DNA from: Myxococcales bacterium | GTDB lineage: Bacteria > Myxococcota_A > Polyangia > Palsa-1104 > JAEUJZ01 | Length of the DNA stretch: 64,000 nucleotides | Assembly: GCA_016794365.1 (NCBI GenBank) | Contig: JAEUKB010000009.1 | Span: 8,355 to 72,354, forward strand | Direction of reading: 5' to 3' | In this document: positions 1-64,000 of the stretch, one piece after another | Numbering within the stretch: position 1 is the stretch's first letter | Layout of the letters: every line of letters begins with the position of its first letter | The notes under the pieces: generated by a model | What the model was told of the DNA's origin: nothing | Databases searched by the model: none | The model's input: the letters and a program-made list of their open reading frames with translations, nothing else | Position numbers and translations under genes: made by a program

Positions 1-1786
1 TGTAGGTGGCCAGATCGCTTGGGGCGGGCAGGTTGCGATCGATGTAGTGCTGGATTCGCTCGGGGCCGCCGTCGCCTTTGTTCAGCCCGGAGATCACGCT
101 GATGCCATCGGGTGGAAAGCCCAGGCCTTTGGTCAAGGTTGCCAGCGAGGGAACGCCCTGCATCCCGAACTCGCTGACGAAGCGACCGCAGAGCGCGTCG
201 TAGTCCTGGTAGTCGCGCTGGGGAGAGTGCCAGACCTCCCAGATGTGGCGGTCGCCGTCTTCGCGATCGTTGGGGTCGCTGCTCTGTCTACCGTACGGGC
301 TGCCGGGCCAGTAGCTGCGCTCGGGGTCGCACGCGCCGCAGACCTCGCGCAGCGTCTCTTCGTAGATCGTTCGTCCATCAAAGCAAACCGGCTCATCGGG
401 AGCGGCAGGCGCGGGAATGTCGCTGCGCGGTCCGTCATAGAGGTTGTTTGAGCGTGCGATGGCGTAGTCTTCGTTGTTGCCTGCCCAGATGACCAGGCTT
501 GGGTGATGACGCAGGCGCACGATGGCTTGGCGGGCTTCTTCGGCCACGCTGTCGGCAAAGGCGCGGTGTCCGGGATACAGACCACAGGCAAAGGCGAAGT
601 CCTGAAAGACCAGCAGTCCTTTTTCATCGCACAGGTCGTAAAAGTCGTCGGATTCGTAGATTCCGCCGCCCCAGACCCGCAGCATCGTCATGTGGGCTGC
701 GATCGCTTCATCGAGCAGGGTCGCGACCTGATCGCGCGCAATACGGGGGAGCGACAGCTCGGGCGGAATCCAGTTGGCCCCGCCGCAGAAGATGGGCCGG
801 TTGTTGACGAGGAAGTAGAAGCTTTCGCCATCGCTGTTTTGGACAAAGTCTTGCTGAAGCTGGACGCGCCGGGCACCCAGCCGCAGGGTCTTTTGCTCCA
901 GGACTTCACCTTCGTGATGCACCGTCAGTTCGCAGCGGTACAGCGGCTGCGGTCCGTGTCCGACCGGCCACCAGAGCTGTGGGGACTTGATGACCAGGCT
1001 GCGCCAGAGCTGACCGCCGGTTCCTGGCAGGGAGTCGGTGTCGGAGAAGATCTCCTGCCCTTGCGGATCGAGGACGCGCAGGGTGACTGTCAGGACTTCG
1101 ATGTCGGGCAGGTCGCCGTGTAAGACAGGGTGCAGGGTCAGTGTGGCCTCGGACAGGTCTTCGGACACGGTGAGCGGGCAGCGCAGCTCCAGCAGGCGGA
1201 CCGATCTGCCGTCCAGCACAATCGGACGCCATGGACCGGATGACAGAAGGGGCGGTCCAAAGTCCCAGCCGAAGTGATGCTGCGCTTTGCGGACGTAGAC
1301 GCGGCTGGGGTCGCCGTTCCAGACCTTGCGGACGCCGTAGCGCTTTTGGCGGTCTTTCCCGGCGCGCAGCGCGGACGAAAACACGATCACCAGCTCTTGC
1401 TCACCCTCGCGTAGCTTGTCCGCGCAAGGTAGGTAGTGCTCGCAGAACATGTTGTCGGTCTGGGCCAGCTTGTGACCGTTGAGCCAGATCTCAGCAAAGG
1501 TATCGAGTCCCTCGCAGCGGAGGCGCAGGGGTCCGTTTCGTAGCGGCTCAGGGACGGAAAAGCGCAGCCGATAGATGAAGTCTTGCTCAAAGCTCGGGGT
1601 TAGCTTGGGCAGGCTGGGAGACTCATACGGGCTTGGGATCAGTCCGGCTTGCCACAGGGCATCGTGGGCGATGCCGGGTACCGATGCGGGCAGCCAGCCT
1701 TGGTCATCGGCGAGGTCTTCCGCCAGAGACAGGCTGTGATTGCGCACCTTCAGGAGCCAACCTTGCGACAGTGACAACTCACGCAT
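1..1786 (-). CDS. Glycoside hydrolase family 2 beta-mannosidase (C-terminus runs off window edge)
   Basis: Reverse-strand translation from ATG (complement of 1784-1786) reads MRELSLSQGWLLKVRNHSL... and includes RVWGGGIYE and VIWAGNNE (GH2 acid/base NE motif). It is continuous to position 1. No stop occurs in the window, which is why it is absent from the M-to-stop ORF track. Confidence 0.8.
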   Translation of the reverse strand, partial: MRELSLSQGWLLKVRNHSLSLAEDLADDQGWLPASVPGIAHDALWQAGLIPSPYESPSLPKLTPSFEQDFIYRLRFSVPEPLRNGPLRLRCEGLDTFAEIWLNGHKLAQTDNMFCEHYLPCADKLREGEQELVIVFSSALRAGKDRQKRYGVRKVWNGDPSRVYVRKAQHHFGWDFGPPLLSSGPWRPIVLDGRSVRLLELRCPLTVSEDLSEATLTLHPVLHGDLPDIEVLTVTLRVLDPQGQEIFSDTDSLPGTGGQLWRSLVIKSPQLWWPVGHGPQPLYRCELTVHHEGEVLEQKTLRLGARRVQLQQDFVQNSDGESFYFLVNNRPIFCGGANWIPPELSLPRIARDQVATLLDEAIAAHMTMLRVWGGGIYESDDFYDLCDEKGLLVFQDFAFACGLYPGHRAFADSVAEEARQAIVRLRHHPSLVIWAGNNEDYAIARSNNLYDGPRSDIPAPAAPDEPVCFDGRTIYEETLREVCGACDPERSYWPGSPYGRQSSDPNDREDGDRHIWEVWHSPQRDYQDYDALCGRFVSEFGMQGVPSLATLTKGLGFPPDGISVISGLNKGDGGPERIQHYIDRNLPAPSDLATY

Positions 1787-1869
1787 GGTGACGAGCAAAA
1801 CACGGCAAGCGGCAAGCTGTCCAGCGGGGCCACGGTCCGCTGCGGCTGCGCAGACGTAGCAGCAGGGGG

Positions 1870-2451
1870 CTACAGCGGGCTCGGGCTGACCAGACCCAGT
1901 GGCGGCATGACCGCAGTGCGGTGGGCGTCTTCACGCAGCTTGCGAGCGGCCATCACGATGTGGGCGCAGGCGTTGGCATCCGACAAGGCGTCGTGGTGGT
2001 TTAAGGGAACTTGCAAGCGCGCGGCCACGACCGCAAGCCCGGTGGGATAGATGCCCAGTACGCGGCGTGCCATGTGCATGGTGCAGACAAACGGCAGCTT
2101 GGGCGGATGGAGTCCCGCTTCGGCCAAGCAGGCGCGCAGCACGCCGCGATCGAAGCTTGCGTTGTGGGCGGCAATGAAGACCGCATCGTCAAACAGCGGC
2201 AACAGCTCGTGCCAGACTTCGGCAAAGCGCGGCGCGGTCTTGACCATGTCCCAGGTGATGCCGTGGATGTCGGTAAAGGCAAACCAGCGTGAGGGCGGAC
2301 GAATCAAGCGGCTCTGGGCTGCGACGACCTGATCGTCTTCGACGCGCACCACTCCGATGGCGCAGGCACTGTCCGGCTTGTGGTTGGCGGTCTCAAAGTC
2401 GAGGGCAACAAACGCTCGTGGCATGACGTGTCCGTGTCCACGACATAGCAC
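1870..2451 (-). CDS. DEDDh-family 3'-5' exonuclease (DnaQ/epsilon-like)
   Basis: Exo I motif ALDFETA, Exo II HNASFD and Exo III HHDALSDA are present. A likely alternative start is MPRAFVALDFETA at 2424. Confidence 0.75.
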   Translation of the reverse strand: MLCRGHGHVMPRAFVALDFETANHKPDSACAIGVVRVEDDQVVAAQSRLIRPPSRWFAFTDIHGITWDMVKTAPRFAEVWHELLPLFDDAVFIAAHNASFDRGVLRACLAEAGLHPPKLPFVCTMHMARRVLGIYPTGLAVVAARLQVPLNHHDALSDANACAHIVMAARKLREDAHRTAVMPPLGLVSPSPL

Positions 2452-2496
2452 GAGCAGCTTGCGTTCGCTTTGGCGAAGCGTGCGCAGTGCGACTTC

Positions 2497-4086
2497 TTAT
2501 CCGGGCGCAGCGTGAGCCTCCGAGCCAGCCCGCGATGCGTCCCGCAGTCGAGCGGCCTGGGCGCTGATGTCGGCTTTTTGTTCAGCGGACAGGCGCGACA
2601 GGTTCTTGACCTGCATGACCATGCGCGGGTTTTTGGACAGCCGCGACTCATGACGGAGCAGAAAGTCCCAGTACAGCGTCGTAAACGGACAGGCGGAAGG
2701 CCCGACCGAGACGGCAGGATCGAAGCGGCAGCCCTGGCAGTGGTTGCTCATGCGCTGGATGTACTTGCCGGATGCTGCGTAGGGCTTGCTGCCGAGCAGT
2801 CCTCCGTCTGCAAATTGGCTCATTCCGAGCGTGTTGGGCAGCTCGACCCACTCGATGGCATCGACGTAGACCGACAGATACCACTCGTGGACTTGCTGCG
2901 GGGTGACGCCGAGCAGCAGCGCATACAGGCCGGTTACCATCAGCCGCTGGATGTGATGCGCGTAGCCAAAGCGCAGGGTCTGGCGGATGACATCGCGCAA
3001 GCAGGCCATGTCGGTGTCGCCGGTCCAGTAGAACGCGGGCAGCGGCTCGTGGGCCGCTAGCTCGTTTTTGTGTAGATAGCCGGGCATCTGGGTGAAGTAG
3101 ATGCCTCGGACATACTCACGCCAGCCGAGGATCTGACGGACAAAGCCTTCGGTCGCCGCCAAGGGAACCCGTCCCGCCGCAAAGGCGTCCAGTGTCGCAG
3201 CGATGACTTCCCGAGGATCGAGCAGCTTCAGGTTCATCGCCGCCGAGAGGTGCGAGTGATAGAGCCACGCTTGCCCTTCCCACATCGCGTCTTGGTAGCG
3301 GCCAAAGTCGGGCAGGCGGTGCGTGACAAACTCCGCAAGGGCTGTCTGCGCCTGCGCGCGCGTCACTGGCCAGGCAAAGTCATCAAGCGTCCCCGGATGC
3401 GAGGCAAAGCGTGCGTTCACCAGCGCAATCACCTGCTGCGTGATCTCATCGGGCGGAAACCGCGTTGGTGGAGGCACAAGACCCGGACCCTTGTGGCCAA
3501 ACGACTCGCGGTTGTCTTCGTCATAGTTCCACTGTCCGCCGAGCGGCTTGTTTCCGTCCATCAAGATGCCGGTCTTTTGCCGGAGCTCGCGATAGAAAAA
3601 CTCCAGGCGAAGCTGCTTCCGTCCGGCGGCATGCGCGGCAAAGTCGGCGACGGTGCTGTAGAAGTGTCGATCGGTCCGTACGAGCAGCGGCACCTTACAG
3701 TCCTGGGCCACCGCTTCCAGGGCAGTGCGCACCCGCAGATCACCTGGCTCGGTCACAATCAGCGCCTTGGGCTTGTGCGTCTGAAGGGTCTGCCGGAGCA
3801 CTTCGGCCAAGCTGCCGGGATTTTTGTCGTCATCGAGCTTCGTATACAGAAGGGGCCGTGCCAGCTCCGTCAGGCGGAGCGCAAAGTGCCGCATGGCGGT
3901 CAGAAACAGGGCGGTGCGCTGTTTGCTGGACCAGATGTGGGTAGACTCTTCGGCGACTTCGGCCATCCACACGGCGTCGCAGTCGCTGGAAAAGCCATCA
4001 AAGGCGGCGGCCTGTTCGTCGAGCTGATCACCGAGAACGACGACCAGATGACGGAGCGGGCGGGGAATCGGCAACGTGGGCTGCAT
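2497..4086 (-). CDS. Cryptochrome/photolyase-family protein, FeS-BCP/PhrB-like ((6-4) photolyase-related)
   Basis: A 529-aa protein with an N-terminal LVVVLGDQL photolyase fold and FAD-binding region, plus a C-terminal Cys cluster NHCQGCRFDP...C typical of bacterial FeS cryptochrome/photolyases. Confidence 0.8.
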   Translation of the reverse strand: MQPTLPIPRPLRHLVVVLGDQLDEQAAAFDGFSSDCDAVWMAEVAEESTHIWSSKQRTALFLTAMRHFALRLTELARPLLYTKLDDDKNPGSLAEVLRQTLQTHKPKALIVTEPGDLRVRTALEAVAQDCKVPLLVRTDRHFYSTVADFAAHAAGRKQLRLEFFYRELRQKTGILMDGNKPLGGQWNYDEDNRESFGHKGPGLVPPPTRFPPDEITQQVIALVNARFASHPGTLDDFAWPVTRAQAQTALAEFVTHRLPDFGRYQDAMWEGQAWLYHSHLSAAMNLKLLDPREVIAATLDAFAAGRVPLAATEGFVRQILGWREYVRGIYFTQMPGYLHKNELAAHEPLPAFYWTGDTDMACLRDVIRQTLRFGYAHHIQRLMVTGLYALLLGVTPQQVHEWYLSVYVDAIEWVELPNTLGMSQFADGGLLGSKPYAASGKYIQRMSNHCQGCRFDPAVSVGPSACPFTTLYWDFLLRHESRLSKNPRMVMQVKNLSRLSAEQKADISAQAARLRDASRAGSEAHAAPG

Positions 4087-4255
4087 GCTCTGTAGGATGC
4101 TGTCCCACGCGCTTTCGGTTCCGCTGACAGGCGGTTGAGCAGCACTTCACATCATCCCAGGTCTTGGCCCAGGCCTTGCGCCAGGTCATCGGGCGACCGC
4201 AGACCACACACGGTTTGTCGGGCAAGTGGCTCTTGTTGCCGCGAAAGCCAGCCAT
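4028..4255 (-). CDS. DUF2256-type small zinc-ribbon protein (photolyase-associated)
   Basis: Internal ATG at 4253-4255 is preceded by an AAGGA RBS. The protein reads MAGFRGNKSHLPDKPCVVCGRPMTWRKAWAKTWDDVKCCSTACQRNRK (CxxC...CCxxxC). The annotated ORF start at 4393 would add 46 Arg/Ala-rich residues and overlap the upstream gene. Confidence 0.55.
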   Translation of the reverse strand: MAGFRGNKSHLPDKPCVVCGRPMTWRKAWAKTWDDVKCCSTACQRNRKRVGQHPTEHAAHVADSPPAPSSGRRSR

Positions 4256-4284
4256 GAGTCCTTCCGTTCTGGACGGGGCGGCGG

Positions 4285-5580
4285 CTACTTTTCGTGCTTT
4301 TCGTACTTGCCGCCTTTGAACACGTAGCGCGCCTTTTTGTCCTGCCACGGCAGCAGCAAGGGTTCGATGTCTTGGGCGGGCAGCTCTTTCCAAGTGGCTT
4401 CGGAAAATCCTTGGGCAGGCTCGGGGGTCAGCTCGATGTCGGTGCCCTTGCCTTTTTTGACGAAGTCCACCTTGACCGACAGCTTGTTTTTGCCCTGTTC
4501 CTTGGCGACTTCTCCGGCGAAGACCGGCTGAAAGCGGCTGCCATCTAGCTTGTACAGCTTGAGGACTTCGCGGTTGCCGCTGGCGCTGTGCTCGATGACA
4601 CGGGCGGCGACAGCAAAGTGTTCAGCGTCCAGCGCGACAAGCTGCACATCGGTCACGTCTTTGCGCGAAGTGGCCAGCTCTTGATAGCAGTAGCCCTTGC
4701 CCAAAAAAGCCAGGTACTTACCGACAGCGACAACCTTGCCTGGGCCTTCTCCGACGTTGGCGTTCTTGTTGAAGAAGACATCGCTTTCGGACAGCTTCAG
4801 GTCGCTCAGCAGCTCGCTGTACGCGGAGTGTCCTTCCTCAAAGCCGATTTCCGACAGATCCGATCCGTCTTCCACTGCCGAGGTCTGGGCGTAGCTCTGC
4901 TTTTCTTTGCCGCTGCCATCGCTGTCATTGACCAGCACGGCGAACTTGAGCGGCGCGCCGTCTCGGTAACCGGGAATGATCTTCTTGGGCATGCGCAGCT
5001 CGACCGCGTAACCGCGCTGCTGCATGGCGTCGTAGACTTCGATGGCTGGCGGGCCTTTGAGCGGCTTGAGCCGTCCGACCGGGCCTTCGCCTTGGATCAC
5101 CTTGGGCGCTTTCTTCGCTTCCCACTTGATGATGCGCGGGAGCTTCTGGGACGGAACGCCCGGCCACAGTCGCATGCGCTCGATGCGCTCTAGCTCACCG
5201 GACTTGCTGACCAGGCCAAAGGCGAACTGGATGTGGTCTTCTTCCATGCCACCGGACTTGGTGCGGACCATCTGTTCGTCATCGACATCGACCATCAGAT
5301 AGACGTTCTTGTCGTCGTAGTTGCAGTAGACCTTGACCCCGAGCGTGCGGGGCGCAGCAGCAAGTCCTGGGGCGATCTTGGGAATGATGGGCGTGACGCC
5401 GTCCCAGTCGGAAGTGAGCCCGTCTACGTGAATGGTTCCCGCTTCGACCAGCCCGCAGGGAATGGTTGGCGCATCGGCGGCGGCACTTGGGGAATACAGC
5501 GTGCTACCCAGGGCAGCGGCAGTCGCCAAAGCTCCGAGAACAAGTCGAGGAAGAAGCGCTGCCGAACGTCGTCTGTGCAT
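4285..5580 (-). CDS. Secreted hypothetical protein
   Basis: Start is MHRRRSAALLPRLVLGALATAAALG, a signal peptide. No recognisable catalytic motif. Confidence 0.5.
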   Translation of the reverse strand: MHRRRSAALLPRLVLGALATAAALGSTLYSPSAAADAPTIPCGLVEAGTIHVDGLTSDWDGVTPIIPKIAPGLAAAPRTLGVKVYCNYDDKNVYLMVDVDDEQMVRTKSGGMEEDHIQFAFGLVSKSGELERIERMRLWPGVPSQKLPRIIKWEAKKAPKVIQGEGPVGRLKPLKGPPAIEVYDAMQQRGYAVELRMPKKIIPGYRDGAPLKFAVLVNDSDGSGKEKQSYAQTSAVEDGSDLSEIGFEEGHSAYSELLSDLKLSESDVFFNKNANVGEGPGKVVAVGKYLAFLGKGYCYQELATSRKDVTDVQLVALDAEHFAVAARVIEHSASGNREVLKLYKLDGSRFQPVFAGEVAKEQGKNKLSVKVDFVKKGKGTDIELTPEPAQGFSEATWKELPAQDIEPLLLPWQDKKARYVFKGGKYEKHEK

Positions 5581-5692
5581 GGCCGCAGTATATCGAACGC
5601 GATGGCGCGACTGGATAGCCGGTCGAACGCCAAACAACCACCGCAAGATAGCGACTTGCTTGACGGCGGCTCGCTTTGTTATCTGTGGCGCG

Positions 5693-6640
5693 ATGCAATA
5701 TCGAGAGCTTCGGATCGAAGTCGCAGCGCTCCACGCTGAGCCGCTGTGTACGCTGCTGGGAGAGCGACTGCTTCCCTTTCAAGAGTGCGACCAAGGAACG
5801 CTGGATGCGCCGCCGGTGGGTCGGACTCGCTTTCACCTGTACCTTGATGATGCCCAGGTGGCGGAAGTCGATGAGCTGCTCTGCGCCGTGCATGAGCTGG
5901 TGACCGATGGCAGCGACATCATTGTCGAGCAGCGCGATCGGGATGACTCAGAGTGGCGCGATGTCTGGAAGCAGTACTTTGCCACCCGGCGGATTGGTCG
6001 GATTGCGATCGTCCCCAGCTGGGAATCGGAAGCGCACACGCCGCTGCCGGATGAGATCACCTTGCAGCTTGATCCGGGTCGCGCGTTTGGAACGGGCGGG
6101 CACGCTTCGACGCGGCTGTGTCTACACTTGCTCGATAGGCTGGCGGACTATGAAGTGACGCAGCAAGCGCGTGCCTGGCTTGGCAAAGACGAACAGGAAG
6201 ATCCGCAGGCCGAGATCCTGGACGTGGGCTGCGGCTGTGGCGTGCTGGCGTTGGCGGCGCTCAAGCTGTGGCCGAAGTCGCGAGCGCTTGCGATCGACAT
6301 CGATCCCGAAGCGGTGGAAGTGACGCAGGAAAACACCGAGCGCAATCAGCTGACGGCGCGGATGGTGACTTCGACCAAGCGGCTCCAGCGGATCAAGGAA
6401 CAGGTCGCGCTCCAGTTTGGCAACCTGACAGGACCGACGCTGCATCTGCTGTGTGAGGATCTGGTTCGGCACCTGCGTCCCGGCGGAGTGCTGATTGGCT
6501 CTGGCATCCTGACGATCGAATCGGCGGGCGTCATCGAAGCCTTCACCAAGCGGGGACTGGTGCTGGTCGATCACATTCAAGAAGAAGAGTGGTCAGGGAT
6601 TTTGCTGCACAAGCCAAGCGAAGAAGGGGCGGGTCGATAA
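5693..6640 (+). CDS. prmA: Ribosomal protein L11 methyltransferase
   Basis: PrmA signature LDPGRAFGTGGHASTRLCL and SAM-binding motif ILDVGCGCGVLALAA. Start is MQYRELRIEV at ATG 5693. Confidence 0.85.
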   Translation: MQYRELRIEVAALHAEPLCTLLGERLLPFQECDQGTLDAPPVGRTRFHLYLDDAQVAEVDELLCAVHELVTDGSDIIVEQRDRDDSEWRDVWKQYFATRRIGRIAIVPSWESEAHTPLPDEITLQLDPGRAFGTGGHASTRLCLHLLDRLADYEVTQQARAWLGKDEQEDPQAEILDVGCGCGVLALAALKLWPKSRALAIDIDPEAVEVTQENTERNQLTARMVTSTKRLQRIKEQVALQFGNLTGPTLHLLCEDLVRHLRPGGVLIGSGILTIESAGVIEAFTKRGLVLVDHIQEEEWSGILLHKPSEEGAGR

Positions 6641-6643
6641 GAC

Positions 6644-7600
6644 ATGACAAGCGACACAGTGCGATACCGATGGCTGGATGGCGAGTTTGCACGACTGATG
6701 CTGCGCGGCCAAGACCGGGTGCGGTTCTTGAGCGGCATGGTGACCTGTGATGTCAAAGGGCTGGGGCCGCAGGCGGGAACCTACGGCGCGCTGCTGACGG
6801 TCAAAGGCAAGGTGGTTTCGGATCTGCTGGTTGCGAACCGAAGCGGGGACGATCTGCTGCTGCTGGTTCGATCGTTTGTGGCCAAGCACGTCATGGATTC
6901 GCTCGACCGCTACATCATTGTCGATGACGCGGTGCTCACCGATGAGAGCGAAGCGCTGGCTCACTTGGGGGTCTACGGCGTCCGCGCACTGGCTGTGCTC
7001 ACGGGCGATCCGGCGGCGAGCCTGGAGCCGTATCAGCTGCGCGCGCTGGACGGTGCGTGGCTGTGGGCTTGTCGCGAGCTGGGGCCAGAGAGCGTTCATG
7101 TCATCGGACCTGCTGCTGCGGTGGCGGCCATTGAACAGAGGCTCAGCGCGGCGGGGGCTCAGGAGTTGTCCTCATCCGATGCGGAAGTGCTGCGTGTCGA
7201 GTCCGGTCGTCCGCGCATGGGTGTGGACTTCGATGAAGAGCGCCTGCCACAAGAGGCCGCACTCGATGACGCGCTGTGCTTCACCAAGGGCTGCTTTTTG
7301 GGCCAAGAGGTGGTGGTGCGGCTGCGTGATCGGGGACAGCTCAATCGGCGCTTGATCGGGCTGCGGCTGCGTGGGGACGCGCTGCCGACTGCGCACTGTA
7401 AGCTGTCGCACCCAAGCCGTCCGCAAGCGGGAGAGCTGACCTCTGTGGTGCTGTCGGCACGCCTCGGACCGATTGCCCTTGGCTACGTCCATCGGACGTG
7501 CTGGGAACCGGGAACAGAGCTTGCGGTGACAGATGCCGAAGGCCAACCCTTGGGCTGCACTGCGATTGTGACGCCGCTGCCGTTTCCTCCGGCCTGGTGA
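6644..7600 (+). CDS. ygfZ: YgfZ/GcvT-like folate-binding protein (tRNA-modifying, Fe-S cluster-associated)
   Basis: CFTKGCFLGQE matches the YgfZ K-G-C-[FY]-x-GQE signature. The fold is aminomethyltransferase-like. Confidence 0.75.
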   Translation: MTSDTVRYRWLDGEFARLMLRGQDRVRFLSGMVTCDVKGLGPQAGTYGALLTVKGKVVSDLLVANRSGDDLLLLVRSFVAKHVMDSLDRYIIVDDAVLTDESEALAHLGVYGVRALAVLTGDPAASLEPYQLRALDGAWLWACRELGPESVHVIGPAAAVAAIEQRLSAAGAQELSSSDAEVLRVESGRPRMGVDFDEERLPQEAALDDALCFTKGCFLGQEVVVRLRDRGQLNRRLIGLRLRGDALPTAHCKLSHPSRPQAGELTSVVLSARLGPIALGYVHRTCWEPGTELAVTDAEGQPLGCTAIVTPLPFPPAW

Positions 7601-7664
7601 TCCGACAACGGCGCGCAATCCGTCTGCGCTCCCGCTATGCTGTACAGCAGAAGGAGGTGAGCGA

Positions 7665-8891
7665 ATGGACGCGATCTACATCATCCTGGCCATTCCGGTT
7701 TTCATCCTAAGCATCCTGATCGAGCTAGCGTACGACCGCTATCGACGCACCGGGCTGTACAACTTCGCAGACACCATTTCATGTCTAAGCTGCGGGGTGG
7801 GACAGCAAATCCTTCTGCCGTTTACCGGCATGCTGGGTCTGTGGGTCTATCAGGTCGTTCAGGCGCGCTGTGGACTCTTTACGATCTCGCCGAGTGCGCT
7901 GTGGGCGTGGGTCGTGATGTTCCTGATCGATGACTTTCTGTACTACCTGTACCACTGGGGATCGCATCGGGTGAACATCCTGTGGGCGACGCATGCAGTC
8001 CACCATCAGAGCGAGGAATACAACCTCTCTGTGGCCCTGCGGCAGAGCTGGTTTACTTCGCTGACAAGCTGGGTGTTTTACCTGCCGCTGGCGCTGCTTG
8101 GCTTTCCGCTTCTCATGTTTGTGATCGTGCGGACCTTCAACACGCTGTATCAGTTCTGGATTCATACGCGCGCGGTCGGAAAGCTCGGGTTTCTGGAGTC
8201 CTTCCTCAACACGCCGTCCCACCATCGTGTGCATCACGGAATCAATCCCAAGTACATCGATCGGAATCACGCGGGCATCTTGATCATTTGGGACAAGCTG
8301 CTCGGGACGTTTCAGCAGGAAGAGGAAGAGCCGGTCTACGGAACGGTGAAGCCGCTGGCGAGCTTCAATCCGGTGTGGGCCAACTTCGCAGAGCTAGAGC
8401 GGCTGTGGGACATCTCGTGTCGGACCCGGCGGCTGCGTGACAAGATCTGGATCTGGTTTGCGCCGCCAGAGTGGCATCCCGCAGACCTCGGTGGCGTGGT
8501 GGTGATTCCGCAAGCGAGCCGCGCGACCCAGCGCAAGTATCAGGTCAGTCAGCCGCTCGGCGTCAGCCTGTACACCGTCCTCAGCTTTGCGGTGCTGCTT
8601 GCGGCCAGCACGCTGTTTATCTACATCGCACCCAATCTCTCGCCCGCGCTACAGCTTCTGTGTATTGCCCACTTGGTGGTGGGACTTGCTGCATGTAGTG
8701 CGCTGGAAGAAGGAAAGTCTTGGGGAAAGACCGTCGAGCTTATGCGCTTTGTGGCGCTGCTCGGATCGCTGCCGCTCATTCCGGCTGTGTATCAGCTGGG
8801 CGTGCTGACGACGATCGCGGTACACCTCACGCTGTTTGCGCTGCTGCGACGTGGCAAGGCGCTGTCTTTGGACCAGGTGTCCCCGCTGTAG
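7665..8891 (+). CDS. Fatty acid hydroxylase / sterol desaturase superfamily membrane enzyme
   Basis: Three histidine boxes: HWGSH, HAVHHQSEEYN and HHRVHHG. Multiple TM helices. Confidence 0.8.
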   Translation: MDAIYIILAIPVFILSILIELAYDRYRRTGLYNFADTISCLSCGVGQQILLPFTGMLGLWVYQVVQARCGLFTISPSALWAWVVMFLIDDFLYYLYHWGSHRVNILWATHAVHHQSEEYNLSVALRQSWFTSLTSWVFYLPLALLGFPLLMFVIVRTFNTLYQFWIHTRAVGKLGFLESFLNTPSHHRVHHGINPKYIDRNHAGILIIWDKLLGTFQQEEEEPVYGTVKPLASFNPVWANFAELERLWDISCRTRRLRDKIWIWFAPPEWHPADLGGVVVIPQASRATQRKYQVSQPLGVSLYTVLSFAVLLAASTLFIYIAPNLSPALQLLCIAHLVVGLAACSALEEGKSWGKTVELMRFVALLGSLPLIPAVYQLGVLTTIAVHLTLFALLRRGKALSLDQVSPL

Positions 8892-8984
8892 CCTGCGGCG
8901 CTGCCCTTCCGATCGGCGGCCTGCTTTCTTGCCGCCACACCCTTGGCTGCCGTCTTTCCTTCCACGCGGCGGCATCCAAGGGTC

Positions 8985-9374
8985 ATGAGCACATCCCAAG
9001 TCACTGTGTATTTTGATGGTGCGTGTCATCTCTGTTCGCGTGAGATCGAGCACTACCGACAAAAAGATCGCGAAGGGAAGCTGCGCTTTGTGGACATCTC
9101 TCTGTCCGAGTTTTCAGCGGAGACAGAAGGACTGGATCCGGTGCGGGTCCAGCAGGTGATGCATGTCCGTCTTCCTGATGGTGTACTTGTGACCGGCGTG
9201 GATGCGTTTGTCGAGATCTGGAAGGTTCTGCCGGGCTTTGCTGGACTTGCGAAGATGGCCAAGCTGCCGGGCATTCACCTGGGCTTGCGCGTCGGCTATC
9301 AAGGCTTTGCGGCCATCCGTCCGCTGCTTCCCAGGCGCAAGCGGGAGTGTGCGGACGGAGGCTGTGCAGTATAG
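8985..9374 (+). CDS. DCC-family thiol-disulfide oxidoreductase (DUF393)
   Basis: MSTSQVTVYFDGACHLCSREI carries the YFDGxCxLC motif. Confidence 0.7.
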   Translation: MSTSQVTVYFDGACHLCSREIEHYRQKDREGKLRFVDISLSEFSAETEGLDPVRVQQVMHVRLPDGVLVTGVDAFVEIWKVLPGFAGLAKMAKLPGIHLGLRVGYQGFAAIRPLLPRRKRECADGGCAV

Positions 9375-9514
9375 GAAGCGGGTGTGTTCTAGGAACGCCT
9401 CACAAAACCGTCATGAGGAACCCCGGTGGCAAAGAGGAGGACCGGAGCGTACGCAAAGTACGTGAGGACCGCCGATGCAGCCAGCGGGGTCCGCAGTAGG
9501 TTTCGTGCGGCGTT

Positions 9515-10891
9515 CTAGGAGTCGTAGCCGTAGCTTCCGTCTACGACCACAACCGTCTGTGTGCGCGGATAGTACAAGACGAACTTGATGCTGAACTGAT
9601 GGCAGTTGTGGCAGGACTCCTCTGACTCCAGCAGCGTGGCATAGACATCCGTGTCGCCAGCATAGGTGTCAATCGCTGTCAGTAGGCCTCCCTTGAAGGT
9701 CTGCTGCATGAGCAGCGCTGCGCGGGTCAGTACGCGTCCGTAGCGTGGATCGAAGGCTCCGCTGGGATCGGTCGCTGCAAGCGCTGCTTCCGTGACCTGG
9801 GCGCGCGTGGGAGTCATCGCAACACAGCGCGGATAGCCAAACGCAGAAGCCGGACCGACACTGCACCAAGAACCGCCGGTGCGTGGGCAGGCATCATGCG
9901 CGCTCTTGACGGCAGCAGCCAAGGACGAGACATCCTTGCTGGCAAGGGCAAAGGGAACCGCTGGGGTCGGAACCACATCACAGAGATCGACTCCCATACA
10001 GCGCGCCACGTCTCGATAGCTGCCGCACGCGGAAAAGTCCTTGGTGCTGGCCGGAAGCGCAGTGATGCAGTCATAGACAGTCCGGGTACAAGCCGGGGTC
10101 GGCCATCGCACGTCAGGATCACCAAGTCCCAGACCCACATCACGGACGGCCAACAGCACGGCGCTCTGCTGTCGCGTGGTGGTTCCAGCGCTGGTGGTTT
10201 CAAAGACAACCTGATCGCTCTTGGCATCGAGCAGGGACGCGAGCCCGCTGTATTCCCAGTCAAACGGATGACGCGATCCGGTGGGCCGTCCCAGCGAAGG
10301 CGCGGTCCCGCCCATGCTGCTCAGCGCAAGTCCAGTCGCACTGGTTGTTGCGTAGCCGCGATAGCGCAGGTTGGCACTGTCGCGATGGTAGATCGGACGG
10401 ACATAGGGATCGACCGACACCGGGCCCGCAGAAAGACTTAGCTTGGCGGCCAAAGAGAGCTTGGCCCCATAGATCTTTCCGCTGGACAGCTTGATGTTGA
10501 GAAACAGCGGCAAGCCCGACAGGATCGTGTTGATCTCATGTCCGTCACGCAGCGTGATCTCAAAGCTGCGGGGGCCGACTTGGACGGTGCGACCAAAGGC
10601 ATCATCAGGAACCGAGCTACTGACGCTGCTGATGTTGCTGCTGGTGCGCGCTTTGATGGTGACTTGCAGCGTCCCGCTACGGACTGCCTGGGTCGTCAGC
10701 TCCTCGATCCACAGCGTGAGATCGTCTGCGCGGACGCGAAGCTCGGACGTGGTCGCGCTGAGTCGTTCCGTAAGCAGCGAGTCTTCCCATTCACCCTGCT
10801 TTTGTTCGTCAGGATGTGGGCCGCTCGCACCACAGCCCAGCGCCAACAGCAGCGGAATCGACAAAGACCAAAGAGAGCGATGGACACGCAT
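9515..10891 (-). CDS. Lipoprotein, unknown function
   Basis: Signal peptide plus lipobox LLLALGCG. A GGAGG RBS lies upstream. No known domain motif. Confidence 0.6.
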   Translation of the reverse strand: MRVHRSLWSLSIPLLLALGCGASGPHPDEQKQGEWEDSLLTERLSATTSELRVRADDLTLWIEELTTQAVRSGTLQVTIKARTSSNISSVSSSVPDDAFGRTVQVGPRSFEITLRDGHEINTILSGLPLFLNIKLSSGKIYGAKLSLAAKLSLSAGPVSVDPYVRPIYHRDSANLRYRGYATTSATGLALSSMGGTAPSLGRPTGSRHPFDWEYSGLASLLDAKSDQVVFETTSAGTTTRQQSAVLLAVRDVGLGLGDPDVRWPTPACTRTVYDCITALPASTKDFSACGSYRDVARCMGVDLCDVVPTPAVPFALASKDVSSLAAAVKSAHDACPRTGGSWCSVGPASAFGYPRCVAMTPTRAQVTEAALAATDPSGAFDPRYGRVLTRAALLMQQTFKGGLLTAIDTYAGDTDVYATLLESEESCHNCHQFSIKFVLYYPRTQTVVVVDGSYGYDS

Positions 10892-11097
10892 GGGGAATCC
10901 TCCAGTTTGAGTTGTCTGTACCTGGGAACCTGCGTGGCCCGTTTATGCGGGGCTTCCACCAGAGTCAAGGACTCCGCTGCGTGCTGCGCGACTTGTCACA
11001 AAGAGATCACAAGCCCACGGGAAGCGGGCTGCTGAAGCGATTGGGCGGTGGAGATGAGAGGACGGCGCGGTGAGGCAGGGACGAGACGAGGAAGAGA

Positions 11098-13038
11098 CTA
11101 GTCGCGCTCTAGGTAGGTGTAGCCCGACAGACCTTGCTCGTAGATGCGCAGCAGGTTGCGGCTCTCTTCCAGGGTCATGCGACGGTTGCGCAGCGCATGC
11201 TCGACCGCTCGACGCACCCGCGCGGTCAGCTCTTCCCGTGAGTAGCCGACGTACTTGAGCACATCGGTCACGGTGTCGCCCGTCACAACGTGCTCAATGT
11301 GATAGCCGCCGCCCGATGCGCACGAGACGTGGACGGTGTTGGTGTCGCCAAACAGGTTGTGCAGGTCGCCCAGGATCTCCTGATAGGCACCCACCATGAA
11401 CATCCCGATGTAGTAGTCCCCTTCGGTGAGCTGGTGCAGCTCGAGGACGTTTTTGACCTCTCGCGGATCGATGAACTGATCAATCTTGCCATCCGAGTCA
11501 CAGGTGATATCGGCCAGCACACCGCGTCGCGTCGGCTCTTCATTGAGCCGATGGATCGGGACGATCGGGAAGAGCTGGTCTACCGCCCACGAGTCTGGCA
11601 GCGACTGAAACATCGAGAAGTTGCAGAAGTAGGTGTCCGACAGCGCGTGCTCCAGACCTTCCAGATCTTCGGGAACGTGCGGCAGATCGCGCATGATGCG
11701 CAGCACCTTCTGACACAGGGCCCAGAAGATGTCTTCGGCGATGACGCGGTCACCCAGCGACAAGTGACCCAGCGCAAACAGCGTCAGGCACTCGTCTTTG
11801 TACTCGATGGCGTCGTGGTAAATCTCAAGGAAGTTCTTGCGAGTTACGTCGCGATACGAGTCAAACAGGTGACGCACCACCTGAGCTGTGTTTTCCGGCA
11901 GCGTCTCCGGCACGCGACCGACCGCAAACTCGCTGACACCCAGCACATCCACCACCAGCACGGCGTGATGGGCCACCACCGCTCGTCCAGACTCCGAGAC
12001 AATCGTTGGATGCGCGATACCCGCAGCGTCGCACAGCTCCATCAAGCTGTAGACGATGTCGTTTGCATACTCCTGCAGCGAGTAGTTCATCGACGAGCTG
12101 AAGTTGGTCTGCGAGCCGTCGTAATCCACCCCAAGTCCGCCGCCCACGTCCAGGTAGCGCAGCGGCGCGCCCATCTTGGACAGCTCGACGAAGAAGCGAC
12201 CGGCTTCACGCATCGCGTTTTTGATCGAGCGAATCGAAGAGATCTGGCTGCCGAGGTGAAAGTGTAGAAGCTCGAAGCTGTCGATCAGGCCCTCGTCGCC
12301 CAGATAGCGCATCGCCTCTAGCATCTCTCGGCTCGACAGACCGAACTTGCTGCGGTCGCCGCCCGATGCTTCCCAGCGTCCCGAGCCGCGCGTCGCCAGC
12401 TTGGCGCGGATGCCAATGCGTGGGCGGATGTTGTTGCGACGGGCAATCGTGGCGATCAGCGGCAGCTCAGAGAACTTTTCAACGACCAGGATGATGTTGC
12501 GTCCCAGCTTGCTGGCCAGCAGCGCGCTCTCGACGTATTCCTCGTCCTTGTAGCCGTTGCAGATGATGAGCGCTTCCTCGTCATCGAGCATCGCCATGAC
12601 GGTCAGAAGCTCTGGCTTGCTGCCCGCTTCGAGCCCGTAGTGATAAGGCCGACCGTATTCGACGATCTGCTCGACCACGTAGCGGTCTTGGTTGACCTTG
12701 ATCGGGTAGACGCCTCGGTACTGACCCTTGTAGCCGTACTCTGCGATCGCGGAGCCGAAGGCTTGGTTTAGCTCGACGATGCGGTGCTTGAGGATCTCAG
12801 GGAAGCGAATGAGCAGCGGCAGCCCGATGCCTCGCTCGCGGACCTCATCGACCAGCTCTTTTAAGTCGATGCCCTGGTTCGTCTCGCCCGAGCTTTCATT
12901 GCCGCTCGGGTAGGCCATTAAGTTTCCTGATTCACGGATGTCAAAGTGAGAGCCGCCCCACTTGCGGACAGCGTACGTCTCACGGGAATCGGCAACCGAC
13001 CAGCGGCGAGGTATCGAACCAGTTGCATGCATCTTCAA
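11098..13038 (-). CDS. speA: Biosynthetic arginine decarboxylase
   Basis: 646-aa protein collinear with SpeA (fold-III PLP decarboxylase), including GVYPIKVNQ, YLDVGGGLGVDYDG and EPGRA motifs. Confidence 0.9.
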   Translation of the reverse strand: MKMHATGSIPRRWSVADSRETYAVRKWGGSHFDIRESGNLMAYPSGNESSGETNQGIDLKELVDEVRERGIGLPLLIRFPEILKHRIVELNQAFGSAIAEYGYKGQYRGVYPIKVNQDRYVVEQIVEYGRPYHYGLEAGSKPELLTVMAMLDDEEALIICNGYKDEEYVESALLASKLGRNIILVVEKFSELPLIATIARRNNIRPRIGIRAKLATRGSGRWEASGGDRSKFGLSSREMLEAMRYLGDEGLIDSFELLHFHLGSQISSIRSIKNAMREAGRFFVELSKMGAPLRYLDVGGGLGVDYDGSQTNFSSSMNYSLQEYANDIVYSLMELCDAAGIAHPTIVSESGRAVVAHHAVLVVDVLGVSEFAVGRVPETLPENTAQVVRHLFDSYRDVTRKNFLEIYHDAIEYKDECLTLFALGHLSLGDRVIAEDIFWALCQKVLRIMRDLPHVPEDLEGLEHALSDTYFCNFSMFQSLPDSWAVDQLFPIVPIHRLNEEPTRRGVLADITCDSDGKIDQFIDPREVKNVLELHQLTEGDYYIGMFMVGAYQEILGDLHNLFGDTNTVHVSCASGGGYHIEHVVTGDTVTDVLKYVGYSREELTARVRRAVEHALRNRRMTLEESRNLLRIYEQGLSGYTYLERD

Positions 13039-13228
13039 TGCGCTCCTTTAACGACCTGGAGCATGGACGATGCACCAGTGCTTCGATGGCCCAGGTCGAA
13101 AACGGGCCGCAGGATGACCGCACGGTTAGGTGCTGGCAATCAAAAAGTGAGTCGTCGGAGATTGTGCCCGGATTGACCGTACTTCGCTGATACAATGACC
13201 ATGCTCTTTATCGGGCCAATCGGGGGAC

Positions 13229-13969
13229 ATGATGGCAGATCGGCACATACCGATCAGTGAGCACACGGTTCGAGAGGTTGCACTGGCCATGCCGATCGCG
13301 GTGCCAGTGTTTGCCCATGTTGGGATTGAGTTTGCCTGCGGCGGGGATCTGCGAATCGACGAAGCCTGTCGGCAGGTCGGCCTGACCACCGAAGCCCTGT
13401 GGGCGATGATCGAGCAGGCCAGCAACCAGCCCGTGCCCAACGAGCTGGAGTTTTGGCACAACGCCGCGCCGGTGGCTCTGATGGATCACATCGTCCATCG
13501 CTACCATGAGCCGCTGCGCAAAGAGCTTCAGCGCCTAGAGTCGCTGGTCGGCAAGGTCATCGCTCGGCACGGGGACGCACATCCGCAGGTCCACCGGATC
13601 GGGCGGCTGATCAGCGCGCTCGGTCGAGAGATGGAGCTTCACATGGTCAAAGAGGAGCGGGTGCTGTTTCCGCTCATCAAGCGACTGGATGCCACGCTGG
13701 GCCGAGGACTGACCGACCAGGCCACGGCGCATCAGCTCTTGCCGCCACTGCGCCTGATGCTGTCTGACCACGACTCAGTGATGGGGATGCTGGCGTCCCT
13801 GCACAAAGAGAGCAGCGGCTACAGTGTGCCGCCGGGCGTTTCGGCCAGCTATCACCTGCTGTGCTCGGGACTGCGCGGTCTTCAGCACGACATCCAGCTT
13901 CACCTGCACTTGGAAAACAACGTCCTGTTTGGGGCGGCGCGCGACATGCTGGTGGCCTGCGGCCTGTAA
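13229..13969 (+). CDS. Iron-sulfur cluster repair di-iron protein (RIC/ScdA/YtfE-like, hemerythrin-type)
   Basis: ScdA_N-like N-terminal region followed by His/Glu-rich hemerythrin-like repeats (HHxxEE-type H...E spacing). Confidence 0.55.
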   Translation: MMADRHIPISEHTVREVALAMPIAVPVFAHVGIEFACGGDLRIDEACRQVGLTTEALWAMIEQASNQPVPNELEFWHNAAPVALMDHIVHRYHEPLRKELQRLESLVGKVIARHGDAHPQVHRIGRLISALGREMELHMVKEERVLFPLIKRLDATLGRGLTDQATAHQLLPPLRLMLSDHDSVMGMLASLHKESSGYSVPPGVSASYHLLCSGLRGLQHDIQLHLHLENNVLFGAARDMLVACGL

Positions 13970-14057
13970 GGGCAGCGGCCTGGCCCATCGCTGGCTCCGT
14001 GTGTTGCCACTTTCGCAAGGTCATCACCCCGCCCAAGCCGCAGACCCTGCCAGTCGC

Positions 14058-14300
14058 ACAGGGTAAAGACCCAGCGGAACCTGGATGACGTGCCACGCTG
14101 GCAGGGTGAAGACCCAAGGCCCACAGGTCAGCGAGGAGTCCAGGCAGGGTGAAGACCCAGCGGAAACTGGGCGACGTGCCACGTTGGCAGGGTAAAGACC
14201 CAAGGCCAGCAGGTCAGCGAGGAGTGTGGGAAGGGAAAAGACCCAGGGCCAACTGGTCCGCGAGGAGTCCAGGCCGGGTGAAGACCCTGCGCGAACAGGG
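14058..14300. repeat. Tandem array of six ~43-bp units with conserved core GGGTRAAGACCCA
   Basis: Core occurrences begin at ~14060, 14103, 14146, 14189, 14232 and 14275, an exact 43-bp period. Two spacer types (A and B) follow the pattern A-B-A-B-B, then a degenerate unit. The array is intergenic, immediately 5' of the sigma-54 activator gene. Confidence 0.75.
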
Positions 14301-14377
14301 CTGAGACCGGCGTGACGGGCGACGTTTGGTGCGGGCCGCGTTGTCAACTGCCGCTGGGATTGATACCGTCCGCCGCG

Positions 14378-15928
14378 ATGTCTCGGTCGGATGCTGAATC
14401 GAGCGGTGGTCAGTCGGCAAGCGCGCGGCTTCGCGTGGATCTACAGGCTCTGCCTGTGCTGGTCGTGGATGACGAAGCCGACAACCTGGATGCCTTTCGC
14501 TTTAACTTTCGCAAAAGCTTTCGGATTCTGACGGCTCAGTCGGCAGAGCAGGGGCTGGCGATCCTGTCGCAAGAGCGCGTGGCGGTCATCGTCGCAGACC
14601 AGCGGATGCCCAAGATCACGGGCCTACAGTTTCTACAGCGCGCCAAGGAGATTGCGCCCTTGGCCGTGCCGATCATTGTGACGGCCTATACCGATGTGGA
14701 CGTGCTCATCGAAGCGATCAACATGGGCCACATCTATCGCTACGTCACCAAGCCCTGGGACAGCAAAGAGATGCGCGGCGTGCTGCTCCAAGCGCTGGAG
14801 CGCTATCACCTGCTCGCGGAAAACGCCCGCCTGAGCGAGCAGCTTGCCCACTACGCGGGCTATCTGGAAAAGGAGCTGCACGGTGCGTTTGACTTTGGGC
14901 AGCTCATCGGCGATTCGCCCGCCCTATCGGCAGCGCTTCAGCGGGTAGAGCAGGTGGCGCGAACCCAGGCCACGGTGCTTTTGCGCGGAGAGAGCGGAAC
15001 CGGCAAAGAGCTGGTCGCCCACGCGATCCACATCAACTCGCCCCGCAGTCACCGGCCCTTTGTGCGGGTAAGCTGTGCAGCCCTGGCGGCGGGCGTGCTG
15101 GAATCAGAGCTGTTTGGCCATGAGCGCGGCGCGTTCACTGGCGCGGTCGGGCGTCGTCCCGGTCGGTTTGAGCTGGCCGATGGCGGCACCATCTTCTTGG
15201 ACGAAATTGGCGACCTGCCGATGGAAGTCCAGGTCAAGCTGCTGCGGGTGCTGCAAGAGCGCTCGTTTGAGCGGGTCGGTGGCAGCGAGACGGTCCGGGT
15301 CGATGTCCGGGTGATCTCGGCGACCCACCAAGATCTGGAAGCGATGGTGGCCGCTGGCAAGTTCCGCGAAGACCTGTACTACCGGCTCAATGTCTTTCCG
15401 ATCTTTTTGCCGCCCCTGCGTGAGCGGCTGGAAGACCTGCCCGCGCTCTGTCAGCACTTTCTTCACAAGTGGCGTCGTCATGCCGCGCAGCGGGTCACGA
15501 CCATCAGCCCAGAGGCGCTGGCCTATCTGTCGCAGTACGGCTTCCCCGGCAATGTCCGCGAGCTGGAAAACCTGATTGAGCGAGCGCTCATCTTGGCGCA
15601 GGGCTCCGATATCACGCCCGCAGAGCTGGAGTTTGCGCGGCCTCCTTCGCGGACCGCAACACCACTGCCACGACCTGTGCGGCCCTTACTACCCGGACCA
15701 AGCCCCGAGCAGACCAGCGAGGAGTCGCCTTCGCGCACGCTGTCAGACCGGCTGATGGACAAGGAACGGGCCGAGATCCTGGCCGCCATTGAGCGCTGCG
15801 AAGGAAACATTGCACAAGCTGCCCGGCTGCTCGGCATCAATCGCAGTACGCTCTATTACAGGCTCCGCAAGCATGAGCTGCTACACCTTTTGCCGACGCG
15901 CCCGGAGCTGCTTTCCCCGCTACCGTGA
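14378..15928 (+). CDS. Sigma-54-dependent response regulator (NtrC family: REC + AAA+ + Fis HTH)
   Basis: Receiver domain LVVDDE...D, AAA+ Walker A GESGTGKE, GAFTGA motif and C-terminal Fis-type HTH. The start is MSRSDAESS at 14378; an upstream in-frame start at 14312 is also possible. Confidence 0.85.
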   Translation: MSRSDAESSGGQSASARLRVDLQALPVLVVDDEADNLDAFRFNFRKSFRILTAQSAEQGLAILSQERVAVIVADQRMPKITGLQFLQRAKEIAPLAVPIIVTAYTDVDVLIEAINMGHIYRYVTKPWDSKEMRGVLLQALERYHLLAENARLSEQLAHYAGYLEKELHGAFDFGQLIGDSPALSAALQRVEQVARTQATVLLRGESGTGKELVAHAIHINSPRSHRPFVRVSCAALAAGVLESELFGHERGAFTGAVGRRPGRFELADGGTIFLDEIGDLPMEVQVKLLRVLQERSFERVGGSETVRVDVRVISATHQDLEAMVAAGKFREDLYYRLNVFPIFLPPLRERLEDLPALCQHFLHKWRRHAAQRVTTISPEALAYLSQYGFPGNVRELENLIERALILAQGSDITPAELEFARPPSRTATPLPRPVRPLLPGPSPEQTSEESPSRTLSDRLMDKERAEILAAIERCEGNIAQAARLLGINRSTLYYRLRKHELLHLLPTRPELLSPLP

Positions 15929-15936
15929 GGTCTGAG

Positions 15937-16476
15937 ATGGCTCCCTTGTTTCCTGCACTTGTGTGTGCAGTGCTGTGCCTTGTCCTGTTTACGACCATTG
16001 CAGGCGTAGACGGGCTGTACTTTCACCTGTATCGCTATCGTCTGTACGAGCGCCCGGCCTCGCTCTATGAGCACAAGCTTCATACCCTCAACGCGGTGCT
16101 GTTTGTGCCGCAGGTGGTGCTGCTATTCTGCCTGGAGTCGAGCGGGCTGTGGCTGTGGCTGTCCCTGCTGCTGTTTGTGGTGACGGTGGCGGTCGAAGTG
16201 ACGGACGTGCTGTGTGAAGAAGCCAGTCGGCGTGACCTGGGGGGACTCACCCGCATCGAGTACCTGATGCACTTTCTGATGGCCGGGCTGCGCTTTGGCT
16301 GGGTGATGCCCCTTCTGTTTGGGCGGCCCGCGCAGGCGTGGTCCCTGTCCCAGACCGCGATCGAGTGGAGCTCGCTGTGGCTGCTGATCGTGGGGGCGAG
16401 CATTTCGCTGCCTGCGGTGGTGATCGCGGCGATTCATGTCGTGCTGGCGGCTCGCCGCGTCCCTGCATCGGCGTGA
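15937..16476 (+). CDS. Integral membrane protein, unknown function
   Basis: MAPLFPALVCAVLCLVLFTT... with 4-5 predicted TM helices. The ATG lies 9 bp after the regulator's stop codon. Confidence 0.5.
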   Translation: MAPLFPALVCAVLCLVLFTTIAGVDGLYFHLYRYRLYERPASLYEHKLHTLNAVLFVPQVVLLFCLESSGLWLWLSLLLFVVTVAVEVTDVLCEEASRRDLGGLTRIEYLMHFLMAGLRFGWVMPLLFGRPAQAWSLSQTAIEWSSLWLLIVGASISLPAVVIAAIHVVLAARRVPASA

Positions 16477-16488
16477 TACGATGGGGCG

Positions 16489-17088
16489 ATGCGCCCTGTG
16501 TCTGCTCGCCGCAAGAACCGTCCCTTGCGACCGCTTACGCGCAGTGCCCAGCCTGGGGGGCCGCGCTCGTTTCTGTGTGTGGATCTGCGCGGTGTGGAAA
16601 ACCACTGGAACCAAAAGCCAGTGGATGAGCTGCGCTCGATGAGCCGAGGCAGCCGACTGGGGGCACTGCTGACGACGCTTGATCTCGATCCCCGGCACCC
16701 GCTTGGCAAGAACGCCCAGCGGCTGTCGATTGGGCGGGCGTTTGCGCTGTTCGATGCACTCTGCGAGGAGCTGGCCGACGCGGTGCTGTTTGATGTGCCA
16801 GAGGTTGCTTGGCGACCGCTCCTTGGCATCTTGGCACCGACCGACAGTGCCGAGTCGCCCTATCCCAAGGAGCTGCAAGCGGCAGCGAGTGACGACAGCG
16901 AAGAAGGGCTGGTGCTGCTGCTCGATGGACGGCTGGCGGCAGAGGCAGCTTCGGTGTCGCTTGGGCCGAGCGCACTTCCCAGCAGCCCTGGGCTGGATCC
17001 ACTGCTGTGGAGCGATCTGCGCCTGGCGATCTTGCCGATGCTGGAGTCGGTCCGCGACAAAAACCGCAGCCTGCTTACCGAGCTATAG
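16489..17088 (+). CDS. Hypothetical protein
   Basis: ORF only; no motif recognised. Confidence 0.35.
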   Translation: MRPVSARRKNRPLRPLTRSAQPGGPRSFLCVDLRGVENHWNQKPVDELRSMSRGSRLGALLTTLDLDPRHPLGKNAQRLSIGRAFALFDALCEELADAVLFDVPEVAWRPLLGILAPTDSAESPYPKELQAAASDDSEEGLVLLLDGRLAAEAASVSLGPSALPSSPGLDPLLWSDLRLAILPMLESVRDKNRSLLTEL

Positions 17089-17097
17089 CGCGGCCTG

Positions 17098-17370
17098 TCA
17101 GGCCACCACTTCCGTCTGAAGGAAGCGAATGATGTCGGCGGACTCGTAGAGCGGCTTGCCATCGATGAACAGGCAGGGAACCTGCTTGCTGCCGCCGACC
17201 TTCACAAGCTCTGCCAGGGCGGCGGGATCTCTGCGGGTGTCGCGCCGGGGCAGCTCGAAGCCGAGCTTCTTGGCCGCGTGCAGCACCCGCTGGCAGTAGG
17301 GGCAGGACTCGAACATGTAGAGTACCAGGGACAGCGGCTGGCCTTGCCGATTGCGGAACGTCGTGGTCAT
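17098..17370 (-). CDS. Glutaredoxin
   Basis: CPYC active site in MFESCPYCQRV, thioredoxin fold, GGSKQVPCLFIDG. Confidence 0.75.
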   Translation of the reverse strand: MTTTFRNRQGQPLSLVLYMFESCPYCQRVLHAAKKLGFELPRRDTRRDPAALAELVKVGGSKQVPCLFIDGKPLYESADIIRFLQTEVVA

Positions 17371-17383
17371 GACTGTATGGATG

Positions 17384-18166
17384 CTACTGGGCGTTCAGTT
17401 GTGGCGGAAGGGGTGGCAGCGGTACCGACGTGGTCGGCTCGGGGGCAACGGGCGGTGGCGGCGGCAGCTCGGACGGGGCTTCGGGACAGCCTCGGCGGCG
17501 TGGTGAGCCGGAGAGATCGGGACACAGATCGGCGGCATCGGCGATGCCATCTCGATCACGGTCTTTGATCTCAGCGGGCGGGGCCTTTTTGGCAGCTCCA
17601 AAGCGACCGAACACCCCAAGGGTCAGCTCGCCATCGGGGGCTACAGCGGGTCCATCGGGTGTGCCTTTTTGAAGCAGCGCGCGACCATCGATTCGCAGGC
17701 CCAGATACTGCGTCAGATCGACCTTCAGACCGGCCCCAAGCGGGATGCTATAGGTCGTGTCGGGCTGACGGATGCTGCGGTCCGCCGTGGTGGTGGTAAG
17801 CCCGCCAATCCCGGCCAGGACAAACGGTCGCCAGCGCCCGGTCAGGATGTGAAACAGTCCTTGGGCGCGATAGCCGATGGCCAGCACCTGGGCCGAGGGG
17901 GCAGAGAGGGTGGCGGTGGGGGCCATGGCCAGCTCGGCTTCTAGGGCGGCCCGGGGATGTAGCTCGACGCCTAGACGCAGCCCAAAGACACCACCGTGAG
18001 CAAGCTGGCCTTCGTCGCTGCTGCCCTGCCGACCGACCCCGCCTTCGGGATGCGCAAGGTGCAGGCCCCCGAAGATTCCCGGCTCAAGCACGCTGGTCAC
18101 GCGCGCCTGGGCCGTACTGACCAGCAGCAGACCCAGGAGCGGTAGCGCCGAGATGGTGATTTTCAT
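17384..18166 (-). CDS. Outer-membrane beta-barrel protein (OmpA-N-like) with TSP3-type Ca-binding motif and Pro-rich tail
   Basis: Signal peptide; alternating amphipathic beta strands; DRDRDGIADAADLCPD (thrombospondin type-3-like) motif; the C-terminal OmpA peptidoglycan-binding domain is absent. Confidence 0.55.
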   Translation of the reverse strand: MKITISALPLLGLLLVSTAQARVTSVLEPGIFGGLHLAHPEGGVGRQGSSDEGQLAHGGVFGLRLGVELHPRAALEAELAMAPTATLSAPSAQVLAIGYRAQGLFHILTGRWRPFVLAGIGGLTTTTADRSIRQPDTTYSIPLGAGLKVDLTQYLGLRIDGRALLQKGTPDGPAVAPDGELTLGVFGRFGAAKKAPPAEIKDRDRDGIADAADLCPDLSGSPRRRGCPEAPSELPPPPPVAPEPTTSVPLPPLPPQLNAQ

Positions 18167-18234
18167 TATGTGATTCTAACGTGCCGCTGACAAAAGGGGA
18201 TGTCGCGTCGATAATCGCGGGCCGGAGGCAAACC

Positions 18235-18819
18235 ATGAACACCCACACCATCCGCTGTTTCGCCGCGTCTGCTTTTGTGCTGGCCTCGCTGTCTGCCGGG
18301 GTCGCTTCCGCCAGCTTCTATCCACCCAGCTACGTCATCGAGACGGCCTGCCAGCGCAGCGGCCCGGTCGAGGTCTGCGCGCTCAACCACCACTACGGGA
18401 TGCCGCAGCTCACGGTCCGCTACACGGGCACGCTGATGGCGACGCAGTGGGGTCGGATCTCGGCGTACGTCAAGCTCAACGGTCGCGACGGAACCTTTCG
18501 CATGCAGAACATCAGCTTCACCGAGTCGGTCAAGCTCGGCGACCCCCAGGAAGAGTACATCTGCTCGATCGCCGACAGCCTGAACCCGGACTGGAAGCCG
18601 TCGCCGCCTGCGCGCCTGTGTCCACTGCCTGCGCAGCCTGGGGGGGGGACCACTTGGTATTCGCTGCCCGCCCCGGATGCCGAGCGCGCGCTGTTTTTCT
18701 ATGCCCGCGACAGCTTCGGCGGGGCCAACAACTGGGATGTCGAGGTGGCGTTTGTCGCGGACGACGGAAGCTGGGACTCGCTGTTCGGGGCAAACTACCG
18801 CTTCACGTTCAATCGCTAG
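18235..18819 (+). CDS. Secreted hypothetical protein
   Basis: GGAGG RBS; MNTHTIRCFAASAFVLASLSAGVASA signal peptide. Confidence 0.5.
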   Translation: MNTHTIRCFAASAFVLASLSAGVASASFYPPSYVIETACQRSGPVEVCALNHHYGMPQLTVRYTGTLMATQWGRISAYVKLNGRDGTFRMQNISFTESVKLGDPQEEYICSIADSLNPDWKPSPPARLCPLPAQPGGGTTWYSLPAPDAERALFFYARDSFGGANNWDVEVAFVADDGSWDSLFGANYRFTFNR

Positions 18820-18902
18820 GGCGTCTTGGGCGCGGGCGGCGAAGGAGAGAGGCGGGGACAGGCTGCCTGAGCGAGGGGCCTGTCCGTGGCGAAGGGAGAC
18901 GA

Positions 18903-20087
18903 CTACTTGCAGCGGGGCAGGGCAGCGGCGGCTCCGTCGGTCTTTAGCTCTCCGCCTTGGGGTTCGTCGATGCAGTTGCCTTGCCCGGTGCTGTCCCACA
19001 TGATGTCGGCCCCCATCAGCTTGACGGGCGGAGCGCCGTTTACGTAGGCCGGATCGGGCGACTTGCCGTTGTTGCGGTAGGTGTTGCCGGTGATGCGGGC
19101 GCGGTCGGTGTTTGGCTCGACATCGAGCTTGGTCGGGTCCGAGAAGTACAGCGACAGGCCGATGATCGCGACGCCGGTGGAGCCGTTGTCGAAGATCTCG
19201 TTCTTTTCAACGACCGTGTTGTCCGCACCCATGATGCCGACGCCGATGCCATAAGGCAGCTTGGCGACAAAGGCGTTGGGGTCGGCAAAGTTCTTCAGGT
19301 TGTTGCGATACGTCTTGTTGTTGCGAATCGTGCAGTCGCGGCCCTCTTTGCTCGGGTTTTGCGGCAGCACAAACGCCATGATCCCGGCGGTGTTGTCGTG
19401 AACGTCGTTGTTTTCGACGAGCGCGGTGACGGTGTTTTCGATCTCGATGCCCGCGACGTTGCCGTAGACGTGGTTGCGGCGGACCGTGGCGCGGCGGCTC
19501 TGGCCGACGTAGATGCCCGCGTCGTTGATGCCGGTGGTGGTGCAGTCTTCGATCAGGATGTCTTCGGACTCGACGGGATAGACGCCATAGTGGCCGGTCT
19601 TGTCGGCGACCAGGTTGCGCATGGTGACGCCCAGGCTCTTGCTGGTGGTGACGCCGTTGCCGCTGTAGTTTTTGACCGTGATGCCGTCCATCACAAAGCG
19701 CGAGCCGCTGACGATGACCGCGTCTTTGCGCTGCTTGCCGCCGTCTAGCGATCCGTCGATGATGGCGCGCTCCTCGGGGCGATCAGAAGAGGTGACGCCG
19801 ACCAGCATGACGCCCGAGCGGTCCACGGCAACCGTTTCGCGGTAGATGCCGGGCCGCAGCTTGACGACCCAGTGCTCGGCGTCGGCTGGCATGTCGAAGA
19901 TGGCCTGGGTGATGGACTGACCGGGGTCGAGCGTGACGTTGGCTTCCCCATTGGCGATGCAGTCGCGGCGCTCGGCAGCGTCCAGCGCCCCGTTGTAACA
20001 GTCATACAGGTTCTTTTGAGCGCAGCCGGACAGTCCCAGAAGGCCCAGACCAGCAATACAGGACAATCGAACGATGGCTTTCGACAT
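18903..20087 (-). CDS. Parallel beta-helix repeat lipoprotein (NosD/pectate-lyase-like fold)
   Basis: Lipobox LLGLSGC; repeated beta-helix rungs of the form N..V.GN.AGI.I.N; GAGAGG RBS. Confidence 0.7.
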   Translation of the reverse strand: MSKAIVRLSCIAGLGLLGLSGCAQKNLYDCYNGALDAAERRDCIANGEANVTLDPGQSITQAIFDMPADAEHWVVKLRPGIYRETVAVDRSGVMLVGVTSSDRPEERAIIDGSLDGGKQRKDAVIVSGSRFVMDGITVKNYSGNGVTTSKSLGVTMRNLVADKTGHYGVYPVESEDILIEDCTTTGINDAGIYVGQSRRATVRRNHVYGNVAGIEIENTVTALVENNDVHDNTAGIMAFVLPQNPSKEGRDCTIRNNKTYRNNLKNFADPNAFVAKLPYGIGVGIMGADNTVVEKNEIFDNGSTGVAIIGLSLYFSDPTKLDVEPNTDRARITGNTYRNNGKSPDPAYVNGAPPVKLMGADIMWDSTGQGNCIDEPQGGELKTDGAAAALPRCK

Positions 20088-20146
20088 GGTGACCTCTCTT
20101 TGTGCGCTGGATGGCGCGGATGGCAAAGGGCAAGGGTGGGCTGCGG

Positions 20147-21349
20147 TTAGAGCGGCCCCTGTGGAACGGGCAGACCGGATGGCACTTTGGCGGGGATCTC
20201 GGGACGCAGCGACTCATCGGTGAGCGCTTCCATGAACGAGATGAGGTCCGCCTTTTCGTCGGGCGTCATATCAAACTTGCGAATCTTGTCATCGACGTTG
20301 CTGAGCGGGTAGCCGCGACCTGCGCCGCCGCCCTGCGAATAGAAGTCGAGCACGTCACCAAGGGTCTTGAGCGATCCGTTGTGCATGTAAGGCGCGGTCT
20401 TGGCGACGTTGCGCAGGGTCGGTACGCGGAAGGCACGCTCGACGGAAGCGCCGGGACTGATGGCGGCCCGCCCGCGATCGTCATCGAGCTTGGTCGGATC
20501 GCCGAGCGCGGGAACGCCGAGGACTTTGTATTCCTTCATCGCGAAGGTGGGGATCTCGTGACACTCAAAGCAGCGGGTGCTGACCGAGCGGAACAGGTTC
20601 AGTCCCCGGACGGCGGAGTCGCTTAAGGCACTGCGATCGCCTGCGGCGTAGCGGTCAAAGGGTGAGTTGACGGTGGCGACGCTGCGCTCGAAGGCGGCGA
20701 TGGCGCTGGCGATGTTGTCGAGCGTAACCGCCGAGCCATTTGCGCCACGGAAGGCTTCATCAAAGCGGCGCGTGTACTCGGGGATGGCGCGCAGCTCGGT
20801 GAGGAGCAGCTTGGGGTCTTGATCCATCTCGATGGGGTTGGCGATCGGACCCTTGGCCTGATCTTCGAGGGTCTTGGCCCTGCCGTCCCAGAACTGCTCG
20901 TTGTTCCAAGCGGCGTTCCAGATGGTTGGGGCGCTGCGTCCACCCTTCTGGCCGCGAATGCCGGTCGAGACAGCGCGGTTGTCGGTAAAGCCAAAGGCCG
21001 GGTGGTGACAGGATGCGCAGGCGACGGTGTTGTCACCGGACAAGACCGGATCGAAGAACAGCAGGCGGCCCAGCTCGATGCGCTCGGGGGTGGTGAGCGC
21101 GCCCATCGGGCGATTCATGGCGGGAAAGGCCTGCTCTAGGCCGCTGCGGGGCGAGCGGCCATCGGACAGTGGGGTGACGACCTCGCACTCGCCGACGTTG
21201 TTGAGCCGATCGAGCCAGACGGTGCGCATGCCTTGGGGGCAGTTGAGGGTCTGGCCGTCGTCTCCATTTGTGCAGGAGGCGACGAGGCCGAGCAAGAGAC
21301 AGGCGAAGACGGGACGATGACCAGCCGAAAGCAGCGAGAAGGCACGCAT
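20147..21349 (-). CDS. Di-haem cytochrome c peroxidase (CCP/MauG family)
   Basis: Two CxxCH haem sites (CASCHH, CFECHE); a conserved Trp/Pro/Met-rich distal region; N-terminal signal peptide. Confidence 0.85.
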   Translation of the reverse strand: MRAFSLLSAGHRPVFACLLLGLVASCTNGDDGQTLNCPQGMRTVWLDRLNNVGECEVVTPLSDGRSPRSGLEQAFPAMNRPMGALTTPERIELGRLLFFDPVLSGDNTVACASCHHPAFGFTDNRAVSTGIRGQKGGRSAPTIWNAAWNNEQFWDGRAKTLEDQAKGPIANPIEMDQDPKLLLTELRAIPEYTRRFDEAFRGANGSAVTLDNIASAIAAFERSVATVNSPFDRYAAGDRSALSDSAVRGLNLFRSVSTRCFECHEIPTFAMKEYKVLGVPALGDPTKLDDDRGRAAISPGASVERAFRVPTLRNVAKTAPYMHNGSLKTLGDVLDFYSQGGGAGRGYPLSNVDDKIRKFDMTPDEKADLISFMEALTDESLRPEIPAKVPSGLPVPQGPL

Positions 21350-21478
21350 GGCTGGGAAGCTACGATCGCAACAGATGCGGAGGCAACAGTTTGCAGTGTC
21401 GTCACCGAGCAGCCTAGGCCGGATCCGGGCGACGCGGACGCTTGCCAGGGCCACTTGGGATTGGGCATTCTGCCGCTC

Positions 21479-21913
21479 ATGTCATCGTCCAAGCTTGTAC
21501 GGACCGAGCGTGCGATCGCACTGTTTGCGGAGACCTTGTTTTCTACCGAGAGCGGGCTGCCGCCACGGGATCGCATCGATGGGGTGGTGGAATCGGCGAG
21601 CGCGCTGTTGGCAGCGACCACCGTGCGGTCACGGCTGATGTTTCAGGTCTGCCTGTTCGCGATGCTGTGGGTGGCTCCGCTGTTCATTTATAGAGCGCCA
21701 GGGCTTGGGCGACTGCCGCTCGGGCAGCGGGTGGCGGCGCTGACCGCGATGGAGCACAGCCCAACCGGCGCAGCGATGGTGCTGGCGATCAAGGCGGTGC
21801 TGTGCATGCTCTGGTACGAACACCCCGAGGCGGCGGCGGAAGTGGGGGCGGACCCACCCTGTGTGCCGGGGATTCGCAGATCGCTGCCGGTGCTCGGCGG
21901 AGGTGTCTCGTGA
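21479..21913 (+). CDS. Small hypothetical membrane protein translationally coupled to GMC oxidoreductase
   Basis: Two hydrophobic segments. Its stop codon TGA at 21911-21913 overlaps the downstream GTG start (GTGA). Confidence 0.4.
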   Translation: MSSSKLVRTERAIALFAETLFSTESGLPPRDRIDGVVESASALLAATTVRSRLMFQVCLFAMLWVAPLFIYRAPGLGRLPLGQRVAALTAMEHSPTGAAMVLAIKAVLCMLWYEHPEAAAEVGADPPCVPGIRRSLPVLGGGVS

Positions 21914-23484
21914 GCTTGGTAGAAGGACGGACGCTCGGCGGGGTGGCAAAGCCGCTGACGCTGGATGCAGATGTGGTGATCATCGGCTCGGGGGCGAGCG
22001 GGGCGGTGATTGCGGCGGAGCTGGCCGAGGCGGGACAGCGGGTGGTGATCTTGGAAGAGGGTCCGCACCTTCTGCCGCAGGATCTGGCCCGCATGAAGCC
22101 ATCGGAGACGATGCGGCGCGGCTGGCGGGAATCGGGCATCTCGTTCACGGTCCCGGTCGGCAACAGCCCGGCGATCAACCTGATGGTGGGACGCTGCGTG
22201 GGCGGGTCGTCTGTGATGACCGGCGGGGTGTGCTTTCGGACGCCGGATCACATCCTGCATGAGTGGGTGACGGAGCTGGGCCTGTCAGAGCTATCGCCCG
22301 AGGCCATGGCACCCTATTTCGAGGAAGTCGAGCGGCGCTGCCACATCGAGCTGGTGCCAGAGCACATGCGCTCGCGATCGACGGTGCTGTATGGACAAGG
22401 GGCGACGCGGCTCGGCTACTCGCTGGCACCGAACCAGCGCAACACCAAGGACTGCGACGGCTGCTCGCGCTGTAACTTCGGCTGTCCGCACGGCGCAAAG
22501 TGGAGCGTTGATCTGACGTATCTGCCGCGTGCGCTGTCTGCGGGGGCAGAGCTGTTTTCCGATGCGATGGTCGAGCGGATCCTGCTGCGGGGCGATCAGG
22601 CGACGGGGGTTGCGGGGCGGCTACTCGGTGTCGATGGCAAGCCGGGACGGCGGTTTGAGGTGCAGGCCAAGCGGGTGGTGGTGGCGTGCGGAGGGATGCA
22701 CACGCCTCGGCTGCTGCAAGACGCGGGGATCGCGGAGCGGCTGACGGCAGTGGGCGAAGGCATGACGCTGCATCCGAGCATGCGGGTGATGGCGCGCTTT
22801 GATGATCCGGTCTACGGCTGGCGGGGGGCGCTCCAGAGTGCGCACTCGGAAGCGTTTGTGAAGGAGCGGATCACGCTGATGAGCGTGTTTGTGCCGACCG
22901 GCGTGCTGGCGGCGACCTTGCCGGGCATCGGCAGCAGCCACAAGCGACGGGCCGAGATGGCTCCGTATCTGGCGGTGTTTGGCGGGATGATCCACGACGA
23001 TCCCGGTGGGCGGGTGCTGTCGCGGCGATCGCCGCTGGGGCTTTTGATGGGCCGGACCGAGCCGGTGGTGACGTATGAGATGTCGCGGCGTGATCGCAAG
23101 GCGATCAGTCGAATGCTGCGGATCTTGGCCGAGACGTTCTTCGCGGCGGGGGCTCGTGAGGTGTTCTTGCCGATCCTCGGTGGGCCGCCAGGGTTCCCGG
23201 AAGGTGGTCTTTCGGCTGATGATCTGAAGCAGGTGGACCTGGACAAGATCCCGAGCACGCGCTTCGAGTGCGCATCGCAGCATCCGCTTGGCTCGGCGCG
23301 GATGGGCCTATCGAGCGATGACGCGGTGGTCGATCAGCGCGGCCAGGTGTTCGGTCTGCGCGAGCTGTTCGTGGTGGATGCGAGCATCTTGCCGACCAGC
23401 TTGGGCGTCAATCCGCAGGTGACGGTGATGGCGATGGCGACGCGACTGGCATATCAGCTGCGGGAGCGACCCCTGCCGGTGTAG
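21910..23484 (+). CDS. GMC-family FAD-dependent oxidoreductase
   Basis: ADP-binding fold DVVIIGSGASGAVIAAELAEAG; C-terminal GMC region with HPLGSARMG. Start assigned to GTG 21910; the upstream in-frame ATG at 21802 would overlap the preceding ORF by 110 nt. Confidence 0.75.
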   Translation: MSLVEGRTLGGVAKPLTLDADVVIIGSGASGAVIAAELAEAGQRVVILEEGPHLLPQDLARMKPSETMRRGWRESGISFTVPVGNSPAINLMVGRCVGGSSVMTGGVCFRTPDHILHEWVTELGLSELSPEAMAPYFEEVERRCHIELVPEHMRSRSTVLYGQGATRLGYSLAPNQRNTKDCDGCSRCNFGCPHGAKWSVDLTYLPRALSAGAELFSDAMVERILLRGDQATGVAGRLLGVDGKPGRRFEVQAKRVVVACGGMHTPRLLQDAGIAERLTAVGEGMTLHPSMRVMARFDDPVYGWRGALQSAHSEAFVKERITLMSVFVPTGVLAATLPGIGSSHKRRAEMAPYLAVFGGMIHDDPGGRVLSRRSPLGLLMGRTEPVVTYEMSRRDRKAISRMLRILAETFFAAGAREVFLPILGGPPGFPEGGLSADDLKQVDLDKIPSTRFECASQHPLGSARMGLSSDDAVVDQRGQVFGLRELFVVDASILPTSLGVNPQVTVMAMATRLAYQLRERPLPV

Positions 23485-23526
23485 GTAGACTCTTGTCGGC
23501 ATTCGCAGGGATGCCAAAATGGACAC

Positions 23527-24195
23527 ATGGCCATCCAGAACCTCCGAGACAAGCTGCTGAAGGCGGGTCTCGTTGACAAGAAGCAGAAGGTCGCAGCCGA
23601 TACGCAAGATCGACGCGAAAAGAAGCAGCTTGGGGCTGACAAGCTCGCGGCGGAAGAGGCAGAGCGTCAGCGGCTGTTTGCCGAAAAGCAGGCGCAGGAA
23701 GCCGAGGCCAAGCGTCTCGCGGACCTGGCCAAAGCGGCAGAGCGTGCGGTCCACGAAGCGGCGAACCGGGTGCGTAACATCTGTGATCGCTGGGCGGTGC
23801 GGGTGACGCGGCCCGGACAGCGGCGCTTTTACTTTGTGCAGCGCTCGGGTCGGGTCGGGTATCTGTGGCTGCCCGATGAGCTATGTGATCAGCTCTGTCT
23901 GGGCGCGCTGGCGATCGTGGAGCGACTACCGGCAGCGGAGATTGCGACCTTGGGGAGCAAGCCAGTGGCGGTGGTGAAGAAGCCGCGCAGCCTGCTCCAG
24001 CAGCTCATTGGTCAGGTGAAAAAGGGTCAGATGCAGGTCGTCAGCGAGGAGACGCATGTGCTGCTGCCTCCCGAGCCGACCGAGCGTGTGCTGGCGATTG
24101 ATCCGTCTGCGGTGCGGTTCTGGGCGTGCAGCGGCAAGCCGCTCGGTTACTTGTCCGAAGGTGGGGCAGGCAGCGGTGAGGCGGCGACCGCGTAG
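23527..24195 (+). CDS. DUF2058-family protein (YaiL-like)
   Basis: N-terminus MAIQNLRDKLLKAGLVDKKQK matches the DUF2058 consensus start. Confidence 0.55.
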   Translation: MAIQNLRDKLLKAGLVDKKQKVAADTQDRREKKQLGADKLAAEEAERQRLFAEKQAQEAEAKRLADLAKAAERAVHEAANRVRNICDRWAVRVTRPGQRRFYFVQRSGRVGYLWLPDELCDQLCLGALAIVERLPAAEIATLGSKPVAVVKKPRSLLQQLIGQVKKGQMQVVSEETHVLLPPEPTERVLAIDPSAVRFWACSGKPLGYLSEGGAGSGEAATA

Positions 24196-25124
24196 GGATC
24201 TTTTCGCCACAAAAGCCACAGCGCAAGTCCAATGCCCGCGAGCGAGATGATCTGACTGGTCGAAAGAAAGCCGAACAGGACGCCGCGCTCGTCATCGCGC
24301 CAGATCTCGACCAGGATGCGCAGCACGGCGTAGAGCATCAAGCAGGCTCCGGCCACAAACCCTTCCTGTCGCTTGCGGGGACGCACGAATAGGTACGTCA
24401 CGCCGAACAGCAGCAGGCAGCCGAGCGACTCGTAGAGCTGGGTGGGATGAACGGGCAGCATCTGCTGACCGGCCATGATCTGATGGGCATCGAACTGGGC
24501 GCGCCAGGGTGAGCTGCCGATGGGGAAGCGGACGCCGAACAGCGAGTGGGTGACTTTGCCGTAGCAGCAGCCGTTGAGGTAGCAGCCGAGCCGACCAAAG
24601 AACAGGCCGAGCAGGATGGCCGGAGCCGCCAGGTCGGCGACGCGCAGAAAGCGAATCTTGGCCTTGCGGGTGAAGTAGACGGCATAGGCGGTGGCCATGA
24701 TGAGCCCACCGTAATAGACCAGGCCGCCGCGCCACAGCTTGGCCCAGGCCAGGCAGTCCCGGGGCGGATAGCAGACATGGCGCGCGGTGTCGCACAGGTA
24801 GTCGTAGCCACACTCGGCTGCGGTGTTGCAGCGAGAGACCAGCGCGTCAATCGCCGGAACCTTGAGCGGGTCGATACACAGGTTTACGTAGTCTTGCAGG
24901 TGTCCATCGACAAAGACGTGCAGGATGCGAGAGCCGATGACCCCGAAGATGGTCATGTACAGGTTGATGTCGATGATGTCGTCGGGGTCGAGATCGAGCT
25001 TTTTGGACTCACGGATGGTCAGGATGGCCGCAAAGAGCAGGCCAAGCGTCAGGAACGTGAAGTAGGCGGGGAAGGTGACATCCCCAAGGAGCGGCAGGAC
25101 GAACTTGGCAAGAAGTGGCTTCAC
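24147..25124 (-). CDS. lgt: Prolipoprotein diacylglyceryl transferase
   Basis: Lgt signature GRLGCYLNGCCYG; 7 TM helices; an extra Cys-rich periplasmic insertion. Confidence 0.8.
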   Translation of the reverse strand: MKPLLAKFVLPLLGDVTFPAYFTFLTLGLLFAAILTIRESKKLDLDPDDIIDINLYMTIFGVIGSRILHVFVDGHLQDYVNLCIDPLKVPAIDALVSRCNTAAECGYDYLCDTARHVCYPPRDCLAWAKLWRGGLVYYGGLIMATAYAVYFTRKAKIRFLRVADLAAPAILLGLFFGRLGCYLNGCCYGKVTHSLFGVRFPIGSSPWRAQFDAHQIMAGQQMLPVHPTQLYESLGCLLLFGVTYLFVRPRKRQEGFVAGACLMLYAVLRILVEIWRDDERGVLFGFLSTSQIISLAGIGLALWLLWRKDPYAVAASPLPAPPSDK

Positions 25125-25133
25125 GGTAGGCGC

Positions 25134-25715
25134 TTAGGCCGAGGCGGGCTTTTCGGCGAGTGCGCCGGGATCATTGGTGCTGCTGCTGCCTGCGCTCGGC
25201 TGCTCTTCCGGGGGCAGCGGATCGCGGGGACGGTCGATGAGGATCATGCCGACCCCGATGACCAGCGCCGCATCGGCGATGTTGAAGGTCGGCCACTCAT
25301 AGGTCTGCGTGGCGGTGGTGACCTTCCATAAGATGAAGTCAGTGACCCGACTGTACATGGCTCGGTCGAGCATGTTGCCAATCGCGCCACCGGCCAGCAG
25401 GCCCAGCTTGACGCCGAGCCACTTGGAGTTGCCGGGCAGCCGATACAGCCACATGCCGATGACGCCCAGGCAGACCAGGCCGATGCCAAACAAGAAGTAA
25501 CGCGCACCGGCTTGGTTGCGGAACATGCCAAAGGCCGAGCCGGGATTTTCAGAGTAGCGGAAGTCCCAGTAGCCCTTGATGACGGTCTGCGGAACCGAAA
25601 TGGCGTGGGGATAGCCCGTGGGCTTGAGGTGGTTGCGCGCCCAGATCTTGGTGCCTTGGTCGAGGCCGAAGCTAAGCAGGAACAGGAGCAGGAATGCGAC
25701 GTATTTTGACTTCAT
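25134..25715 (-). CDS. lspA: Lipoprotein signal peptidase II
   Basis: SPase II motifs FNIADAALVIG and NxGxAFG-like. Confidence 0.85.
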   Translation of the reverse strand: MKSKYVAFLLLFLLSFGLDQGTKIWARNHLKPTGYPHAISVPQTVIKGYWDFRYSENPGSAFGMFRNQAGARYFLFGIGLVCLGVIGMWLYRLPGNSKWLGVKLGLLAGGAIGNMLDRAMYSRVTDFILWKVTTATQTYEWPTFNIADAALVIGVGMILIDRPRDPLPPEEQPSAGSSSTNDPGALAEKPASA

Positions 25716-25786
25716 CGGATGGTCCTTGCGTTATATCACCGGAGCTTTCTCTTCGGCAACGCTGCGTGTACCCTGATTATTCCCGG

Positions 25787-26767
25787 CTAAGCGTGGAGCG
25801 CGGCGATGGCTTGGGCTCGCTCGGCGACTTTTTGGCGCAGCTCACTGGGGGCCTGCACTTCCACACCGGCACCAAAGCCCAAGATCCAGTTGATCAGCCA
25901 GTCGGACAGCGGGTTTTCCAGGGACACTTGTAGGCTGCCATCGCGACCGACCTGGACGCGGGCCGGATCAAAGCGGGTGCGGACCTCATACGCGAGGGAC
26001 TTGTCGAATCGCAGCTCGATGTGCGGGTGGGCGGTCTCGGGCTGAAAGAGCTGGTCGCGGCGAAACTTCTCTAGATCGAAGTCAGCGGGGACCGTGAAGG
26101 TGGGCTGATCACCGTGAACCACCACGCCGGACAGGCGCTCGACCTTGAACAGGCGAGGCTCGTTGTGGCGATGACAGCGTCCGACCAAGTACCAGGAGCC
26201 TCGGTGATTGAGCAGTGCGTAGGGATCGATGCGGCGCTGCTCGGTGAGCCCGCGCGAAGCCGAGTGATACTTGGCGCTGATCGGACGACGGGCGGTGATG
26301 GAGCGGTGTAGCTCGGACAGGAGCGACAGCTTGTGATGATCTTCGGTCTCGACGACGGACTCGCGCTCTAGGGCAAGCAGCTCGGGGGACGCTTCACCCA
26401 GGGCGGCGCGGATCTTGGCCAGCAAGCGAGCCACTGCGTCTTCGTAGGGACGCACGCCAGAGCCCGCGAGCGCACGCAGACCCAAGGTCAGCGAAAACGC
26501 TTCGGCAGCGGTCAGGCGCAGCGGACGGGTCAGTCCCTGCGGCAGCTCGGCGTAGACACAGTCGTCTTCGTCATCGATGGTCAGCAGCAGGAACTCATCG
26601 GGCGCACCTGCGGGCGGACCGACCTGGGACAGCAGATCGATGTCATCGCGCAAGGTGGTGACATCGACATCCAGCTCTTTGGCCAGCTCGGCTACGGGAA
26701 CACCCTGGCGAGCAAGCACAGCCGGGACCAGATACAGCAGGCGACGGAGACGGGCGGCGGTATCCAT
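25787..26767 (-). CDS. HTH-WYL domain transcriptional regulator (PafC-like)
   Basis: N-terminal winged HTH; WYL domain with GSWYLVGRCH. Confidence 0.7.
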   Translation of the reverse strand: MDTAARLRRLLYLVPAVLARQGVPVAELAKELDVDVTTLRDDIDLLSQVGPPAGAPDEFLLLTIDDEDDCVYAELPQGLTRPLRLTAAEAFSLTLGLRALAGSGVRPYEDAVARLLAKIRAALGEASPELLALERESVVETEDHHKLSLLSELHRSITARRPISAKYHSASRGLTEQRRIDPYALLNHRGSWYLVGRCHRHNEPRLFKVERLSGVVVHGDQPTFTVPADFDLEKFRRDQLFQPETAHPHIELRFDKSLAYEVRTRFDPARVQVGRDGSLQVSLENPLSDWLINWILGFGAGVEVQAPSELRQKVAERAQAIAALHA

Positions 26768-26774
26768 GGCAGTG

Positions 26775-27953
26775 TTAGCTCCGAGCGGCGTGGCGCGTCA
26801 TGCTGGCTTCGGCGGTGCCGGGACCGACGTTGCGACGAGAGATGGCACGAGCGGTCTCTGCGACCCGCTGGCGAACGGTGATGGGGGACAGCACGCGCAG
26901 GCTGCCTGAGGCTGAGAGGACGCGGCTGACCAAGTAGTCGGGGTTGCCGCAGTCAAACTCGACGATGGTGCCGCTTTGACCGTGATCTTCGCCGGAGTTT
27001 CGGCTGGCGGGACCGAAGTCTTCGTCGGCCACCCAGGGTGTATCGGCGCTGACAAACAGGCGGGTGCGGACCTTGGCTTCGCGCTCGAAGCGCCACGGTG
27101 AGATCGATCCCTGCTCTTGCAGCGAAAAGTCAGCCGGGATGTCAAAGTCGGGCGTTTTGGGCCGGGGCGCGACGCTGAGCTTGAGGATGCGATCGATGCG
27201 GAAGCGACGCAGGCCCTGGGCGCGGTGACAAAAGCCGACGAGCAGCCAAGCGCCTTGCCGATAGACGAGTCCATAGGGATCGACATCGCGGCTGCTGGGA
27301 CCGACGACGCCTTGCTCGTTGCTGCTGGCGTCTCCGTCGGCGACCCAGCCACTGCTGCGATGGGCGTCGTATTCAAAGGTCAGCCGCTTGCGGTTGTGGA
27401 TGGCGGTCTCGATCTGCTCTAGGTGCGACGCGAGCGAGCCGGACTTGTAGGTGGTCGGCAGGTGGACCATCACATCCAGCTGCGCGGGACCGTCGGGTGT
27501 CTCACCGCTCGACTGTGGGCTGCGCTTTCTGCGCCGACGCGCGGGCAGCCCGGACAGATCGAACATCAGCTTGCGAACGGCCAGCTCTGCGGCGTGACGA
27601 TAGGGAAAGTCGCTCTGGTGGCGAACGGCGGCGGCGGTGGCGACCAGGACGGCGACTTCATCGGGCGCGAGGACGACCTCGGGCAGGCGATACTTCTGCC
27701 TATCGATGATGTAGCCACCTTCGCTGGGTGCGTCTTCGACATCTTCTAGCGTGACGTAGCGCAGCGGAACGCCCATTTCCAGCAGCGTGGCCTTGTCGCG
27801 CTCGAAGGCGCGGGCACCCGCTTCGGGCTTGGCGCTCCGATATTCGGCGAACTGCTCACGCAGCTCGGAAAAGGCGATGGGACGCCGGGCGTCGAGAAGC
27901 AGCACAACCAAATCAAGCAGTCGCTTGGTCCGAGTATCAGAGGAGGCGTGCAT
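26775..27953 (-). CDS. HTH-WYL domain transcriptional regulator (PafB-like)
   Basis: N-terminal HTH; WYL domain with GAWLLVGFCH. It sits 7 bp upstream of the second WYL gene. Confidence 0.7.
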   Translation of the reverse strand: MHASSDTRTKRLLDLVVLLLDARRPIAFSELREQFAEYRSAKPEAGARAFERDKATLLEMGVPLRYVTLEDVEDAPSEGGYIIDRQKYRLPEVVLAPDEVAVLVATAAAVRHQSDFPYRHAAELAVRKLMFDLSGLPARRRRKRSPQSSGETPDGPAQLDVMVHLPTTYKSGSLASHLEQIETAIHNRKRLTFEYDAHRSSGWVADGDASSNEQGVVGPSSRDVDPYGLVYRQGAWLLVGFCHRAQGLRRFRIDRILKLSVAPRPKTPDFDIPADFSLQEQGSISPWRFEREAKVRTRLFVSADTPWVADEDFGPASRNSGEDHGQSGTIVEFDCGNPDYLVSRVLSASGSLRVLSPITVRQRVAETARAISRRNVGPGTAEASMTRHAARS

Positions 27954-28008
27954 GGCTGCCTCGGAAGTACTGCGCGGCGAGGCGGAAAGTCAAGGCCAGG
28001 ATGGTGGC

Positions 28009-29178
28009 TTACTCGGCTTGGTGCGGATGTCTGCGTCGGGGCGCTGGTGGTGGCGGATGGGCGACGGGCTCAAACGGCAGCGAGAGCTGGAGCGGCCCGG
28101 TGGTTGCCGCCTTGTCGGATCGGGCGTGGGCCTGGACGGCTGGCTGATCATCGTCGGTCAGACCATGTAGCGACACGCCGAGCAGGCGGATCGGACGCTG
28201 TCCGGCGGACGTTTTATCGAGCAGCGCGATGGCTCGCTGGGTGAGCTGGACGGGATCGCGGGTGACGCTTTCGCCACTTTCGCTGCGGGTGATGGTCTGG
28301 AAGTTGTCGTAGCGAACCTTGAGGGTGACGGTGCGTGCAAACTGTCCGTGACGAACCAGCCAGTCGCAGCACTCTTGGGTCAGGCTGCGGACTTCGTCTT
28401 GGATGCGGACCTTGTCGAGTAGATCGCTTGGATAGGTGGTTTCACTGCCGACGGACTTGCGCTCGCGGTGTGGCTCGACGGGGCGATCGTCTTCACCGTA
28501 GGCTAGGCGCAGGAGCAGGCGTCCGAAGCTGCCGACGAGCTGAGTGAGATCCTCTTCGCTGCGGGTGCGGACATCTTGCAGGCGCTCCAGTCCGGCGGCG
28601 CGGAGCTTTTTGGCAGTGACGGGCCCGACGCCCCACAAGGCATCGATGGGAAGCTGGGTCAGAAAGTGCTCGACGCGCTCTGGGGCGATGACGGTCAGTC
28701 CATCGGGCTTGCGCCAGCCTGAAGCAATCTTGGCCAAGAACTTGTTCGGAGCCACACCCGCCGACGCGGTGAGCCCAGTCTGCGACTTGATCTCTTGCTT
28801 GATGCGACGCGCGACCTCGACGCCAAGGGGCTGGTTCCAGGCATTTTCGGTGACATCCAGGTAGGCTTCATCGAGCGAGAGTGGCTCGACGAGCGGTGTG
28901 ACCTGGCGAAAGATGGCAAAGACCTGCTCTGAAGCGGCTTTGTAGCGGGCAAAGTCGGGCGGAACCACCCGAAGCTGCGGACACAGCGTGAGCGCGCGCG
29001 ACATCGGGATGGCCGATCGGACACCGAACTTGCGGGCTTCATAGCTGGCGGCTGCGACGACTCCGCGATGGGTTCCACCGACTGCGACAGGCTGGCCGCG
29101 TAGCTCCGGGCGATCGCGCTGCTCGACCGATGCGAAGAACGCATCCATGTCCACATGCAGGATTCGACGCACAGGCAT
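28009..29178 (-). CDS. dinB: DNA polymerase IV (Y-family)
   Basis: ILHVDMDAFFASVEQ, SLDEAYLDVT catalytic motifs; little-finger domain. Confidence 0.9.
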   Translation of the reverse strand: MPVRRILHVDMDAFFASVEQRDRPELRGQPVAVGGTHRGVVAAASYEARKFGVRSAIPMSRALTLCPQLRVVPPDFARYKAASEQVFAIFRQVTPLVEPLSLDEAYLDVTENAWNQPLGVEVARRIKQEIKSQTGLTASAGVAPNKFLAKIASGWRKPDGLTVIAPERVEHFLTQLPIDALWGVGPVTAKKLRAAGLERLQDVRTRSEEDLTQLVGSFGRLLLRLAYGEDDRPVEPHRERKSVGSETTYPSDLLDKVRIQDEVRSLTQECCDWLVRHGQFARTVTLKVRYDNFQTITRSESGESVTRDPVQLTQRAIALLDKTSAGQRPIRLLGVSLHGLTDDDQPAVQAHARSDKAATTGPLQLSLPFEPVAHPPPPAPRRRHPHQAE

Positions 29179-29215
29179 GGCGTGGGACGGCGCACACAGC
29201 GCAAGCGAGGGAGGG

Positions 29216-30418
29216 TTACTTGGCTGCGTCTTTGCTGGGACGACTGCGCAGGCCTCGGGTCAGACGGGCTTTGACCTCGATGTGCTGCCGTTCTTTGTAG
29301 GCTTCATGGCTGGACTCGCCCTGCTCGTTGGTGATGGCGGTCTGAGCGTCCATGACCTGGAACTCGGTCAGCACGTAGACAACTGCCGAGGGCTCAAACG
29401 GAACATCCTGCAAGCCAACGTGATCGATGATTTGACCGACGCGCAGCGGCAGATCGGCGACGAAGTTAATGACGCGATAGGACGCCGAAGAGAAGAAGTT
29501 GGGCTGAAGCGCAGGAATGTTGATCTCGGCGTCGGGCTGTAGCTCTGATCGGAAGCGGCGGGTTGCTGGCTGAACGTCGAAGATCTTTTCAAACGGCAGC
29601 AAGGTGTTCACCGACTGACCGGGCACCACGTAGTTAAACGGAACAAGTCGATTGCACAGCTCACGAATGACCGCGCCGAGATCTTCCCAGCGACGTGTGA
29701 TCAGGCGGAAGCGGATCTTGTCATAGACGTGGGCGGCCAGGGTGTCACGCTTGGCAAGGAGCTTGGTGATCAGGCTGTCGCGCTCTTTGCGGCTCCAGGC
29801 AAACTCGACGATGGGAAAGCCCGCAGAGCGCATCTGATCGACGATCTGAACGACCTTGGATTCGATGAGCCCGAACACCTGATCGTCGGAAACGGGCAGC
29901 TTGAACAGGACTTCGCGTCCGTCCAGATGCTGAAGCACATGCATCACCTTGAGGACGATGCAGGCATAGGTCTGATAGCGCGCTCGTCGCGAAGCCAGCA
30001 GCAGCAGCTCATGGGCGGGGACACCTTCGGCGACTTCTTCGGGAATGCGATAGCCAAAGTGCCGGGTCAGGTATTCCACGGCTTCGGCACGGAGATTTTC
30101 GAGTCGCTCCATGTCCTCGGCGCTGTCGGGCTCGAACTCGTTGACGCGCAGGAAGCGATGGACTTCGTCGAGATCGGAAAACGCGAGCTGATGCCAGTCC
30201 ACCACCGAGCTGCCCGCGAGCAGCATCCGAATCGCTTCCAGATCGAGCAGAGAGAAGCTGGAGCCATCATCGACAGCCGACTCGCGACGCCCAAGTGAGA
30301 CGCGACCCGAGCCCGGATCGGCAAGGCCACCGCTTTGTGGCACCGCAGAGCGTGAGACCGAAGGCGCAATCGATCCAGAGGTTGGCTGCGATGCGGGGTG
30401 AAGCGTCTCGTCGTTCAT
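29216..30418 (-). CDS. RelA/SpoT-like nucleotidyltransferase-fold protein (possible small alarmone synthetase-like), function unknown
   Basis: RKERDSLITKLLAKRDT (R.K...S...K), DKIRFRLI (D-x-x-G/R-x-R-h-I) and EFQVMDAQTAITNEQGESSHEAYKE, which parallels the RSH synthetase E-h-Q-I-R-T ... H-W-K-Y-K-E motif. Confidence 0.45.
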   Translation of the reverse strand: MNDETLHPASQPTSGSIAPSVSRSAVPQSGGLADPGSGRVSLGRRESAVDDGSSFSLLDLEAIRMLLAGSSVVDWHQLAFSDLDEVHRFLRVNEFEPDSAEDMERLENLRAEAVEYLTRHFGYRIPEEVAEGVPAHELLLLASRRARYQTYACIVLKVMHVLQHLDGREVLFKLPVSDDQVFGLIESKVVQIVDQMRSAGFPIVEFAWSRKERDSLITKLLAKRDTLAAHVYDKIRFRLITRRWEDLGAVIRELCNRLVPFNYVVPGQSVNTLLPFEKIFDVQPATRRFRSELQPDAEINIPALQPNFFSSASYRVINFVADLPLRVGQIIDHVGLQDVPFEPSAVVYVLTEFQVMDAQTAITNEQGESSHEAYKERQHIEVKARLTRGLRSRPSKDAAK

Positions 30419-30735
30419 GTGGTAGCCCTCGTGTGAAAACCGCCTCGGTGGATGTCGGGCCTGCGCGCTGGCGGCTTACACGGGTCGGCTTCTTAGCGCG
30501 ACCGGGCACAAGACACAAGCGCAGTGGGCCTTTCTTACACTGTCTGACTCGGCGGTCTTAGGTAAAGCGTCGTTTGGTGACGGTCTGCCGCGCCGGAGGA
30601 CAGGTGCTGGCAAACTCGGTCGATGTCCACGACTTACAGGCTAGCTGCTGGATCTGACCGTGCCAGGGCATTGAGCAGGACGATGCGCGATGAACAAAGG
30701 TGGTGCGTGGTGGATCGGGAGATCGCTTGCGGCGG

Positions 30736-31464
30736 TTAGTCGTATTTGCCGCTGCTTTCGGCATCTAGCTCTTCGCGCAGAAGGGCCAGAGCGCGGGCAT
30801 GCAAGCGTGAGGTCCAGGACTTGGACAGGCCCATGCTGGCACCGACCTGCTCCAGCGTTTGATCGTGGTAGTAGTACTGCTCGATCAGAAAGCGCTCTTT
30901 GTCGGGGAGCCGCTGCATCACCCGGCGAACCCGTCGCGCCATCTGCTGGCGTTCGAGTAGCTCCGGTGGAGGCGGTCGCTCATCGGGAAGCTGCTGCTCG
31001 TCGCGCTGGTCGAGCATGGTCACGAACACCGCCGCGATGCCACCGAGTGCGCTGGCTAGCTCTTTGACGCGCTCTTCGACCTGGGTGCCGCTGCCTGCTT
31101 CGGTTCCGCGCTCAGCCTGGGCCTGGATGTAGCTGTTGGCCTTTTCCTCGAATCGGACGCGGGCGTACTCACTGCGCGGCAGCCAGCCCATCGATCGGAG
31201 CCCGTCAAACATGGCACCTCGGACGCGGTAGTACGCAAAGGTCGTAAAGGCGACGCCGTGACGGTCGTCGTAGCGCTGTGCGGCCTCTAATAGACCTTGC
31301 ATGCCGAAGCCGACCAGATCATCGAACTCGACCATCGGCACTTGCTCGCGCAGCTTGCGTGCAATCGAGCGGACAAACGGGATGTGATCTTCAACCAGCC
31401 GCCGTTGGTCTTTCGCTGCCGGCTTCCCTGGAGCTGCGGCGGACGCTGGTTTCGACTCGGCCAT
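30736..31464 (-). CDS. RNA polymerase sigma factor, sigma-70 family (FliA/WhiG/SigB-like group 3)
   Basis: Region 2 (FTTFAYYRVRGAM), region 3, and a region 4.2 HTH (LEQVGASMGLSKSWTSRLHARAL). Confidence 0.8.
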   Translation of the reverse strand: MAESKPASAAAPGKPAAKDQRRLVEDHIPFVRSIARKLREQVPMVEFDDLVGFGMQGLLEAAQRYDDRHGVAFTTFAYYRVRGAMFDGLRSMGWLPRSEYARVRFEEKANSYIQAQAERGTEAGSGTQVEERVKELASALGGIAAVFVTMLDQRDEQQLPDERPPPPELLERQQMARRVRRVMQRLPDKERFLIEQYYYHDQTLEQVGASMGLSKSWTSRLHARALALLREELDAESSGKYD

Positions 31465-31550
31465 TTGAGTCAGTATACCGCGTGGCCGGGGACTTTTGTG
31501 GGCTTACCGCGCGTGAGCGGCTGGCGCACGGTGCGTAGTGGACCGAGTGA

Positions 31551-32423
31551 TCAGCGACGCAGCGGCCAGGTCGTTATGCCCATCGCAGCCACCACCAGCA
31601 GGGCACCCAGGTAGCCGCGCATGCCAAGCTGGGTCTCTTTGAGCAGCACGTCCAGCAACAGCGCGAGCACCGGCTGCACCAGCCCAAGCGTGGACAGTAC
31701 CGACAGATCCATGCGTCGCAAAAGGGCCAGGTAGACGCTCCAGGCGACGACGCTACCGAGCACTGCCAGAAACAACAGCGCCAGGTGGGCTTCCATCGGT
31801 GCGGCAGCGATGCGCGGCAGCGGCTCTCCTCGGAGCGGTGCCAGCAAGAGCAGCGTCAGCGCGGTATACAGCAAAAAATACAGCGTCGAGACGAGCGGCG
31901 ACAGATCCCGGGCATAGCGCTTGAGCAGCGCGCCATAGATCGGCCACATCACCGCCGAAGCCAACAGGGCAAACAGCATCGCGTTGACCTGCGCTGCACC
32001 GAGCGTCTGACCTTCCCAGAACAGCGCGCCAATGCCGAGCAGCCCGAGCGACATCCCGGCAACCCGACGAAGCAGAAGCTGCTCCAGACCGAACAGGCGC
32101 GCCACCAGCAAGGTAAACAGTGGGCTGGCTGCACAGATGACGGCGGCGGTGCCTCCTGACAGGGTCAGCTCTGCGACGTAAATGCAGGCGTAGCCAAGGC
32201 CGTTGACCAGCCCGGCAATGATCAGCGCTAGGTGCTGCTTTGGACCTTGGGGAAGGCGCAGCGGTAGCTTGCGCACGCGAACAATCGCAAGGAGCAGCAG
32301 CGTTGCAATGAAGAAGCGCAGGCTGGCTCCATACATCGGTGGATAACCCGTCAGGCAGACACGGATCGCGTGCCAGGTCGTTGACCAGATCAGGCACAGC
32401 AGCAGATAGCCAAGGATTTCCAC
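31551..32423 (-). CDS. EamA/DMT-family transporter
   Basis: 10 TM helices in two EamA repeats. Confidence 0.75.
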   Translation of the reverse strand: MEILGYLLLCLIWSTTWHAIRVCLTGYPPMYGASLRFFIATLLLLAIVRVRKLPLRLPQGPKQHLALIIAGLVNGLGYACIYVAELTLSGGTAAVICAASPLFTLLVARLFGLEQLLLRRVAGMSLGLLGIGALFWEGQTLGAAQVNAMLFALLASAVMWPIYGALLKRYARDLSPLVSTLYFLLYTALTLLLLAPLRGEPLPRIAAAPMEAHLALLFLAVLGSVVAWSVYLALLRRMDLSVLSTLGLVQPVLALLLDVLLKETQLGMRGYLGALLVVAAMGITTWPLRR

Positions 32424-32526
32424 GCTGCGCAGAAGGGTACGAAGTTCGCCCGGCGGTTGGCAACGATTCTTAGGCTTTCAGTGCGAGACGGTGTCGTGTA
32501 ACAATCGCCGCCGCTCGAGACTGACC

Positions 32527-32727
32527 ATGAACGAACGAAAGTGCCGCTGCGGCTACGACATATCCCACCCGCTCGTAATTCCGGAACCTGAGTACACAGC
32601 GTGGGGTTGGTTCTTGCTGATGATGGGGGCGACGCCCAAGCCCAAGCGGGCGCTGTATCGCTGTGAGCGCTGCAATCAGGTGCTCGCTACGACGCGCGAT
32701 GAGTCGGTCCTGCGTGAGTTTTCGTAG
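32527..32727 (+). CDS. Small zinc-ribbon protein
   Basis: MNERKCRCGYD...RCERCNQ (CxC...CxxC). Confidence 0.4.
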   Translation: MNERKCRCGYDISHPLVIPEPEYTAWGWFLLMMGATPKPKRALYRCERCNQVLATTRDESVLREFS

Positions 32728-32781
32728 CAGCTCAACAGGGCTCTTTTATCGCTGTGCGCGGTTGGCTGGGCCGGTGCGGGA

Positions 32782-34089
32782 TCAGCTACGACGCTGACAG
32801 AGCAGCGCAATGTGGCCAAAGCTTGGATCGGCTGCGGGCAGGATGCGCAGCGGCGGCCAGCCCGAGCGAGTGAGCAGCTCACGCAGCGCGGGCAGGGGAA
32901 ACATGCGCTGACGCAGCATCGAAAAGCGTCGGACCGATGACACGGGCTGCGGCTGGCGGGACTCGATGGTCGCGACCAAGCTGGATGCGATGCTGCCGGG
33001 CACTTGACCCAGGTCTCCGGGCTCGCGAGTCAGCGTGATGCGCGTCGGATGATGCGGACTTCGCCCGATTTGACGGTAGAGCGGCTCGCTTAGCCACTGC
33101 GTCAGCAGCTGCCAGTGGATGCGCGCGTCATCGTGGCCCAGTGCGGACTGTTCCGGCAGCTGCTCCGTTGTGATCGGCGCATCGACCAGCAGCAAGTCCC
33201 CGGTGCGCGCAACGCTACCGAGCGTGTCTTTGAGAAAGCGCGCCTCGCTGTCGAGGTGTTGGAGCGTCCCGAGCAGCACAAATACACGCTGTCTTCCGAC
33301 GGGTGACATGCGCGAAAACAGCTCGGTGTAGGTCGGTAGCTCGTGGAAGTTGCCAGCGATCGCCAGCACCGTTGTGTCGGTCTGCTCGCGGAGCCGGGTC
33401 GCAGCCTGCTGATACGCCACCTGAAGCAGCGACGGACAGATATCGAGCAGCCACAGGTCCAGTCGCTGCATACGCTGAGCCCGCAGGTGCTGGAGCAGCC
33501 TGACTTCCAAGTGTCCGTCGCCCGGTCCCAGCGCAACCACGGTCAGATCACGATCGATCTGGTGTGCCAAGATGGCTTCGGCCCAGCGCTCAAGCGGTAG
33601 GTGCTGACGGCGATGCTGCTCTTCGGGACTGCGCCGCAAGTAGCGTAGATAGGCAAGCGCGCTGTGCGACGATAGATAGAGCTGGCTTTGCTCGATGTGA
33701 CCTCCTGCGCCTGCGAGCGTGCGATCCAAGTCTTCGAGGAGCGCCAGCGGATCAAAGTGCGCGATCACGTAGCCGCTTACGCGTGGAACCGGCGGTGCCA
33801 AGTGTGCCAGCGACTTCGATAGATCCAGGTGCGACAGCGGTAGCTCGGTGGGCGAAAGACGCAGCGCTTCGACCAGCAGCAGCCGCAGCAGCGTCGCTCG
33901 CGTCGGTCGGGTCTGGCCCGCTTCGAGCAGCTTGATGGTTGCTTCCGAGAGCTTCGCCAACTTGGCGAGCCTGCGTCGGGAAAGTCCGGCTGATTCTCGA
34001 CGCACACGCAGAAGCTGCGAAAACGCAAGAAAGGGCGAGTCAACGTCCGACGAAGCGGAGACGGGATGCAAGATGCTGGGTGCTGACAT
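32782..34089 (-). CDS. XRE-type HTH fused to an EgtD-like (Methyltransf_33) SAM-dependent methyltransferase-fold domain
   Basis: N-terminal LSRRRLAKLAKLSEATIKLLE HTH. The C-terminal region is collinear with EgtD: LTVVALGPGDGHLE ~ LVELGSGTSEK; LWLLDICPSLL ~ FIPFDVDAGVL; AIAGNFHELP ~ AVCGDFEEHL; RVFVLLGTLQHL ~ RLVVFLGSTIGNL. Confidence 0.6.
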   Translation of the reverse strand: MSAPSILHPVSASSDVDSPFLAFSQLLRVRRESAGLSRRRLAKLAKLSEATIKLLEAGQTRPTRATLLRLLLVEALRLSPTELPLSHLDLSKSLAHLAPPVPRVSGYVIAHFDPLALLEDLDRTLAGAGGHIEQSQLYLSSHSALAYLRYLRRSPEEQHRRQHLPLERWAEAILAHQIDRDLTVVALGPGDGHLEVRLLQHLRAQRMQRLDLWLLDICPSLLQVAYQQAATRLREQTDTTVLAIAGNFHELPTYTELFSRMSPVGRQRVFVLLGTLQHLDSEARFLKDTLGSVARTGDLLLVDAPITTEQLPEQSALGHDDARIHWQLLTQWLSEPLYRQIGRSPHHPTRITLTREPGDLGQVPGSIASSLVATIESRQPQPVSSVRRFSMLRQRMFPLPALRELLTRSGWPPLRILPAADPSFGHIALLCQRRS

Positions 34090-34200
34090 GACGAACTCTG
34101 CGCGATCCGAGGAGCCGCAAGGGCGACGCAGCCCTTTTCGCAGACGAGTCCGCCTGATGAGAAATACATTGAGGTGTCAATGTGTCGATTTCGCTGCGGA

Positions 34201-35808
34201 TCAGTCGCCAACGTGGTCTAGACGCATGATGCCGCGACGGGTTGCGACCACGCGCGTGCGCGACATGGTCTTCTTATCGCTGGTGTGATCATGGGCGACG
34301 AGCAGGACGTTCAAGTGATAGACCTGCGGAATCTCGGCGGAGCGAAAGCGTCCCGTCTCATAGTCGTAGAAGCGAACCTGCGAGACCGGATCGTCCAGCC
34401 GCGTCAGCACTTCCGCCAATGACAGACGCAGAAGCTCTTGCACTGCAAACCCGGCGGGCACCGGAGAGTTCCCCGCTCCGAGGACAAGCTGACGGTGATA
34501 GTGAAGGATCTGCTCTGATTCCGAGGTCACGCCCTGAACGGTGCGATGGAGCAGTCGCTGCGCCAGCACATCGGCGGGAACCTGCGGCTCGCTGATGAAG
34601 CGCACTCGCTCGCGCGCACGTCCGGCGATGCTCCCGAAGCCGACTTCTTCCAGCGTGTCGAAGGTGAGCTGCCGATCGTGATCCCAGCGCAAGATGCGCG
34701 ACGACAGGCTCTGCCGCGTCCATTCCTTGATGCGATCTTTGAGCACGTAGGCCACCACCGCGAAGGTCAGCAGCAGCCCTTGGTGATCGCGCGCCAGGTC
34801 ATAGTTGAGCAGCGGCACCTGCGCCAGCGTCGCCCACGTCGCGGCCAGTCCTGCTGCCACCATCGCTGCGCTGTTGCGATAAAACGGGTCCGAGTCCGCC
34901 TGTCTGGTATCGATGTAGAGCGCGCGCTCGAGCGTGTCTTTGATCCGATCGATGCGATACGAGTAGTACTCGGGCGCGTCTCCCCACGGTGTGGCAAAGC
35001 CTTGGTCGAGTCGGTAGCGGTTGACCTGCTCGATGGTGCGTCCGAGTCGAACCCGCAGCCGAGTCGCCGTCGCAGAGCCATCACGCAGCTCGGGAAGTCC
35101 TTCGATCAGCTCTGCCAGCTCTGCCAGCTTGAGATCGATGACGGCGCTGACGTATTCCTCGGCGAACGCCAGCGCTTGCGGGACTTCTTTGGGCTGAAGC
35201 GGTGCGAAGGCTGCGACCTTGGCGCGCAGTCGATGCATGCTGCCCAGGGCTCTGAGCATGTGATTGGTTGCTTTTTCCAAGCTCTCGACGAGTCGATTGC
35301 GATCCGTCGGAGCCTTTTTGGCATGACCCACCAAGGTTCGGAGCACTTCCACTTCCGTAGCTGCGGCGTCGGCGACTTCCGCACTGTAGAGCTGCGCTAG
35401 CTTGACGAGCGCACTTGCTCGTGGCGCATCGTCGGTGAGCAGCAGCGGAAGCTGTTGTCGCAGCATCGTACCCGGATTGCGTGGGCTGTTCAGATCTGCC
35501 AAGTCCGCCAGCAGAACCGTCGGTGAGTGCAGTCGCATCCGAATCGAGGCATCGCGATAAAAATCCCCGAGCGAATAGCTGGTTGGACTGACGCCCCACG
35601 ACTGCGGAAAAAAGAAATACGCATCCAGCGTGTAGGTTCGTTCCGGGCTGTTCTTGTGCGGCAGTGCGACGAGCTGCGTGATTTCCAAGGTGCGCGGATC
35701 GGGCGCGGTAAGCTGCGGCGGTTGACCGAGTCCCTCGCTGGTACGACGAATCGGCTCTCGACGAACCAGCCGTGCGGGCAGCAGTCTGCTTACGCGAGGG
35801 GCAGCCAC
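34201..35808 (-). CDS. Conserved hypothetical protein (possible membrane-associated)
   Basis: 535 aa with two hydrophobic segments; no catalytic motif recognised. Confidence 0.45.
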   Translation of the reverse strand: MAAPRVSRLLPARLVRREPIRRTSEGLGQPPQLTAPDPRTLEITQLVALPHKNSPERTYTLDAYFFFPQSWGVSPTSYSLGDFYRDASIRMRLHSPTVLLADLADLNSPRNPGTMLRQQLPLLLTDDAPRASALVKLAQLYSAEVADAAATEVEVLRTLVGHAKKAPTDRNRLVESLEKATNHMLRALGSMHRLRAKVAAFAPLQPKEVPQALAFAEEYVSAVIDLKLAELAELIEGLPELRDGSATATRLRVRLGRTIEQVNRYRLDQGFATPWGDAPEYYSYRIDRIKDTLERALYIDTRQADSDPFYRNSAAMVAAGLAATWATLAQVPLLNYDLARDHQGLLLTFAVVAYVLKDRIKEWTRQSLSSRILRWDHDRQLTFDTLEEVGFGSIAGRARERVRFISEPQVPADVLAQRLLHRTVQGVTSESEQILHYHRQLVLGAGNSPVPAGFAVQELLRLSLAEVLTRLDDPVSQVRFYDYETGRFRSAEIPQVYHLNVLLVAHDHTSDKKTMSRTRVVATRRGIMRLDHVGD

Positions 35809-37313
35809 AGCTGTGTCTCCAACGTGGTGGTCTCGACTTCACCGCCGAGCGGCTCGATGAGCGGACGGATCAGCTCCAGCGTGTGGCTGTGGAGTCCGCC
35901 GTCGAAGTGCAGACGAATGCGCACTGGCTCTACAGCAACACCGACGGACAAGCGCTCTGACGAGGCGGGACTGGCGGTGACGATGGCGCTCAAGACCTCG
36001 GCGATGGCGGTTGGCATGCGACCTTCGGCGTCTGCGATGTGACGCGGCGGCTGAATGCCCGCCAGCCCTTCCCACGCAACATCGAGGCTGTGTCCATTTT
36101 CGATCAGCATGCTGCGCGCTTCTTGCTCAGCCTGCGTCAGCACGTCCACCAGCGGTCGCGCCACCACATCTTCGAGAGACGGCAGCAGCGACACGTCAAC
36201 CACCGCACTGGCTGCCCCGATAAACACCCGCAGCGGCGCCATCCCCGGACGCTTGAGGACATGCAGGAGTCCTTGTAGCGGCTCTCCGTCGGTCAGTTCC
36301 AGGGAAATCGGCTCGGCTTGACCGTCGTTTTCCGCCAGCTTGAGCACGCTCTGGACCTTGGGATGTTCCGCAAACTCGTTCATGCGCGCGCCCGCTTCGG
36401 GTCCAGTGAGCCGCAGCGCCCGTCGGCCCTCTCCGTTACACGCGACCAGCTTGCCTTTTTCTTCAAAGATCACGCACGCACACGGGAGCGCATCGACGAG
36501 CTGCGACAGGAGCGCTTCGCTCATGCCCGCTGACAACAGTCGTCGTCGCAAATCCGTCGCCATTTGGTTGAGCACGCGCGCCACGTCGCCCACTTCGTCG
36601 TTGGTCGGCTGAAGCACTTTTACGCCCAGATCGCCAGACGCCAGGCTCTGTGCCATGGAGCTGACGCGCTGAAGCGGACGAACAAACAGGATCGCTGCGA
36701 TCAGGGAAAACAGGATCGCGACCGACGCCGCAGCAGCCATCGCATTGAGCAAAAAGCGCATCGTTCCACTCGTCACAGCTTCGATGCTATCGACGGAAGT
36801 GGCCAGACGCAGCACGCCAAACGGCTGGTTTTTGGCATCGACCATCTGACGCGCGACATACAGCGTCTCGATGTCGGTTGTCTCGGAGTGTCGTCGCGCA
36901 TAGCCCACGCCTTGCATGCCTGGCCAGAGCGGCAGACCCTCGGGCTTGCTCTCGGGTTCCGACATCGCCATCTTCACCTCGGATCGAGATGCGTGGTTGA
37001 TCGTCAGCGGACGCACCACCGAGCTATCGAACAGCACGTCGCCCGCGAGTGACATGTAGGTCAGTCGATGCGTGCTGACCTCGCCGAACTTGACGAGCAG
37101 GCTCAGGCGCTCTGACTCGGGCACGCTGCGCAGCGTCTCTGCCACTTTTTGAATCTGCGTGGACATGCGCAGCGCCGATTCGCGCAGCAAGTCACCTTGC
37201 AGCACGACGCGGATATAGAAAAACGTCGGACCGGCTCCAAGAAAGAGCACCCCGAGGTACGAGATCAGCAGCTTGACGGGTAACGGAATGCGCGGCATGG
37301 CGGAAAGGCGCAT
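35790..37313 (-). CDS. Membrane sensor with HAMP domain and degenerate histidine-kinase-like C-terminus
   Basis: N-terminal TM, periplasmic region, second TM, then HAMP (PLQRVSSMAQSLASGDLGVKV...VGDVARVLNQMATDLRRRL). The C-terminus is ATPase-like (FDGGLHSHTLE), but no canonical H-box is seen. Confidence 0.6.
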   Translation of the reverse strand: MRLSAMPRIPLPVKLLISYLGVLFLGAGPTFFYIRVVLQGDLLRESALRMSTQIQKVAETLRSVPESERLSLLVKFGEVSTHRLTYMSLAGDVLFDSSVVRPLTINHASRSEVKMAMSEPESKPEGLPLWPGMQGVGYARRHSETTDIETLYVARQMVDAKNQPFGVLRLATSVDSIEAVTSGTMRFLLNAMAAAASVAILFSLIAAILFVRPLQRVSSMAQSLASGDLGVKVLQPTNDEVGDVARVLNQMATDLRRRLLSAGMSEALLSQLVDALPCACVIFEEKGKLVACNGEGRRALRLTGPEAGARMNEFAEHPKVQSVLKLAENDGQAEPISLELTDGEPLQGLLHVLKRPGMAPLRVFIGAASAVVDVSLLPSLEDVVARPLVDVLTQAEQEARSMLIENGHSLDVAWEGLAGIQPPRHIADAEGRMPTAIAEVLSAIVTASPASSERLSVGVAVEPVRIRLHFDGGLHSHTLELIRPLIEPLGGEVETTTLETQLWLPLA

Positions 37314-37411
37314 AACAACACGAAAATCACCCGGAGCAAGGAGACTTTTTACTTGCCAGGGAGCCTAAGACCACGGTATCCCTTGCGGCCTCTGGCACTC
37401 CCGTCAGGTCT

Positions 37412-37485
<74 letters not shown>

Positions 37486-37490
37486 CTGTA

Positions 37491-37521
37491 GGTTCCCAAA
37501 AAGGGGTGGGAACCTGGTTAT
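37491..37521 (+). terminator. Hairpin immediately 3' of the tRNA (GGTTCCCA-aaaagggg-TGGGAACC) followed by a short U-containing tract
   Basis: Perfect 8-bp inverted repeat at 37491-37498 and 37507-37514. Confidence 0.45.
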
Positions 37522-37599
37522 GCGGTGACTGTTGGCCGCGCAGCTTATGGCTTCAAGGTCGTGAGTCCTTGGCGTGAGGCTCGTATCTGCGCTGCGCTG

Positions 37600-38286
37600 T
37601 CAGTGTGGAGAGTCGTTGCTATCGCCGCTGTCGTCTTCGTGCGCTTCGCTGTCTTCGGGATCGCCACCTTCGTCAGCGCTTGGCAGTGGCTGGGGCCGTG
37701 GCGCTTGCACGCCGTCTTCGCGTGGCTTGGGTGCCGATGGAACCGACCGTGCGGCTGCGGCATAGACGGTTGCGACTTTTTGAGAAGCGACTTCGACGGA
37801 CTTTTCGCCCCATTCCATCGCAACCCCGATGAGCGCGGCTTTTCGATACAGCGGTGGCACCGAAAACGTACAGCGCCAGCGCAGGTTGGTTGGCAGCAGC
37901 GCGGGATCGCTTCCGTCCGCAGGAAGCTCTACTCCGACGGGAGGCTGACAGTCGGCCATATCAGGGACAAAGCGACGTCCGCGATCATCGGACAGCACGA
38001 GGAGCCGAATCTCTGGAATGTGCTTGGTTCCGACGACGATGAGCTGGCCTTGGCCGGTCACGAGATCGAAGGACTGAAACTCGATGCTCGACGGCATCTC
38101 GGGCGGACGATAGTGACGCTGCTTTTTCTTGCGTCGCTGTCCGCGCGAGCTTTTTCCGTGTGAAGACTTGCCGTGACCGTGTGAAACCGACGCAGCTTTG
38201 CGAAGACGAGCCTGCGCCTTTTCTGGCGACAGTGCGCACACAAGCAGCGCCATTCCCAGCAAAGCCCACAGTCGTTGAACTCTCAT
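37600..38286 (-). CDS. Secreted hypothetical protein with basic mid-region and acidic C-terminal tail
   Basis: Signal peptide MRVQRLWALLGMALLVCALS; RKKKQRHYRPP basic patch; Asp/Glu/Ser-rich tail. Confidence 0.5.
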   Translation of the reverse strand: MRVQRLWALLGMALLVCALSPEKAQARLRKAASVSHGHGKSSHGKSSRGQRRKKKQRHYRPPEMPSSIEFQSFDLVTGQGQLIVVGTKHIPEIRLLVLSDDRGRRFVPDMADCQPPVGVELPADGSDPALLPTNLRWRCTFSVPPLYRKAALIGVAMEWGEKSVEVASQKVATVYAAAARSVPSAPKPREDGVQAPRPQPLPSADEGGDPEDSEAHEDDSGDSNDSPH

Positions 38287-38322
38287 CGCGTCCCCCAGCT
38301 TTCCGCTTCGTCGGTGAGCCGC

Positions 38323-39648
38323 TTATTCGTAGTCTTCCGCGCCGAGGTGCGTGATGAGCTCTGCGCCGCGTAGATAGCGCAGCGTGTTCTTTAGCTTCAT
38401 GAGCTGAATGAACAGATCATGCTCGGGATACAGGCCCGGCACCGTCATCGGCGTCTTGAAGTAGAACGACAGCCACTCCTGCACACCCGACATGCCCGAG
38501 CGCTGCGCCAGGTCCAGAAACAGCGCCAGATCGAGCACGATCGGCGCTGCGAGGATCGAGTCTCGGCACAAGAAATCGACCTTGATCTGCATCGGATAGC
38601 CGAGCCAGCCAAAGATGTCGATGTTGTCCCAGCCCTCTTTGTTGTCGCCGCGCGGTGGGTAGTAGTTGATGCGGACGACGTGGTGGAATTCTTTGTACAG
38701 CTCGGGATACAGGTGCGGCTGAAGGATGTATTCCAGCGCGCCGAGCTTCGACATTTCCTTGGTCTTGAACGAGTCCGGATCGTCGAGCACTTCTCCGTCG
38801 CGATTGCCGAGAATGTTCGTCGAATACCAGCCTTGCAGACCGAGCATGCGCGCCTTGAGCATCGGCGCAATCACCGTCTTCATCAGCGTCTGGCCGGTTT
38901 TAAAGTCTTTGCCCGCAATCGGCAGACCTTGCTGCTTGGCCAGCTCGTGCATCGCCGGGAAGTCGAGCGACAGGTTCGGCGCTCCGTTCGCATAGGGAAC
39001 GCCGCTCTTTAGGCAGGCATACGCATAAATCGCTGACGGAGCAATGGCTGCATCCGAGGCATCAAGTCCCGCTTCAAAAGCCGCCAGCGACGAATGAACC
39101 GCTGTCGGAGTCTGATACACTTCCGTCGAGCCACACCACACCGCGACACAGCGCGAGACATCGTTTTGCTTCTTCCAGCTCGCGATGTCGGCGATGAGCT
39201 GCTCTGCGTAGTCGCGCTTCGACGTGCCGGTCTTGACGTGTGTGCCGTGCAGCTTCTTGACCCACTGCGGCTCGAACACGCCCGGCATCGGTCGCACCGT
39301 CTGAAGGTACGGTTTGATCTGGCCAAGCTGCTCGCTCTTGAGCACGCCCGCGTGCGACGCTGCTTCATAGGCATCGTCGGGGAAAATGTCCCAGCCGCCG
39401 AACACCAAGTCATTGAGCCCAGCAAGTGGCACAAAGTCTTTGATCTTCGGGGTGTTGTTGTCGGTGCGCTTGCCAATGCGGATGGTGCCAAGCTGCGTCA
39501 GCGAGCCAATCGGCTGCGCCAGGCCTTTGCGGACCGCTTCGACGCCTGCGATGGTGGTGGTGGCGACGGCGCCCATGCCGGGCAGAAGGATTCCCAGCTT
39601 GCCGCTGGCTGGTTGGATCTGTGAGCCTCGTTCGATGCCCATGTACAA
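38323..39648 (-). CDS. ino1: myo-Inositol-1-phosphate (inositol-3-phosphate) synthase
   Basis: Collinear with the MIPS family, including the Rossmann N-domain GSTEVY, SYNHLGNNDG-like NILGNRDG and the C-terminal domain. The annotated start is TTG; the first ATG is at 39642. Confidence 0.85.
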   Translation of the reverse strand: MYMGIERGSQIQPASGKLGILLPGMGAVATTTIAGVEAVRKGLAQPIGSLTQLGTIRIGKRTDNNTPKIKDFVPLAGLNDLVFGGWDIFPDDAYEAASHAGVLKSEQLGQIKPYLQTVRPMPGVFEPQWVKKLHGTHVKTGTSKRDYAEQLIADIASWKKQNDVSRCVAVWCGSTEVYQTPTAVHSSLAAFEAGLDASDAAIAPSAIYAYACLKSGVPYANGAPNLSLDFPAMHELAKQQGLPIAGKDFKTGQTLMKTVIAPMLKARMLGLQGWYSTNILGNRDGEVLDDPDSFKTKEMSKLGALEYILQPHLYPELYKEFHHVVRINYYPPRGDNKEGWDNIDIFGWLGYPMQIKVDFLCRDSILAAPIVLDLALFLDLAQRSGMSGVQEWLSFYFKTPMTVPGLYPEHDLFIQLMKLKNTLRYLRGAELITHLGAEDYE

Positions 39649-39649
39649 G

Positions 39650-40957
39650 TTACTCCTTTAAGCTCTCCGCTTCTTGCATGTTGTGCGCCAATCTTCCCAG
39701 CGTCGCCTGGTCCGCGCGAATCCGCAGCGTGGCAGCGTGCTCGCCAAACTCCTCGGACAGCACGTCCGCCGATTCAAAGATCTGCGCGCGCAGCTGCGGC
39801 TGGTCGTAGCGCACAATCAGCTCGGTTTCGATGAGCTCTGCGTCGAAGAAATCAATGATGAGCTGACGCACGCTCGCGACATCATCGGGATTTCGCGCGG
39901 AAATCGCCACGCAGCGAGGGAACCGCTCCAGCCATTCTTCTGGAACTTTTCCGTCGGGCAGCCGATCGATCTTGTTGAAAACGACCAGCTGCGGGACTTC
40001 CGCTGCACCGATCTCGGCGAGCACGCCACACGTTGTTTCGATGTGACGAAGCACCGCCGGGTCTGACGCATCGACGACGTGCAAGATCAAGCCAGCTTCC
40101 AGCGCTTCGTCGAGCGTGGTCTTAAACGAAGCCACCAGCTTGGTCGGAAGGTTGCGAATGAAGCCGACGGTGTCCGATAGCAAAATCGTCCGTCGGGGCT
40201 CGGGATGAAGCTGCCGAACCGTCGTGTCCAGCGTCGCAAACAGCTTGTCTGCGACATAGACTTCCGCCCCGGTGAGCGCGCGAAACAGCGTCGATTTGCC
40301 TGCGTTGGTATAGCCACACAGCGCGACGCGGCGCAGCCCTTGGCGTCGGGAACTGCGCGTCTTGTGTTCCCGATCGAGCGCGACGATCTCGTCTTTTAGC
40401 TCGGCAATGCGATCACGCAGCTTGCGACGATCCAGCTCGATTTGGGATTCGCCTGCGCCTTTTCCACCGATGCCGCCGCGCACTCGGTCGCCGAGTCCCT
40501 GCGTCTCGCGCAGACGCGGTGCCATGTATTCCAGACGGACCATCTCGACCTGGAGCTTGGCCTGACGGCTCTTGGCGTGACGGTGGAAGATTTCCAAGAT
40601 CACGGCGGTTCGATCGAGGACGATTTCCGCGCCCGTGGCTTTTTGGACGTTGCGCGCCTGCGACGGAGACACTTCGTGATCGATCAGAATCGCCGTCGGC
40701 TCATCGACCTGCTTGGTCAGCTGCGTCAGCTCTTCGAGCTTGCCCGGTCCCAGGTACGCCGCAGAGTCAAACGAGCCTCGTCGCTGCGTAACTTGTCCTT
40801 CGACGTGTAGACCCAGCGTCTCGGCCAGCCGAGTGAGCTCCCCGAGAGACTCACGAAAGCTCTGTTCATCATCGTCGGGAAGCTGCACTCCACAGAGCAG
40901 CGCTCGCTTCGGTAATCGTTGCGTAAGATCAGGAACTTCAGACGGAGTTTGGCTCAT
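39650..40957 (-). CDS. hflX: GTPase HflX
   Basis: HflX N-domain; G1 GYTNAGKST, G3 DTVGF and G4 NKID motifs. A start at M43 (ATG complement of 40955-40957) gives ~435 aa. The ORF upstream to 41083 is a likely over-extension. Confidence 0.85.
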   Translation of the reverse strand: MSQTPSEVPDLTQRLPKRALLCGVQLPDDDEQSFRESLGELTRLAETLGLHVEGQVTQRRGSFDSAAYLGPGKLEELTQLTKQVDEPTAILIDHEVSPSQARNVQKATGAEIVLDRTAVILEIFHRHAKSRQAKLQVEMVRLEYMAPRLRETQGLGDRVRGGIGGKGAGESQIELDRRKLRDRIAELKDEIVALDREHKTRSSRRQGLRRVALCGYTNAGKSTLFRALTGAEVYVADKLFATLDTTVRQLHPEPRRTILLSDTVGFIRNLPTKLVASFKTTLDEALEAGLILHVVDASDPAVLRHIETTCGVLAEIGAAEVPQLVVFNKIDRLPDGKVPEEWLERFPRCVAISARNPDDVASVRQLIIDFFDAELIETELIVRYDQPQLRAQIFESADVLSEEFGEHAATLRIRADQATLGRLAHNMQEAESLKE

Positions 40958-41180
40958 AGCACTCGCAATCGAGGGAGACGCAGCAGCCTTGCGGTCACTG
41001 CCTGGCTTGGAAAGCGGCACCTTATCAGCGTGTGGGGCGGCTGTCCACACGACCGGCGAGCGGCGCTTGCGTCGAAAATTCAACCACTTGTGGTGCGTGC
41101 TGATGAATACCTAACGCCTTGTCTCGCCTTGCTTCGTGGGGTTGCTGCTGCCGATAATGGCGTAGGACGGACAGCGTACC

Positions 41181-42926
41181 GTGACATCAATTCTCATCAC
41201 CGATGGACAGGAGCTGGCCGGGCTGGGCGCGGCGCGCTCGCTGGGACGGGCGGGCTACCACGTCACGGTGGCGATTCCGCAAGGGCTGTTGGCCCCGGTG
41301 ATGTCGTCTCGTTACGTCGCGCAGGTCGTGGAGTCACCCAATCCATGGTCGGATCAGCCTGCGTTTCGTCAGTTTCTGTGTGAGCAAGCGACGAAGCACT
41401 CGGTGCTGTTGCCGGTGAGCGAGGCGTCGATTGTCGCGGCAGCGGCTTGTCGGAACCAGCTTGGTAAGACGACGCTGCTTGCGCCCAGTGATGAAGCGCT
41501 GCGCTTTTCGCTGAGCAAGTATCACGCAACGCGCGCGGCGCAGTCCGTCGGGCTTTCGACGCCGCCAACCGTGTTTGTTGCAGGCGAAGACTGGCCATCG
41601 GATTTGTCGTCGGTGATGTGCGAGCTGGATGCGCTCGGGTATCCGCTGCTTATCAAGCATGACAACTACCTGACGCCGAGCGGAAAGTACGTGCGCGGGC
41701 GGACGCAGCGGGTCAGCTCTCCGCTCCAGGCGCGCGCGCTGCTTGTAGAGCTACAAGAGTACGGAGCGCAGGTGATTGCGCAGCGTCCCGTCGATGGCCA
41801 TGGCGCTGGAGTGTTCCTTCTTCGTCACAACGGACAGACGCTGCTGCGCTTTGCGCATGAGCGCCTGCACGAGGTTCCGTATACCGGTGGTGTGTCGTCG
41901 CTGCGGATGAGCTGTCACGATGATGCGCTGCTGGCGCGCTCCGAACAGCTCTTGTCGGCGATTGGCTTTGACGGCGTGGCGATGGTGGAGTTTCGTAAGA
42001 CTCCGTCGGGAACGCCGCAGTTTTTGGAAATCAACGGTCGGCTCTGGGGCTCGCTGGCGCTGGCGCTTCATGCCCAGGTAGACTTTCCGCTTTTGTGGCT
42101 GCGCAGCGTGCTCGGACAGTCTGTTCCGTCGGTGCGTGACTATCCCGATGGGCTGCGCTGTCGCAACGTACTGCCGGGAGAGCTGTCGCATCTGGCCTCG
42201 GTGCTGCGCTCGAGAGAGGTTCCGCTGACCGGAAAGCTGCGCTCGCTGTGGGAACAGGTCGCGCTGTCGTTCGATGTCTCCATTCGTCACGATCACTTGT
42301 GGTACGACGATCCGCGCCCGGCGCTGACGCAAGCCAGCTTATGGGCCCACGACGTGGGACGACGGCTCTGGGGTCGGGTGGGTAGGAGCAAGCAGATGCA
42401 CGCAGACAAAGAGATCCTTTCGCAAGAACAGAGAGACACGGAAGCGCGCTTTTCTAGGCTGCCACGGCCAGTGCGACGGGTGCTGGTGCTGTGCCTTGGC
42501 AACATCTGTCGCAGTCCGTTTGCCGAACACTATCTGCGGCGCGAATCCAAAGAGCGCGGAATGTCCGGTCTTCACGTCGAAAGCGCGGGCTTTCTTCATC
42601 ACGATGGACTGCGTACACCGACTCGCTTTGTGGAACTGGTTCGCTCGCATTCCGTAGATCTCAGCGGACATCGGGCGCGTCGTGTCACCGCGCAGCAGAT
42701 CGATGATGCCGACATGATCTTGCTGATGGATGCACAGAACCTGCGCGCGCTCCACAGTGAGTTTCCTCACGCCGTTCAAAAGACGTTTCTGATTGGTCTT
42801 TTGTCCGCGCACGGTCCCGCAGAGATTCCCGATCCCTACATGCTGTCGATCGGAGACGCGGAAGCGAGCTATCAGAAGCTGGCAGAAGCGTGTAGCGCGA
42901 CGATTCGCCGACTCCAGGCTCGCTAA
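41181..42926 (+). CDS. Fusion protein: N-terminal ATP-grasp domain enzyme + C-terminal low-molecular-weight protein tyrosine phosphatase (LMW-PTP/ArsC-like)
   Basis: ATP-grasp features: LLIKHDN...VIAQRPVDGHGAGVF, MVEFRK, EINGRLWGS. The C-terminal ~150 aa carry the CX5R P-loop VLVLCLGNICRSPFAE and the D-P-Y loop IPDPY. Confidence 0.75.
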   Translation: MTSILITDGQELAGLGAARSLGRAGYHVTVAIPQGLLAPVMSSRYVAQVVESPNPWSDQPAFRQFLCEQATKHSVLLPVSEASIVAAAACRNQLGKTTLLAPSDEALRFSLSKYHATRAAQSVGLSTPPTVFVAGEDWPSDLSSVMCELDALGYPLLIKHDNYLTPSGKYVRGRTQRVSSPLQARALLVELQEYGAQVIAQRPVDGHGAGVFLLRHNGQTLLRFAHERLHEVPYTGGVSSLRMSCHDDALLARSEQLLSAIGFDGVAMVEFRKTPSGTPQFLEINGRLWGSLALALHAQVDFPLLWLRSVLGQSVPSVRDYPDGLRCRNVLPGELSHLASVLRSREVPLTGKLRSLWEQVALSFDVSIRHDHLWYDDPRPALTQASLWAHDVGRRLWGRVGRSKQMHADKEILSQEQRDTEARFSRLPRPVRRVLVLCLGNICRSPFAEHYLRRESKERGMSGLHVESAGFLHHDGLRTPTRFVELVRSHSVDLSGHRARRVTAQQIDDADMILLMDAQNLRALHSEFPHAVQKTFLIGLLSAHGPAEIPDPYMLSIGDAEASYQKLAEACSATIRRLQAR

Positions 42927-42935
42927 CGTCATTCT

Positions 42936-43050
42936 TTAGGAGTCCTGTAGGAATCGATTAGGAGTCCTGTAGGAATCGATTAGGAGTTCTGTAGGAATCG
43001 ATTAGGAGTCCTGTGGGAATCGATTGGGAATTGACTGGGAGTCCGATCGA
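42936..43050. repeat. AT-rich 22-bp direct tandem repeat, 4 full units plus a degenerate fifth (TTAGGAGTCCTGTAGGAATCGA)
   Basis: Units at 42936-42957, 42958-42979, 42980-43001 (1 mismatch) and 43002-43023 (1 mismatch); 43024-43050 is degenerate. The array lies between the 3' ends of convergent genes. Its local GC content is far below the genome background. Confidence 0.8.
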
Positions 43051-43069
43051 GCGTCGGACTCGCGGGACG

Positions 43070-44494
43070 TTACGGTGCGGTAAACAGGCAGCGCGTCACC
43101 GGCTGGATCAGATCCGCAGAGACGTACATATAGTACTGCTTGCCACTCTGTAGCGGCGCGGGCACTGCGTCACTTACCGGGAACTTCTGCGTCAGAGCTG
43201 CGGGTCGTACGCCGTACTTGATCGTTCCGCTGGCAACCGGCGTTCCAGTGCTGGGAACATCCAGTCGCCACAGCGTTCCTTCTGGCAGATCCAAGTTGGG
43301 TGGAACCGTTGGGGATGCTGCCGCTGCTTCCATCACGTAGATGTAACGCGCGTTGCCTCCCTTCCAGATGAGGAGTCCATCTGCGCGCACACCTTCTCCG
43401 CGTGTGCAGGCACTTGGACGAAAGAAGCGCTGCTCATCCAGCGGACCTGCTGCGTACTTTTCGTTTGCGAAGTCTGCGCGCGTCTTGCCGCGATATGCCA
43501 GCTCGTTTTCAAAGAAGCGACGCATCCGTGCATCGTCGGTGGTCGGGAAGATCGAGTGACCGGGATTGCTGGGTGTGGCGCGCGTAAAGCCGTTGTTTTC
43601 CTGCGGTGTGTACGCACCAAATCCGACCGTATCGAGCCAGCCTGCACCCATCGCCAGACCGCGCGGGAAGAAGCCGTTTAGGAAGTTGCCAGGCTGATCG
43701 ACAAACCAGTTCGATGGTCCTTGCGGAGCCGAGCTTCCGTGACAGCAGATACACGCTGCGGAACGAATCTGCGACATCACCCACGCGTGCTCTTTGGCGT
43801 AGGTTGGATCTTTGAGCCGAGGATCATCGCGCAGGTTGTCTGCGGCGGCTCCTGCTTTGTAGTACGGACGCTGCGTACGGACGCGATCGCAGCTTGCGTA
43901 GTCTTCAAAGTGACGGCCTTCCTCTGTTGCACCAGAGATCATTTCCCAGGTACAGACCTTGCCGCCATCGCTCTTTCCAGGTGGTTCACCGGGCTTGGGA
44001 TCGGAACAGACTTTGATCGGCTGCTGAAAGACCGGGAGTCCGCCACCACCGCCGCTCGATTCCACTCCTCCGCAGATCGGAGCTGCGTCAAAGACACCGC
44101 CGCCAAACAGCTCGCAGCCTCTGCGCGTAGAACCACAGTTGTCTGCATTGTCGCCAATCGCGCGCGCTGCGATGTACAGACCGTCCTTTTCAAAGATGCA
44201 CTGACCAAGGATGTTCTGTTCTCCGCACGGCGTTCCGATGTCTGCGGTTCCGTCCCAGTCCGCACAGTCTTCTAGGATCTTTTCGCTGGGCCAGTCGCCG
44301 TGATAGTTGCGGCACTCCGGCTCGCCGCTGAATCTGTTCTTGTAGTTGCAGTGCCCGGAGATTTCCTCAGGAAGGAGCGGCACTTCTTTGGCAGAGCAGC
44401 CAGCGAGCACACAGCCGAGGATTGTTACGGACAACACAGAGCGCTGCGAGATCGTCCAGTTGGTTGCGCGAAAGAAACTGTGACGTGACTTCAT
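43070..44494 (-). CDS. Cys-rich lipoprotein, unknown function
   Basis: AAGGAGAG RBS; MKSRHSFF...ILGCVLAGCS lipobox; ~24 Cys residues; no known domain. Confidence 0.55.
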   Translation of the reverse strand: MKSRHSFFRATNWTISQRSVLSVTILGCVLAGCSAKEVPLLPEEISGHCNYKNRFSGEPECRNYHGDWPSEKILEDCADWDGTADIGTPCGEQNILGQCIFEKDGLYIAARAIGDNADNCGSTRRGCELFGGGVFDAAPICGGVESSGGGGGLPVFQQPIKVCSDPKPGEPPGKSDGGKVCTWEMISGATEEGRHFEDYASCDRVRTQRPYYKAGAAADNLRDDPRLKDPTYAKEHAWVMSQIRSAACICCHGSSAPQGPSNWFVDQPGNFLNGFFPRGLAMGAGWLDTVGFGAYTPQENNGFTRATPSNPGHSIFPTTDDARMRRFFENELAYRGKTRADFANEKYAAGPLDEQRFFRPSACTRGEGVRADGLLIWKGGNARYIYVMEAAAASPTVPPNLDLPEGTLWRLDVPSTGTPVASGTIKYGVRPAALTQKFPVSDAVPAPLQSGKQYYMYVSADLIQPVTRCLFTAP

Positions 44495-45010
44495 CGGATG
44501 ACTCTCCTTGGTTCGACACTTCATTCGCAGACTGCTGCTGCGTGACGAGTCCTGGTTGGGTGTACGCAGAGCTGCGCGTTGACTGCGCGATGTGGACTTC
44601 AATCAGCTGCGATCAAGTCGAACACCACCAGTTGGATGCAGCGCGCGCGGTTGCTGCGTCACTTGACTGAAGCGATGCAAACCAAACCGGAAGAGCTGCG
44701 CGCCGTCGTGTTTTGTTTCGCGCTTTGTGATTTTGAAAATCGAAGTTTGTGGCGCTGGTTGCAGCGCATCGATCGGGTTTGCGACAGCGCGGCGGTTTGC
44801 TGCGCGGAATCGGTGAGCGTAAGCTCTCTGTGCCGACGTGCGCGTGGGCTGCTGTGGCGGGGGTGTAGGACACAAGAAAACGAATTGATCCCAGTAGATA
44901 ACGATGCAAAAATCGCTGCGGGACCGTGTCTTTCTGCTCTGTCAGCGACGCTGTAGGGGGCAGTAAGGGCAGCACCCTCCAACCAACTCAAACTCGGGAG
45001 AGAGAATCGA

Positions 45011-46225
45011 ATGCGTAGAACTTCACTACTGTGGGCCGTGATGTTGGGCGGTGTTGTCACCGCTCTGGGTGGTTGTCCGGATCCAGAGACCGGAACTCCT
45101 GATGCTCCAGTGGATATGACGGTCGCCACGCCCTTTCATGTGATGGGCACAGTGGTTGGAAACTCGGACTCACCGCTCGTCAATGCCACTGTGAAGGTGG
45201 GCGCTAGTGTGGTGGCTACGGGAAACGATGGTGGCTTTTCAGCGACGCTGAGCGGTGTGAAGTATCCAGTGCCGATGTCGATCAGCGCGCCGGGCTATGT
45301 TCCGTTTATCACGCAGCTTACGGCTGAATCGATGAACGTGAAGTATCGGCTTCAGCGTCTGACCGAGGTGTCATTCCCAAGCAATGCGTTCGCGCTAACC
45401 ATCTCGGATCCGTCGAGCGGCGCGGTGGTTTCGATTCCTGCGGACGGACTGCAAGCGGTTGGTGGTGCGGCTCCTGATGGTGAGATCACGCTGGCGCTGC
45501 GCTTTGTGGATCCATCGCGTCAGCCGACTCCGGGCGGAGACGCTGCGATCGGTCAAAAGGGGGAGCCGCTTGTAATCGACTCGCTTGGCGTTATCTACGT
45601 CACGGCGCGCGACAGCAAGGGAACGGCGCTTCAGCTCAAGCAGGGTGTGTCGATGACCGTGCTGATTCCGCTGACGGCGGATCGGGTGGCGATGGCTCCC
45701 AGCGATGCGGGTCTGTGGACGCTGGATGCTACGAAGGCTGCGTGGGTTCAGGATGTGATCTCGGGTGGCGCACCTGCCAACGTGCAGCGCAGGACAACCA
45801 GCTTTAGCTGCAAAGACAAGCAGACCGATCCCTGCGACATCCTACACTGCAGCACCGTTTCGACGCAGGCTTGGGTGGGACAGGCTTCTTCGTTTGGCTT
45901 CCTAAGCGCCAGCACCACGTTCGACAAGTCCGCTTGCTTGCGCGTGGAAGTGAACCAGCCCGAGCAGATCTGCCTGCGCTTTGAGAGTCCTTCTGCGGGC
46001 GCGATCAAGGTGAAGGAAAGCTGCTACGGACAGGGCAAGCATGTCCTGTATAACCTGGCTCCCAACATGCCGGTGACGGTGAAGACGAGCACCCAAGGCG
46101 CAAGCTGTGGTCCCGATCTGTCAGCGGGCACCCAGGCCAATCCAGGCGAAGTCTGGGGCGGTACAGGTCTTCCGACGGATGCATCGGCTTGTAAGGGCTC
46201 GATCGTAATTCCGCCGAAGCCGTAA
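45011..46225 (+). CDS. Lipoprotein, unknown function (beta-rich)
   Basis: Signal peptide/lipobox MRRTSLLWAVMLGGVVTALGGC; C-terminal Cys pairs. Confidence 0.55.
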   Translation: MRRTSLLWAVMLGGVVTALGGCPDPETGTPDAPVDMTVATPFHVMGTVVGNSDSPLVNATVKVGASVVATGNDGGFSATLSGVKYPVPMSISAPGYVPFITQLTAESMNVKYRLQRLTEVSFPSNAFALTISDPSSGAVVSIPADGLQAVGGAAPDGEITLALRFVDPSRQPTPGGDAAIGQKGEPLVIDSLGVIYVTARDSKGTALQLKQGVSMTVLIPLTADRVAMAPSDAGLWTLDATKAAWVQDVISGGAPANVQRRTTSFSCKDKQTDPCDILHCSTVSTQAWVGQASSFGFLSASTTFDKSACLRVEVNQPEQICLRFESPSAGAIKVKESCYGQGKHVLYNLAPNMPVTVKTSTQGASCGPDLSAGTQANPGEVWGGTGLPTDASACKGSIVIPPKP

Positions 46226-46237
46226 CTGCACACCGTG

Positions 46238-46286
46238 ACGAAGCAGAGTCACCAACATGGTGTGACGCTGCTTCGTTGCTTCTTCC
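46238..46286 (+). terminator. Compound hairpin (outer 9-bp stem ACGAAGCAG/CTGCTTCGT with nested GTCAC/GTGAC) followed by a T-rich tract, 13 bp after the stop codon
   Basis: Inverted repeats at 46239-46247 / 46268-46276 and 46248-46252 / 46262-46266, followed by TTGCTTCTTCC. Confidence 0.5.
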
Positions 46287-46344
46287 TGACCGATTCCCCT
46301 TCTAATTCTGCGACCGATTCCGCATGCGATTCCTTAGGCGGGAC

Positions 46345-46366
46345 ATGCCTCACAATATGAGGCATA
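46345..46366 (-). terminator. Perfect 8-bp inverted repeat ATGCCTCA-caatat-TGAGGCAT, 12 bp 3' of the mutase gene stop (minus strand)
   Basis: The inverted repeat is seen directly. No clear U-tract follows, so it may be a protein-binding site rather than a terminator. Confidence 0.3.
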
Positions 46367-46377
46367 CAGGATGACTC

Positions 46378-47982
46378 TTATAGGAAGGCTGGATCGCGGT
46401 GGACTCCGAACTCTTCGCGGAAGACATCACAGACTTCGCCCAGCGTAACGTGAGCGCGCACCGCATCGAGCACTGCAACCATCACGTTGTCGCGATGACA
46501 GTCATCTCCGCGACAGGCGCGACGTAGCTCGTTCATGGCTCGATCGACCTGCGCAGGATCGCGACGGCTGCGTAGATCTTTGACCCGCTCAATCTGGGTC
46601 TTTTCCACAGTGGAGTCGATCTTGAGCGTCGGAATTCGATCGCCTTCTTTTCCTGCGTAGCGATTCACACCAACGATCACTCGCTCTCCACCATCGACGG
46701 CGCGCTGGAAGTGATAGGCAGAGTTTGCGATCTCACGCTGCGGATATCCGTCTTCCACGGCGCGGATGATTCCGCCCAGATCATCGATCTTGCGGATGTA
46801 GGCCATCGCGCGCTCTTCCATGTCGTCGGTGAGCTTTTCGATGAAGTAGCTTCCACCAAGCGGATCGGCGACCGCAGGAATGCCCGATTCCTCTGCGATG
46901 ATCTGCTGGGTTCGGAGCGCCAACGTCGCCGCATCTTCCGTCGGGAGCGCATACGTTTCATCGTAGGAATTGGTGTGCAGGCTCTGGGTTCCACCGAGCA
47001 CTGCGGCCAGCGCCTGAATCGTCGTTCGCACCACGTTGTTGAGCGGCTGCTGCGCCATCAGCGACACGCCGGCGGTCTGGGCGTGCGTACGCAGAATCCA
47101 AGAGCGCGGATTTTTGGCGTGGAAGCGCTCGCGCATGACCTTGGCCCAGATGCGACGCGCCGCCCGGAACTTGGCGATTTCCTCGAAGAAGTCGTTGTGA
47201 ACGTCGAAGAAGTACGACAGCCGAGGCGCAAAGGAATCGACATCAAGTCCGGCATCGATTCCCATCTGGACGTAGCCGATTCCGTCGGCCAGCGTAAACG
47301 CCAGCTCTTGCACTGCGGTCGCTCCGGCCTCGCGGATGTGATAGCCACTGATGCTGATGGTGTTCCACAGCGGCATCTCTTTGGTGCAGTACCAGAGCAT
47401 GTCGCGCATGATGCGGATCGCCGGACGGATGGGGCTGATCCACTCCTTTTGCGCGATGTATTCCTTGAGCATGTCGTTCTGGAGCGTGCCGCGTAGCTGG
47501 CTTGGCTTTACGCCCTGGCGCTCGGCGTTGACGATGTAGCAAGCGAGCAGATAGACCGCCGGAGCATTGATCGTCATCGATGTGGTGACATCCGCGAGCG
47601 GAATCCCATCGAACAGTCGCGCCATGTCTTCGACGCTGGCGACGTTGACGCCTTCGCGACCGACTTCCCCGAGTGAGCGCTCTGAGTCCGGGTCATAGCC
47701 CATCAGCGTCGGCATATCGAACGCCGTCGAGAGCCCCGTCTGTCCTTCCTTCAGCAGGAAGTGGAAGCGACGGTTTGTGTCTTCGGGTGTACCGAAGCCA
47801 GCAAACATGCGCATCGTCCACAGCTTGCCTCGGTACATCGTTTCGTGAACGCCGCGCGTAAACGGATACTGTCCGGGCTCGCCGATTTCTTCGTACGGAC
47901 GCACATCGTGCGGTCCGTAGTGGTTCTTGAGCGGTATGCCGGACATGGTCTCGTAGCGGCGGGTTTTCGTCGGGTCAGCCAT
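46378..47982 (-). CDS. Methylmalonyl-CoA mutase-family catalytic (TIM-barrel) subunit lacking a B12-binding domain
   Basis: ~534 aa from [18 protein letters not shown]; conserved MCM substrate-domain blocks ([38 protein letters not shown]). The protein ends without a C-terminal Rossmann/B12 module. Confidence 0.8.
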
Positions 47983-48014
47983 AGCGCGAGTTTGCTCTGC
48001 CCTCGCCGGGTCCG

Positions 48015-51000
48015 TCAATACACAGACCGGTTCGCCGTGCGAGCCCAGACGCCTCGGCCTTCTTGCCACAGTCGCAGCGCCCGCCGTGCCAGCTCGATCT
48101 TGCGCTGCATGTGTAGCTCATCGTGGAACACCGTCGAGACCATCGTTCGACTGACTTTGTAGGTGCGACGCAGTCGATCGCGGCCCAAGTCGCCGATTCG
48201 CGGGGTGGGACTGGTCATCGATGCGGTCTGGCCTCCGTTTGAGTGGACGACCGCCGACTGAAGCACGGGCGGAATCGCAAAGCCCGGTGAACTGCTTCCC
48301 GGCGGATTTCCTTCGGTTGTCAGGTATTCCGCTTCGTCGCTGACCAGATAGAACGTGTTGGTCAGATCACGGACGATGCGACGCACGGCTTCATGGTTAA
48401 ACGCCGATACGAAGTCTTCGTCGTGATGTGCGATTCGCTGGCGATCGCGCGCATCAAGCGTCTGAAACCACAGGTGAACGTACTCGACGGCGGTATCGAT
48501 GGTAAACCAGGGCTCATCGACGAGACTGAGCAGCACGAAGCTACACTCTGGCCCGAGCATGTACATGCCATTTTCGCTCTGTAGCGCCGCGCGCTCTTCG
48601 GCATAGACCTTTTCCAGCGCCAGCAGCACGTCGCGATCGGTAATCTTCTGTTCTTCTCGACGGGAAGATCGCAGCCGCTCGTCGATGCTCTGAATGATGA
48701 GCGCGCCGCAGTGCTGGAGCCAAGCCGGAACCCGGAACGTCTTGTCGAGGAGAAGCTGCTCGACCGCGTGCGATTCAAAGCGCAGACCCAGACGGGCAAA
48801 CGGCTCACGCACCATGCGCTCGGCACTGGACTCGTCGAGCGGACCCAACAGCCGCAGCTTGGCAAAGTTGAGCAGCGGACCAAACAGATCCCAGCGCGCT
48901 TCGACCAGCTCTGCGTGACCGGCCAAGATGACGCGACAGACCGCGCCACCGTGAAGCAGCAGTGCCGACGCCGAGCGCAGCTCTTCCAACAGCGGAGACT
49001 GACGGCGCAGCTCCGGCGGGGTCGTCAGTCCTTCAATCAGCCCGTCCACCACGTCATGCGGCAGATCCAAGCTGCTCAGGCTTTCCTTCAGCTTCGTCGT
49101 CGCCACCTTCAAAATCGGCGGCGTTCCCGGCGGCATCAGCGACGCCAGTGCTTGACCAATCGTCGCTGCTTCGCGCCACTCACCCAGCAGATACGCGCGC
49201 CGCTCGGTGCGCAGGATCGTGTCAATTTCGTCGAGAACAATCGCCACGCTGCGATCAGGAAACTTGCGCGTCCACAGATCGACGACCGCACGCAGCGGCG
49301 GCAGCGGCTCTCCCAGCGCGAAGCCAGCCTGCGCTTTTTGCGGATCCAGGTCTTCAAACAGCTCCAGGATCATTGACTTGAGCAGCTCACGGCTCGTCGG
49401 TGCGGTCGTGTAGTCCATGCCGCGCGGAATCACCCGATAGCCTTGCTGTTCCAGTTCAAAGCGCACACGCTGAAGCAGCGAGGTCTTGCCGATCTTGCGC
49501 GGCCCGACGACCAGGAAGTTTTCCTGACGCTGACCACGAATCTCTTCGAGCAGCGAGCGACGACCGTAGAACATCTCCTCGATCAGCTCTTGGTTGGCCA
49601 GGCCCATCTTCGAGCGGAACGGCGACAGCGCTGCATACGAAGCCGCTGCTGCCAGACGACGAATCAGCTCTTCGACGGGATTGTCGTGCAGCGCCGCGTG
49701 CTGAATGTCGGTGATATCAATCGCTGCGACGTGAAACAGGTTCCGGCTCCACGACAGCACCTCGGGGGACAGCTCTGGCACGATCACAATCGCGGACAGC
49801 GACGTATCGCTGATCGTCGCTTCAATGCCCGCAAACGACGCATCCGAGCGAGCGAGCGGATTGGGCCCCGAGCCACCACTTAGCATCGGCAAGCGCTTGC
49901 GGAGATCGATCTGGACTTGTTCGAGCGTGCCGCGATCCGGCTGACTCGACGGTAGATACAGCACCACGCGCTTGAGCCACGGAAGCTGACGCTTTTCCCG
50001 AAAGCGAATCTGCACCGAGCGCAGGCTGACGGCGCTGAGATCCGCACTGCCATCTTTGCTGGTTCCATCGACCAGATCGAGTCGGAAATAGCGCGCCACC
50101 GCCTCGACAAAGCGCGGCTCTTCTTGGCCATCGACCCACTTGCGACACGAGCGCGACAGATCCAGAAACTCTTGCCAGCGACTCTGACCGCCTTGCAGGT
50201 TGGGACGATTCCAGCCGAGCACCGCTCGAACCTGCGCCGCGTTGCCACCGAGTGCGCGATCGACGCCCGCCGCATCCCACAATGGCAGCCCGCGCGTCAG
50301 GTTTCGTCCGTCGATGGTGTTGGTCAGTCCGACTTCACCTTCGACGACACCGAGCAGCGTCCGCAGCCACTCGCGCGCTGGCGGCGAACAGAATGCGTAA
50401 AACACCCGATCGCCGCTGAGCTTGTGATGGCTGATCAGCCCGAGCGCCGTCAGATCGCCCGCCATCTGTTCCAGCCAGCGACCACTTGCCTGCTCACGCG
50501 CACTTGGATCTTCCAGCGGGGATCGTCCTCGCAGCCGAGGCCGCGCTTGCTTCAGATACGTCCACAGCACGCTGCGTGAGTCGTGCAGGCTGCCTCGGAT
50601 GCGTACTTTTTTTAGCCACATCACGCGGTTCAGATCGTCGATGGTGCGCTGCTCGATCCGCACGCCTGCCGAGGCCACCACTTTGCTCGTCGGAAGCCGA
50701 TCCTTTCCAGAGATCGAATACACCGGCTGATCGACGACCATGCCTGCGCGCAGATCCGCGACATCGAGATCCACCGAGTCACTACACAGCGCCGCTAGAT
50801 ACAGCCGATGCCCGAGAGGAAGTGCGCCCCACAGCGTCGATAAAAAGGTTCCAACCCGCGCTTCAAAGGCGCTCGGCGACAGCGGCGCGCGACTTCGCTC
50901 ACGCAGCGCTTGCTCGAGCAGCGGCAGACACTCGGCGCACAGCCGCAGATCGGTGCCGGTGATGTCAATCAGCGTGCGAACCGCTGACTGTGCCGTCGAG

Positions 51001-54000
51001 GGAGTGCTCATTCCCGGCAGCCCCGGACCACTCTGCGCGGACAGCGAGCCTCCGTCGCGATGATGCAGCAAGTTGAGCAGCGCTTGTTCCAGCTCGGTGC
51101 GCATTCGTTCGTCGCTGCGCTGCTGCGAAAGTGGGTCCGCCACCACATCCAAGTCCAAGAGCTGAACCGTGCGCGGCTGCTGAAGCTCCGGCGAGGAACC
51201 GACGGAACCACTGCTATAAGGCAGCGTCTGAAGCAGAATCGCCGCCGCCTGTGGAGACACGAGCAGCAGCACGCGGCCTCGATAGGCGAGAGCAATGCGC
51301 GCACCCAGCATGTAGAGCTGACGCAGCTCGCTGTCTTCCAGACGGGCTCGCTCGGCCAGCTCTGGCAGGCCCAAGATGATCAGCCCTCGACTTGCGGTTC
51401 CCGTCCCCGACACCGGCGCATCGGCCACCGCGCGCACCACTGCATCGACGGTATCCAGACGATCCGCACTCGGCAGCCCAAGCAGCGTCCCGAGCCGCTG
51501 ACCGATCTGCTGCACCACCTCGCGCAGCGTCGGCGTCATCTGTCGCTGCGTGGTCATCGTCTGCGCGCCACTGCTCGGTGTGCGCACCGCGACGTTCACC
51601 ATGCGCCAGTCTTCCAGCGTATCGAGCGGACGCTCTGGCCAGTCGAGCCCCACCGCTTCAGCGAGCAGCTCATGTGCGTGGGCCGGAAACGCCGTCGTCA
51701 GCGCCACCGCCGACTGCGCCGGACGGATGCGCTCGAGCAGATCTTGCTTATGAACGGCAAACAGCGTCGGGAGACGCTCGCTGAAGCTATCGAACAAGGC
51801 CCGCGCCAGCGCCCGCGCTTCCCGTCGGAACTGTCCTTCAATCGTGCGCTCGGTTCGCTTGTCTCCATCGTGAGACAGCTCAATCTCGATCCGATAGCGC
51901 AGTCCGTCGGCAGCCATCGCGGCGGGACACTCGATGACCAGGCCCAGCTCTTGTCCGGGCTCCAAATCCACTGCGTCGGGATCGAGCACGCGCGCGCGCA
52001 CTTCCCGAGGCTCTACTTGCCTAACCGTCAACAGCACGCCATGCGCAGTCCGAGGCGCATCCGCCGCCAGCAGCACCGCATAACGCAGCACGCGTCGTCC
52101 CTCGGTGATGCCTAGATCTGACACCAGCCGTACGTCGAAGTCTGGCTCGGTGCGCAGCCGGGTTGCTTCCTCGCGCAGGACTTGCCACCACACCGTCAGT
52201 AGCGCGACGACGGTGGCTTGCGGACGAACCCGCAGCATTCGCGACACAAACGCGCCGGTGTGCTGTGCTGGCGGCTCTTCCGAGAGCTGCTGAAGCAGCT
52301 TCATCCGAATGCCGTTGCGATGCTGCTCGACCTGTTCTGCGACTTCATCGAGCGTGTGCGCGAGCTGCGCTTTGTTGTTTTTGCGGTCCATGTCCTGAAG
52401 GGCCGACAGCAAAAACTGCTGCTCACTGAGGAACAGCTCTTCGTCGAGAAGTCCCCACGCTTCGTCGCGATAACGATAGGACAGGTGCTCACTCGAGAGC
52501 TGATGATGACTGCGCAGCGACAACAGCGCGCGATCCACCGCTTGAGGCTGTAGCGACGCGAGCAGCTCCGCGATGCTGGTCACGTCGAAGATGCGCAGCA
52601 CACCCTGAACCATTTCGTGCAGTGCCCACGCATCGGTTGGAACATTGTCGATGCTGAGCGGCAGCGCCGATCGCGTCAGCTCGTCGGAAAGCCGCTCGTA
52701 ATACATCTGATCGAAGCCATTTTCGACGGCGACCTCGAAGCGCCAAGCCAGGCTCTCTCCGGCGGCGATGCTGGCGCTGACCTCATCGTTTTCATCCGAG
52801 CCAATCGTCGGCAGCCGTGGTCCCCAGCGTCGTGACACACCGAGCAAGAACGCACGCACCTCGGGATCGGGCAGGATCTCGGGCTGACACATGGCCTCGA
52901 TGACTTGATGCGGCAGATACAGCCGAACCCGTCCCAGATCCCCGGCCAAAAAGATGCGTTCCCAGCGCAGCGCCGAGCGCAGCAGCAGCGCCAGGTTGGT
53001 CAGCAGAAAGCGACTCGGCAGCGTCGGACCCACGGCTTCCAGCACCGCGACGATGTTGCGGAAAAACGTCGGCTCTGCGTCGTCGAAGAGCTGCGCACGA
53101 TCAAGCCGCTGGAGGTGCCGCAAAAACAGCGCCGCGACGCCATCGACGGTCAGCGGCCACGGAACCGGACGCGTATCAAGCCGCGCGTCGTAATACAAAA
53201 TCAGCTGCGGCAGCCACAGCGACAGCTCATCAATGTGTTCGGGACGAACGTGCGCTTCGATGCACTGGAGCAGATCGCCGCGCACCGCCAGCGGATCTTC
53301 GCAAAACTGCACCAGCTTCCCGAGCAGCTCCCGAGCGAGCCGCGACTGCTGCGCGTCGGCACCACTTCCCGCTCCACCGAGTGCAATCGGCAGCAACGAG
53401 TCAAAGAGCTGCGCCACCAGCAAGCGATGACGCGGCGGACGCGGCAATGGCCATGCAGCCACGTCGAACACCTCGGAGCGTCCCGTCGGCTTGGGCGGCA
53501 GCTCTCCGCCGGACTCGACATCCCCTTGCAGCATCAGCCGACACAGGTGCAGCACGCTCGCCACCGCCGGAGTTCCTCGCTCAAGCTTCGGCTTATTGGT
53601 CAGCGGCAGACGGCTCACGCTCGTCACCGATGGAACTTTCGGCTCCGACGAAGTGTAGATCGAACCAGCGATTCGTCCCTCGCGCGCGTTGCGCAGCAGC
53701 TCTCGCATCGCGACGGCGCGAATGTGCGGTCCCAGCCCGCGCAGCGCCGCGCGCAGCAGTCCCACCCGAGAGCCCGCCGCCCTGGTCCCCAGCTCGAGCA
53801 GTCGCTGGATGCTCTGTCCGTGATCGTCGTTCGGATGCGCTTCCCAGCTCGTCAGCACGCCGCCTGACAGGACAATCAGCAGTCGGAAGCCACCCTCGGC
53901 CATCGGCCTACACATCATTCGCTGCGGCGTTCCTCCCGCTGCGAGCCGCGTCACTTCCTGTCCGTCGTGGCGGAAGTCAATCGCGATGACGTGGACTTGC

Positions 54001-56771
54001 TCGTCCTCGGTGCCAATCGCCAGACACGGCACGCCGAACACACCTTCGGGCACAAAGCACAGCGCCGAGATGCCTTTGGGCAACAGATACTGCGCGTGCA
54101 GCCGCAGCGAGTCCGCTTCAACGTGCAGCACTTGGACTTGTCCCGTCGTCGTTCCAACTGCAATCGTAGTTGCTTCTTCGTCGAGCGCTGCGCAGTACAC
54201 TCCCGCCGGAGACGGAGCCCACAGCGGCTTGTCTCCCGGTCGCTGAAGCTTGATTCGCGCCGACGACAGATACAGCGATCCGCCCGTCGTCGAGACCACC
54301 GCAATCAGATCACTCGGCAGCAGCGTCGATCGCAGCCGCAGTCCACCACCGTGCGAGTCGAGCACCAGCACTTGCGGACGCGCGCGCTCTGTCGTTCCGG
54401 GCAGACGCAGCACCAGCGACTCGACCTCGCTGCGAATGATGGACTCCGTGCCGCTGTTTTCCTCGACGTGACAGTCATAGCCAATCGGCTCTACCGAGAC
54501 ACCACCGCAGCGAGCTTCCCCTCGCAGAAACAGTCTTCCGTCGCTGAGCGGCGTAAACACCATCAGTCTGGTGTCGCCCGCTTCTTCCGCACCGACGATC
54601 ACCGTTGGCAAAATACAGTCGCCCTCTTTCCAGAGCCGTCGCGCTTCGACGAAGCGAACCTGACCGGGAATCTTGATCTCGGGCCCACCTTGGGACGGCA
54701 GCCACGGCCACGCCATGATCTCGGACTCTGGCGTCTTGCCGTCCCAGGTTGTGTGCGCGGGCTGAAGCGGCTCAATGCGCAGCGCACGATGACGACCGAT
54801 TCCGACGACATAACAGCGCTGTGGCCAGACATCGGCGGGCATCGTCGGGGTCGGTCCCGACAGATCCAGCGGATCAAGCGCCGTCGATGACAGATCGAGC
54901 CGCTCCAGCTCGATGGAAAAGCGATCCGTGCGCAGCTCTTCGGTCAGACCGATGGCGCGTAGCACCCGAACCACCACGTCGCTGTTTTCATCAAGCCGAG
55001 GCCGTTCTCCGTCGGGAAGTGACTGAAGATGTTCCAGCCGCGTCTCTGACTCCGTCGCCAGTGTGCTGGAATATTCGCGCGCGCGCAGGCTGCGGACATT
55101 GAGCAGCTTGCGAAGCTCCGGCGGCGGCTGATCGACGCTGAGCATGTCGTCTTCGTCGCTCGCTTGGCTGGGAACCAGCAGCCAGTACTGCTCGAACAGC
55201 CGACGAGAGATGCGATCGATCTGATGACGAACCAGACGCGGGGCACCCAGGTAAATCTCAACCAGCTCGGCCATCACCGTCCGTGCGAGCTGTAGCTTGG
55301 TCGTCGGATCAAACAGTCCCGACGGAATCACCTCACCGGGGCCTCCTTCTTGAAGCTGACGCGCCGATAGCAGCGGGAGCGGTCCCGTCGGTGTCGAGCG
55401 TCCTTCCAGCGTCGCAAGCTGCGGCAAGTGCAAAAGCAGAAAGTGCTCCATCGTCACCACCGCTTCGCGCTGGGCTCGCTCGGGCAGGGTGTGCCAGCCG
55501 GGCTGTCCGAGGGTAAACCAGCGCACCAGCTCGACGACGGCGTGGGTGGCGGGACCGTTACTTTCCAGCACGCGACTCAGCAAATACAGCTGTACCGCAG
55601 GGTGCGCTTCGTGACGGGGCGGTGCCAGCTCTAGGAGCTTGTCGCTCGCGCGGTGTCCCAGCGCCGAAAAGAGCTGACGACAGCGCTGGTTGAGCAGCGG
55701 CGGCTCGGTCAGCTCGTAGATGCGCATGCCACCGTCGATTCCACCGAGTACCAAGTCGATCCGTCCGCTTGACTCGACATCGGCCAGCGTCATCGACGAA
55801 AACAGAAAGCCTGCGTCCATCCGCCACAGCACACCCGAGTGCGACTGCGACAGATCCATCGCGAACACATAGCCGAACGACGTTCCACCGAGCAGCAGCC
55901 CTCGGCCTGGCATTCCGCGATCGGACGGTCGTCGGACTTGGGAATAGGCCAGACAGACAAAGCGCCACTGCGGAAACAGCAGCGAGCGCAGCCTTCCGTC
56001 GCGACTGATGCGCTGAAGTCCGCCGCGCGCGTAGGCAACGACCAGCTCATCGTCGGCGAGCACCATGTCGGTGACTTCGCCGGGCAGAAACGAAACCTTG
56101 CCAAAGTCAGTGCTGACGGGACTGCGCGGGCCGATGCGATCGTCGATGATCTCAACCCACAGGCGTCCGTCGTCGGGACGACCGCGTAGGACCGGGACGC
56201 GACCGACCTCGCTGGAATCGCCAATCAGCCTGATTTCACCGAGCCCAAGTGAGCTGGTGCTGCGGTGTTCCAGCTCGGCGACATCCCACTGCTGACCGTC
56301 GCAGGTGAGCTTCAGCTCGCGATAGACCGCGCTGCCGTCGTTTTCTTCGACGGAAGTGACGATCGCTTCCTGACGATGAAAGACGCCAAATGGACTGAGG
56401 CTGATCCCGATCAATCGTCCGCGATAGCGATGGCTGCCGATGATCCACGACGCGACCTCGCCACTTTCGGTCTGTCGGACGGAAAAGCGTGGCGTGTGGA
56501 CGTTGCGATCGCTGTCGATGACCAGGATTTCGTTTTTGCCGTCTCCGTCGAGATCGGCGACTCGGACCAGCAACAGCTCGCGGCCAAAGCGCAGACGGGC
56601 ACGGAGCAGCGCGGGACGATTGCGCAGCCGACACAGCCGAGTCAGCTCACGCGCGATCTCATCCGAGCTGGTCGGTATCGGGCCTTGCGCCAGCTTGACC
56701 AGCGCGCGGTACTCCTCGACATCCTGCGTGGACAGCGGCGTTTCAATGCGACGGACACGCGGTTCAGCCAT
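48015..56771 (-). CDS. Giant multidomain protein (2918 aa): N-terminal FG-GAP/VCBS-like beta-propeller region, second WD40-like propeller, long alpha-helical region, C-terminal ORC/PF01637-type P-loop ATPase plus ~400-aa tail
   Basis: Single uninterrupted ORF. No signal peptide. Ca-binding-type repeats [15 protein letters not shown] and [20 protein letters not shown]-like blades ([31 protein letters not shown]). ATPase module: [36 protein letters not shown] (Walker A, + strand ~49485-49511) and [12 protein letters not shown] (Walker B, + strand 49213-49248). Confidence 0.8.
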
Positions 56772-56807
56772 GCGCGAATCATAGCAGTGGCGACCGACGT
56801 AGCTGGC

Positions 56808-57869
56808 TTATTCGGGCGACAGGATGCGAACGGGGGTTTCGGCCAGGTCGATGCGAAGCGTTTCACTGCGTCCAGGGATGAGATCGCCGCCGCTCTGCAT
56901 GGGGACGGGCTGAGAGACGCGCAGCTCGACGGCATCGCACAGAAAGTCGTGTAGCGACGGGCTGCGATAGTCGCCGCGTAGGACAGCGGGCAGGTGTGCC
57001 AGGGTTTCGCTTGCGCTTGCGTCGGTGCAGCGGAGGTGGAACTTGTCGCTGCGTACATCGGCAAACGGGAAGATTCGGACGCCAAAGCCATAGCATGGCA
57101 CCGTCGCTGCGCCCGCCAGCGTGCAGCGACCGCGATACAGCACCGTGCCTCTTGGCAGGGGCGTGTCGTCGGGCTTTCCGTCGAGTCCAATTGCGTATGC
57201 TGGGCCACCGACGTTGACGACCTCGACTTCGGGCAGCTTGCGCATCACAAAGCGTGGCACCGAGCGCAGCGCCACCGCCAAGGCATAGCGCAGCGGGGAA
57301 CCAATCAAGCGACCGAGCCCCATCGCATCCAGGGCTTTGGTGGTCGCGCCGTAGTCTTCCAAAATCTGCGAGTCGAGCCCGGTTCCTGCAAACGGTGACA
57401 GCCGACCATTGACGCGCAGCAGCGGTAGCTCTCGGGTGGGACTGAGGACGGTCTGGGCGCGCTCAAGCTGGGCGTGGATGCCGCGCAGCGTCGAAGGAAT
57501 GCCCTGATAGTAGCCAATTGCGTTGCCAGTTCCGAGCGGTAGCACTCCGACGCGCGGCAAGGGCCGACCACTGCGCAGACAAGCTTCGCGCAGGTCGTTT
57601 AGGCAGCAGACGAATGTGCCGTCTCCGCCGCCGAACAAGATGGTGTGAAACGGACCTTCAGCCAGCTGCGTGGCGATCTGACGGCTGTGCTCGAAGCTCT
57701 CGGACAGAAACAGGTGCTGGCTTGGGTGAAGCTTTTCCAGACGCTGCACCATCTTGCGAGTGACCGCTCGGGCGTTGCGGTTCAAGACCACGGCCACGGC
57801 ACCGAGCGGGTTGCCATTCACCATCGAATCGTGCGCCAGCGAGGCGGAACGAGAGGACTGAAGCTGCAT
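56808..57869 (-). CDS. Diacylglycerol-kinase catalytic-domain family lipid kinase (YegS/LCB5-like)
   Basis: DAGK_cat motif ILFGGGDGTF; conserved GTGN and C-terminal beta-sandwich; 36 bp upstream of the giant gene. Confidence 0.8.
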   Translation of the reverse strand: MQLQSSRSASLAHDSMVNGNPLGAVAVVLNRNARAVTRKMVQRLEKLHPSQHLFLSESFEHSRQIATQLAEGPFHTILFGGGDGTFVCCLNDLREACLRSGRPLPRVGVLPLGTGNAIGYYQGIPSTLRGIHAQLERAQTVLSPTRELPLLRVNGRLSPFAGTGLDSQILEDYGATTKALDAMGLGRLIGSPLRYALAVALRSVPRFVMRKLPEVEVVNVGGPAYAIGLDGKPDDTPLPRGTVLYRGRCTLAGAATVPCYGFGVRIFPFADVRSDKFHLRCTDASASETLAHLPAVLRGDYRSPSLHDFLCDAVELRVSQPVPMQSGGDLIPGRSETLRIDLAETPVRILSPE

Positions 57870-58059
57870 GGTGGCCGGTCTAGAGCATTTCCTGGGCCAG
57901 TGCGCTATGAACTATCCCTGGTTCGTTTTCTCGACGGAAACTTCGCGTTCAGATCGTTCCCCCGGCTGGCTGAGCCCCGATTTGCCGCGTTGCTCAGGTA
58001 CCAAGTGCATAGCTGTTTACGCAGCTGGTCGGGTCATTACGCAGGGAACTTGGCTGAAC

Positions 58060-59889
58060 TTAGCGCAGGCTGGCTGTGACGCCGCGCAGCATCGCCGCTG
58101 TTCTCTCAAGGACTTGACGCGCATCGATGATGGCGACGCTCTCGCCGCGAATGATGGCGATGCGAGCACGCTCGATGGCGGATCGGGCCCGGCGCATGGC
58201 ATCCAGGCCCAGCTCGCTGCCCGCGACGGCTTGTTCGGCACGAGGCAGCATGCCCAAGATGTCGCTGATGAGCTGCTCGGCGCGGTTCTGATTGCGAGAA
58301 AGTTCGTCGCTGCGCTGGGTTTCCAGCTCGTAGCTGCCCATCGGGCTCTTGCTACCGTCGGTTTCGCTGCTGAGCAGCGAGGCGCTGAGTCGAAAGGTGT
58401 GCTGTTCGCGACGCTGCTCGCGCAAGTCGGTGGCCGTGACGGTCAGATCGCCGTTTTGCGCCGCTGAAAAGCGTACCTCGACCTCGGTGTTTTCGCGCGA
58501 CGCAGCCAGGAAGCCTGAATAGACAAACTCACCGAGGATTTTGCAGTCGCTGGCTTGCTCGCTGTCCCCTTCGACGACAACCAGCCGCAGCGCCGTCTGA
58601 TGATCGCGCGCGGTGGTGAAGATGTGCGCCGCTTCATGGGGAAGCTGCGTTCCCGCCGAGATCAAGCGAAATACTTTGCCACCACCGACGAGAAGACCCA
58701 AGTGATGCGGGCTCAGCTCAAACGTCGTGCTGGCCGACGGTGTCTGCGAAAGTGCGGCACCTTGCAGCGCGGCTCCGATGGCCAGTGCTTCTTCCGGTGT
58801 GACGCCGCCCATCGGAACGCGACCGAACAGCTCGGTCAGGGCTCTTTGAATGCGCGGAACCCGGGCCATTCCACCGACGACAACGACTGCATCGACCGAG
58901 CGTGGCTCGACGCCAGCTTCGGACAGTGCGCCTTTGCAGAGCTGAATGGTTCGCTCGACGAGATCTTCGGTCAGCTCCTCGAACTTGGTGCGATGAATGA
59001 CGCGATGAAGGTGCAGCGGCTCGGATGTTCCCGTCGAGATGATGAACGGAACCTCGATGGTTACTTCTTCATCGACGGACAGATCACACTTGGCCTTTTC
59101 CACTGCGTCGCGAAGTCGCTGAAGCGCTGTGCGATCCTGACGCAGATCGATCTTGTGATCTTTGGCAAAGCCGAACACCAAGTAGTCCAGTAGCCGTCGA
59201 TCGAAGTCCTGTCCGCCGAGGAATGCGTCGCTGGTGCTGGCGCGGATCTCGTGGACACCGCTGCTCATTTCGAGGAGCGCGAAGTCGAAGGTGCCGCCGC
59301 CGAGATCGTAGACAGCGACGCGCTGGGCGCGATGTTCGCTGGTGCCAATGCCATGTGCGAGCGCGGCAGCGATGGGATCGGCAATGATCCGCAAAACTTC
59401 CAGTCCAGCCAGGCGTGCTGCGTCACGTAATGCAATGCGCTGTGCGTCGGAAAATGCCAGCGGTGCGGTCAGAACGGTGCGGCTGACTGGCTGGCCCAGG
59501 TACGCTTCCGCCGCTTTCTTTAGGTCGAGCAGCAGCGCGGCGACCAGTTCGGTGACGGCATACTGTTCGTTGCGCAGGACGACGCGCAGCTCATCGCTTG
59601 GGCCGGACGTGATGCGATACGCGACCATCTCGGAGAGCTGACGGACCTGCGGATGACCGAAGCGCAGCCCGAGCAGTCGCTTGAGTGCCGTCGCGGTGTG
59701 CTCGGCATTGAGAACGCACTGACGGCGAGCCGTCTGTCCAATGATTCGCTGACCTTGATCATCGATGGCCAAGACGGCTGGAAACGCGCGCTGACCGCTG
59801 GGGCCTGGCAGCACCAGTGGGACGCCTCCTTCGACGATGGCCACGCACGAGTTGGTGGTGCCCAGGTCGATGCCGATGACGCGCTCCAT
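58060..59889 (-). CDS. Non-canonical Hsp70-family chaperone (DnaK paralog)
   Basis: Phosphate-1 IGIDLGTTNSCVA and phosphate-2 VYDLGGGTFDFALLE; complete NBD plus SBD-beta; a divergent C-terminal lid; no EEVD. Confidence 0.85.
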   Translation of the reverse strand: MERVIGIDLGTTNSCVAIVEGGVPLVLPGPSGQRAFPAVLAIDDQGQRIIGQTARRQCVLNAEHTATALKRLLGLRFGHPQVRQLSEMVAYRITSGPSDELRVVLRNEQYAVTELVAALLLDLKKAAEAYLGQPVSRTVLTAPLAFSDAQRIALRDAARLAGLEVLRIIADPIAAALAHGIGTSEHRAQRVAVYDLGGGTFDFALLEMSSGVHEIRASTSDAFLGGQDFDRRLLDYLVFGFAKDHKIDLRQDRTALQRLRDAVEKAKCDLSVDEEVTIEVPFIISTGTSEPLHLHRVIHRTKFEELTEDLVERTIQLCKGALSEAGVEPRSVDAVVVVGGMARVPRIQRALTELFGRVPMGGVTPEEALAIGAALQGAALSQTPSASTTFELSPHHLGLLVGGGKVFRLISAGTQLPHEAAHIFTTARDHQTALRLVVVEGDSEQASDCKILGEFVYSGFLAASRENTEVEVRFSAAQNGDLTVTATDLREQRREQHTFRLSASLLSSETDGSKSPMGSYELETQRSDELSRNQNRAEQLISDILGMLPRAEQAVAGSELGLDAMRRARSAIERARIAIIRGESVAIIDARQVLERTAAMLRGVTASLR

Positions 59890-59968
59890 GATCGTAGGTG
59901 TCGTCCGCTAGATAGGGAGAATCCGATTCATAGTACACGACTTCCTTTCGGAAAACGGCGCGCAGTTC

Positions 59969-62900
59969 ATGTTAATAGACAGCCACATGGCAGAAGTTCC
60001 ATCGTCGGTGGGCTCCGCAAGCGCTGCATCCAGCAAGCTGGCGTCCGCTACGGACCCACATCGCACGGAGCCGGGCGCACAGGCTGACGCGACGACGCCA
60101 TCGGTTCGGATGGTCCGCGAGCTGCTTTCCTCGCTTCAGAAGCCGATTGAGGAGCTGTGCGCGCGCGGTCTACCAAACCTTTTGGACCCAGAAGGCGAAG
60201 AGCGGCTGCGGCTGCTTGCTCACCAAATGACGGATTCGGCAAAGGCGCTGGCGACTGCGTTTGAAAAGAAGAGTCAGCGCTCGGGCAGCGATGGCGATCG
60301 GGAACGCTGTCAGAAGATCGCGGCGGATCTGACGCTGCTCGCGCAGCAGACGACGCGGCTGGGCTCGCTTCCTCTCGGAGAGCGTCAGCGTGTGGTTGCG
60401 CTCGGTCAGCGGCTCTGTCTGAGCATTTCGATCTATCTTCCAGAGCATCGGGCGAATCGGGCAGACCGTCATTCGGTGAGTGAAGTGGCTCCATCGCCGC
60501 TGGCGCGTCCGATGCAAGATTCAGCGCTGCGCAGTCCGTCTCGATTCGCGTCCAGACCGACGGCCAAGCCCGCTGTCAAAGTGGAAGCAAACGTCGAAGC
60601 CAAGCCTGCTGGCATCATCGCTGCGTCGGTTCCGTCAAAGGCTGCTGGAAAGTCCGCTGGAACGTCTGGCGACGATGCAGAGGCTGCGCTGGATCCGCTG
60701 CTCGGCCCGCTGCTCGGTCAGCCTGGCGTTGGTCCTGTGACGGCAGAGCGACTGGCGGATAAGGGACTGCATCGCGTCATCGATGCGCTGTACTTTTTGC
60801 CAAAGCGCTACGACGATCTGCGGCAGGTGGTTCCCGTCGGTCAGCTTCAGCCTGGTGTGCTGCAAGCGACGATCGTGCTGGTCGAGCGAACGCGCGTCGT
60901 GTGGGCGAAAAAGCGCTTTTTGGAAGTGCTGTTTCGCGGCGAAGACGGAAGCGAGCTGCTCGCGCGCTGGTTTTACTTCCACGGCGGCTATCAAAAGCGA
61001 CTGCTACCGGGAAAACGATTTTTGCTCTCGGCGACACCCAGCAAGTTTCGCGACAGCTTGCAAGTGACCCATCCCGAGCTGGTCGATTTGCCGCCGCGCA
61101 GTGAACAGCAGCCCGACGGAGTGATGCCCGAAGGCGCTGGTCACATTCGCATTCGCTATCCCGACATCGACGGAGTTCCGGCCAGGCTCGTCGAAAAGCT
61201 CTGTCAAGGACTTTGCAGCCAGTATGCCGAGCTGGTTCCCGATGGTGTGCCCGCGCAGCTTCTCCACCGGCTGAGCCTGCCGCTTTTGGCCCAGACGCTG
61301 CGCGATCTGCATCTTCTGCCCGCCGAGACGACGCCAGAGCTGCTACTGCGACTCAACGAAGGACTGGCTCCGGCGCAGCGTCGGCTGATCTTCGAGGAGC
61401 TGTTCTTTTTACAGCTAGGTCTGCTACGTCGCCGACGAGCGATTGCGGCGGACGATGCGACGGTGTGTCCGACCAGTGATGATTCGCTGTCGTCGCTGTG
61501 GGCGGTATTGCCGTTTTCCCCGACCTCTGCCCAGCAGCGCGCGATTGCCGAGATTCGTGGCGATCTCAGTCAGCCTCACCCGATGCAGCGTCTGCTTCAC
61601 GGCGATGTTGGCTCGGGCAAGACGCTGGTGGCCTACGCGGCGTGTGAGCTGGTGATGGCGAGCGGTCATCAAGCTGCGGTGATGGCTCCGACGGAGATCT
61701 TGGCCGAGCAGCATCACAAGACGCTGCGAGTGTGGGCTTTGGCGACGGGACGTAAGCTGGCGCTACTGACCGCGACGACACCGAAGACGGCGCGCAAGAC
61801 CACGCTGGCGCTGCTTCAAGCGGGACGCTTTGCCGAGGTGTGGCGACTGCACGAGAGCACCGGCCAGCCGCTCGACCGAGAGTCGATCTTGGCGATGCTG
61901 CGCGTCGGGTTTTTGAACATGGTCGTCGGAACGCACGCGCTCATTGCCGATGCAGTCGAGTTTCAAGATCTGGCGCTGGTGGTCATCGACGAGCAGCATC
62001 GCTTTGGTGTCGGTCAGCGTGCCGCGCTGCGACGAAAAGGTCGGCAGCCGCATATCTTGGTGATGACCGCGACGCCGATTCCTCGGACGCTGGCGCTGAC
62101 GCTGTACGGAGACTTGGATGTCAGTCAGCTCGATGAGCTGCCGCCGGGACGAACGCCGCCTGTGACGAAGGTTCTGTCGGGCAAGACCGGCGAGCCGCGT
62201 GCGCTCACCGCCGTGCGCAAAGCTGTTTCGGAAGGTCGTCAGGCCTACTGGGTCTGTCCGCTTATCGAGGACAGTGAAAAGCTAGAGCTATCGAGTGCGA
62301 CGGCGCGACATGCTGCGCTTCAGTCAGCGCTGCCCGAGCTGCGGGTTGGCCTGGTTCACGGACGCTTGGGCAGCGACGAACGAGACGATGTGATGGATCG
62401 CTTCCGTCGCCGAGAGCTGGATGTCTTGGTTGCGACGACGGTGATTGAAGTCGGCGTCGATGTGCCCAATGCCTCGCTGATGGTGATTGAGAGCGCCGAG
62501 CGCTTCGGCCTGGCACAGCTTCATCAGCTTCGCGGTCGCGTCGGTCGAGGCAGCGGCAAGAGCCTGTGTCTGCTTTTGCACGGAAGCGCGCTGTCCGACG
62601 GATCGGGCTCCGTTCATCATGATCCGCTGCTCGATGAAGACGAGCCTGCGCCGAAAAAGCCGAGCAAGCGCCGCAAAGTCAGCGAAGAACCAGCAACGAC
62701 AGCTTCTACCAAACATGCTGCTGCGACGACGGCTCCCTCGGCGGCCCATCGCTTGGAAGTGGTGGCGCAGACCAGCGACGGATTCCGTCTGGCCGAAGCC
62801 GATCTGCGCATTCGCGGTCCGGGCGAAGTGCTGGGCACTCGACAGTCGGGACTGCCGCCGCTGCGCTTTGCGGATCTGCTGCGTGACATCGATCTGCTGA

Positions 62901-63025
62901 CGATTGCTCGTCGAGAAGCCGCTGCTTTGCTGGCGCGCGATCCTGAGCTGGTCCGGCCCGAGCACTCCGTCACAAGTCGCGTGCTGGCGGAGCGCTGGGC
63001 ACACTGCGACCTGACGCTGGAATAG
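59969..63025 (+). CDS. recG: ATP-dependent DNA helicase RecG with long low-complexity N-terminal extension
   Basis: Wedge domain; helicase motif I LLHGDVGSGKTLVA; motif II VIDEQHRFG; motif VI QLHQLRGRVGRG; RecG C-terminal TRG region. An Ala/Ser/Pro-rich extension of ~240 aa precedes the wedge. An alternative start exists at ATG 59987. Confidence 0.85.
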   Translation: MLIDSHMAEVPSSVGSASAASSKLASATDPHRTEPGAQADATTPSVRMVRELLSSLQKPIEELCARGLPNLLDPEGEERLRLLAHQMTDSAKALATAFEKKSQRSGSDGDRERCQKIAADLTLLAQQTTRLGSLPLGERQRVVALGQRLCLSISIYLPEHRANRADRHSVSEVAPSPLARPMQDSALRSPSRFASRPTAKPAVKVEANVEAKPAGIIAASVPSKAAGKSAGTSGDDAEAALDPLLGPLLGQPGVGPVTAERLADKGLHRVIDALYFLPKRYDDLRQVVPVGQLQPGVLQATIVLVERTRVVWAKKRFLEVLFRGEDGSELLARWFYFHGGYQKRLLPGKRFLLSATPSKFRDSLQVTHPELVDLPPRSEQQPDGVMPEGAGHIRIRYPDIDGVPARLVEKLCQGLCSQYAELVPDGVPAQLLHRLSLPLLAQTLRDLHLLPAETTPELLLRLNEGLAPAQRRLIFEELFFLQLGLLRRRRAIAADDATVCPTSDDSLSSLWAVLPFSPTSAQQRAIAEIRGDLSQPHPMQRLLHGDVGSGKTLVAYAACELVMASGHQAAVMAPTEILAEQHHKTLRVWALATGRKLALLTATTPKTARKTTLALLQAGRFAEVWRLHESTGQPLDRESILAMLRVGFLNMVVGTHALIADAVEFQDLALVVIDEQHRFGVGQRAALRRKGRQPHILVMTATPIPRTLALTLYGDLDVSQLDELPPGRTPPVTKVLSGKTGEPRALTAVRKAVSEGRQAYWVCPLIEDSEKLELSSATARHAALQSALPELRVGLVHGRLGSDERDDVMDRFRRRELDVLVATTVIEVGVDVPNASLMVIESAERFGLAQLHQLRGRVGRGSGKSLCLLLHGSALSDGSGSVHHDPLLDEDEPAPKKPSKRRKVSEEPATTASTKHAAATTAPSAAHRLEVVAQTSDGFRLAEADLRIRGPGEVLGTRQSGLPPLRFADLLRDIDLLTIARREAAALLARDPELVRPEHSVTSRVLAERWAHCDLTLE

Positions 63026-63062
63026 CGTAGGCTGGCAAGACCCGGCGTGCTGCGACGATCGA

Positions 63063-63509
63063 CTACAGTCGTGCTGGCGGAGCGTCGTCGTCGTCAAAGC
63101 GATACTGCGACTGTGCGTCGAGCCGCTGATCCGCTGGAATCTGTAGCGTCACCCTCGGTGCATCGAACCACATGCCTTCCAGATCGTAAAACTCACGCAG
63201 CGGATGCTCGAAGACATGGACAACCACGTCGCCAAAGTCGAGCAGTGCCCATCGACCTTCGCGTAGACCTTCCGCCCCGATCAGGCGAACGCCACGCTGC
63301 TGCATGGCCTCGACGACACCATCGGCGACGGCGCGAACCGCTCGATCGGCCTGGGCGGAGACAATCAGCATGTAGTCGGTGTAGCTATCAGACTGGGTGA
63401 GATCGATCAGGACAGGCTCAATGCCTTTTTTGTCGATGGCAGCCTGTGCAGCGACGAGCGCATCCTGTCGATATTTGTCGTCTTGGGCGGAGTTCTTGCG
63501 TGCTGGCAA
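63063..63509 (-). CDS. rsfS: Ribosomal silencing factor RsfS (Iojap family)
   Basis: IDL...TDYMLIVSAQADRAVRAVAD; length and core match RsfS. Confidence 0.8.
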   Translation of the reverse strand: MPARKNSAQDDKYRQDALVAAQAAIDKKGIEPVLIDLTQSDSYTDYMLIVSAQADRAVRAVADGVVEAMQQRGVRLIGAEGLREGRWALLDFGDVVVHVFEHPLREFYDLEGMWFDAPRVTLQIPADQRLDAQSQYRFDDDDAPPARL

Positions 63510-63521
63510 GTCGTTCTTCCT

Positions 63522-64000
63522 CTAGTTCGGTTTTTGACTGACGGTGATAACGGCGGGACCAGACCACTTGCGATCAAAGTTCGCCGTCAATTTCTTAGCG
63601 TAATTCTGAAGCCGAAGTTCGGAAAGCAGCTTATGTGCGCTCTGCGTCACCGCAGTAAGCTCAGGCAGGCTGAGCTGCGTTCCGCTTCGCGCGACCTTGG
63701 TGAACACGTAGCCTGGAAGCGCCAGCGCTGCTTGTCCAACCGCCATCGCGAGCCCGGCCACCGCATCGCTGAGCAGCTCTTTTTCCGTCGAGCGGCACGA
63801 TTCCATCATCGTCTTGTGGACCGTCCGCGCTTGCTCTGCCGACAGGCTCTGGCCCATGTGATACGTCGAAAGATAGTGATCGAGCAGCGTTCCGACCTCG
63901 AACGCGCGAAAGCCAGCTTCGACACCGTTTAGGATCTGCAAGCCTGTGAACAGCCGACGGAGCTGCTTTTGCTTGCGCAGCAAGGTTCCCATTCGGCTGA
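63522..64000 (-). CDS. Hypothetical protein, probably N-terminally truncated by the window edge
   Basis: The reading frame stays open upstream of the annotated Met to position 64000. No motif recognised. Confidence 0.3.
   Translation of the reverse strand, partial: SRMGTLLRKQKQLRRLFTGLQILNGVEAGFRAFEVGTLLDHYLSTYHMGQSLSAEQARTVHKTMMESCRSTEKELLSDAVAGLAMAVGQAALALPGYVFTKVARSGTQLSLPELTAVTQSAHKLLSELRLQNYAKKLTANFDRKWSGPAVITVSQKPN

Follow-up and report, generated by a model that had tools for sequence, protein, structure and literature searches.

A PafB/PafC-like pair of WYL regulators in Myxococcota and its lineage-restricted proximity to dinB

Two adjacent WYL-domain proteins encoded downstream of dinB in a myxobacterial genome (assembly GCA_016794365.1, contig JAEUKB010000009.1) are, as judged from their sequences and predicted folds, the myxobacterial counterparts of the mycobacterial DNA-damage activator PafBC. 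They were studied in a 64,000-nucleotide stretch of this contig (positions 8,355 to 72,354, hereafter the window), together with related myxobacterial loci that are cited by number (e.g., L001) where needed. The features of the locus, ordered along the minus strand, are as follows:

30490..30518, minus strand: promoter-like element of the TIGR04552-family gene, TTGTGT-N17-TAAGAA, from alignment with five relatives
30418..29216, minus strand: TIGR04552-family gene, 400 aa, from a profile match
29179..29215, minus strand: spacer between the TIGR04552-family gene and dinB, 37 nt, containing GCGCTGTGTGCGC, read directly
29178..28009, minus strand: dinB, DNA polymerase IV, 389 aa, from its open reading frame and domain profiles
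27965..27993, minus strand: pafB promoter-like element, TTGACT (27993..27988)-N17-GTACTT (27970..27965), from conservation
27953..26775, minus strand: WYL1, pafB-like, wHTH-WYL-WCX, 392 aa, carrying GAWLLVGFCH, from Pfam and PDB matches
26767..25787, minus strand: WYL2, pafC-like, HTH_PafC-WYL-WCX, 326 aa, carrying GSWYLVGRCH, from Pfam and PDB matches
25730..25759, minus strand: lspA-lgt promoter-like element, TTGCCG, an 18-nt spacer ending in TGa, and TATAAC, kept in the window and L001-L004
25715..25134, minus strand: lspA, from Pfam Peptidase_A8
25124..24147, minus strand: lgt, from Pfam LGT

The arrangement of dinB and the two WYL genes is as first described, i.e., three minus-strand open reading frames with gaps of 55 bp (dinB to WYL1) and 7 bp (WYL1 to WYL2). 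The dinB product scored 425.8 bits against the Pol IV equivalog NF002677 (cut-off 256) and contains the Pfam domains IMS, IMS_HHH, and IMS_C, and its translation holds the catalytic motifs HVDMDAFF and SLDEAYLD as well as a clamp-binding-like QLSLPF close to the C-terminus. The 400-aa gene upstream of dinB matched the TIGR04552 profile with 339.9 bits (cut-off 125), and a sequence search of its protein against the PDB returned no match. On the other side, the downstream neighbors of pafC are lspA and lgt, two housekeeping genes of lipoprotein maturation. Since the lspA-lgt promoter-like element lies in the pafC-lspA spacer, these downstream genes are considered a separate transcription unit.

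The identity of the two WYL proteins is supported by profiles, sequence searches, and predicted structures. In the HMM check suggested by the preliminary description, WYL and WCX domains were recovered above the Pfam cut-offs in both proteins; WYL2 scored 91.5 bits for HTH_PafC, 71.2 bits for WYL, and 66.6 bits for WCX (all above the cut-offs), and the HTH_PafC profile matched this second protein only. When searched against PDB sequences, WYL1 matched mycobacterial PafB with an E value of 1.9e-17 (66.8 bits), compared to 0.08 (15.4 bits) for PafC, its best match being PafB 9fnd_X; WYL2 matched PafC with an E value of 3.2e-24 (89 bits), compared to 7.6e-10 (41.8 bits) for PafB, its best matches being the PafC half of 6sj9 and PafC 7p5x_AX. 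The top Foldseek matches of the predicted folds were 9fnd_X (PafB, E 1.6e-16) for WYL1 and 9fnd_Y (PafC, E 1.7e-17) for WYL2, and the underlying monomer models, of low global confidence (pTM 0.39 for WYL1 and 0.37 for WYL2), have N-terminal domains made of helices, with WYL and WCX domains rich in beta structure after them. The suggestion that the tandem pair is PafB/PafC-like, in the order pafB then pafC, is thus borne out by reciprocal best matches of sequence and fold. The two proteins share 31% identity over the WYL-WCX portion and have unrelated HTH regions, with the N-terminus of WYL1 aligning with the PafB HTH. In addition, WYL1 contains an insertion of 20-25 residues within its WYL domain (approximately residues 197-221) and a disordered, Arg-rich linker (residues 131-172) of low pLDDT.

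Many of the residues through which PafBC is known to act can be traced in the window proteins. In M. smegmatis, the GTC of the -26 element is recognized by PafB R46 and R50 (PMC8635444). Their counterparts in the alignment are WYL1 R48 and R52, inside a RAFERDK motif that is invariant in 18 myxobacterial homologs. In the WYL domain of PafB, ssDNA is bound by R181, Y196, R204, R208, R211, and R214 (PMC11804915), among which R181/R208/R211/R214 align with WYL1 R222/R249/R252/R255, likewise invariant in the 18 homologs. R204 aligns with A245, though R244 adjoins, and Y196, the Tyr of the WYL motif that is required for ssDNA binding in M. smegmatis, corresponds to L237. In the second protein, K208 and R211 align with PafC R201 and R204.

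The pair is also strictly maintained outside the window. In each of the 74 related myxobacterial loci where the two genes are complete, pafB and pafC lie in tandem, separated by -11 to +44 nt from the pafB stop to the pafC start (mostly overlaps of 4-8 nt), and the sampled range, in which every locus with both genes complete has the pair, covers Polyangia, Kofleriaceae, and Haliangiales. Such a tandem of WYL genes goes far beyond what chance would give, and the conservation of the pair in these gene sequences supports a putative PafBC-type heterodimer. The genes that flank pafBC vary by clade and are not defense genes (window; L081, L083, L084). A defense-island reading was rejected because the neighbors of pafBC are housekeeping genes. 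In actinobacteria, pafBC is typically located at the pafA/Pup-proteasome locus; no Pup-ligase or proteasome families were found among the Pfam-scanned open reading frames of the window or in loci L081, L083, and L084.

The preliminary description had placed dinB, WYL1, and WYL2 in one operon. This does not fit with the conserved pafB promoter-like element in the 55-bp spacer, nor with the apparent co-transcription of dinB with the TIGR04552-family gene (see below). The element TTGACT-N17-GTACT matched once in the window (0.01 expected); 11 nt separate it from the pafB ATG, and its -35 element begins 15 nt past the dinB stop codon. All of the loci L001-L018 except L008 (17 of 18) have it exactly once, directly in front of pafB, and so do L081-L083. 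Across about 400 kb of related loci it was seen nowhere but in front of pafB, and it is kept there whether or not dinB precedes. The dinB frame of L004 seems to run into the element. A generic sigma-70 promoter scan of positions 24000-32000 gave no match, and the promoter-like elements described here rest on conservation, not on fit to a consensus. No terminator-like site was detected in the spacers, including the one between dinB and pafB.

Unlike the pair itself, the proximity to dinB is confined to one narrow lineage. Conservation beside dinB had been set beforehand as a test of the proposed link, and the adjacency was absent outside the six closest relatives (0 of 60 other informative pafBC loci). 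More precisely, dinB adjoins pafBC in the window and in all six loci with at least 77% PafB identity, in none of the nine informative loci at 59-74% identity, and in none of the 51 informative loci at about 40%; when searched from the dinB side, the adjacency was found in 0 of 80 loci. This limitation to the window and six close relatives points to a single evolutionary event. As one rearrangement in one lineage, the dinB neighborhood is a weak hint, and with so narrow a distribution, control of dinB by the pair is not shown here.

Transcription of dinB seems to start further upstream. The TIGR04552-family gene adjoins dinB in L001-L006 as well, and no promoter-like site was seen in the spacer between the two genes. 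Because dinB follows so closely, it probably uses the promoter of the TIGR04552-family gene and is probably co-transcribed with it, the latter being the first gene of that unit. The corresponding promoter-like element sits in a conserved block, CTTGTGTCTTG...GCGCTAAGAAGCCG, in the window and five relatives, and has a TTG-type -35 and no position-conserved GTC (the GTC does not keep its position in L006). The only exact match of GCGCTAAGAAG in the window is this element. The same string is common to the TIGR04552-family gene promoter and to Kofleriaceae pafB promoters. It was rejected as a regulon motif (20 matches versus 22 expected in the window with up to two mismatches, i.e., not enriched) and is probably just a -10 region. 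As for the candidate operator GCGC-TGTGTG-CGC described upstream of dinB, GCGCTGTGTGCGC is indeed present in the spacer, the length of which is 37 nt rather than the 36 nt first given. The role of operator did not hold up, as the spacer ranges from 9 (L004) to about 40 nt in the six relatives and cannot be aligned, and the motif is confined to the window, apart from a partial occurrence in L001 (absent from L002-L006). A common motif was not found upstream of 30 metagenome dinB homologs, the sequences of which were heterogeneous.

Searches with known regulatory motifs were also carried out. PafBC target promoters have the form tGTCgg-N10-tAnnnT and work without a -35 element (sigma adaptation). 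The motif TGTCRGTG-N8-TANNNT, a mycobacterial PafBC consensus, gave 20 matches in the window with up to two mismatches versus 13.9 expected (not enriched), and none of these fell in the locus, whether near dinB or near the TIGR04552-family gene. The M. xanthus LexA box CTRHAMRYBYGTTCAGS gave two matches in the window with up to two mismatches versus 2.7 expected, both far from the locus, and this consensus may not be that of the host lineage.

Taken together, we favor, with moderate confidence, the explanation that the locus encodes a PafB/PafC counterpart, i.e., an ssDNA-sensing heterodimer that would activate damage genes and be expressed from its own promoter, upstream of which a dinB unit arrived. 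As co-translated paralogs, PafB and PafC would most likely form one asymmetric heterodimer, in which the PafB-like subunit would read promoter DNA via its wHTH domain and sense ssDNA via its WYL domain, and the complex so activated would then switch on a set of DNA-damage genes. In genomic terms, pafBC would stand as an independent unit of two genes driven by a promoter of its own, and in the lineage of the window a TIGR04552-family-dinB unit would have come to sit directly upstream of that promoter. As the spacer shows no sign of a terminator, transcripts from dinB may continue into pafBC. We think it unlikely that dinB, WYL1, and WYL2 instead form a single damage-inducible operon in which the pair directly controls dinB, independently of LexA, via an operator upstream of dinB. 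This operator is not conserved (only 9 nt of spacer are left in L004), the promoter that dinB probably uses looks like an ordinary -35/-10, pafBC has a conserved promoter-like element of its own, and the linkage is missing from the 60 other informative pafBC loci and the 80 dinB loci, although the genes are close together on the same strand without terminator-like sites in their spacers and all six closest relatives retain the adjacency. Data from other species also speak for such control: M. xanthus DinB rises after mitomycin C without LexA or DdiA (PMC12288472), and DinB1 overexpression triggers the PafBC pathway in M. smegmatis (PMC8682763).

The coupling could also run in the reverse direction, with the TIGR04552-family-dinB transcript reading into pafBC so that the sensor rises together with Pol IV, while PafBC does not regulate dinB. 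This would be a lineage-specific mode of induction analogous to LexA control in M. xanthus, where PafB/PafC abundance is damage- and LexA-regulated (PMC12288472, PMC9705874), and it would agree with the missing terminator between dinB and pafB, the -35 element only 15 nt after the dinB stop, and the L004 dinB frame that seems to extend into the pafB promoter-like element. However, the pafB promoter is retained intact and read-through is thus not needed, and we regard this possibility as doubtful. Finally, WYL1 and WYL2 might be independent homodimeric regulators of the DriD, SiwR, CapW, or BrxR type with their own targets, possibly local or defense genes, given that all characterized WYL transcription factors except PafBC are homodimers (PMC11804915), that DriD, BrxR, and CapW are among the fold matches, and that generic WYL models of PADLOC match both proteins. 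Such independence appears very improbable in view of the reciprocal best matches to PafB and PafC ahead of DriD, the strict pairing with overlapping frames in 74 loci, the divergence of the two HTH domains as in PafB versus PafC, and neighbors that differ by clade and are housekeeping genes rather than defense systems.

The favored reading, a PafBC-type pair with its own promoter, bears on how widely this mechanism is distributed. To our knowledge, PafBC has been described as the sole heterodimeric WYL transcription factor and studied only in actinobacteria, and sigma adaptation has so far been shown in actinobacteria only. The Polyangia, Kofleriaceae, and Haliangiales loci sampled here have an orthologous pair that keeps the DNA-reading residues and most of those that bind ssDNA, and its occurrence in myxobacteria supports a PafBC mechanism that is older or more mobile than its Pup-proteasome context suggests. 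The finding also singles out PafBC as an obvious candidate for the factor that induces DinB and ImuB in Myxococcus xanthus. As a long shot, PafBC-type sigma adaptation might also operate in Gram-negative Myxococcota via the same GTC-reading arginines, with the pair as the LexA/DdiA-independent inducer of translesion polymerases such as DinB and the dinB-pafBC juxtaposition as a genomic trace of it.

Among known systems, the CapW and BrxR regulators share the three-domain fold, and CapW also senses ssDNA, but they are single-gene homodimeric repressors located beside CBASS or BREX; their matches to the window pair are much weaker (E 1e-5 to 1e-8), and this pair is without flanking defense genes in the window or related loci. 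DriD from Caulobacter crescentus and SiwR from M. smegmatis are wHTH-WYL-WCX activators that ssDNA switches on after DNA damage, independently of LexA, and DriD is the next-best fold match of the window proteins; however, both are single-gene homodimers, and the window proteins match PafB/PafC better than DriD. Actinobacterial PafBC (6SJ9, 7P5X, 9FND) has the same pafB-pafC order, wHTH-WYL-WCX architecture in both proteins, reciprocal best matches, and base-reading arginines of HTH-B, and four of the five ssDNA-binding arginines of WYL-B are kept here. It differs in that the host here is Gram-negative (Myxococcota), that the window proteins share only 20-27% identity with the actinobacterial ones, that the window pair is without a pafA/Pup-proteasome neighborhood, that the PafB-like protein has Leu for the WYL-motif Tyr and an extra insertion in its WYL domain, and that PafBC-type GTC-N12-TAnnnT promoters have not been identified here. 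In another myxobacterium, the M. xanthus pafB-pafC-cyaA operon (MXAN_1359/1360) encodes two wHTH-WYL proteins in tandem that were already named PafB/PafC (PMC9705874, PMC12288472). That operon is repressed by LexA (PMC9705874), its PafB and PafC rise after mitomycin C (PMC12288472), and the damage-induced pair has been suggested as the mediator of the indirect SOS response (PMC9705874, PMC12288472); the regulator of DinB induction by mitomycin C in M. xanthus, which is independent of LexA and DdiA, is not yet identified (PMC12288472). The M. xanthus operon has an SOS box weakly bound by LexA and cyaA downstream, with dinB (MXAN_2546) elsewhere (PMC9705874, PMC12288472), whereas at the window locus no M. 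xanthus-type SOS box was found, dinB lies upstream, and lspA-lgt lies downstream. With the M. xanthus operon already published, this kind of pair is known, and what is particular to this locus is its lineage-specific dinB neighborhood.

The two WYL genes lie within a region of seven collinear minus-strand genes:

31464..30736, minus strand, FliA/WhiG-like sigma factor gene
30418..29216, minus strand, TIGR04552-family gene
29178..28009, minus strand, dinB
27953..26775, minus strand, WYL protein 1 (pafB-like), 392 aa
26767..25787, minus strand, WYL protein 2 (pafC-like), 326 aa
25715..25134, minus strand, lspA
25124..24147, minus strand, lgt

The spacers measure 37 nt (TIGR04552-dinB), 55 nt (dinB-pafB), 7 nt (pafB-pafC), and 71 nt (pafC-lspA). 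The dinB gene encodes a full Pol IV (NF002677, 425.8 bits; IMS domains), and its translation carries the catalytic motifs DMDAFF and SLDEAYLD as well as a clamp-binding-like motif, QLSLPF. The sigma factor is FliA/WhiG-related, with a score below the family cut-off (153.5 versus 189.6 bits), and its gene was also found 5' of the TIGR04552-family gene in four of the six closest relatives of the window (L001 and L003-L005). For the TIGR04552-family protein, no Pfam domain above threshold and no relative in a PDB sequence search were found; a faint RelA_SpoT match covered residues 211-254 (E 0.17).

The preliminary description had likened the tandem WYL proteins, whose quoted peptide strings we found in the window translation, to PafB/PafC, and reciprocal best matches by sequence and fold bear this out. 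Pfam assigned WYL and WCX domains to WYL1, and HTH_PafC, WYL, and WCX domains to WYL2. Against all PDB sequences, WYL1 matched mycobacterial PafB (E 1.9e-17) and, far more weakly, PafC (0.08), while WYL2 matched PafC (E 3.2e-24), PafB (7.6e-10), and the PafC half of an Arthrobacter PafBC fusion. AlphaFold models built from 18-19 homologues had good domain confidence and poor global confidence (pLDDT 64 and pTM 0.39 for the PafB-like protein, 74 and 0.37 for the PafC-like protein), and their top Foldseek matches in the PDB were 9fnd_X (PafB, 1.6e-16) and 9fnd_Y (PafC, 1.7e-17), respectively, with DriD, BrxR, and CapW ranking after PafB/PafC; the reciprocal assignment was consistent with that from the sequence search. 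The two proteins share 31% identity over WYL-WCX; their N-terminal domains are unrelated to each other, as are those of PafB and PafC. Overall, the locus holds a genuine PafB/PafC-type pair from an uncultured myxobacterial lineage, and the most likely role of the pair is that of a heterodimeric transcription factor activated by ssDNA. Disorder is predicted for two segments of the PafB-like protein (pLDDT below 50 in both), an Arg-rich linker (131-172) and an insertion in the WYL domain (residues about 197-221); in the sequences inspected, this insertion is longer in L012-L016 and missing in Kofleriaceae homologues.

PafB of Mycobacterium smegmatis uses R46 and R50 to read the GTC in the -26 element of its promoters (PMC8635444); by alignment these are R48 and R52 of WYL1, both within a RAFERDK motif that does not vary among 18 myxobacterial homologues. 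Binding of ssDNA by the PafB WYL domain needs R181, Y196, R204, R208, R211, and R214 (PMC11804915), for which the WYL1 equivalents are R222, L237, A245, R249, R252, and R255. The four retained arginines are invariant in the 18 homologues, and R244 adjoins A245. PafC R201 and R204 align with K208 and R211 of WYL2. These correspondences suggest that the DNA-reading and ssDNA-sensing apparatus is largely retained, with two substitutions.

Scanning one genome per species yielded 80 loci, of which 79 carried myxobacterial, deltaproteobacterial, or generic proteobacterial labels. The remaining locus, L026 (JBLMXA010000377.1), was binned as Acidobacteriota; both its pafB-pafC pair and the sequence 5' of it are of the kind typical for the Kofleriaceae group, so the contig may have been misbinned or the pair transferred. 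In every locus where the contig permits, pafC lies immediately 3' of pafB, and the distance from pafB stop to pafC start ranged from -11 to +44 nt across 74 complete pairs, mostly as 4-8 nt overlaps, a pattern expected for stoichiometric co-production. Neighbors of the pair vary by clade (cold-shock and ABC, OmpA and FKBP, or hydrolase and kinase genes), and no defence or repair genes were among them in the examined loci of other clades.

Linkage to dinB is far more restricted. Both dinB and the TIGR04552-family gene flank pafBC only in L001-L006 (77-94% PafB identity to the window protein), where the sigma factor gene, lspA, and lgt also do so as far as contigs reach. Within up to 10 kb per side, dinB was absent from 9 informative loci with 59-74% PafB identity and from 51 with about 40%, and in the reverse search none of 80 metagenomic loci with dinB homologues (45-72% identity) had pafB, pafC, or the TIGR04552-family gene nearby. 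This distribution indicates that the juxtaposition is a single rearrangement inherited by one narrow lineage.

Nor do the promoter-like elements support the earlier proposal of one operon in which the WYL pair controls dinB. At 27965-27993 (minus strand), the dinB-pafB spacer carries cTTGACTT-N15-aGTACTTC, with 11 nt between the end of this element and the pafB ATG. TTGACT-N17-GTACT matched once in the window (0.01 expected) and exactly once per locus in 20 related loci, always just 5' of pafB and nowhere else in the related loci, which total about 400 kb. The -35 is canonical (TTGACT), the -10 position holds an invariant, non-canonical GTACT(T/C), the spacing is fixed at 17 nt, and the leader is very short, the ATG following after 7-12 nt (L001-L018, except L008, and L081-L083). 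As the element is found with or without dinB upstream, pafBC retains its own promoter-like element. In Kofleriaceae/Haliangiales (L019-L080), a different conserved element, gcTTCCGATc-N11-GTGCGCTAGAAC, lies about 50 nt 5' of pafB, and a GTG start codon comes 7-8 nt after it, suggesting that the pafB mRNA lacks a leader. The lspA gene has its own conserved element (TTGCCG-N15-TGaTATAAC).

The candidate operator 5' of dinB, GCGCTGTGTGCGC, is present in the window, and its motif recurs, in part, only in L001; the TIGR04552-dinB spacer varies from 9 to about 40 nt among relatives and is not alignable. Hence, dinB probably depends on a promoter upstream of the TIGR04552-family gene, with which it is probably co-transcribed, in this lineage only. 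A conserved CTTGTGTCTTG...GCGCTAAGAAGCCG block there is consistent with TTGTGT-N17-TAAGAA. L006 retains the TTG-type -35, and the GTC is not position-conserved in it, which argues against a PafBC-type hybrid promoter. A terminator scan found no terminator-like site in any spacer of the locus, so transcriptional read-through is possible. The scan also called a terminator-like hairpin at 27914-27927 (minus strand), where pafB encodes the invariant KRLLDLV motif; this match probably arose by chance. Taken together, the comparative evidence supports neither a shared operon nor control of dinB by the pair.

Matches to the Myxococcus xanthus SOS box, which may not be the box of this lineage, were at chance level and far from the locus, and the mycobacterial PafBC motif, likewise possibly not that of this lineage, was not enriched in the window and absent near the locus. 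Beyond this locus, a single gene related to DNA repair was recognised in the window, a photolyase-related one (DPRP family; 2497-4086, minus strand). A 435-aa protein (32782-34089, minus strand), 3.6 kb 5' of dinB, has an N-terminal XRE-type HTH (HTH_31/HTH_3); it is probably unrelated to M. xanthus DdiA, an XRE-type protein with only an HTH and two C-terminal helices (PMC12288472). A 2918-aa ORF (48015-56771, minus strand) matched AAA_22/AAA_16 and nSTAND1 NTPase families toward its C-terminus (residues about 2406-2676) and, faintly, FG-GAP and beta-propeller families toward its N-terminus.

Myxobacterial pafBC is already known from literature and automated annotation. Sheng et al. (2021) described an M. 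xanthus operon, pafB-pafC-cyaA, whose SOS box is weakly bound by LexA, and a PafBC-binding sequence in 24 of the 51 genes on which LexA acts indirectly (PMC9705874). The 2025 DdiA paper reported increases of MXAN_1359 and MXAN_1360 both upon mitomycin C treatment and when lexA was deleted, recognising them as PafB/PafC homologues without studying them further, and described a rise of DinB that requires neither LexA nor DdiA and goes through a regulator still to be identified (PMC12288472). According to Schilling et al. (2025; PMC11804915), no heterodimeric WYL proteins other than PafBC and its orthologues have been reported. The dinB neighborhood described here is a modest, testable hint. Pol IV and PafBC are functionally linked in M. 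smegmatis, where DinB1 overexpression leads to PafBC-dependent RecA induction (PMC8682763), although the direction of this link, from DinB1 to PafBC, is opposite to that proposed in the preliminary description.

Follow-up and report, generated by a model that had tools for sequence, protein, structure and literature searches.

The window, a stretch of 64,000 nt, contains a giant gene whose product ends in a complete ATPase, located behind propeller-like and helical domains. This ATPase, present as a single copy in the window, spans residues ~2343-2918 and forms one complete P-loop module with a core, a helical lid and a winged helix. By analogy with related proteins, the module probably acts (roughly 55%) as a STAND/Orc-type nucleotide switch that terminates the giant protein and is fed from the N-terminal propellers and solenoids. 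The reversed order, with the ATPase last and variable domains first, is the rule in the clade to which the module belongs.

A preliminary description of this DNA, whose flagged span (48700-49600) encodes residues ~2391-2691, had already placed an ATPase at the C-terminus after propellers and helical repeats. This layout was borne out, with the N-terminal folds read from weak Pfam matches and AlphaFold2 (AF2) models. The giant protein was predicted to be cytoplasmic. KAP P-loop NTPases, named earlier as an alternative identity, match PF07693 and have TM helices inserted in the P-loop domain; the window protein gave no PF07693 match, and no TM-like segment was found along its length. Full-length orthologues (n = 16) ranged from 2,802 to 3,037 aa, with 57-95% identity to the window protein (53-95% in the initial search). 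The features of the gene and its product are listed in Table 1.

Table 1. Features of the giant gene and of the protein it encodes, with positions in the window.
Feature	Position (nt)	Strand	Residues	Remarks
Giant gene	48015..56771	-		2,918 aa plus stop
Beta-propeller-like region 1	55692..56594	-	~60-360	FG-GAP/ITFG2/BBS7-like; limits approximate
Beta-propeller-like region 2	53817..54824	-	~650-985	WD40/EML-like
Alpha-helical, solenoid-like region	52149..53804	-	~990-1541	990-1130 from sequence only
Beta-sandwich domain	51831..52139	-	1545-1647	AF2 pLDDT 72-88
Alpha/beta region	49752..51824	-	~1650-2340	AF2 mostly pLDDT <60
Helical lead-in	49518..49745	-	2343-2418	SPF...FYGR..LLEEI signature
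Walker A	49479..49505	-	2423-2431	GPRKIGKT at 2423-2430
Strand 3 and Walker B	49221..49247	-	2509-2517	VLDEID at 2512-2517; D2514, E2515, D2517
Helical insertion between strands 3 and 4	48954..49217	-	2519-2606	
Strand 4, GPLLNF motif, strand 5	48834..48944	-	2610-2646	CRVILAGH in strand 4; LGPLD with strand 5
Helical lid	48579..48833	-	2647-2731	ARC1-like
Winged-helix domain	48132..48551	-	2741-2880	
Basic C-terminal helices, protein end	48018..48131	-	2881-2918	pLDDT 86-95 up to ~2909

The module opens with a helical lead-in, which reads SPY..G.V..MFFGR..EL in relatives and includes, in the giant protein, a string of 13 residues beginning at residue 2401. The strings quoted in the preliminary description were all recovered where it had put them: this one at 2401, GPRKIGKT at 2423 and the Walker B strand string at 2509. 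Moreover, the Walker motifs were not degenerate, since every one of their residues was invariant in a 17-sequence alignment of the window protein and the 16 full-length orthologues. The G, K and S of Walker A were invariant even in distant relatives, and the D, E and D of Walker B were invariant or nearly so among relatives. The helical insertion that follows terminates at Arg2599, which is conserved across the clade; residues ~2527-2591 of this insertion are specific to the giant family, and the alignment with relatives falls into two blocks, one on either side of the insertion region. Further on, the GPLLNF motif of the giant protein corresponds to SPLxNF in relatives. The clade alignment contained no clade-wide conserved Arg between strands 4 and 5 and no GDAR-type sensor-2 motif in the lid; Arg2626 is conserved in the giant family only. 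A lid motif of 11 residues is the counterpart of tGG.P.LIQ..C in relatives and is of the GxP type; where relatives read tGG.P, the window protein reads TFRVP, with the Pro kept and the Gly residues lost. The winged helix is split by a disordered insertion (residues 2819-2863; AF2 pLDDT <50), downstream of which the last strand of the relatives' winged helix ('y....p') aligns, and only ~40 helical residues come after it. The AF2 model of the module (pLDDT 83, pTM 0.79) had a core of five strands, to which the lid and the winged helix are joined.

It had been proposed that a further ~400 residues follow the ATPase and might be winged-helix or effector domains. The count holds when taken from Walker B, but these residues are the rest of the ATPase module itself. 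A winged helix is present among them, whereas a separate effector is not, as the stretch runs from the helical insertion through strands 4 and 5 to the lid, continues with the winged helix and closes with a short helical tail. Within the giant protein, conservation was highest in residues 2351-2450 and 2601-2750 (0.92-0.96 identity per column) and lower upstream of the module (0.5-0.86). Because the Walker A and Walker B motifs are invariant and no other part of the protein is as well conserved as the module, activity is likely, and the module is apparently catalytically competent, judging from its sequence.

Several existing family models recognized the ATPase. The whole protein matched AAA_22 (PF13401) with an E value of 1.2e-6 and 29.3 bits, and the module alone with 32.2 bits, both above the gathering cut-off of 27. 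For AAA_16 (PF13191), the module alone reached 34.8 bits and exceeded the cut-off of 32.6, with 26.4 bits for the whole protein; for nSTAND1 (PF20703), the corresponding scores were 29.1 and 23.9 bits (cut-off 27.1), in a marginal and partial match that covered model positions 138-218 of 379. Since AAA_16 and AAA_22, and marginally nSTAND1, capture the module, the ATPase is no new type. The match of the window protein to ATPase_2 (PF01637) fell below the cut-off of 33.2 (13.2 bits, E 0.08). Among the relatives scanned, PF01637 was matched by 12 out of 39 (E limit 1e-4) and 20 out of 50 (E limit 1e-3), and nSTAND1 by 25 out of 39 and 40 out of 50 in two scanned sets. A search of PDB sequences with the module as a single sequence returned chance-level matches only. 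When the clade profile was used against the PDB, 2FNA (E 4.8e-20) and 2QEN (E 2.2e-10) were aligned over their entire chains, including the lid and the winged helix; 2QEN was also the first Foldseek match of the module model. Together with the Pfam scores, these matches far exceed what chance would give. These profile comparisons make homology to PF01637 clear at the level of the clade, even though the window protein itself falls below the Pfam cut-off. The kinship to the PF01637 'archaeal ATPases' and to ORC-Cdc6 that the preliminary description had read from the lead-in is supported, with 2FNA and 2QEN matching at full length and Orc1/Cdc6 coming next. The module is a member of the PF01637/nSTAND1 branch, between the Orc1/Cdc6 AAA+ proteins and the classical STAND NTPases.

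The STAND class of P-loop NTPases was reportedly set out by Leipe, Koonin and Aravind in 2004. Its members usually carry an effector, then the NOD, then C-terminal sensor repeats, and have neither an AAA+-type arginine finger nor a sensor-2 arginine. In the giant protein, Walker A follows GxxxxGK[ST], Walker B follows hhhhD[DE] and includes one more acidic residue, and a GxP-type helical domain is succeeded by a winged helix, as seen in the AF2 model and in the alignment with 2FNA and 2QEN. The tripartite order of the class was not observed, all repeat domains being N-terminal of the ATPase. The GxP-type lid and the conserved LGPLD, together with the lack of a conserved Arg between strands 4 and 5 and of a GDAR-type sensor 2, suggest that the module is STAND-like and not a ring AAA+ ATPase. 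The clade profile matched NB-ARC only marginally (E 2e-3 for 9H2L), and no Apaf-1, NLR or Avs structure occurred within the top 50 Foldseek matches.

Nearly all matches from word-indexed homologue searches were fragments of the giant family, to which the clade profile added a handful of relatives; an exhaustive phmmer search gave 958 cluster representatives (E <= 1e-3). Relatives include the short protein Hoch_5666 (WP_012830735) of the culturable Haliangium ochraceum and the Verrucomicrobiales protein MAS92468, which has the propeller, TM and ATPase arrangement. In 131 of the 139 nearest relatives, Walker A was located 280-360 residues from the C-terminus. The N-termini of relatives varied, with WD40 or Reg_prop propellers, TPR, REC or TIR domains. 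N-terminal Reg_prop and WD40 domains were found in 8 and 6, respectively, of 39 larger relatives, TPR in P0188 and P0190, and REC and TIR in short relatives, TIR in one of them. In many propeller-bearing relatives, Walker A was preceded at a distance of ~250 aa by one TM-like segment, frequently accompanied by an N-terminal hydrophobic segment, and these proteins look like periplasmic sensors. Since TM-linked propellers, TPR, receiver and TIR domains all precede the C-terminal module in the nearest relatives, input from the N-terminal side appears to be the norm among them. The more distant P0192 matched SIR2_2 and FGE-sulfatase, which would flank a centrally placed module. A second Myxococcota family of ~2,500 aa, detectable by profile-profile comparison only, proved colinear with the giant family across 2,145 aligned columns, at an hhalign probability of 99.6%. 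When the N-terminal 2,329 residues were compared by phmmer with 147 relatives, no shared N-terminal domain emerged.

The distinct, possibly novel clade suggested by the preliminary description is a coherent one, in which the module is as a rule C-terminal; the novelty does not extend to the ATPase type, which is known to Pfam. A generic AAA_16 module without conserved partners, which that description had named as a refutation, fits the AAA_16 score and the absence of partners, but not the clade-specific motifs or the positional rule, and the claim is thereby half refuted. A literature search for a STAND layout with a C-terminal NTPase returned nothing relevant, and the layout may have been described earlier.

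The evidence for propellers and helical repeats ahead of the ATPase was weak but consistent, and weaker than that for the ATPase itself. Pfam searches of 12 orthologous N-termini matched FG-GAP_3 in 12, Itfg2 in 8 and Beta-prop_BBS7 in 7 (best 8.8e-7) over propeller-like region 1, which also includes a DLDGDGKNE motif at residues 73-81; the window protein's own region scored below the Pfam cut-offs. BBS2_Mid gave a weak match as well, alongside the BBS7 and ITFG2 propeller models. Over region 2, Beta-prop_EML_2 was matched by 11 of the 12 orthologous N-termini (best 1.9e-5), and residues ~790-972 gave weak PDB profile matches to WD40 propellers (E 0.02-0.08); within the protein, conservation was lowest in the first half of this region (residues 651-850; 0.52-0.61). 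A profile of the whole protein matched only propellers in the PDB (E ~0.06). Residues 1130-1541 were modelled by AF2 entirely as helices (pLDDT 40-90). The AF2 model of residues 1130-2329 was of low confidence (pLDDT 58.9), and its fold search was informative for the beta-sandwich only, the best PDB matches of which were weak similarities to gamma-adaptin/GGA ear domains (E 3e-3 to 1e-2, TM 0.46-0.57). No family or PDB profile match was obtained for residues ~1650-2340 with Pfam, other family models, PADLOC or the PDB, and this region could hide an effector; none was detected anywhere in the giant protein by Pfam or by a second family-model search. The N-terminal domains are well conserved and not diversified, a pattern that agrees with a fixed partner or a scaffold no less than with a sensor.

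In the mechanism that we propose, the module would be ADP-bound and closed at rest, and a switch to the ATP-bound state would lead to self-association or to changed partner binding. The N-terminal propellers and solenoids would form a binding platform, serving as input, as scaffold or as both, and the output would be nucleotide-dependent assembly of this platform with no enzymatic effector. The C-terminal winged helix and the basic tail may bind nucleic acid or a partner. Analogy is the basis on which oligomerisation, nucleotide switching and a sensor role for the N-terminus are proposed. In a bolder and rather doubtful extension, the C-terminal module would define a hitherto unrecognized 'N-input' STAND-type class, ranging from TM receptors with periplasmic propellers to cytoplasmic giants of 2,500-3,000 aa. 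The signal or scaffold would then reach the ATPase from the side that holds the effector in classical NLR/Apaf-type proteins; in the Polyangia giant, the switch would drive the ATP-dependent assembly of a coat- or BBSome-like scaffold of propeller, solenoid and appendage, as part of core cell biology and not of immunity.

The scaffold function can also be considered as an explanation in its own right, namely a structural assembly of propeller, solenoid and appendage resembling coats or the BBSome, whose polymerisation on a membrane or other surface is regulated or timed by the ATPase. The consistent weak matches to BBS7, BBS2_Mid and ITFG2, the ear-like beta-sandwich, the long helical region, the high conservation and the core-genome behaviour all point that way. 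However, none of these similarities exceeds its family threshold, beta-sandwiches and propellers are widespread folds, the middle region was modelled at a pLDDT of only 58.9 and no membrane-binding element was identified; this explanation, which we regard as unlikely, overlaps with the nucleotide switch instead of excluding it. An Orc1/Cdc6-like AAA+ protein, whose ATPase and winged helix bind DNA or load a partner and whose N-terminal 2,300 residues tether it to a complex, seems quite unlikely. Orc1/Cdc6 structures did occupy Foldseek ranks 2, 5 and 7, matches 2-50 were mostly Orc1/Cdc6, ORC and RFC subunits, the clade profile matched Cdc6/ORC4 at 1e-9 to 1e-6, and the winged helix is terminal with a basic tail behind it. 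The Cdc6/ORC similarity was nevertheless confined to the part between the two Walker motifs, in contrast to the end-to-end matches with PF01637 proteins; TIGR02928 (Orc1/Cdc6) scored 14.9 bits against a cut-off of 181.3, the clade alignment showed neither a conserved Arg finger nor a GDAR-type sensor 2, and many relatives look membrane-anchored, unlike an origin-binding layout.

The giant family was found only in genomes of uncultured Polyangia/Myxococcota (18 MAGs), with one locus per MAG. The called neighbours were metabolic or housekeeping genes that varied by genome, with no recognized defence gene among them, and all-against-all clustering of ORFs from 22 loci revealed a Ser/Thr kinase, present in 4 loci, as the only shared neighbour. 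Upstream genes for Hsp70-like and diacylglycerol-kinase-like proteins and a methylmalonyl-CoA mutase gene downstream were syntenic only where the orthologue was at least 79% identical, and were absent around more distant orthologues; an Hsp70-linked system was rejected, synteny being limited to the closest genomes. These data bear on an anti-phage function, in which a reversed Avs/NLR-like STAND protein would sense an invader protein through its propellers, and ATPase oligomers would cause cell death or engage an effector in trans. nSTAND1 families have been described in conflict systems (PMC8195603), one short relative has an N-terminal TIR domain, P0077 overlaps and sits immediately downstream of a TIR-domain gene, and P0192 carries its SIR2_2 and FGE-sulfatase matches. 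The giant family, in turn, has no detected effector, no conserved partner and no recognized defence neighbour, and a scan of the whole protein with PADLOC-DB v2, which covers Avs, bNACHT and other known anti-phage STAND systems, returned no family at E <= 1. It is also lineage-restricted, the related giant family adjoins a ribosomal protein operon, and at L005, the one locus at which divergence was compared, the giant orthologue was 88% identical, against 88-91% for neighbouring housekeeping genes. We consider an anti-phage function improbable; the lack of a PADLOC match, the single locus per MAG and the housekeeping-like divergence at L005 argue against a mobile gene for defence. A decayed or generic P-loop remnant, or an ORF produced by faulty assembly or annotation, would agree with the marginal whole-protein Pfam scores and with homologues that all come from metagenome assemblies. 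It is hardly credible given 16 independent full-length orthologues of shared length and order, a module conserved more strongly than the rest of the protein, invariant catalytic motif residues and a confident AF2 model.

STAND/NLR analyses currently assume that the sensor comes after the NTPase, and a 2026 survey of 589 prokaryotic STAND clades sought sensors only in regions C-terminal to the NTPase (PMC13581612). A clade with a terminal switch and variable domains in front would escape such pipelines, because only C-terminal regions are extracted. The layout also raises the mechanistic question of how autoinhibition and release operate with nothing after the winged helix. A possible new route of transmembrane signalling is suggested by those relatives in which a propeller, a membrane segment and the ATPase seem to be joined. 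The giant protein, conserved and housekeeping-like, with a single locus found in each MAG of this uncultured myxobacterial lineage, is a candidate for lineage-specific cell biology and not for defence.

Among known proteins, SSO1545 (2FNA) and PABY2304 (2QEN) are spanned by the clade profile over their entire ~350 residues. They share an FF.RE.E lead-in, a G.RR.GK[ST]S Walker A and an LDEA Walker B, as well as SPL[FY] between strands 4 and 5, L.P[FL] after strand 5, a gG.PgWL lid and a terminal winged helix. Both are stand-alone proteins of ~350 aa, whereas the corresponding unit ends a protein of 2,918 aa here and includes an extra helical insertion of ~65 residues and a disordered winged-helix loop of ~45 residues. 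Archaeal Orc1/Cdc6 proteins have an AAA+-type core, a lid and a C-terminal winged helix in common with the module, which differs from them by the lack of an arginine finger and a sensor-2 motif in the clade alignment.

Apaf-1/AP-ATPases, NACHT proteins and Avs likewise combine a NOD-lid-winged-helix switch with propeller or helical repeats in one polypeptide. Compared with Apaf-1-type STAND proteins, the order is a mirror image, with the repeats before the ATPase, and the giant protein has no recognizable effector. Reg_prop/Y_Y_Y periplasmic-sensor hybrid two-component systems have a histidine kinase as output. P0036, P0071, P0077 and P0110 resemble these systems in their Reg_prop propellers, TM-like segment and cytoplasmic module, but the ATPase module replaces the histidine kinase; the window protein differs from them in having neither a TM segment nor a Reg_prop match. 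Finally, nSTAND1 shares the PY...FFGR lead-in and the P-loop style with the giant module. It is described as a central NTPase with an N-terminal adaptor or effector and C-terminal sensors (PMC8195603; bioRxiv 2023.09.22.558884), whereas in the giant protein and in 131 of its 139 nearest relatives the winged helix is the last domain, with nothing after it.

At its extreme C-terminus, the giant protein carries a complete, conserved and apparently competent switch module of the PF01637/nSTAND1 type. The protein, which has no TM-like segment, is the 2,918-residue product of a single minus-strand ORF (56771 to 48015), and the span 48700-49600, where the preliminary description had reported a P-loop ATPase behind repeat domains, corresponds to residues ~2391-2691. 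That observation was confirmed, and the motif strings quoted with it were found in the translation (a 13-residue string from residue 2401, GPRKIGKT from 2423 and a 10-residue string from 2509). Among 5.8 billion proteins searched, 18 clusters matched, 16 of them full length (2,802-3,037 aa, 53-95% identity); the sole name given was 'ATP-binding protein', and the sources were MAGs of Myxococcales or Deltaproteobacteria. When full-length orthologues were aligned, identity to the window protein per block was 0.5-0.86 across the first 2,350 residues and 0.92-0.96 in residues 2351-2450 and 2601-2750, with all residues of Walker A and Walker B invariant. The giant gene is genuine, and no part of its product is better conserved than the ATPase. 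With one genome per species scanned, the family was found in 18 MAGs, at one locus in each, labelled Polyangia, Myxococcales or Myxococcota (two merely Pseudomonadota, one Deltaproteobacteria); the 64-kb window holds a single copy of the module. The orthologue of one Polyangia MAG (L008, JBGANQ010000012.1, 2941-6240) contained two in-frame stops in the first 1,100 codons, for which a frameshift, pseudogenisation or misassembly could be responsible; its tblastn match was limited to residues 1-474.

When the whole protein was scanned against Pfam, AAA_22 exceeded its cut-off (E 1.2e-6), AAA_16 was also matched, nSTAND1 was matched partially (residues 2594-2676) and PF01637 merely faintly, as was Orc1/Cdc6 in NCBIfam. 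With residues 2330-2918 alone, curated cut-offs were passed by AAA_16 (34.8 bits versus 32.6), AAA_22 (32.2 versus 27) and nSTAND1 (29.1 versus 27.1). In a Foldseek search of the PDB with the module model, the Pyrococcus abyssi Walker-type ATPase 2QEN ranked first (E 2e-6, TM 0.59 on the target), followed by archaeal Orc1/Cdc6 (2V1U, 2QBY, 1W5T), ORC and RFC subunits; structures of Apaf-1, NLR or Avs proteins were absent from the top 50 matches. The profile built from the module and 45 distant relatives aligned with the whole chains of SSO1545 (2FNA, E 4.8e-20) and 2QEN (E 2.2e-10), while matches to Cdc6 and ORC4 (1e-9 to 1e-6) were confined to the Walker A-Walker B part, and an NB-ARC protein was matched at 2e-3. 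Because of these profile and Foldseek matches, the PF01637/Orc-Cdc6 neighbourhood proposed earlier is the correct one. The NB-ARC1-ARC2 arrangement is common to PF01637/Orc-Cdc6-type proteins, Apaf-1 and NLRC4 (PMC4599002).

The AlphaFold2 model of residues 2330-2918, whose input alignment took in distant relatives, was confident (pLDDT 83.3, pTM 0.79). Across these relatives, the elements kept were SPY..G.V..MFFGR..EL, vG.RRiGKTSLL, llDE.D, Arg2599 in the helix preceding strand 4, g.c.f..aG...Ly in strand 4 and sPl.Nf.....LgpLd; their lid motif, tGG.P.LIQ..C, is represented in the window protein by an 11-residue string. His2619, at the strand 4 tip, is a candidate for sensor 1. The motif comparison across the clade revealed neither a conserved Arg between strands 4 and 5, the AAA+ arginine-finger site, nor a GDAR-type sensor 2. 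Alignments of the relatives consisted of two stretches skipping residues ~2530-2606, and this helical insertion and the disordered winged-helix loop are specific to the giant family. Given the order of elements in the model and the relatives' alignment, the ~400 residues previously taken for possible added winged-helix or effector domains, a length counted from Walker B, are the remainder of one module, with no added effector.

Features of the giant gene, its C-terminal module (AlphaFold2 model) and neighbouring genes
Feature	Window position (strand)	Residues of giant	Remark
Propeller-like region	55692-56594 (-)	~60-360	
Propeller-like region	53817-54824 (-)	~650-985	
Beta-sandwich	51831-52139 (-)	1545-1647	
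Helical lead-in			first element of module
Strand 1		2419-2422	followed by P-loop
Strand 2		2445-2448	
Strand 3		2508-2514	with Walker B
Helical excursion		2517-2602	
Strand 4		2612-2618	
Strand 5		2638-2641	
Four-helix lid		2647-2731	
Winged helix		2741-2880	broken by disordered loop 2819-2863
Two last helices			after winged helix
Diacylglycerol-kinase-like gene (DAGK_cat)	56808-57869 (-)		directly upstream of giant
Divergent Hsp70-like gene	58060-59889 (-)		488 bits; upstream of giant
Methylmalonyl-CoA mutase, longest ORF	46378-48069 (-)		first 55 nt overlap the giant gene's end

Ahead of the module, consistent though weak Pfam matches were obtained in 12 orthologous N-termini, with FG-GAP_3 in all 12, followed by Beta-prop_EML_2 (11, best 1.9e-5), BBS2_Mid (9), Itfg2 (8) and Beta-prop_BBS7 (7, best 8.8e-7). 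PDB profile matches of residues ~790-972 were WD40 propellers (E 0.02-0.08). AlphaFold2 modelling of residues 1130-2329 was poor overall (pLDDT 58.9); in this low-confidence model, residues 1130-1541 were all helical, and the beta-sandwich (pLDDT 72-88) had gamma-adaptin/GGA ear domains as its best PDB matches, with weak E-values. Residues 1650-2340 had no family match. The proposed order, with propellers and helical repeats first, is thus supported, at lower confidence than the ATPase. With the same weak statistics, the combination of propeller, helical region and appendage-like sandwich brings subunits of the BBSome or of adaptors and coats to mind.

The extreme C-terminal position of the module is characteristic of its nearest relatives. 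An exhaustive phmmer search with the module returned 958 cluster representatives at E<=1e-3 (88 at E<=1e-10), and layouts were counted on 139 listed relatives with a placeable Walker A. In 131 of these, the distance from Walker A to the C-terminus was 280-360 residues (median 328), and only 3 had >420 residues after it; the part ahead had a median of 622 residues and reached at least 1,000 in 43. Among 39 larger relatives, N-terminal Reg_prop and WD40 propellers were found in 8 and 6, respectively; TPR repeats occupied this position in P0188 (Mycolicibacterium gadium) and P0190, and receiver, TIR or RapZ-like domains in a few short relatives, most of the short relatives scanned having no Pfam match there. 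Many scanned relatives of 1.4-1.6 kaa, including the propeller-bearing ones tested, exhibited a single TM-like segment ~250 residues ahead of Walker A, several with an additional N-terminal hydrophobic segment; the predicted topology is that of a sensor in the periplasm joined across the membrane to a cytoplasmic output. Among more distant relatives, the canonical order apparently returns: in P0192, residues 280-586 of 1,059 form a central module, and SIR2_2 and FGE-sulfatase are also matched. Two module copies per polypeptide were observed in eight relatives (P0032, P0033, P0051, P0058, P0064, P0076, P0083 and P0105), with WD40 propellers ahead of both copies in P0033. In an hhalign comparison, a second giant family (2,470-2,630 aa, named 'AAA family ATPase [Myxococcota bacterium]') aligned colinearly with that of the window across 2,145 profile columns (probability 99.6%, E 6e-24, a score derived partly from the common ATPase module), and phmmer detected no N-terminal similarity between the two.

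Upstream of the giant gene, on the same strand, lie the kinase-like and Hsp70-like genes, and downstream lies the mutase, an order seen only around orthologues of at least 79% identity (L004-L007, L017 and L019) and absent around more distant ones; ORF clustering of 22 loci brought out no other common neighbour except a Ser/Thr kinase in 4. Being confined to the closest genomes, the Hsp70/kinase arrangement probably reflects local synteny and no functional system. At L005, identity to the window was 88% for the giant N-terminus, 90% for the mutase, 88% for HflX and 91% for inositol-phosphate synthase; in this one comparison, therefore, the divergence of the giant is close to that of housekeeping genes. 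The true mutase start is probably further downstream than that of the longest ORF, because the Pfam domain begins at ORF residue 40; in the closest genomes, the giant and mutase genes may share a transcript. Divergent from the Hsp70-like gene, a 1,018-aa RecG-like helicase (59969-63025, +; DEAD, Helicase_C, RecG_dom3_C) begins with an extension of ~500 residues that matches no Pfam family. P0174, of the second giant family (2,505 aa, Myxococcota MAG GCA_046075485.1; L024, 8001-15518), adjoins the S10/spc ribosomal protein operon and is divergently transcribed.

The module would act as a nucleotide-dependent switch or oligomeriser, with its input, or a scaffold that it organises, attached N-terminally; the output of the giant would then be assembly or partner binding, with no enzymatic effector. 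Among the rivals, an immune receptor of reversed topology is disfavoured by the data for the giant family, in which PADLOC found no match on the whole window protein. In the wider clade, some proteins may be parts of conflict systems, because in a Verrucomicrobiales locus (L023) the Reg_prop-TM-ATPase gene of P0077 (MAS92468; 8001-12764) lies directly behind a TIR-domain gene (469 aa, 6595-8004) and overlaps its stop, which suggests that the two genes form a unit in which a TIR effector acts in trans; just upstream lie a radical-SAM gene and one resembling MbnB/TglH. An Orc/Cdc6-like, DNA-directed function of the module and a mainly structural, coat-like scaffold are the other rivals, and these the data do not separate.

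Of the earlier interpretation, the C-terminal layout and the PF01637/Orc-Cdc6 neighbourhood stand and the added effector does not; the giant is a new architectural variant of an already known kind of ATPase. No description of a C-terminal NTPase layout was found in the literature searched, whose incomplete coverage leaves room for an earlier one. In published accounts, nSTAND1 and other STAND NTPases are placed centrally with C-terminal sensors (PMC8195603; bioRxiv 2023.09.22.558884), and a 2026 survey of 589 prokaryotic STAND clades extracted only regions C-terminal to the NTPase as sensors (PMC13581612). SSO1545 served as the template for modelling the ATPase domain of IniR, a protein of canonical order, unlike the giant with its C-terminal ATPase.
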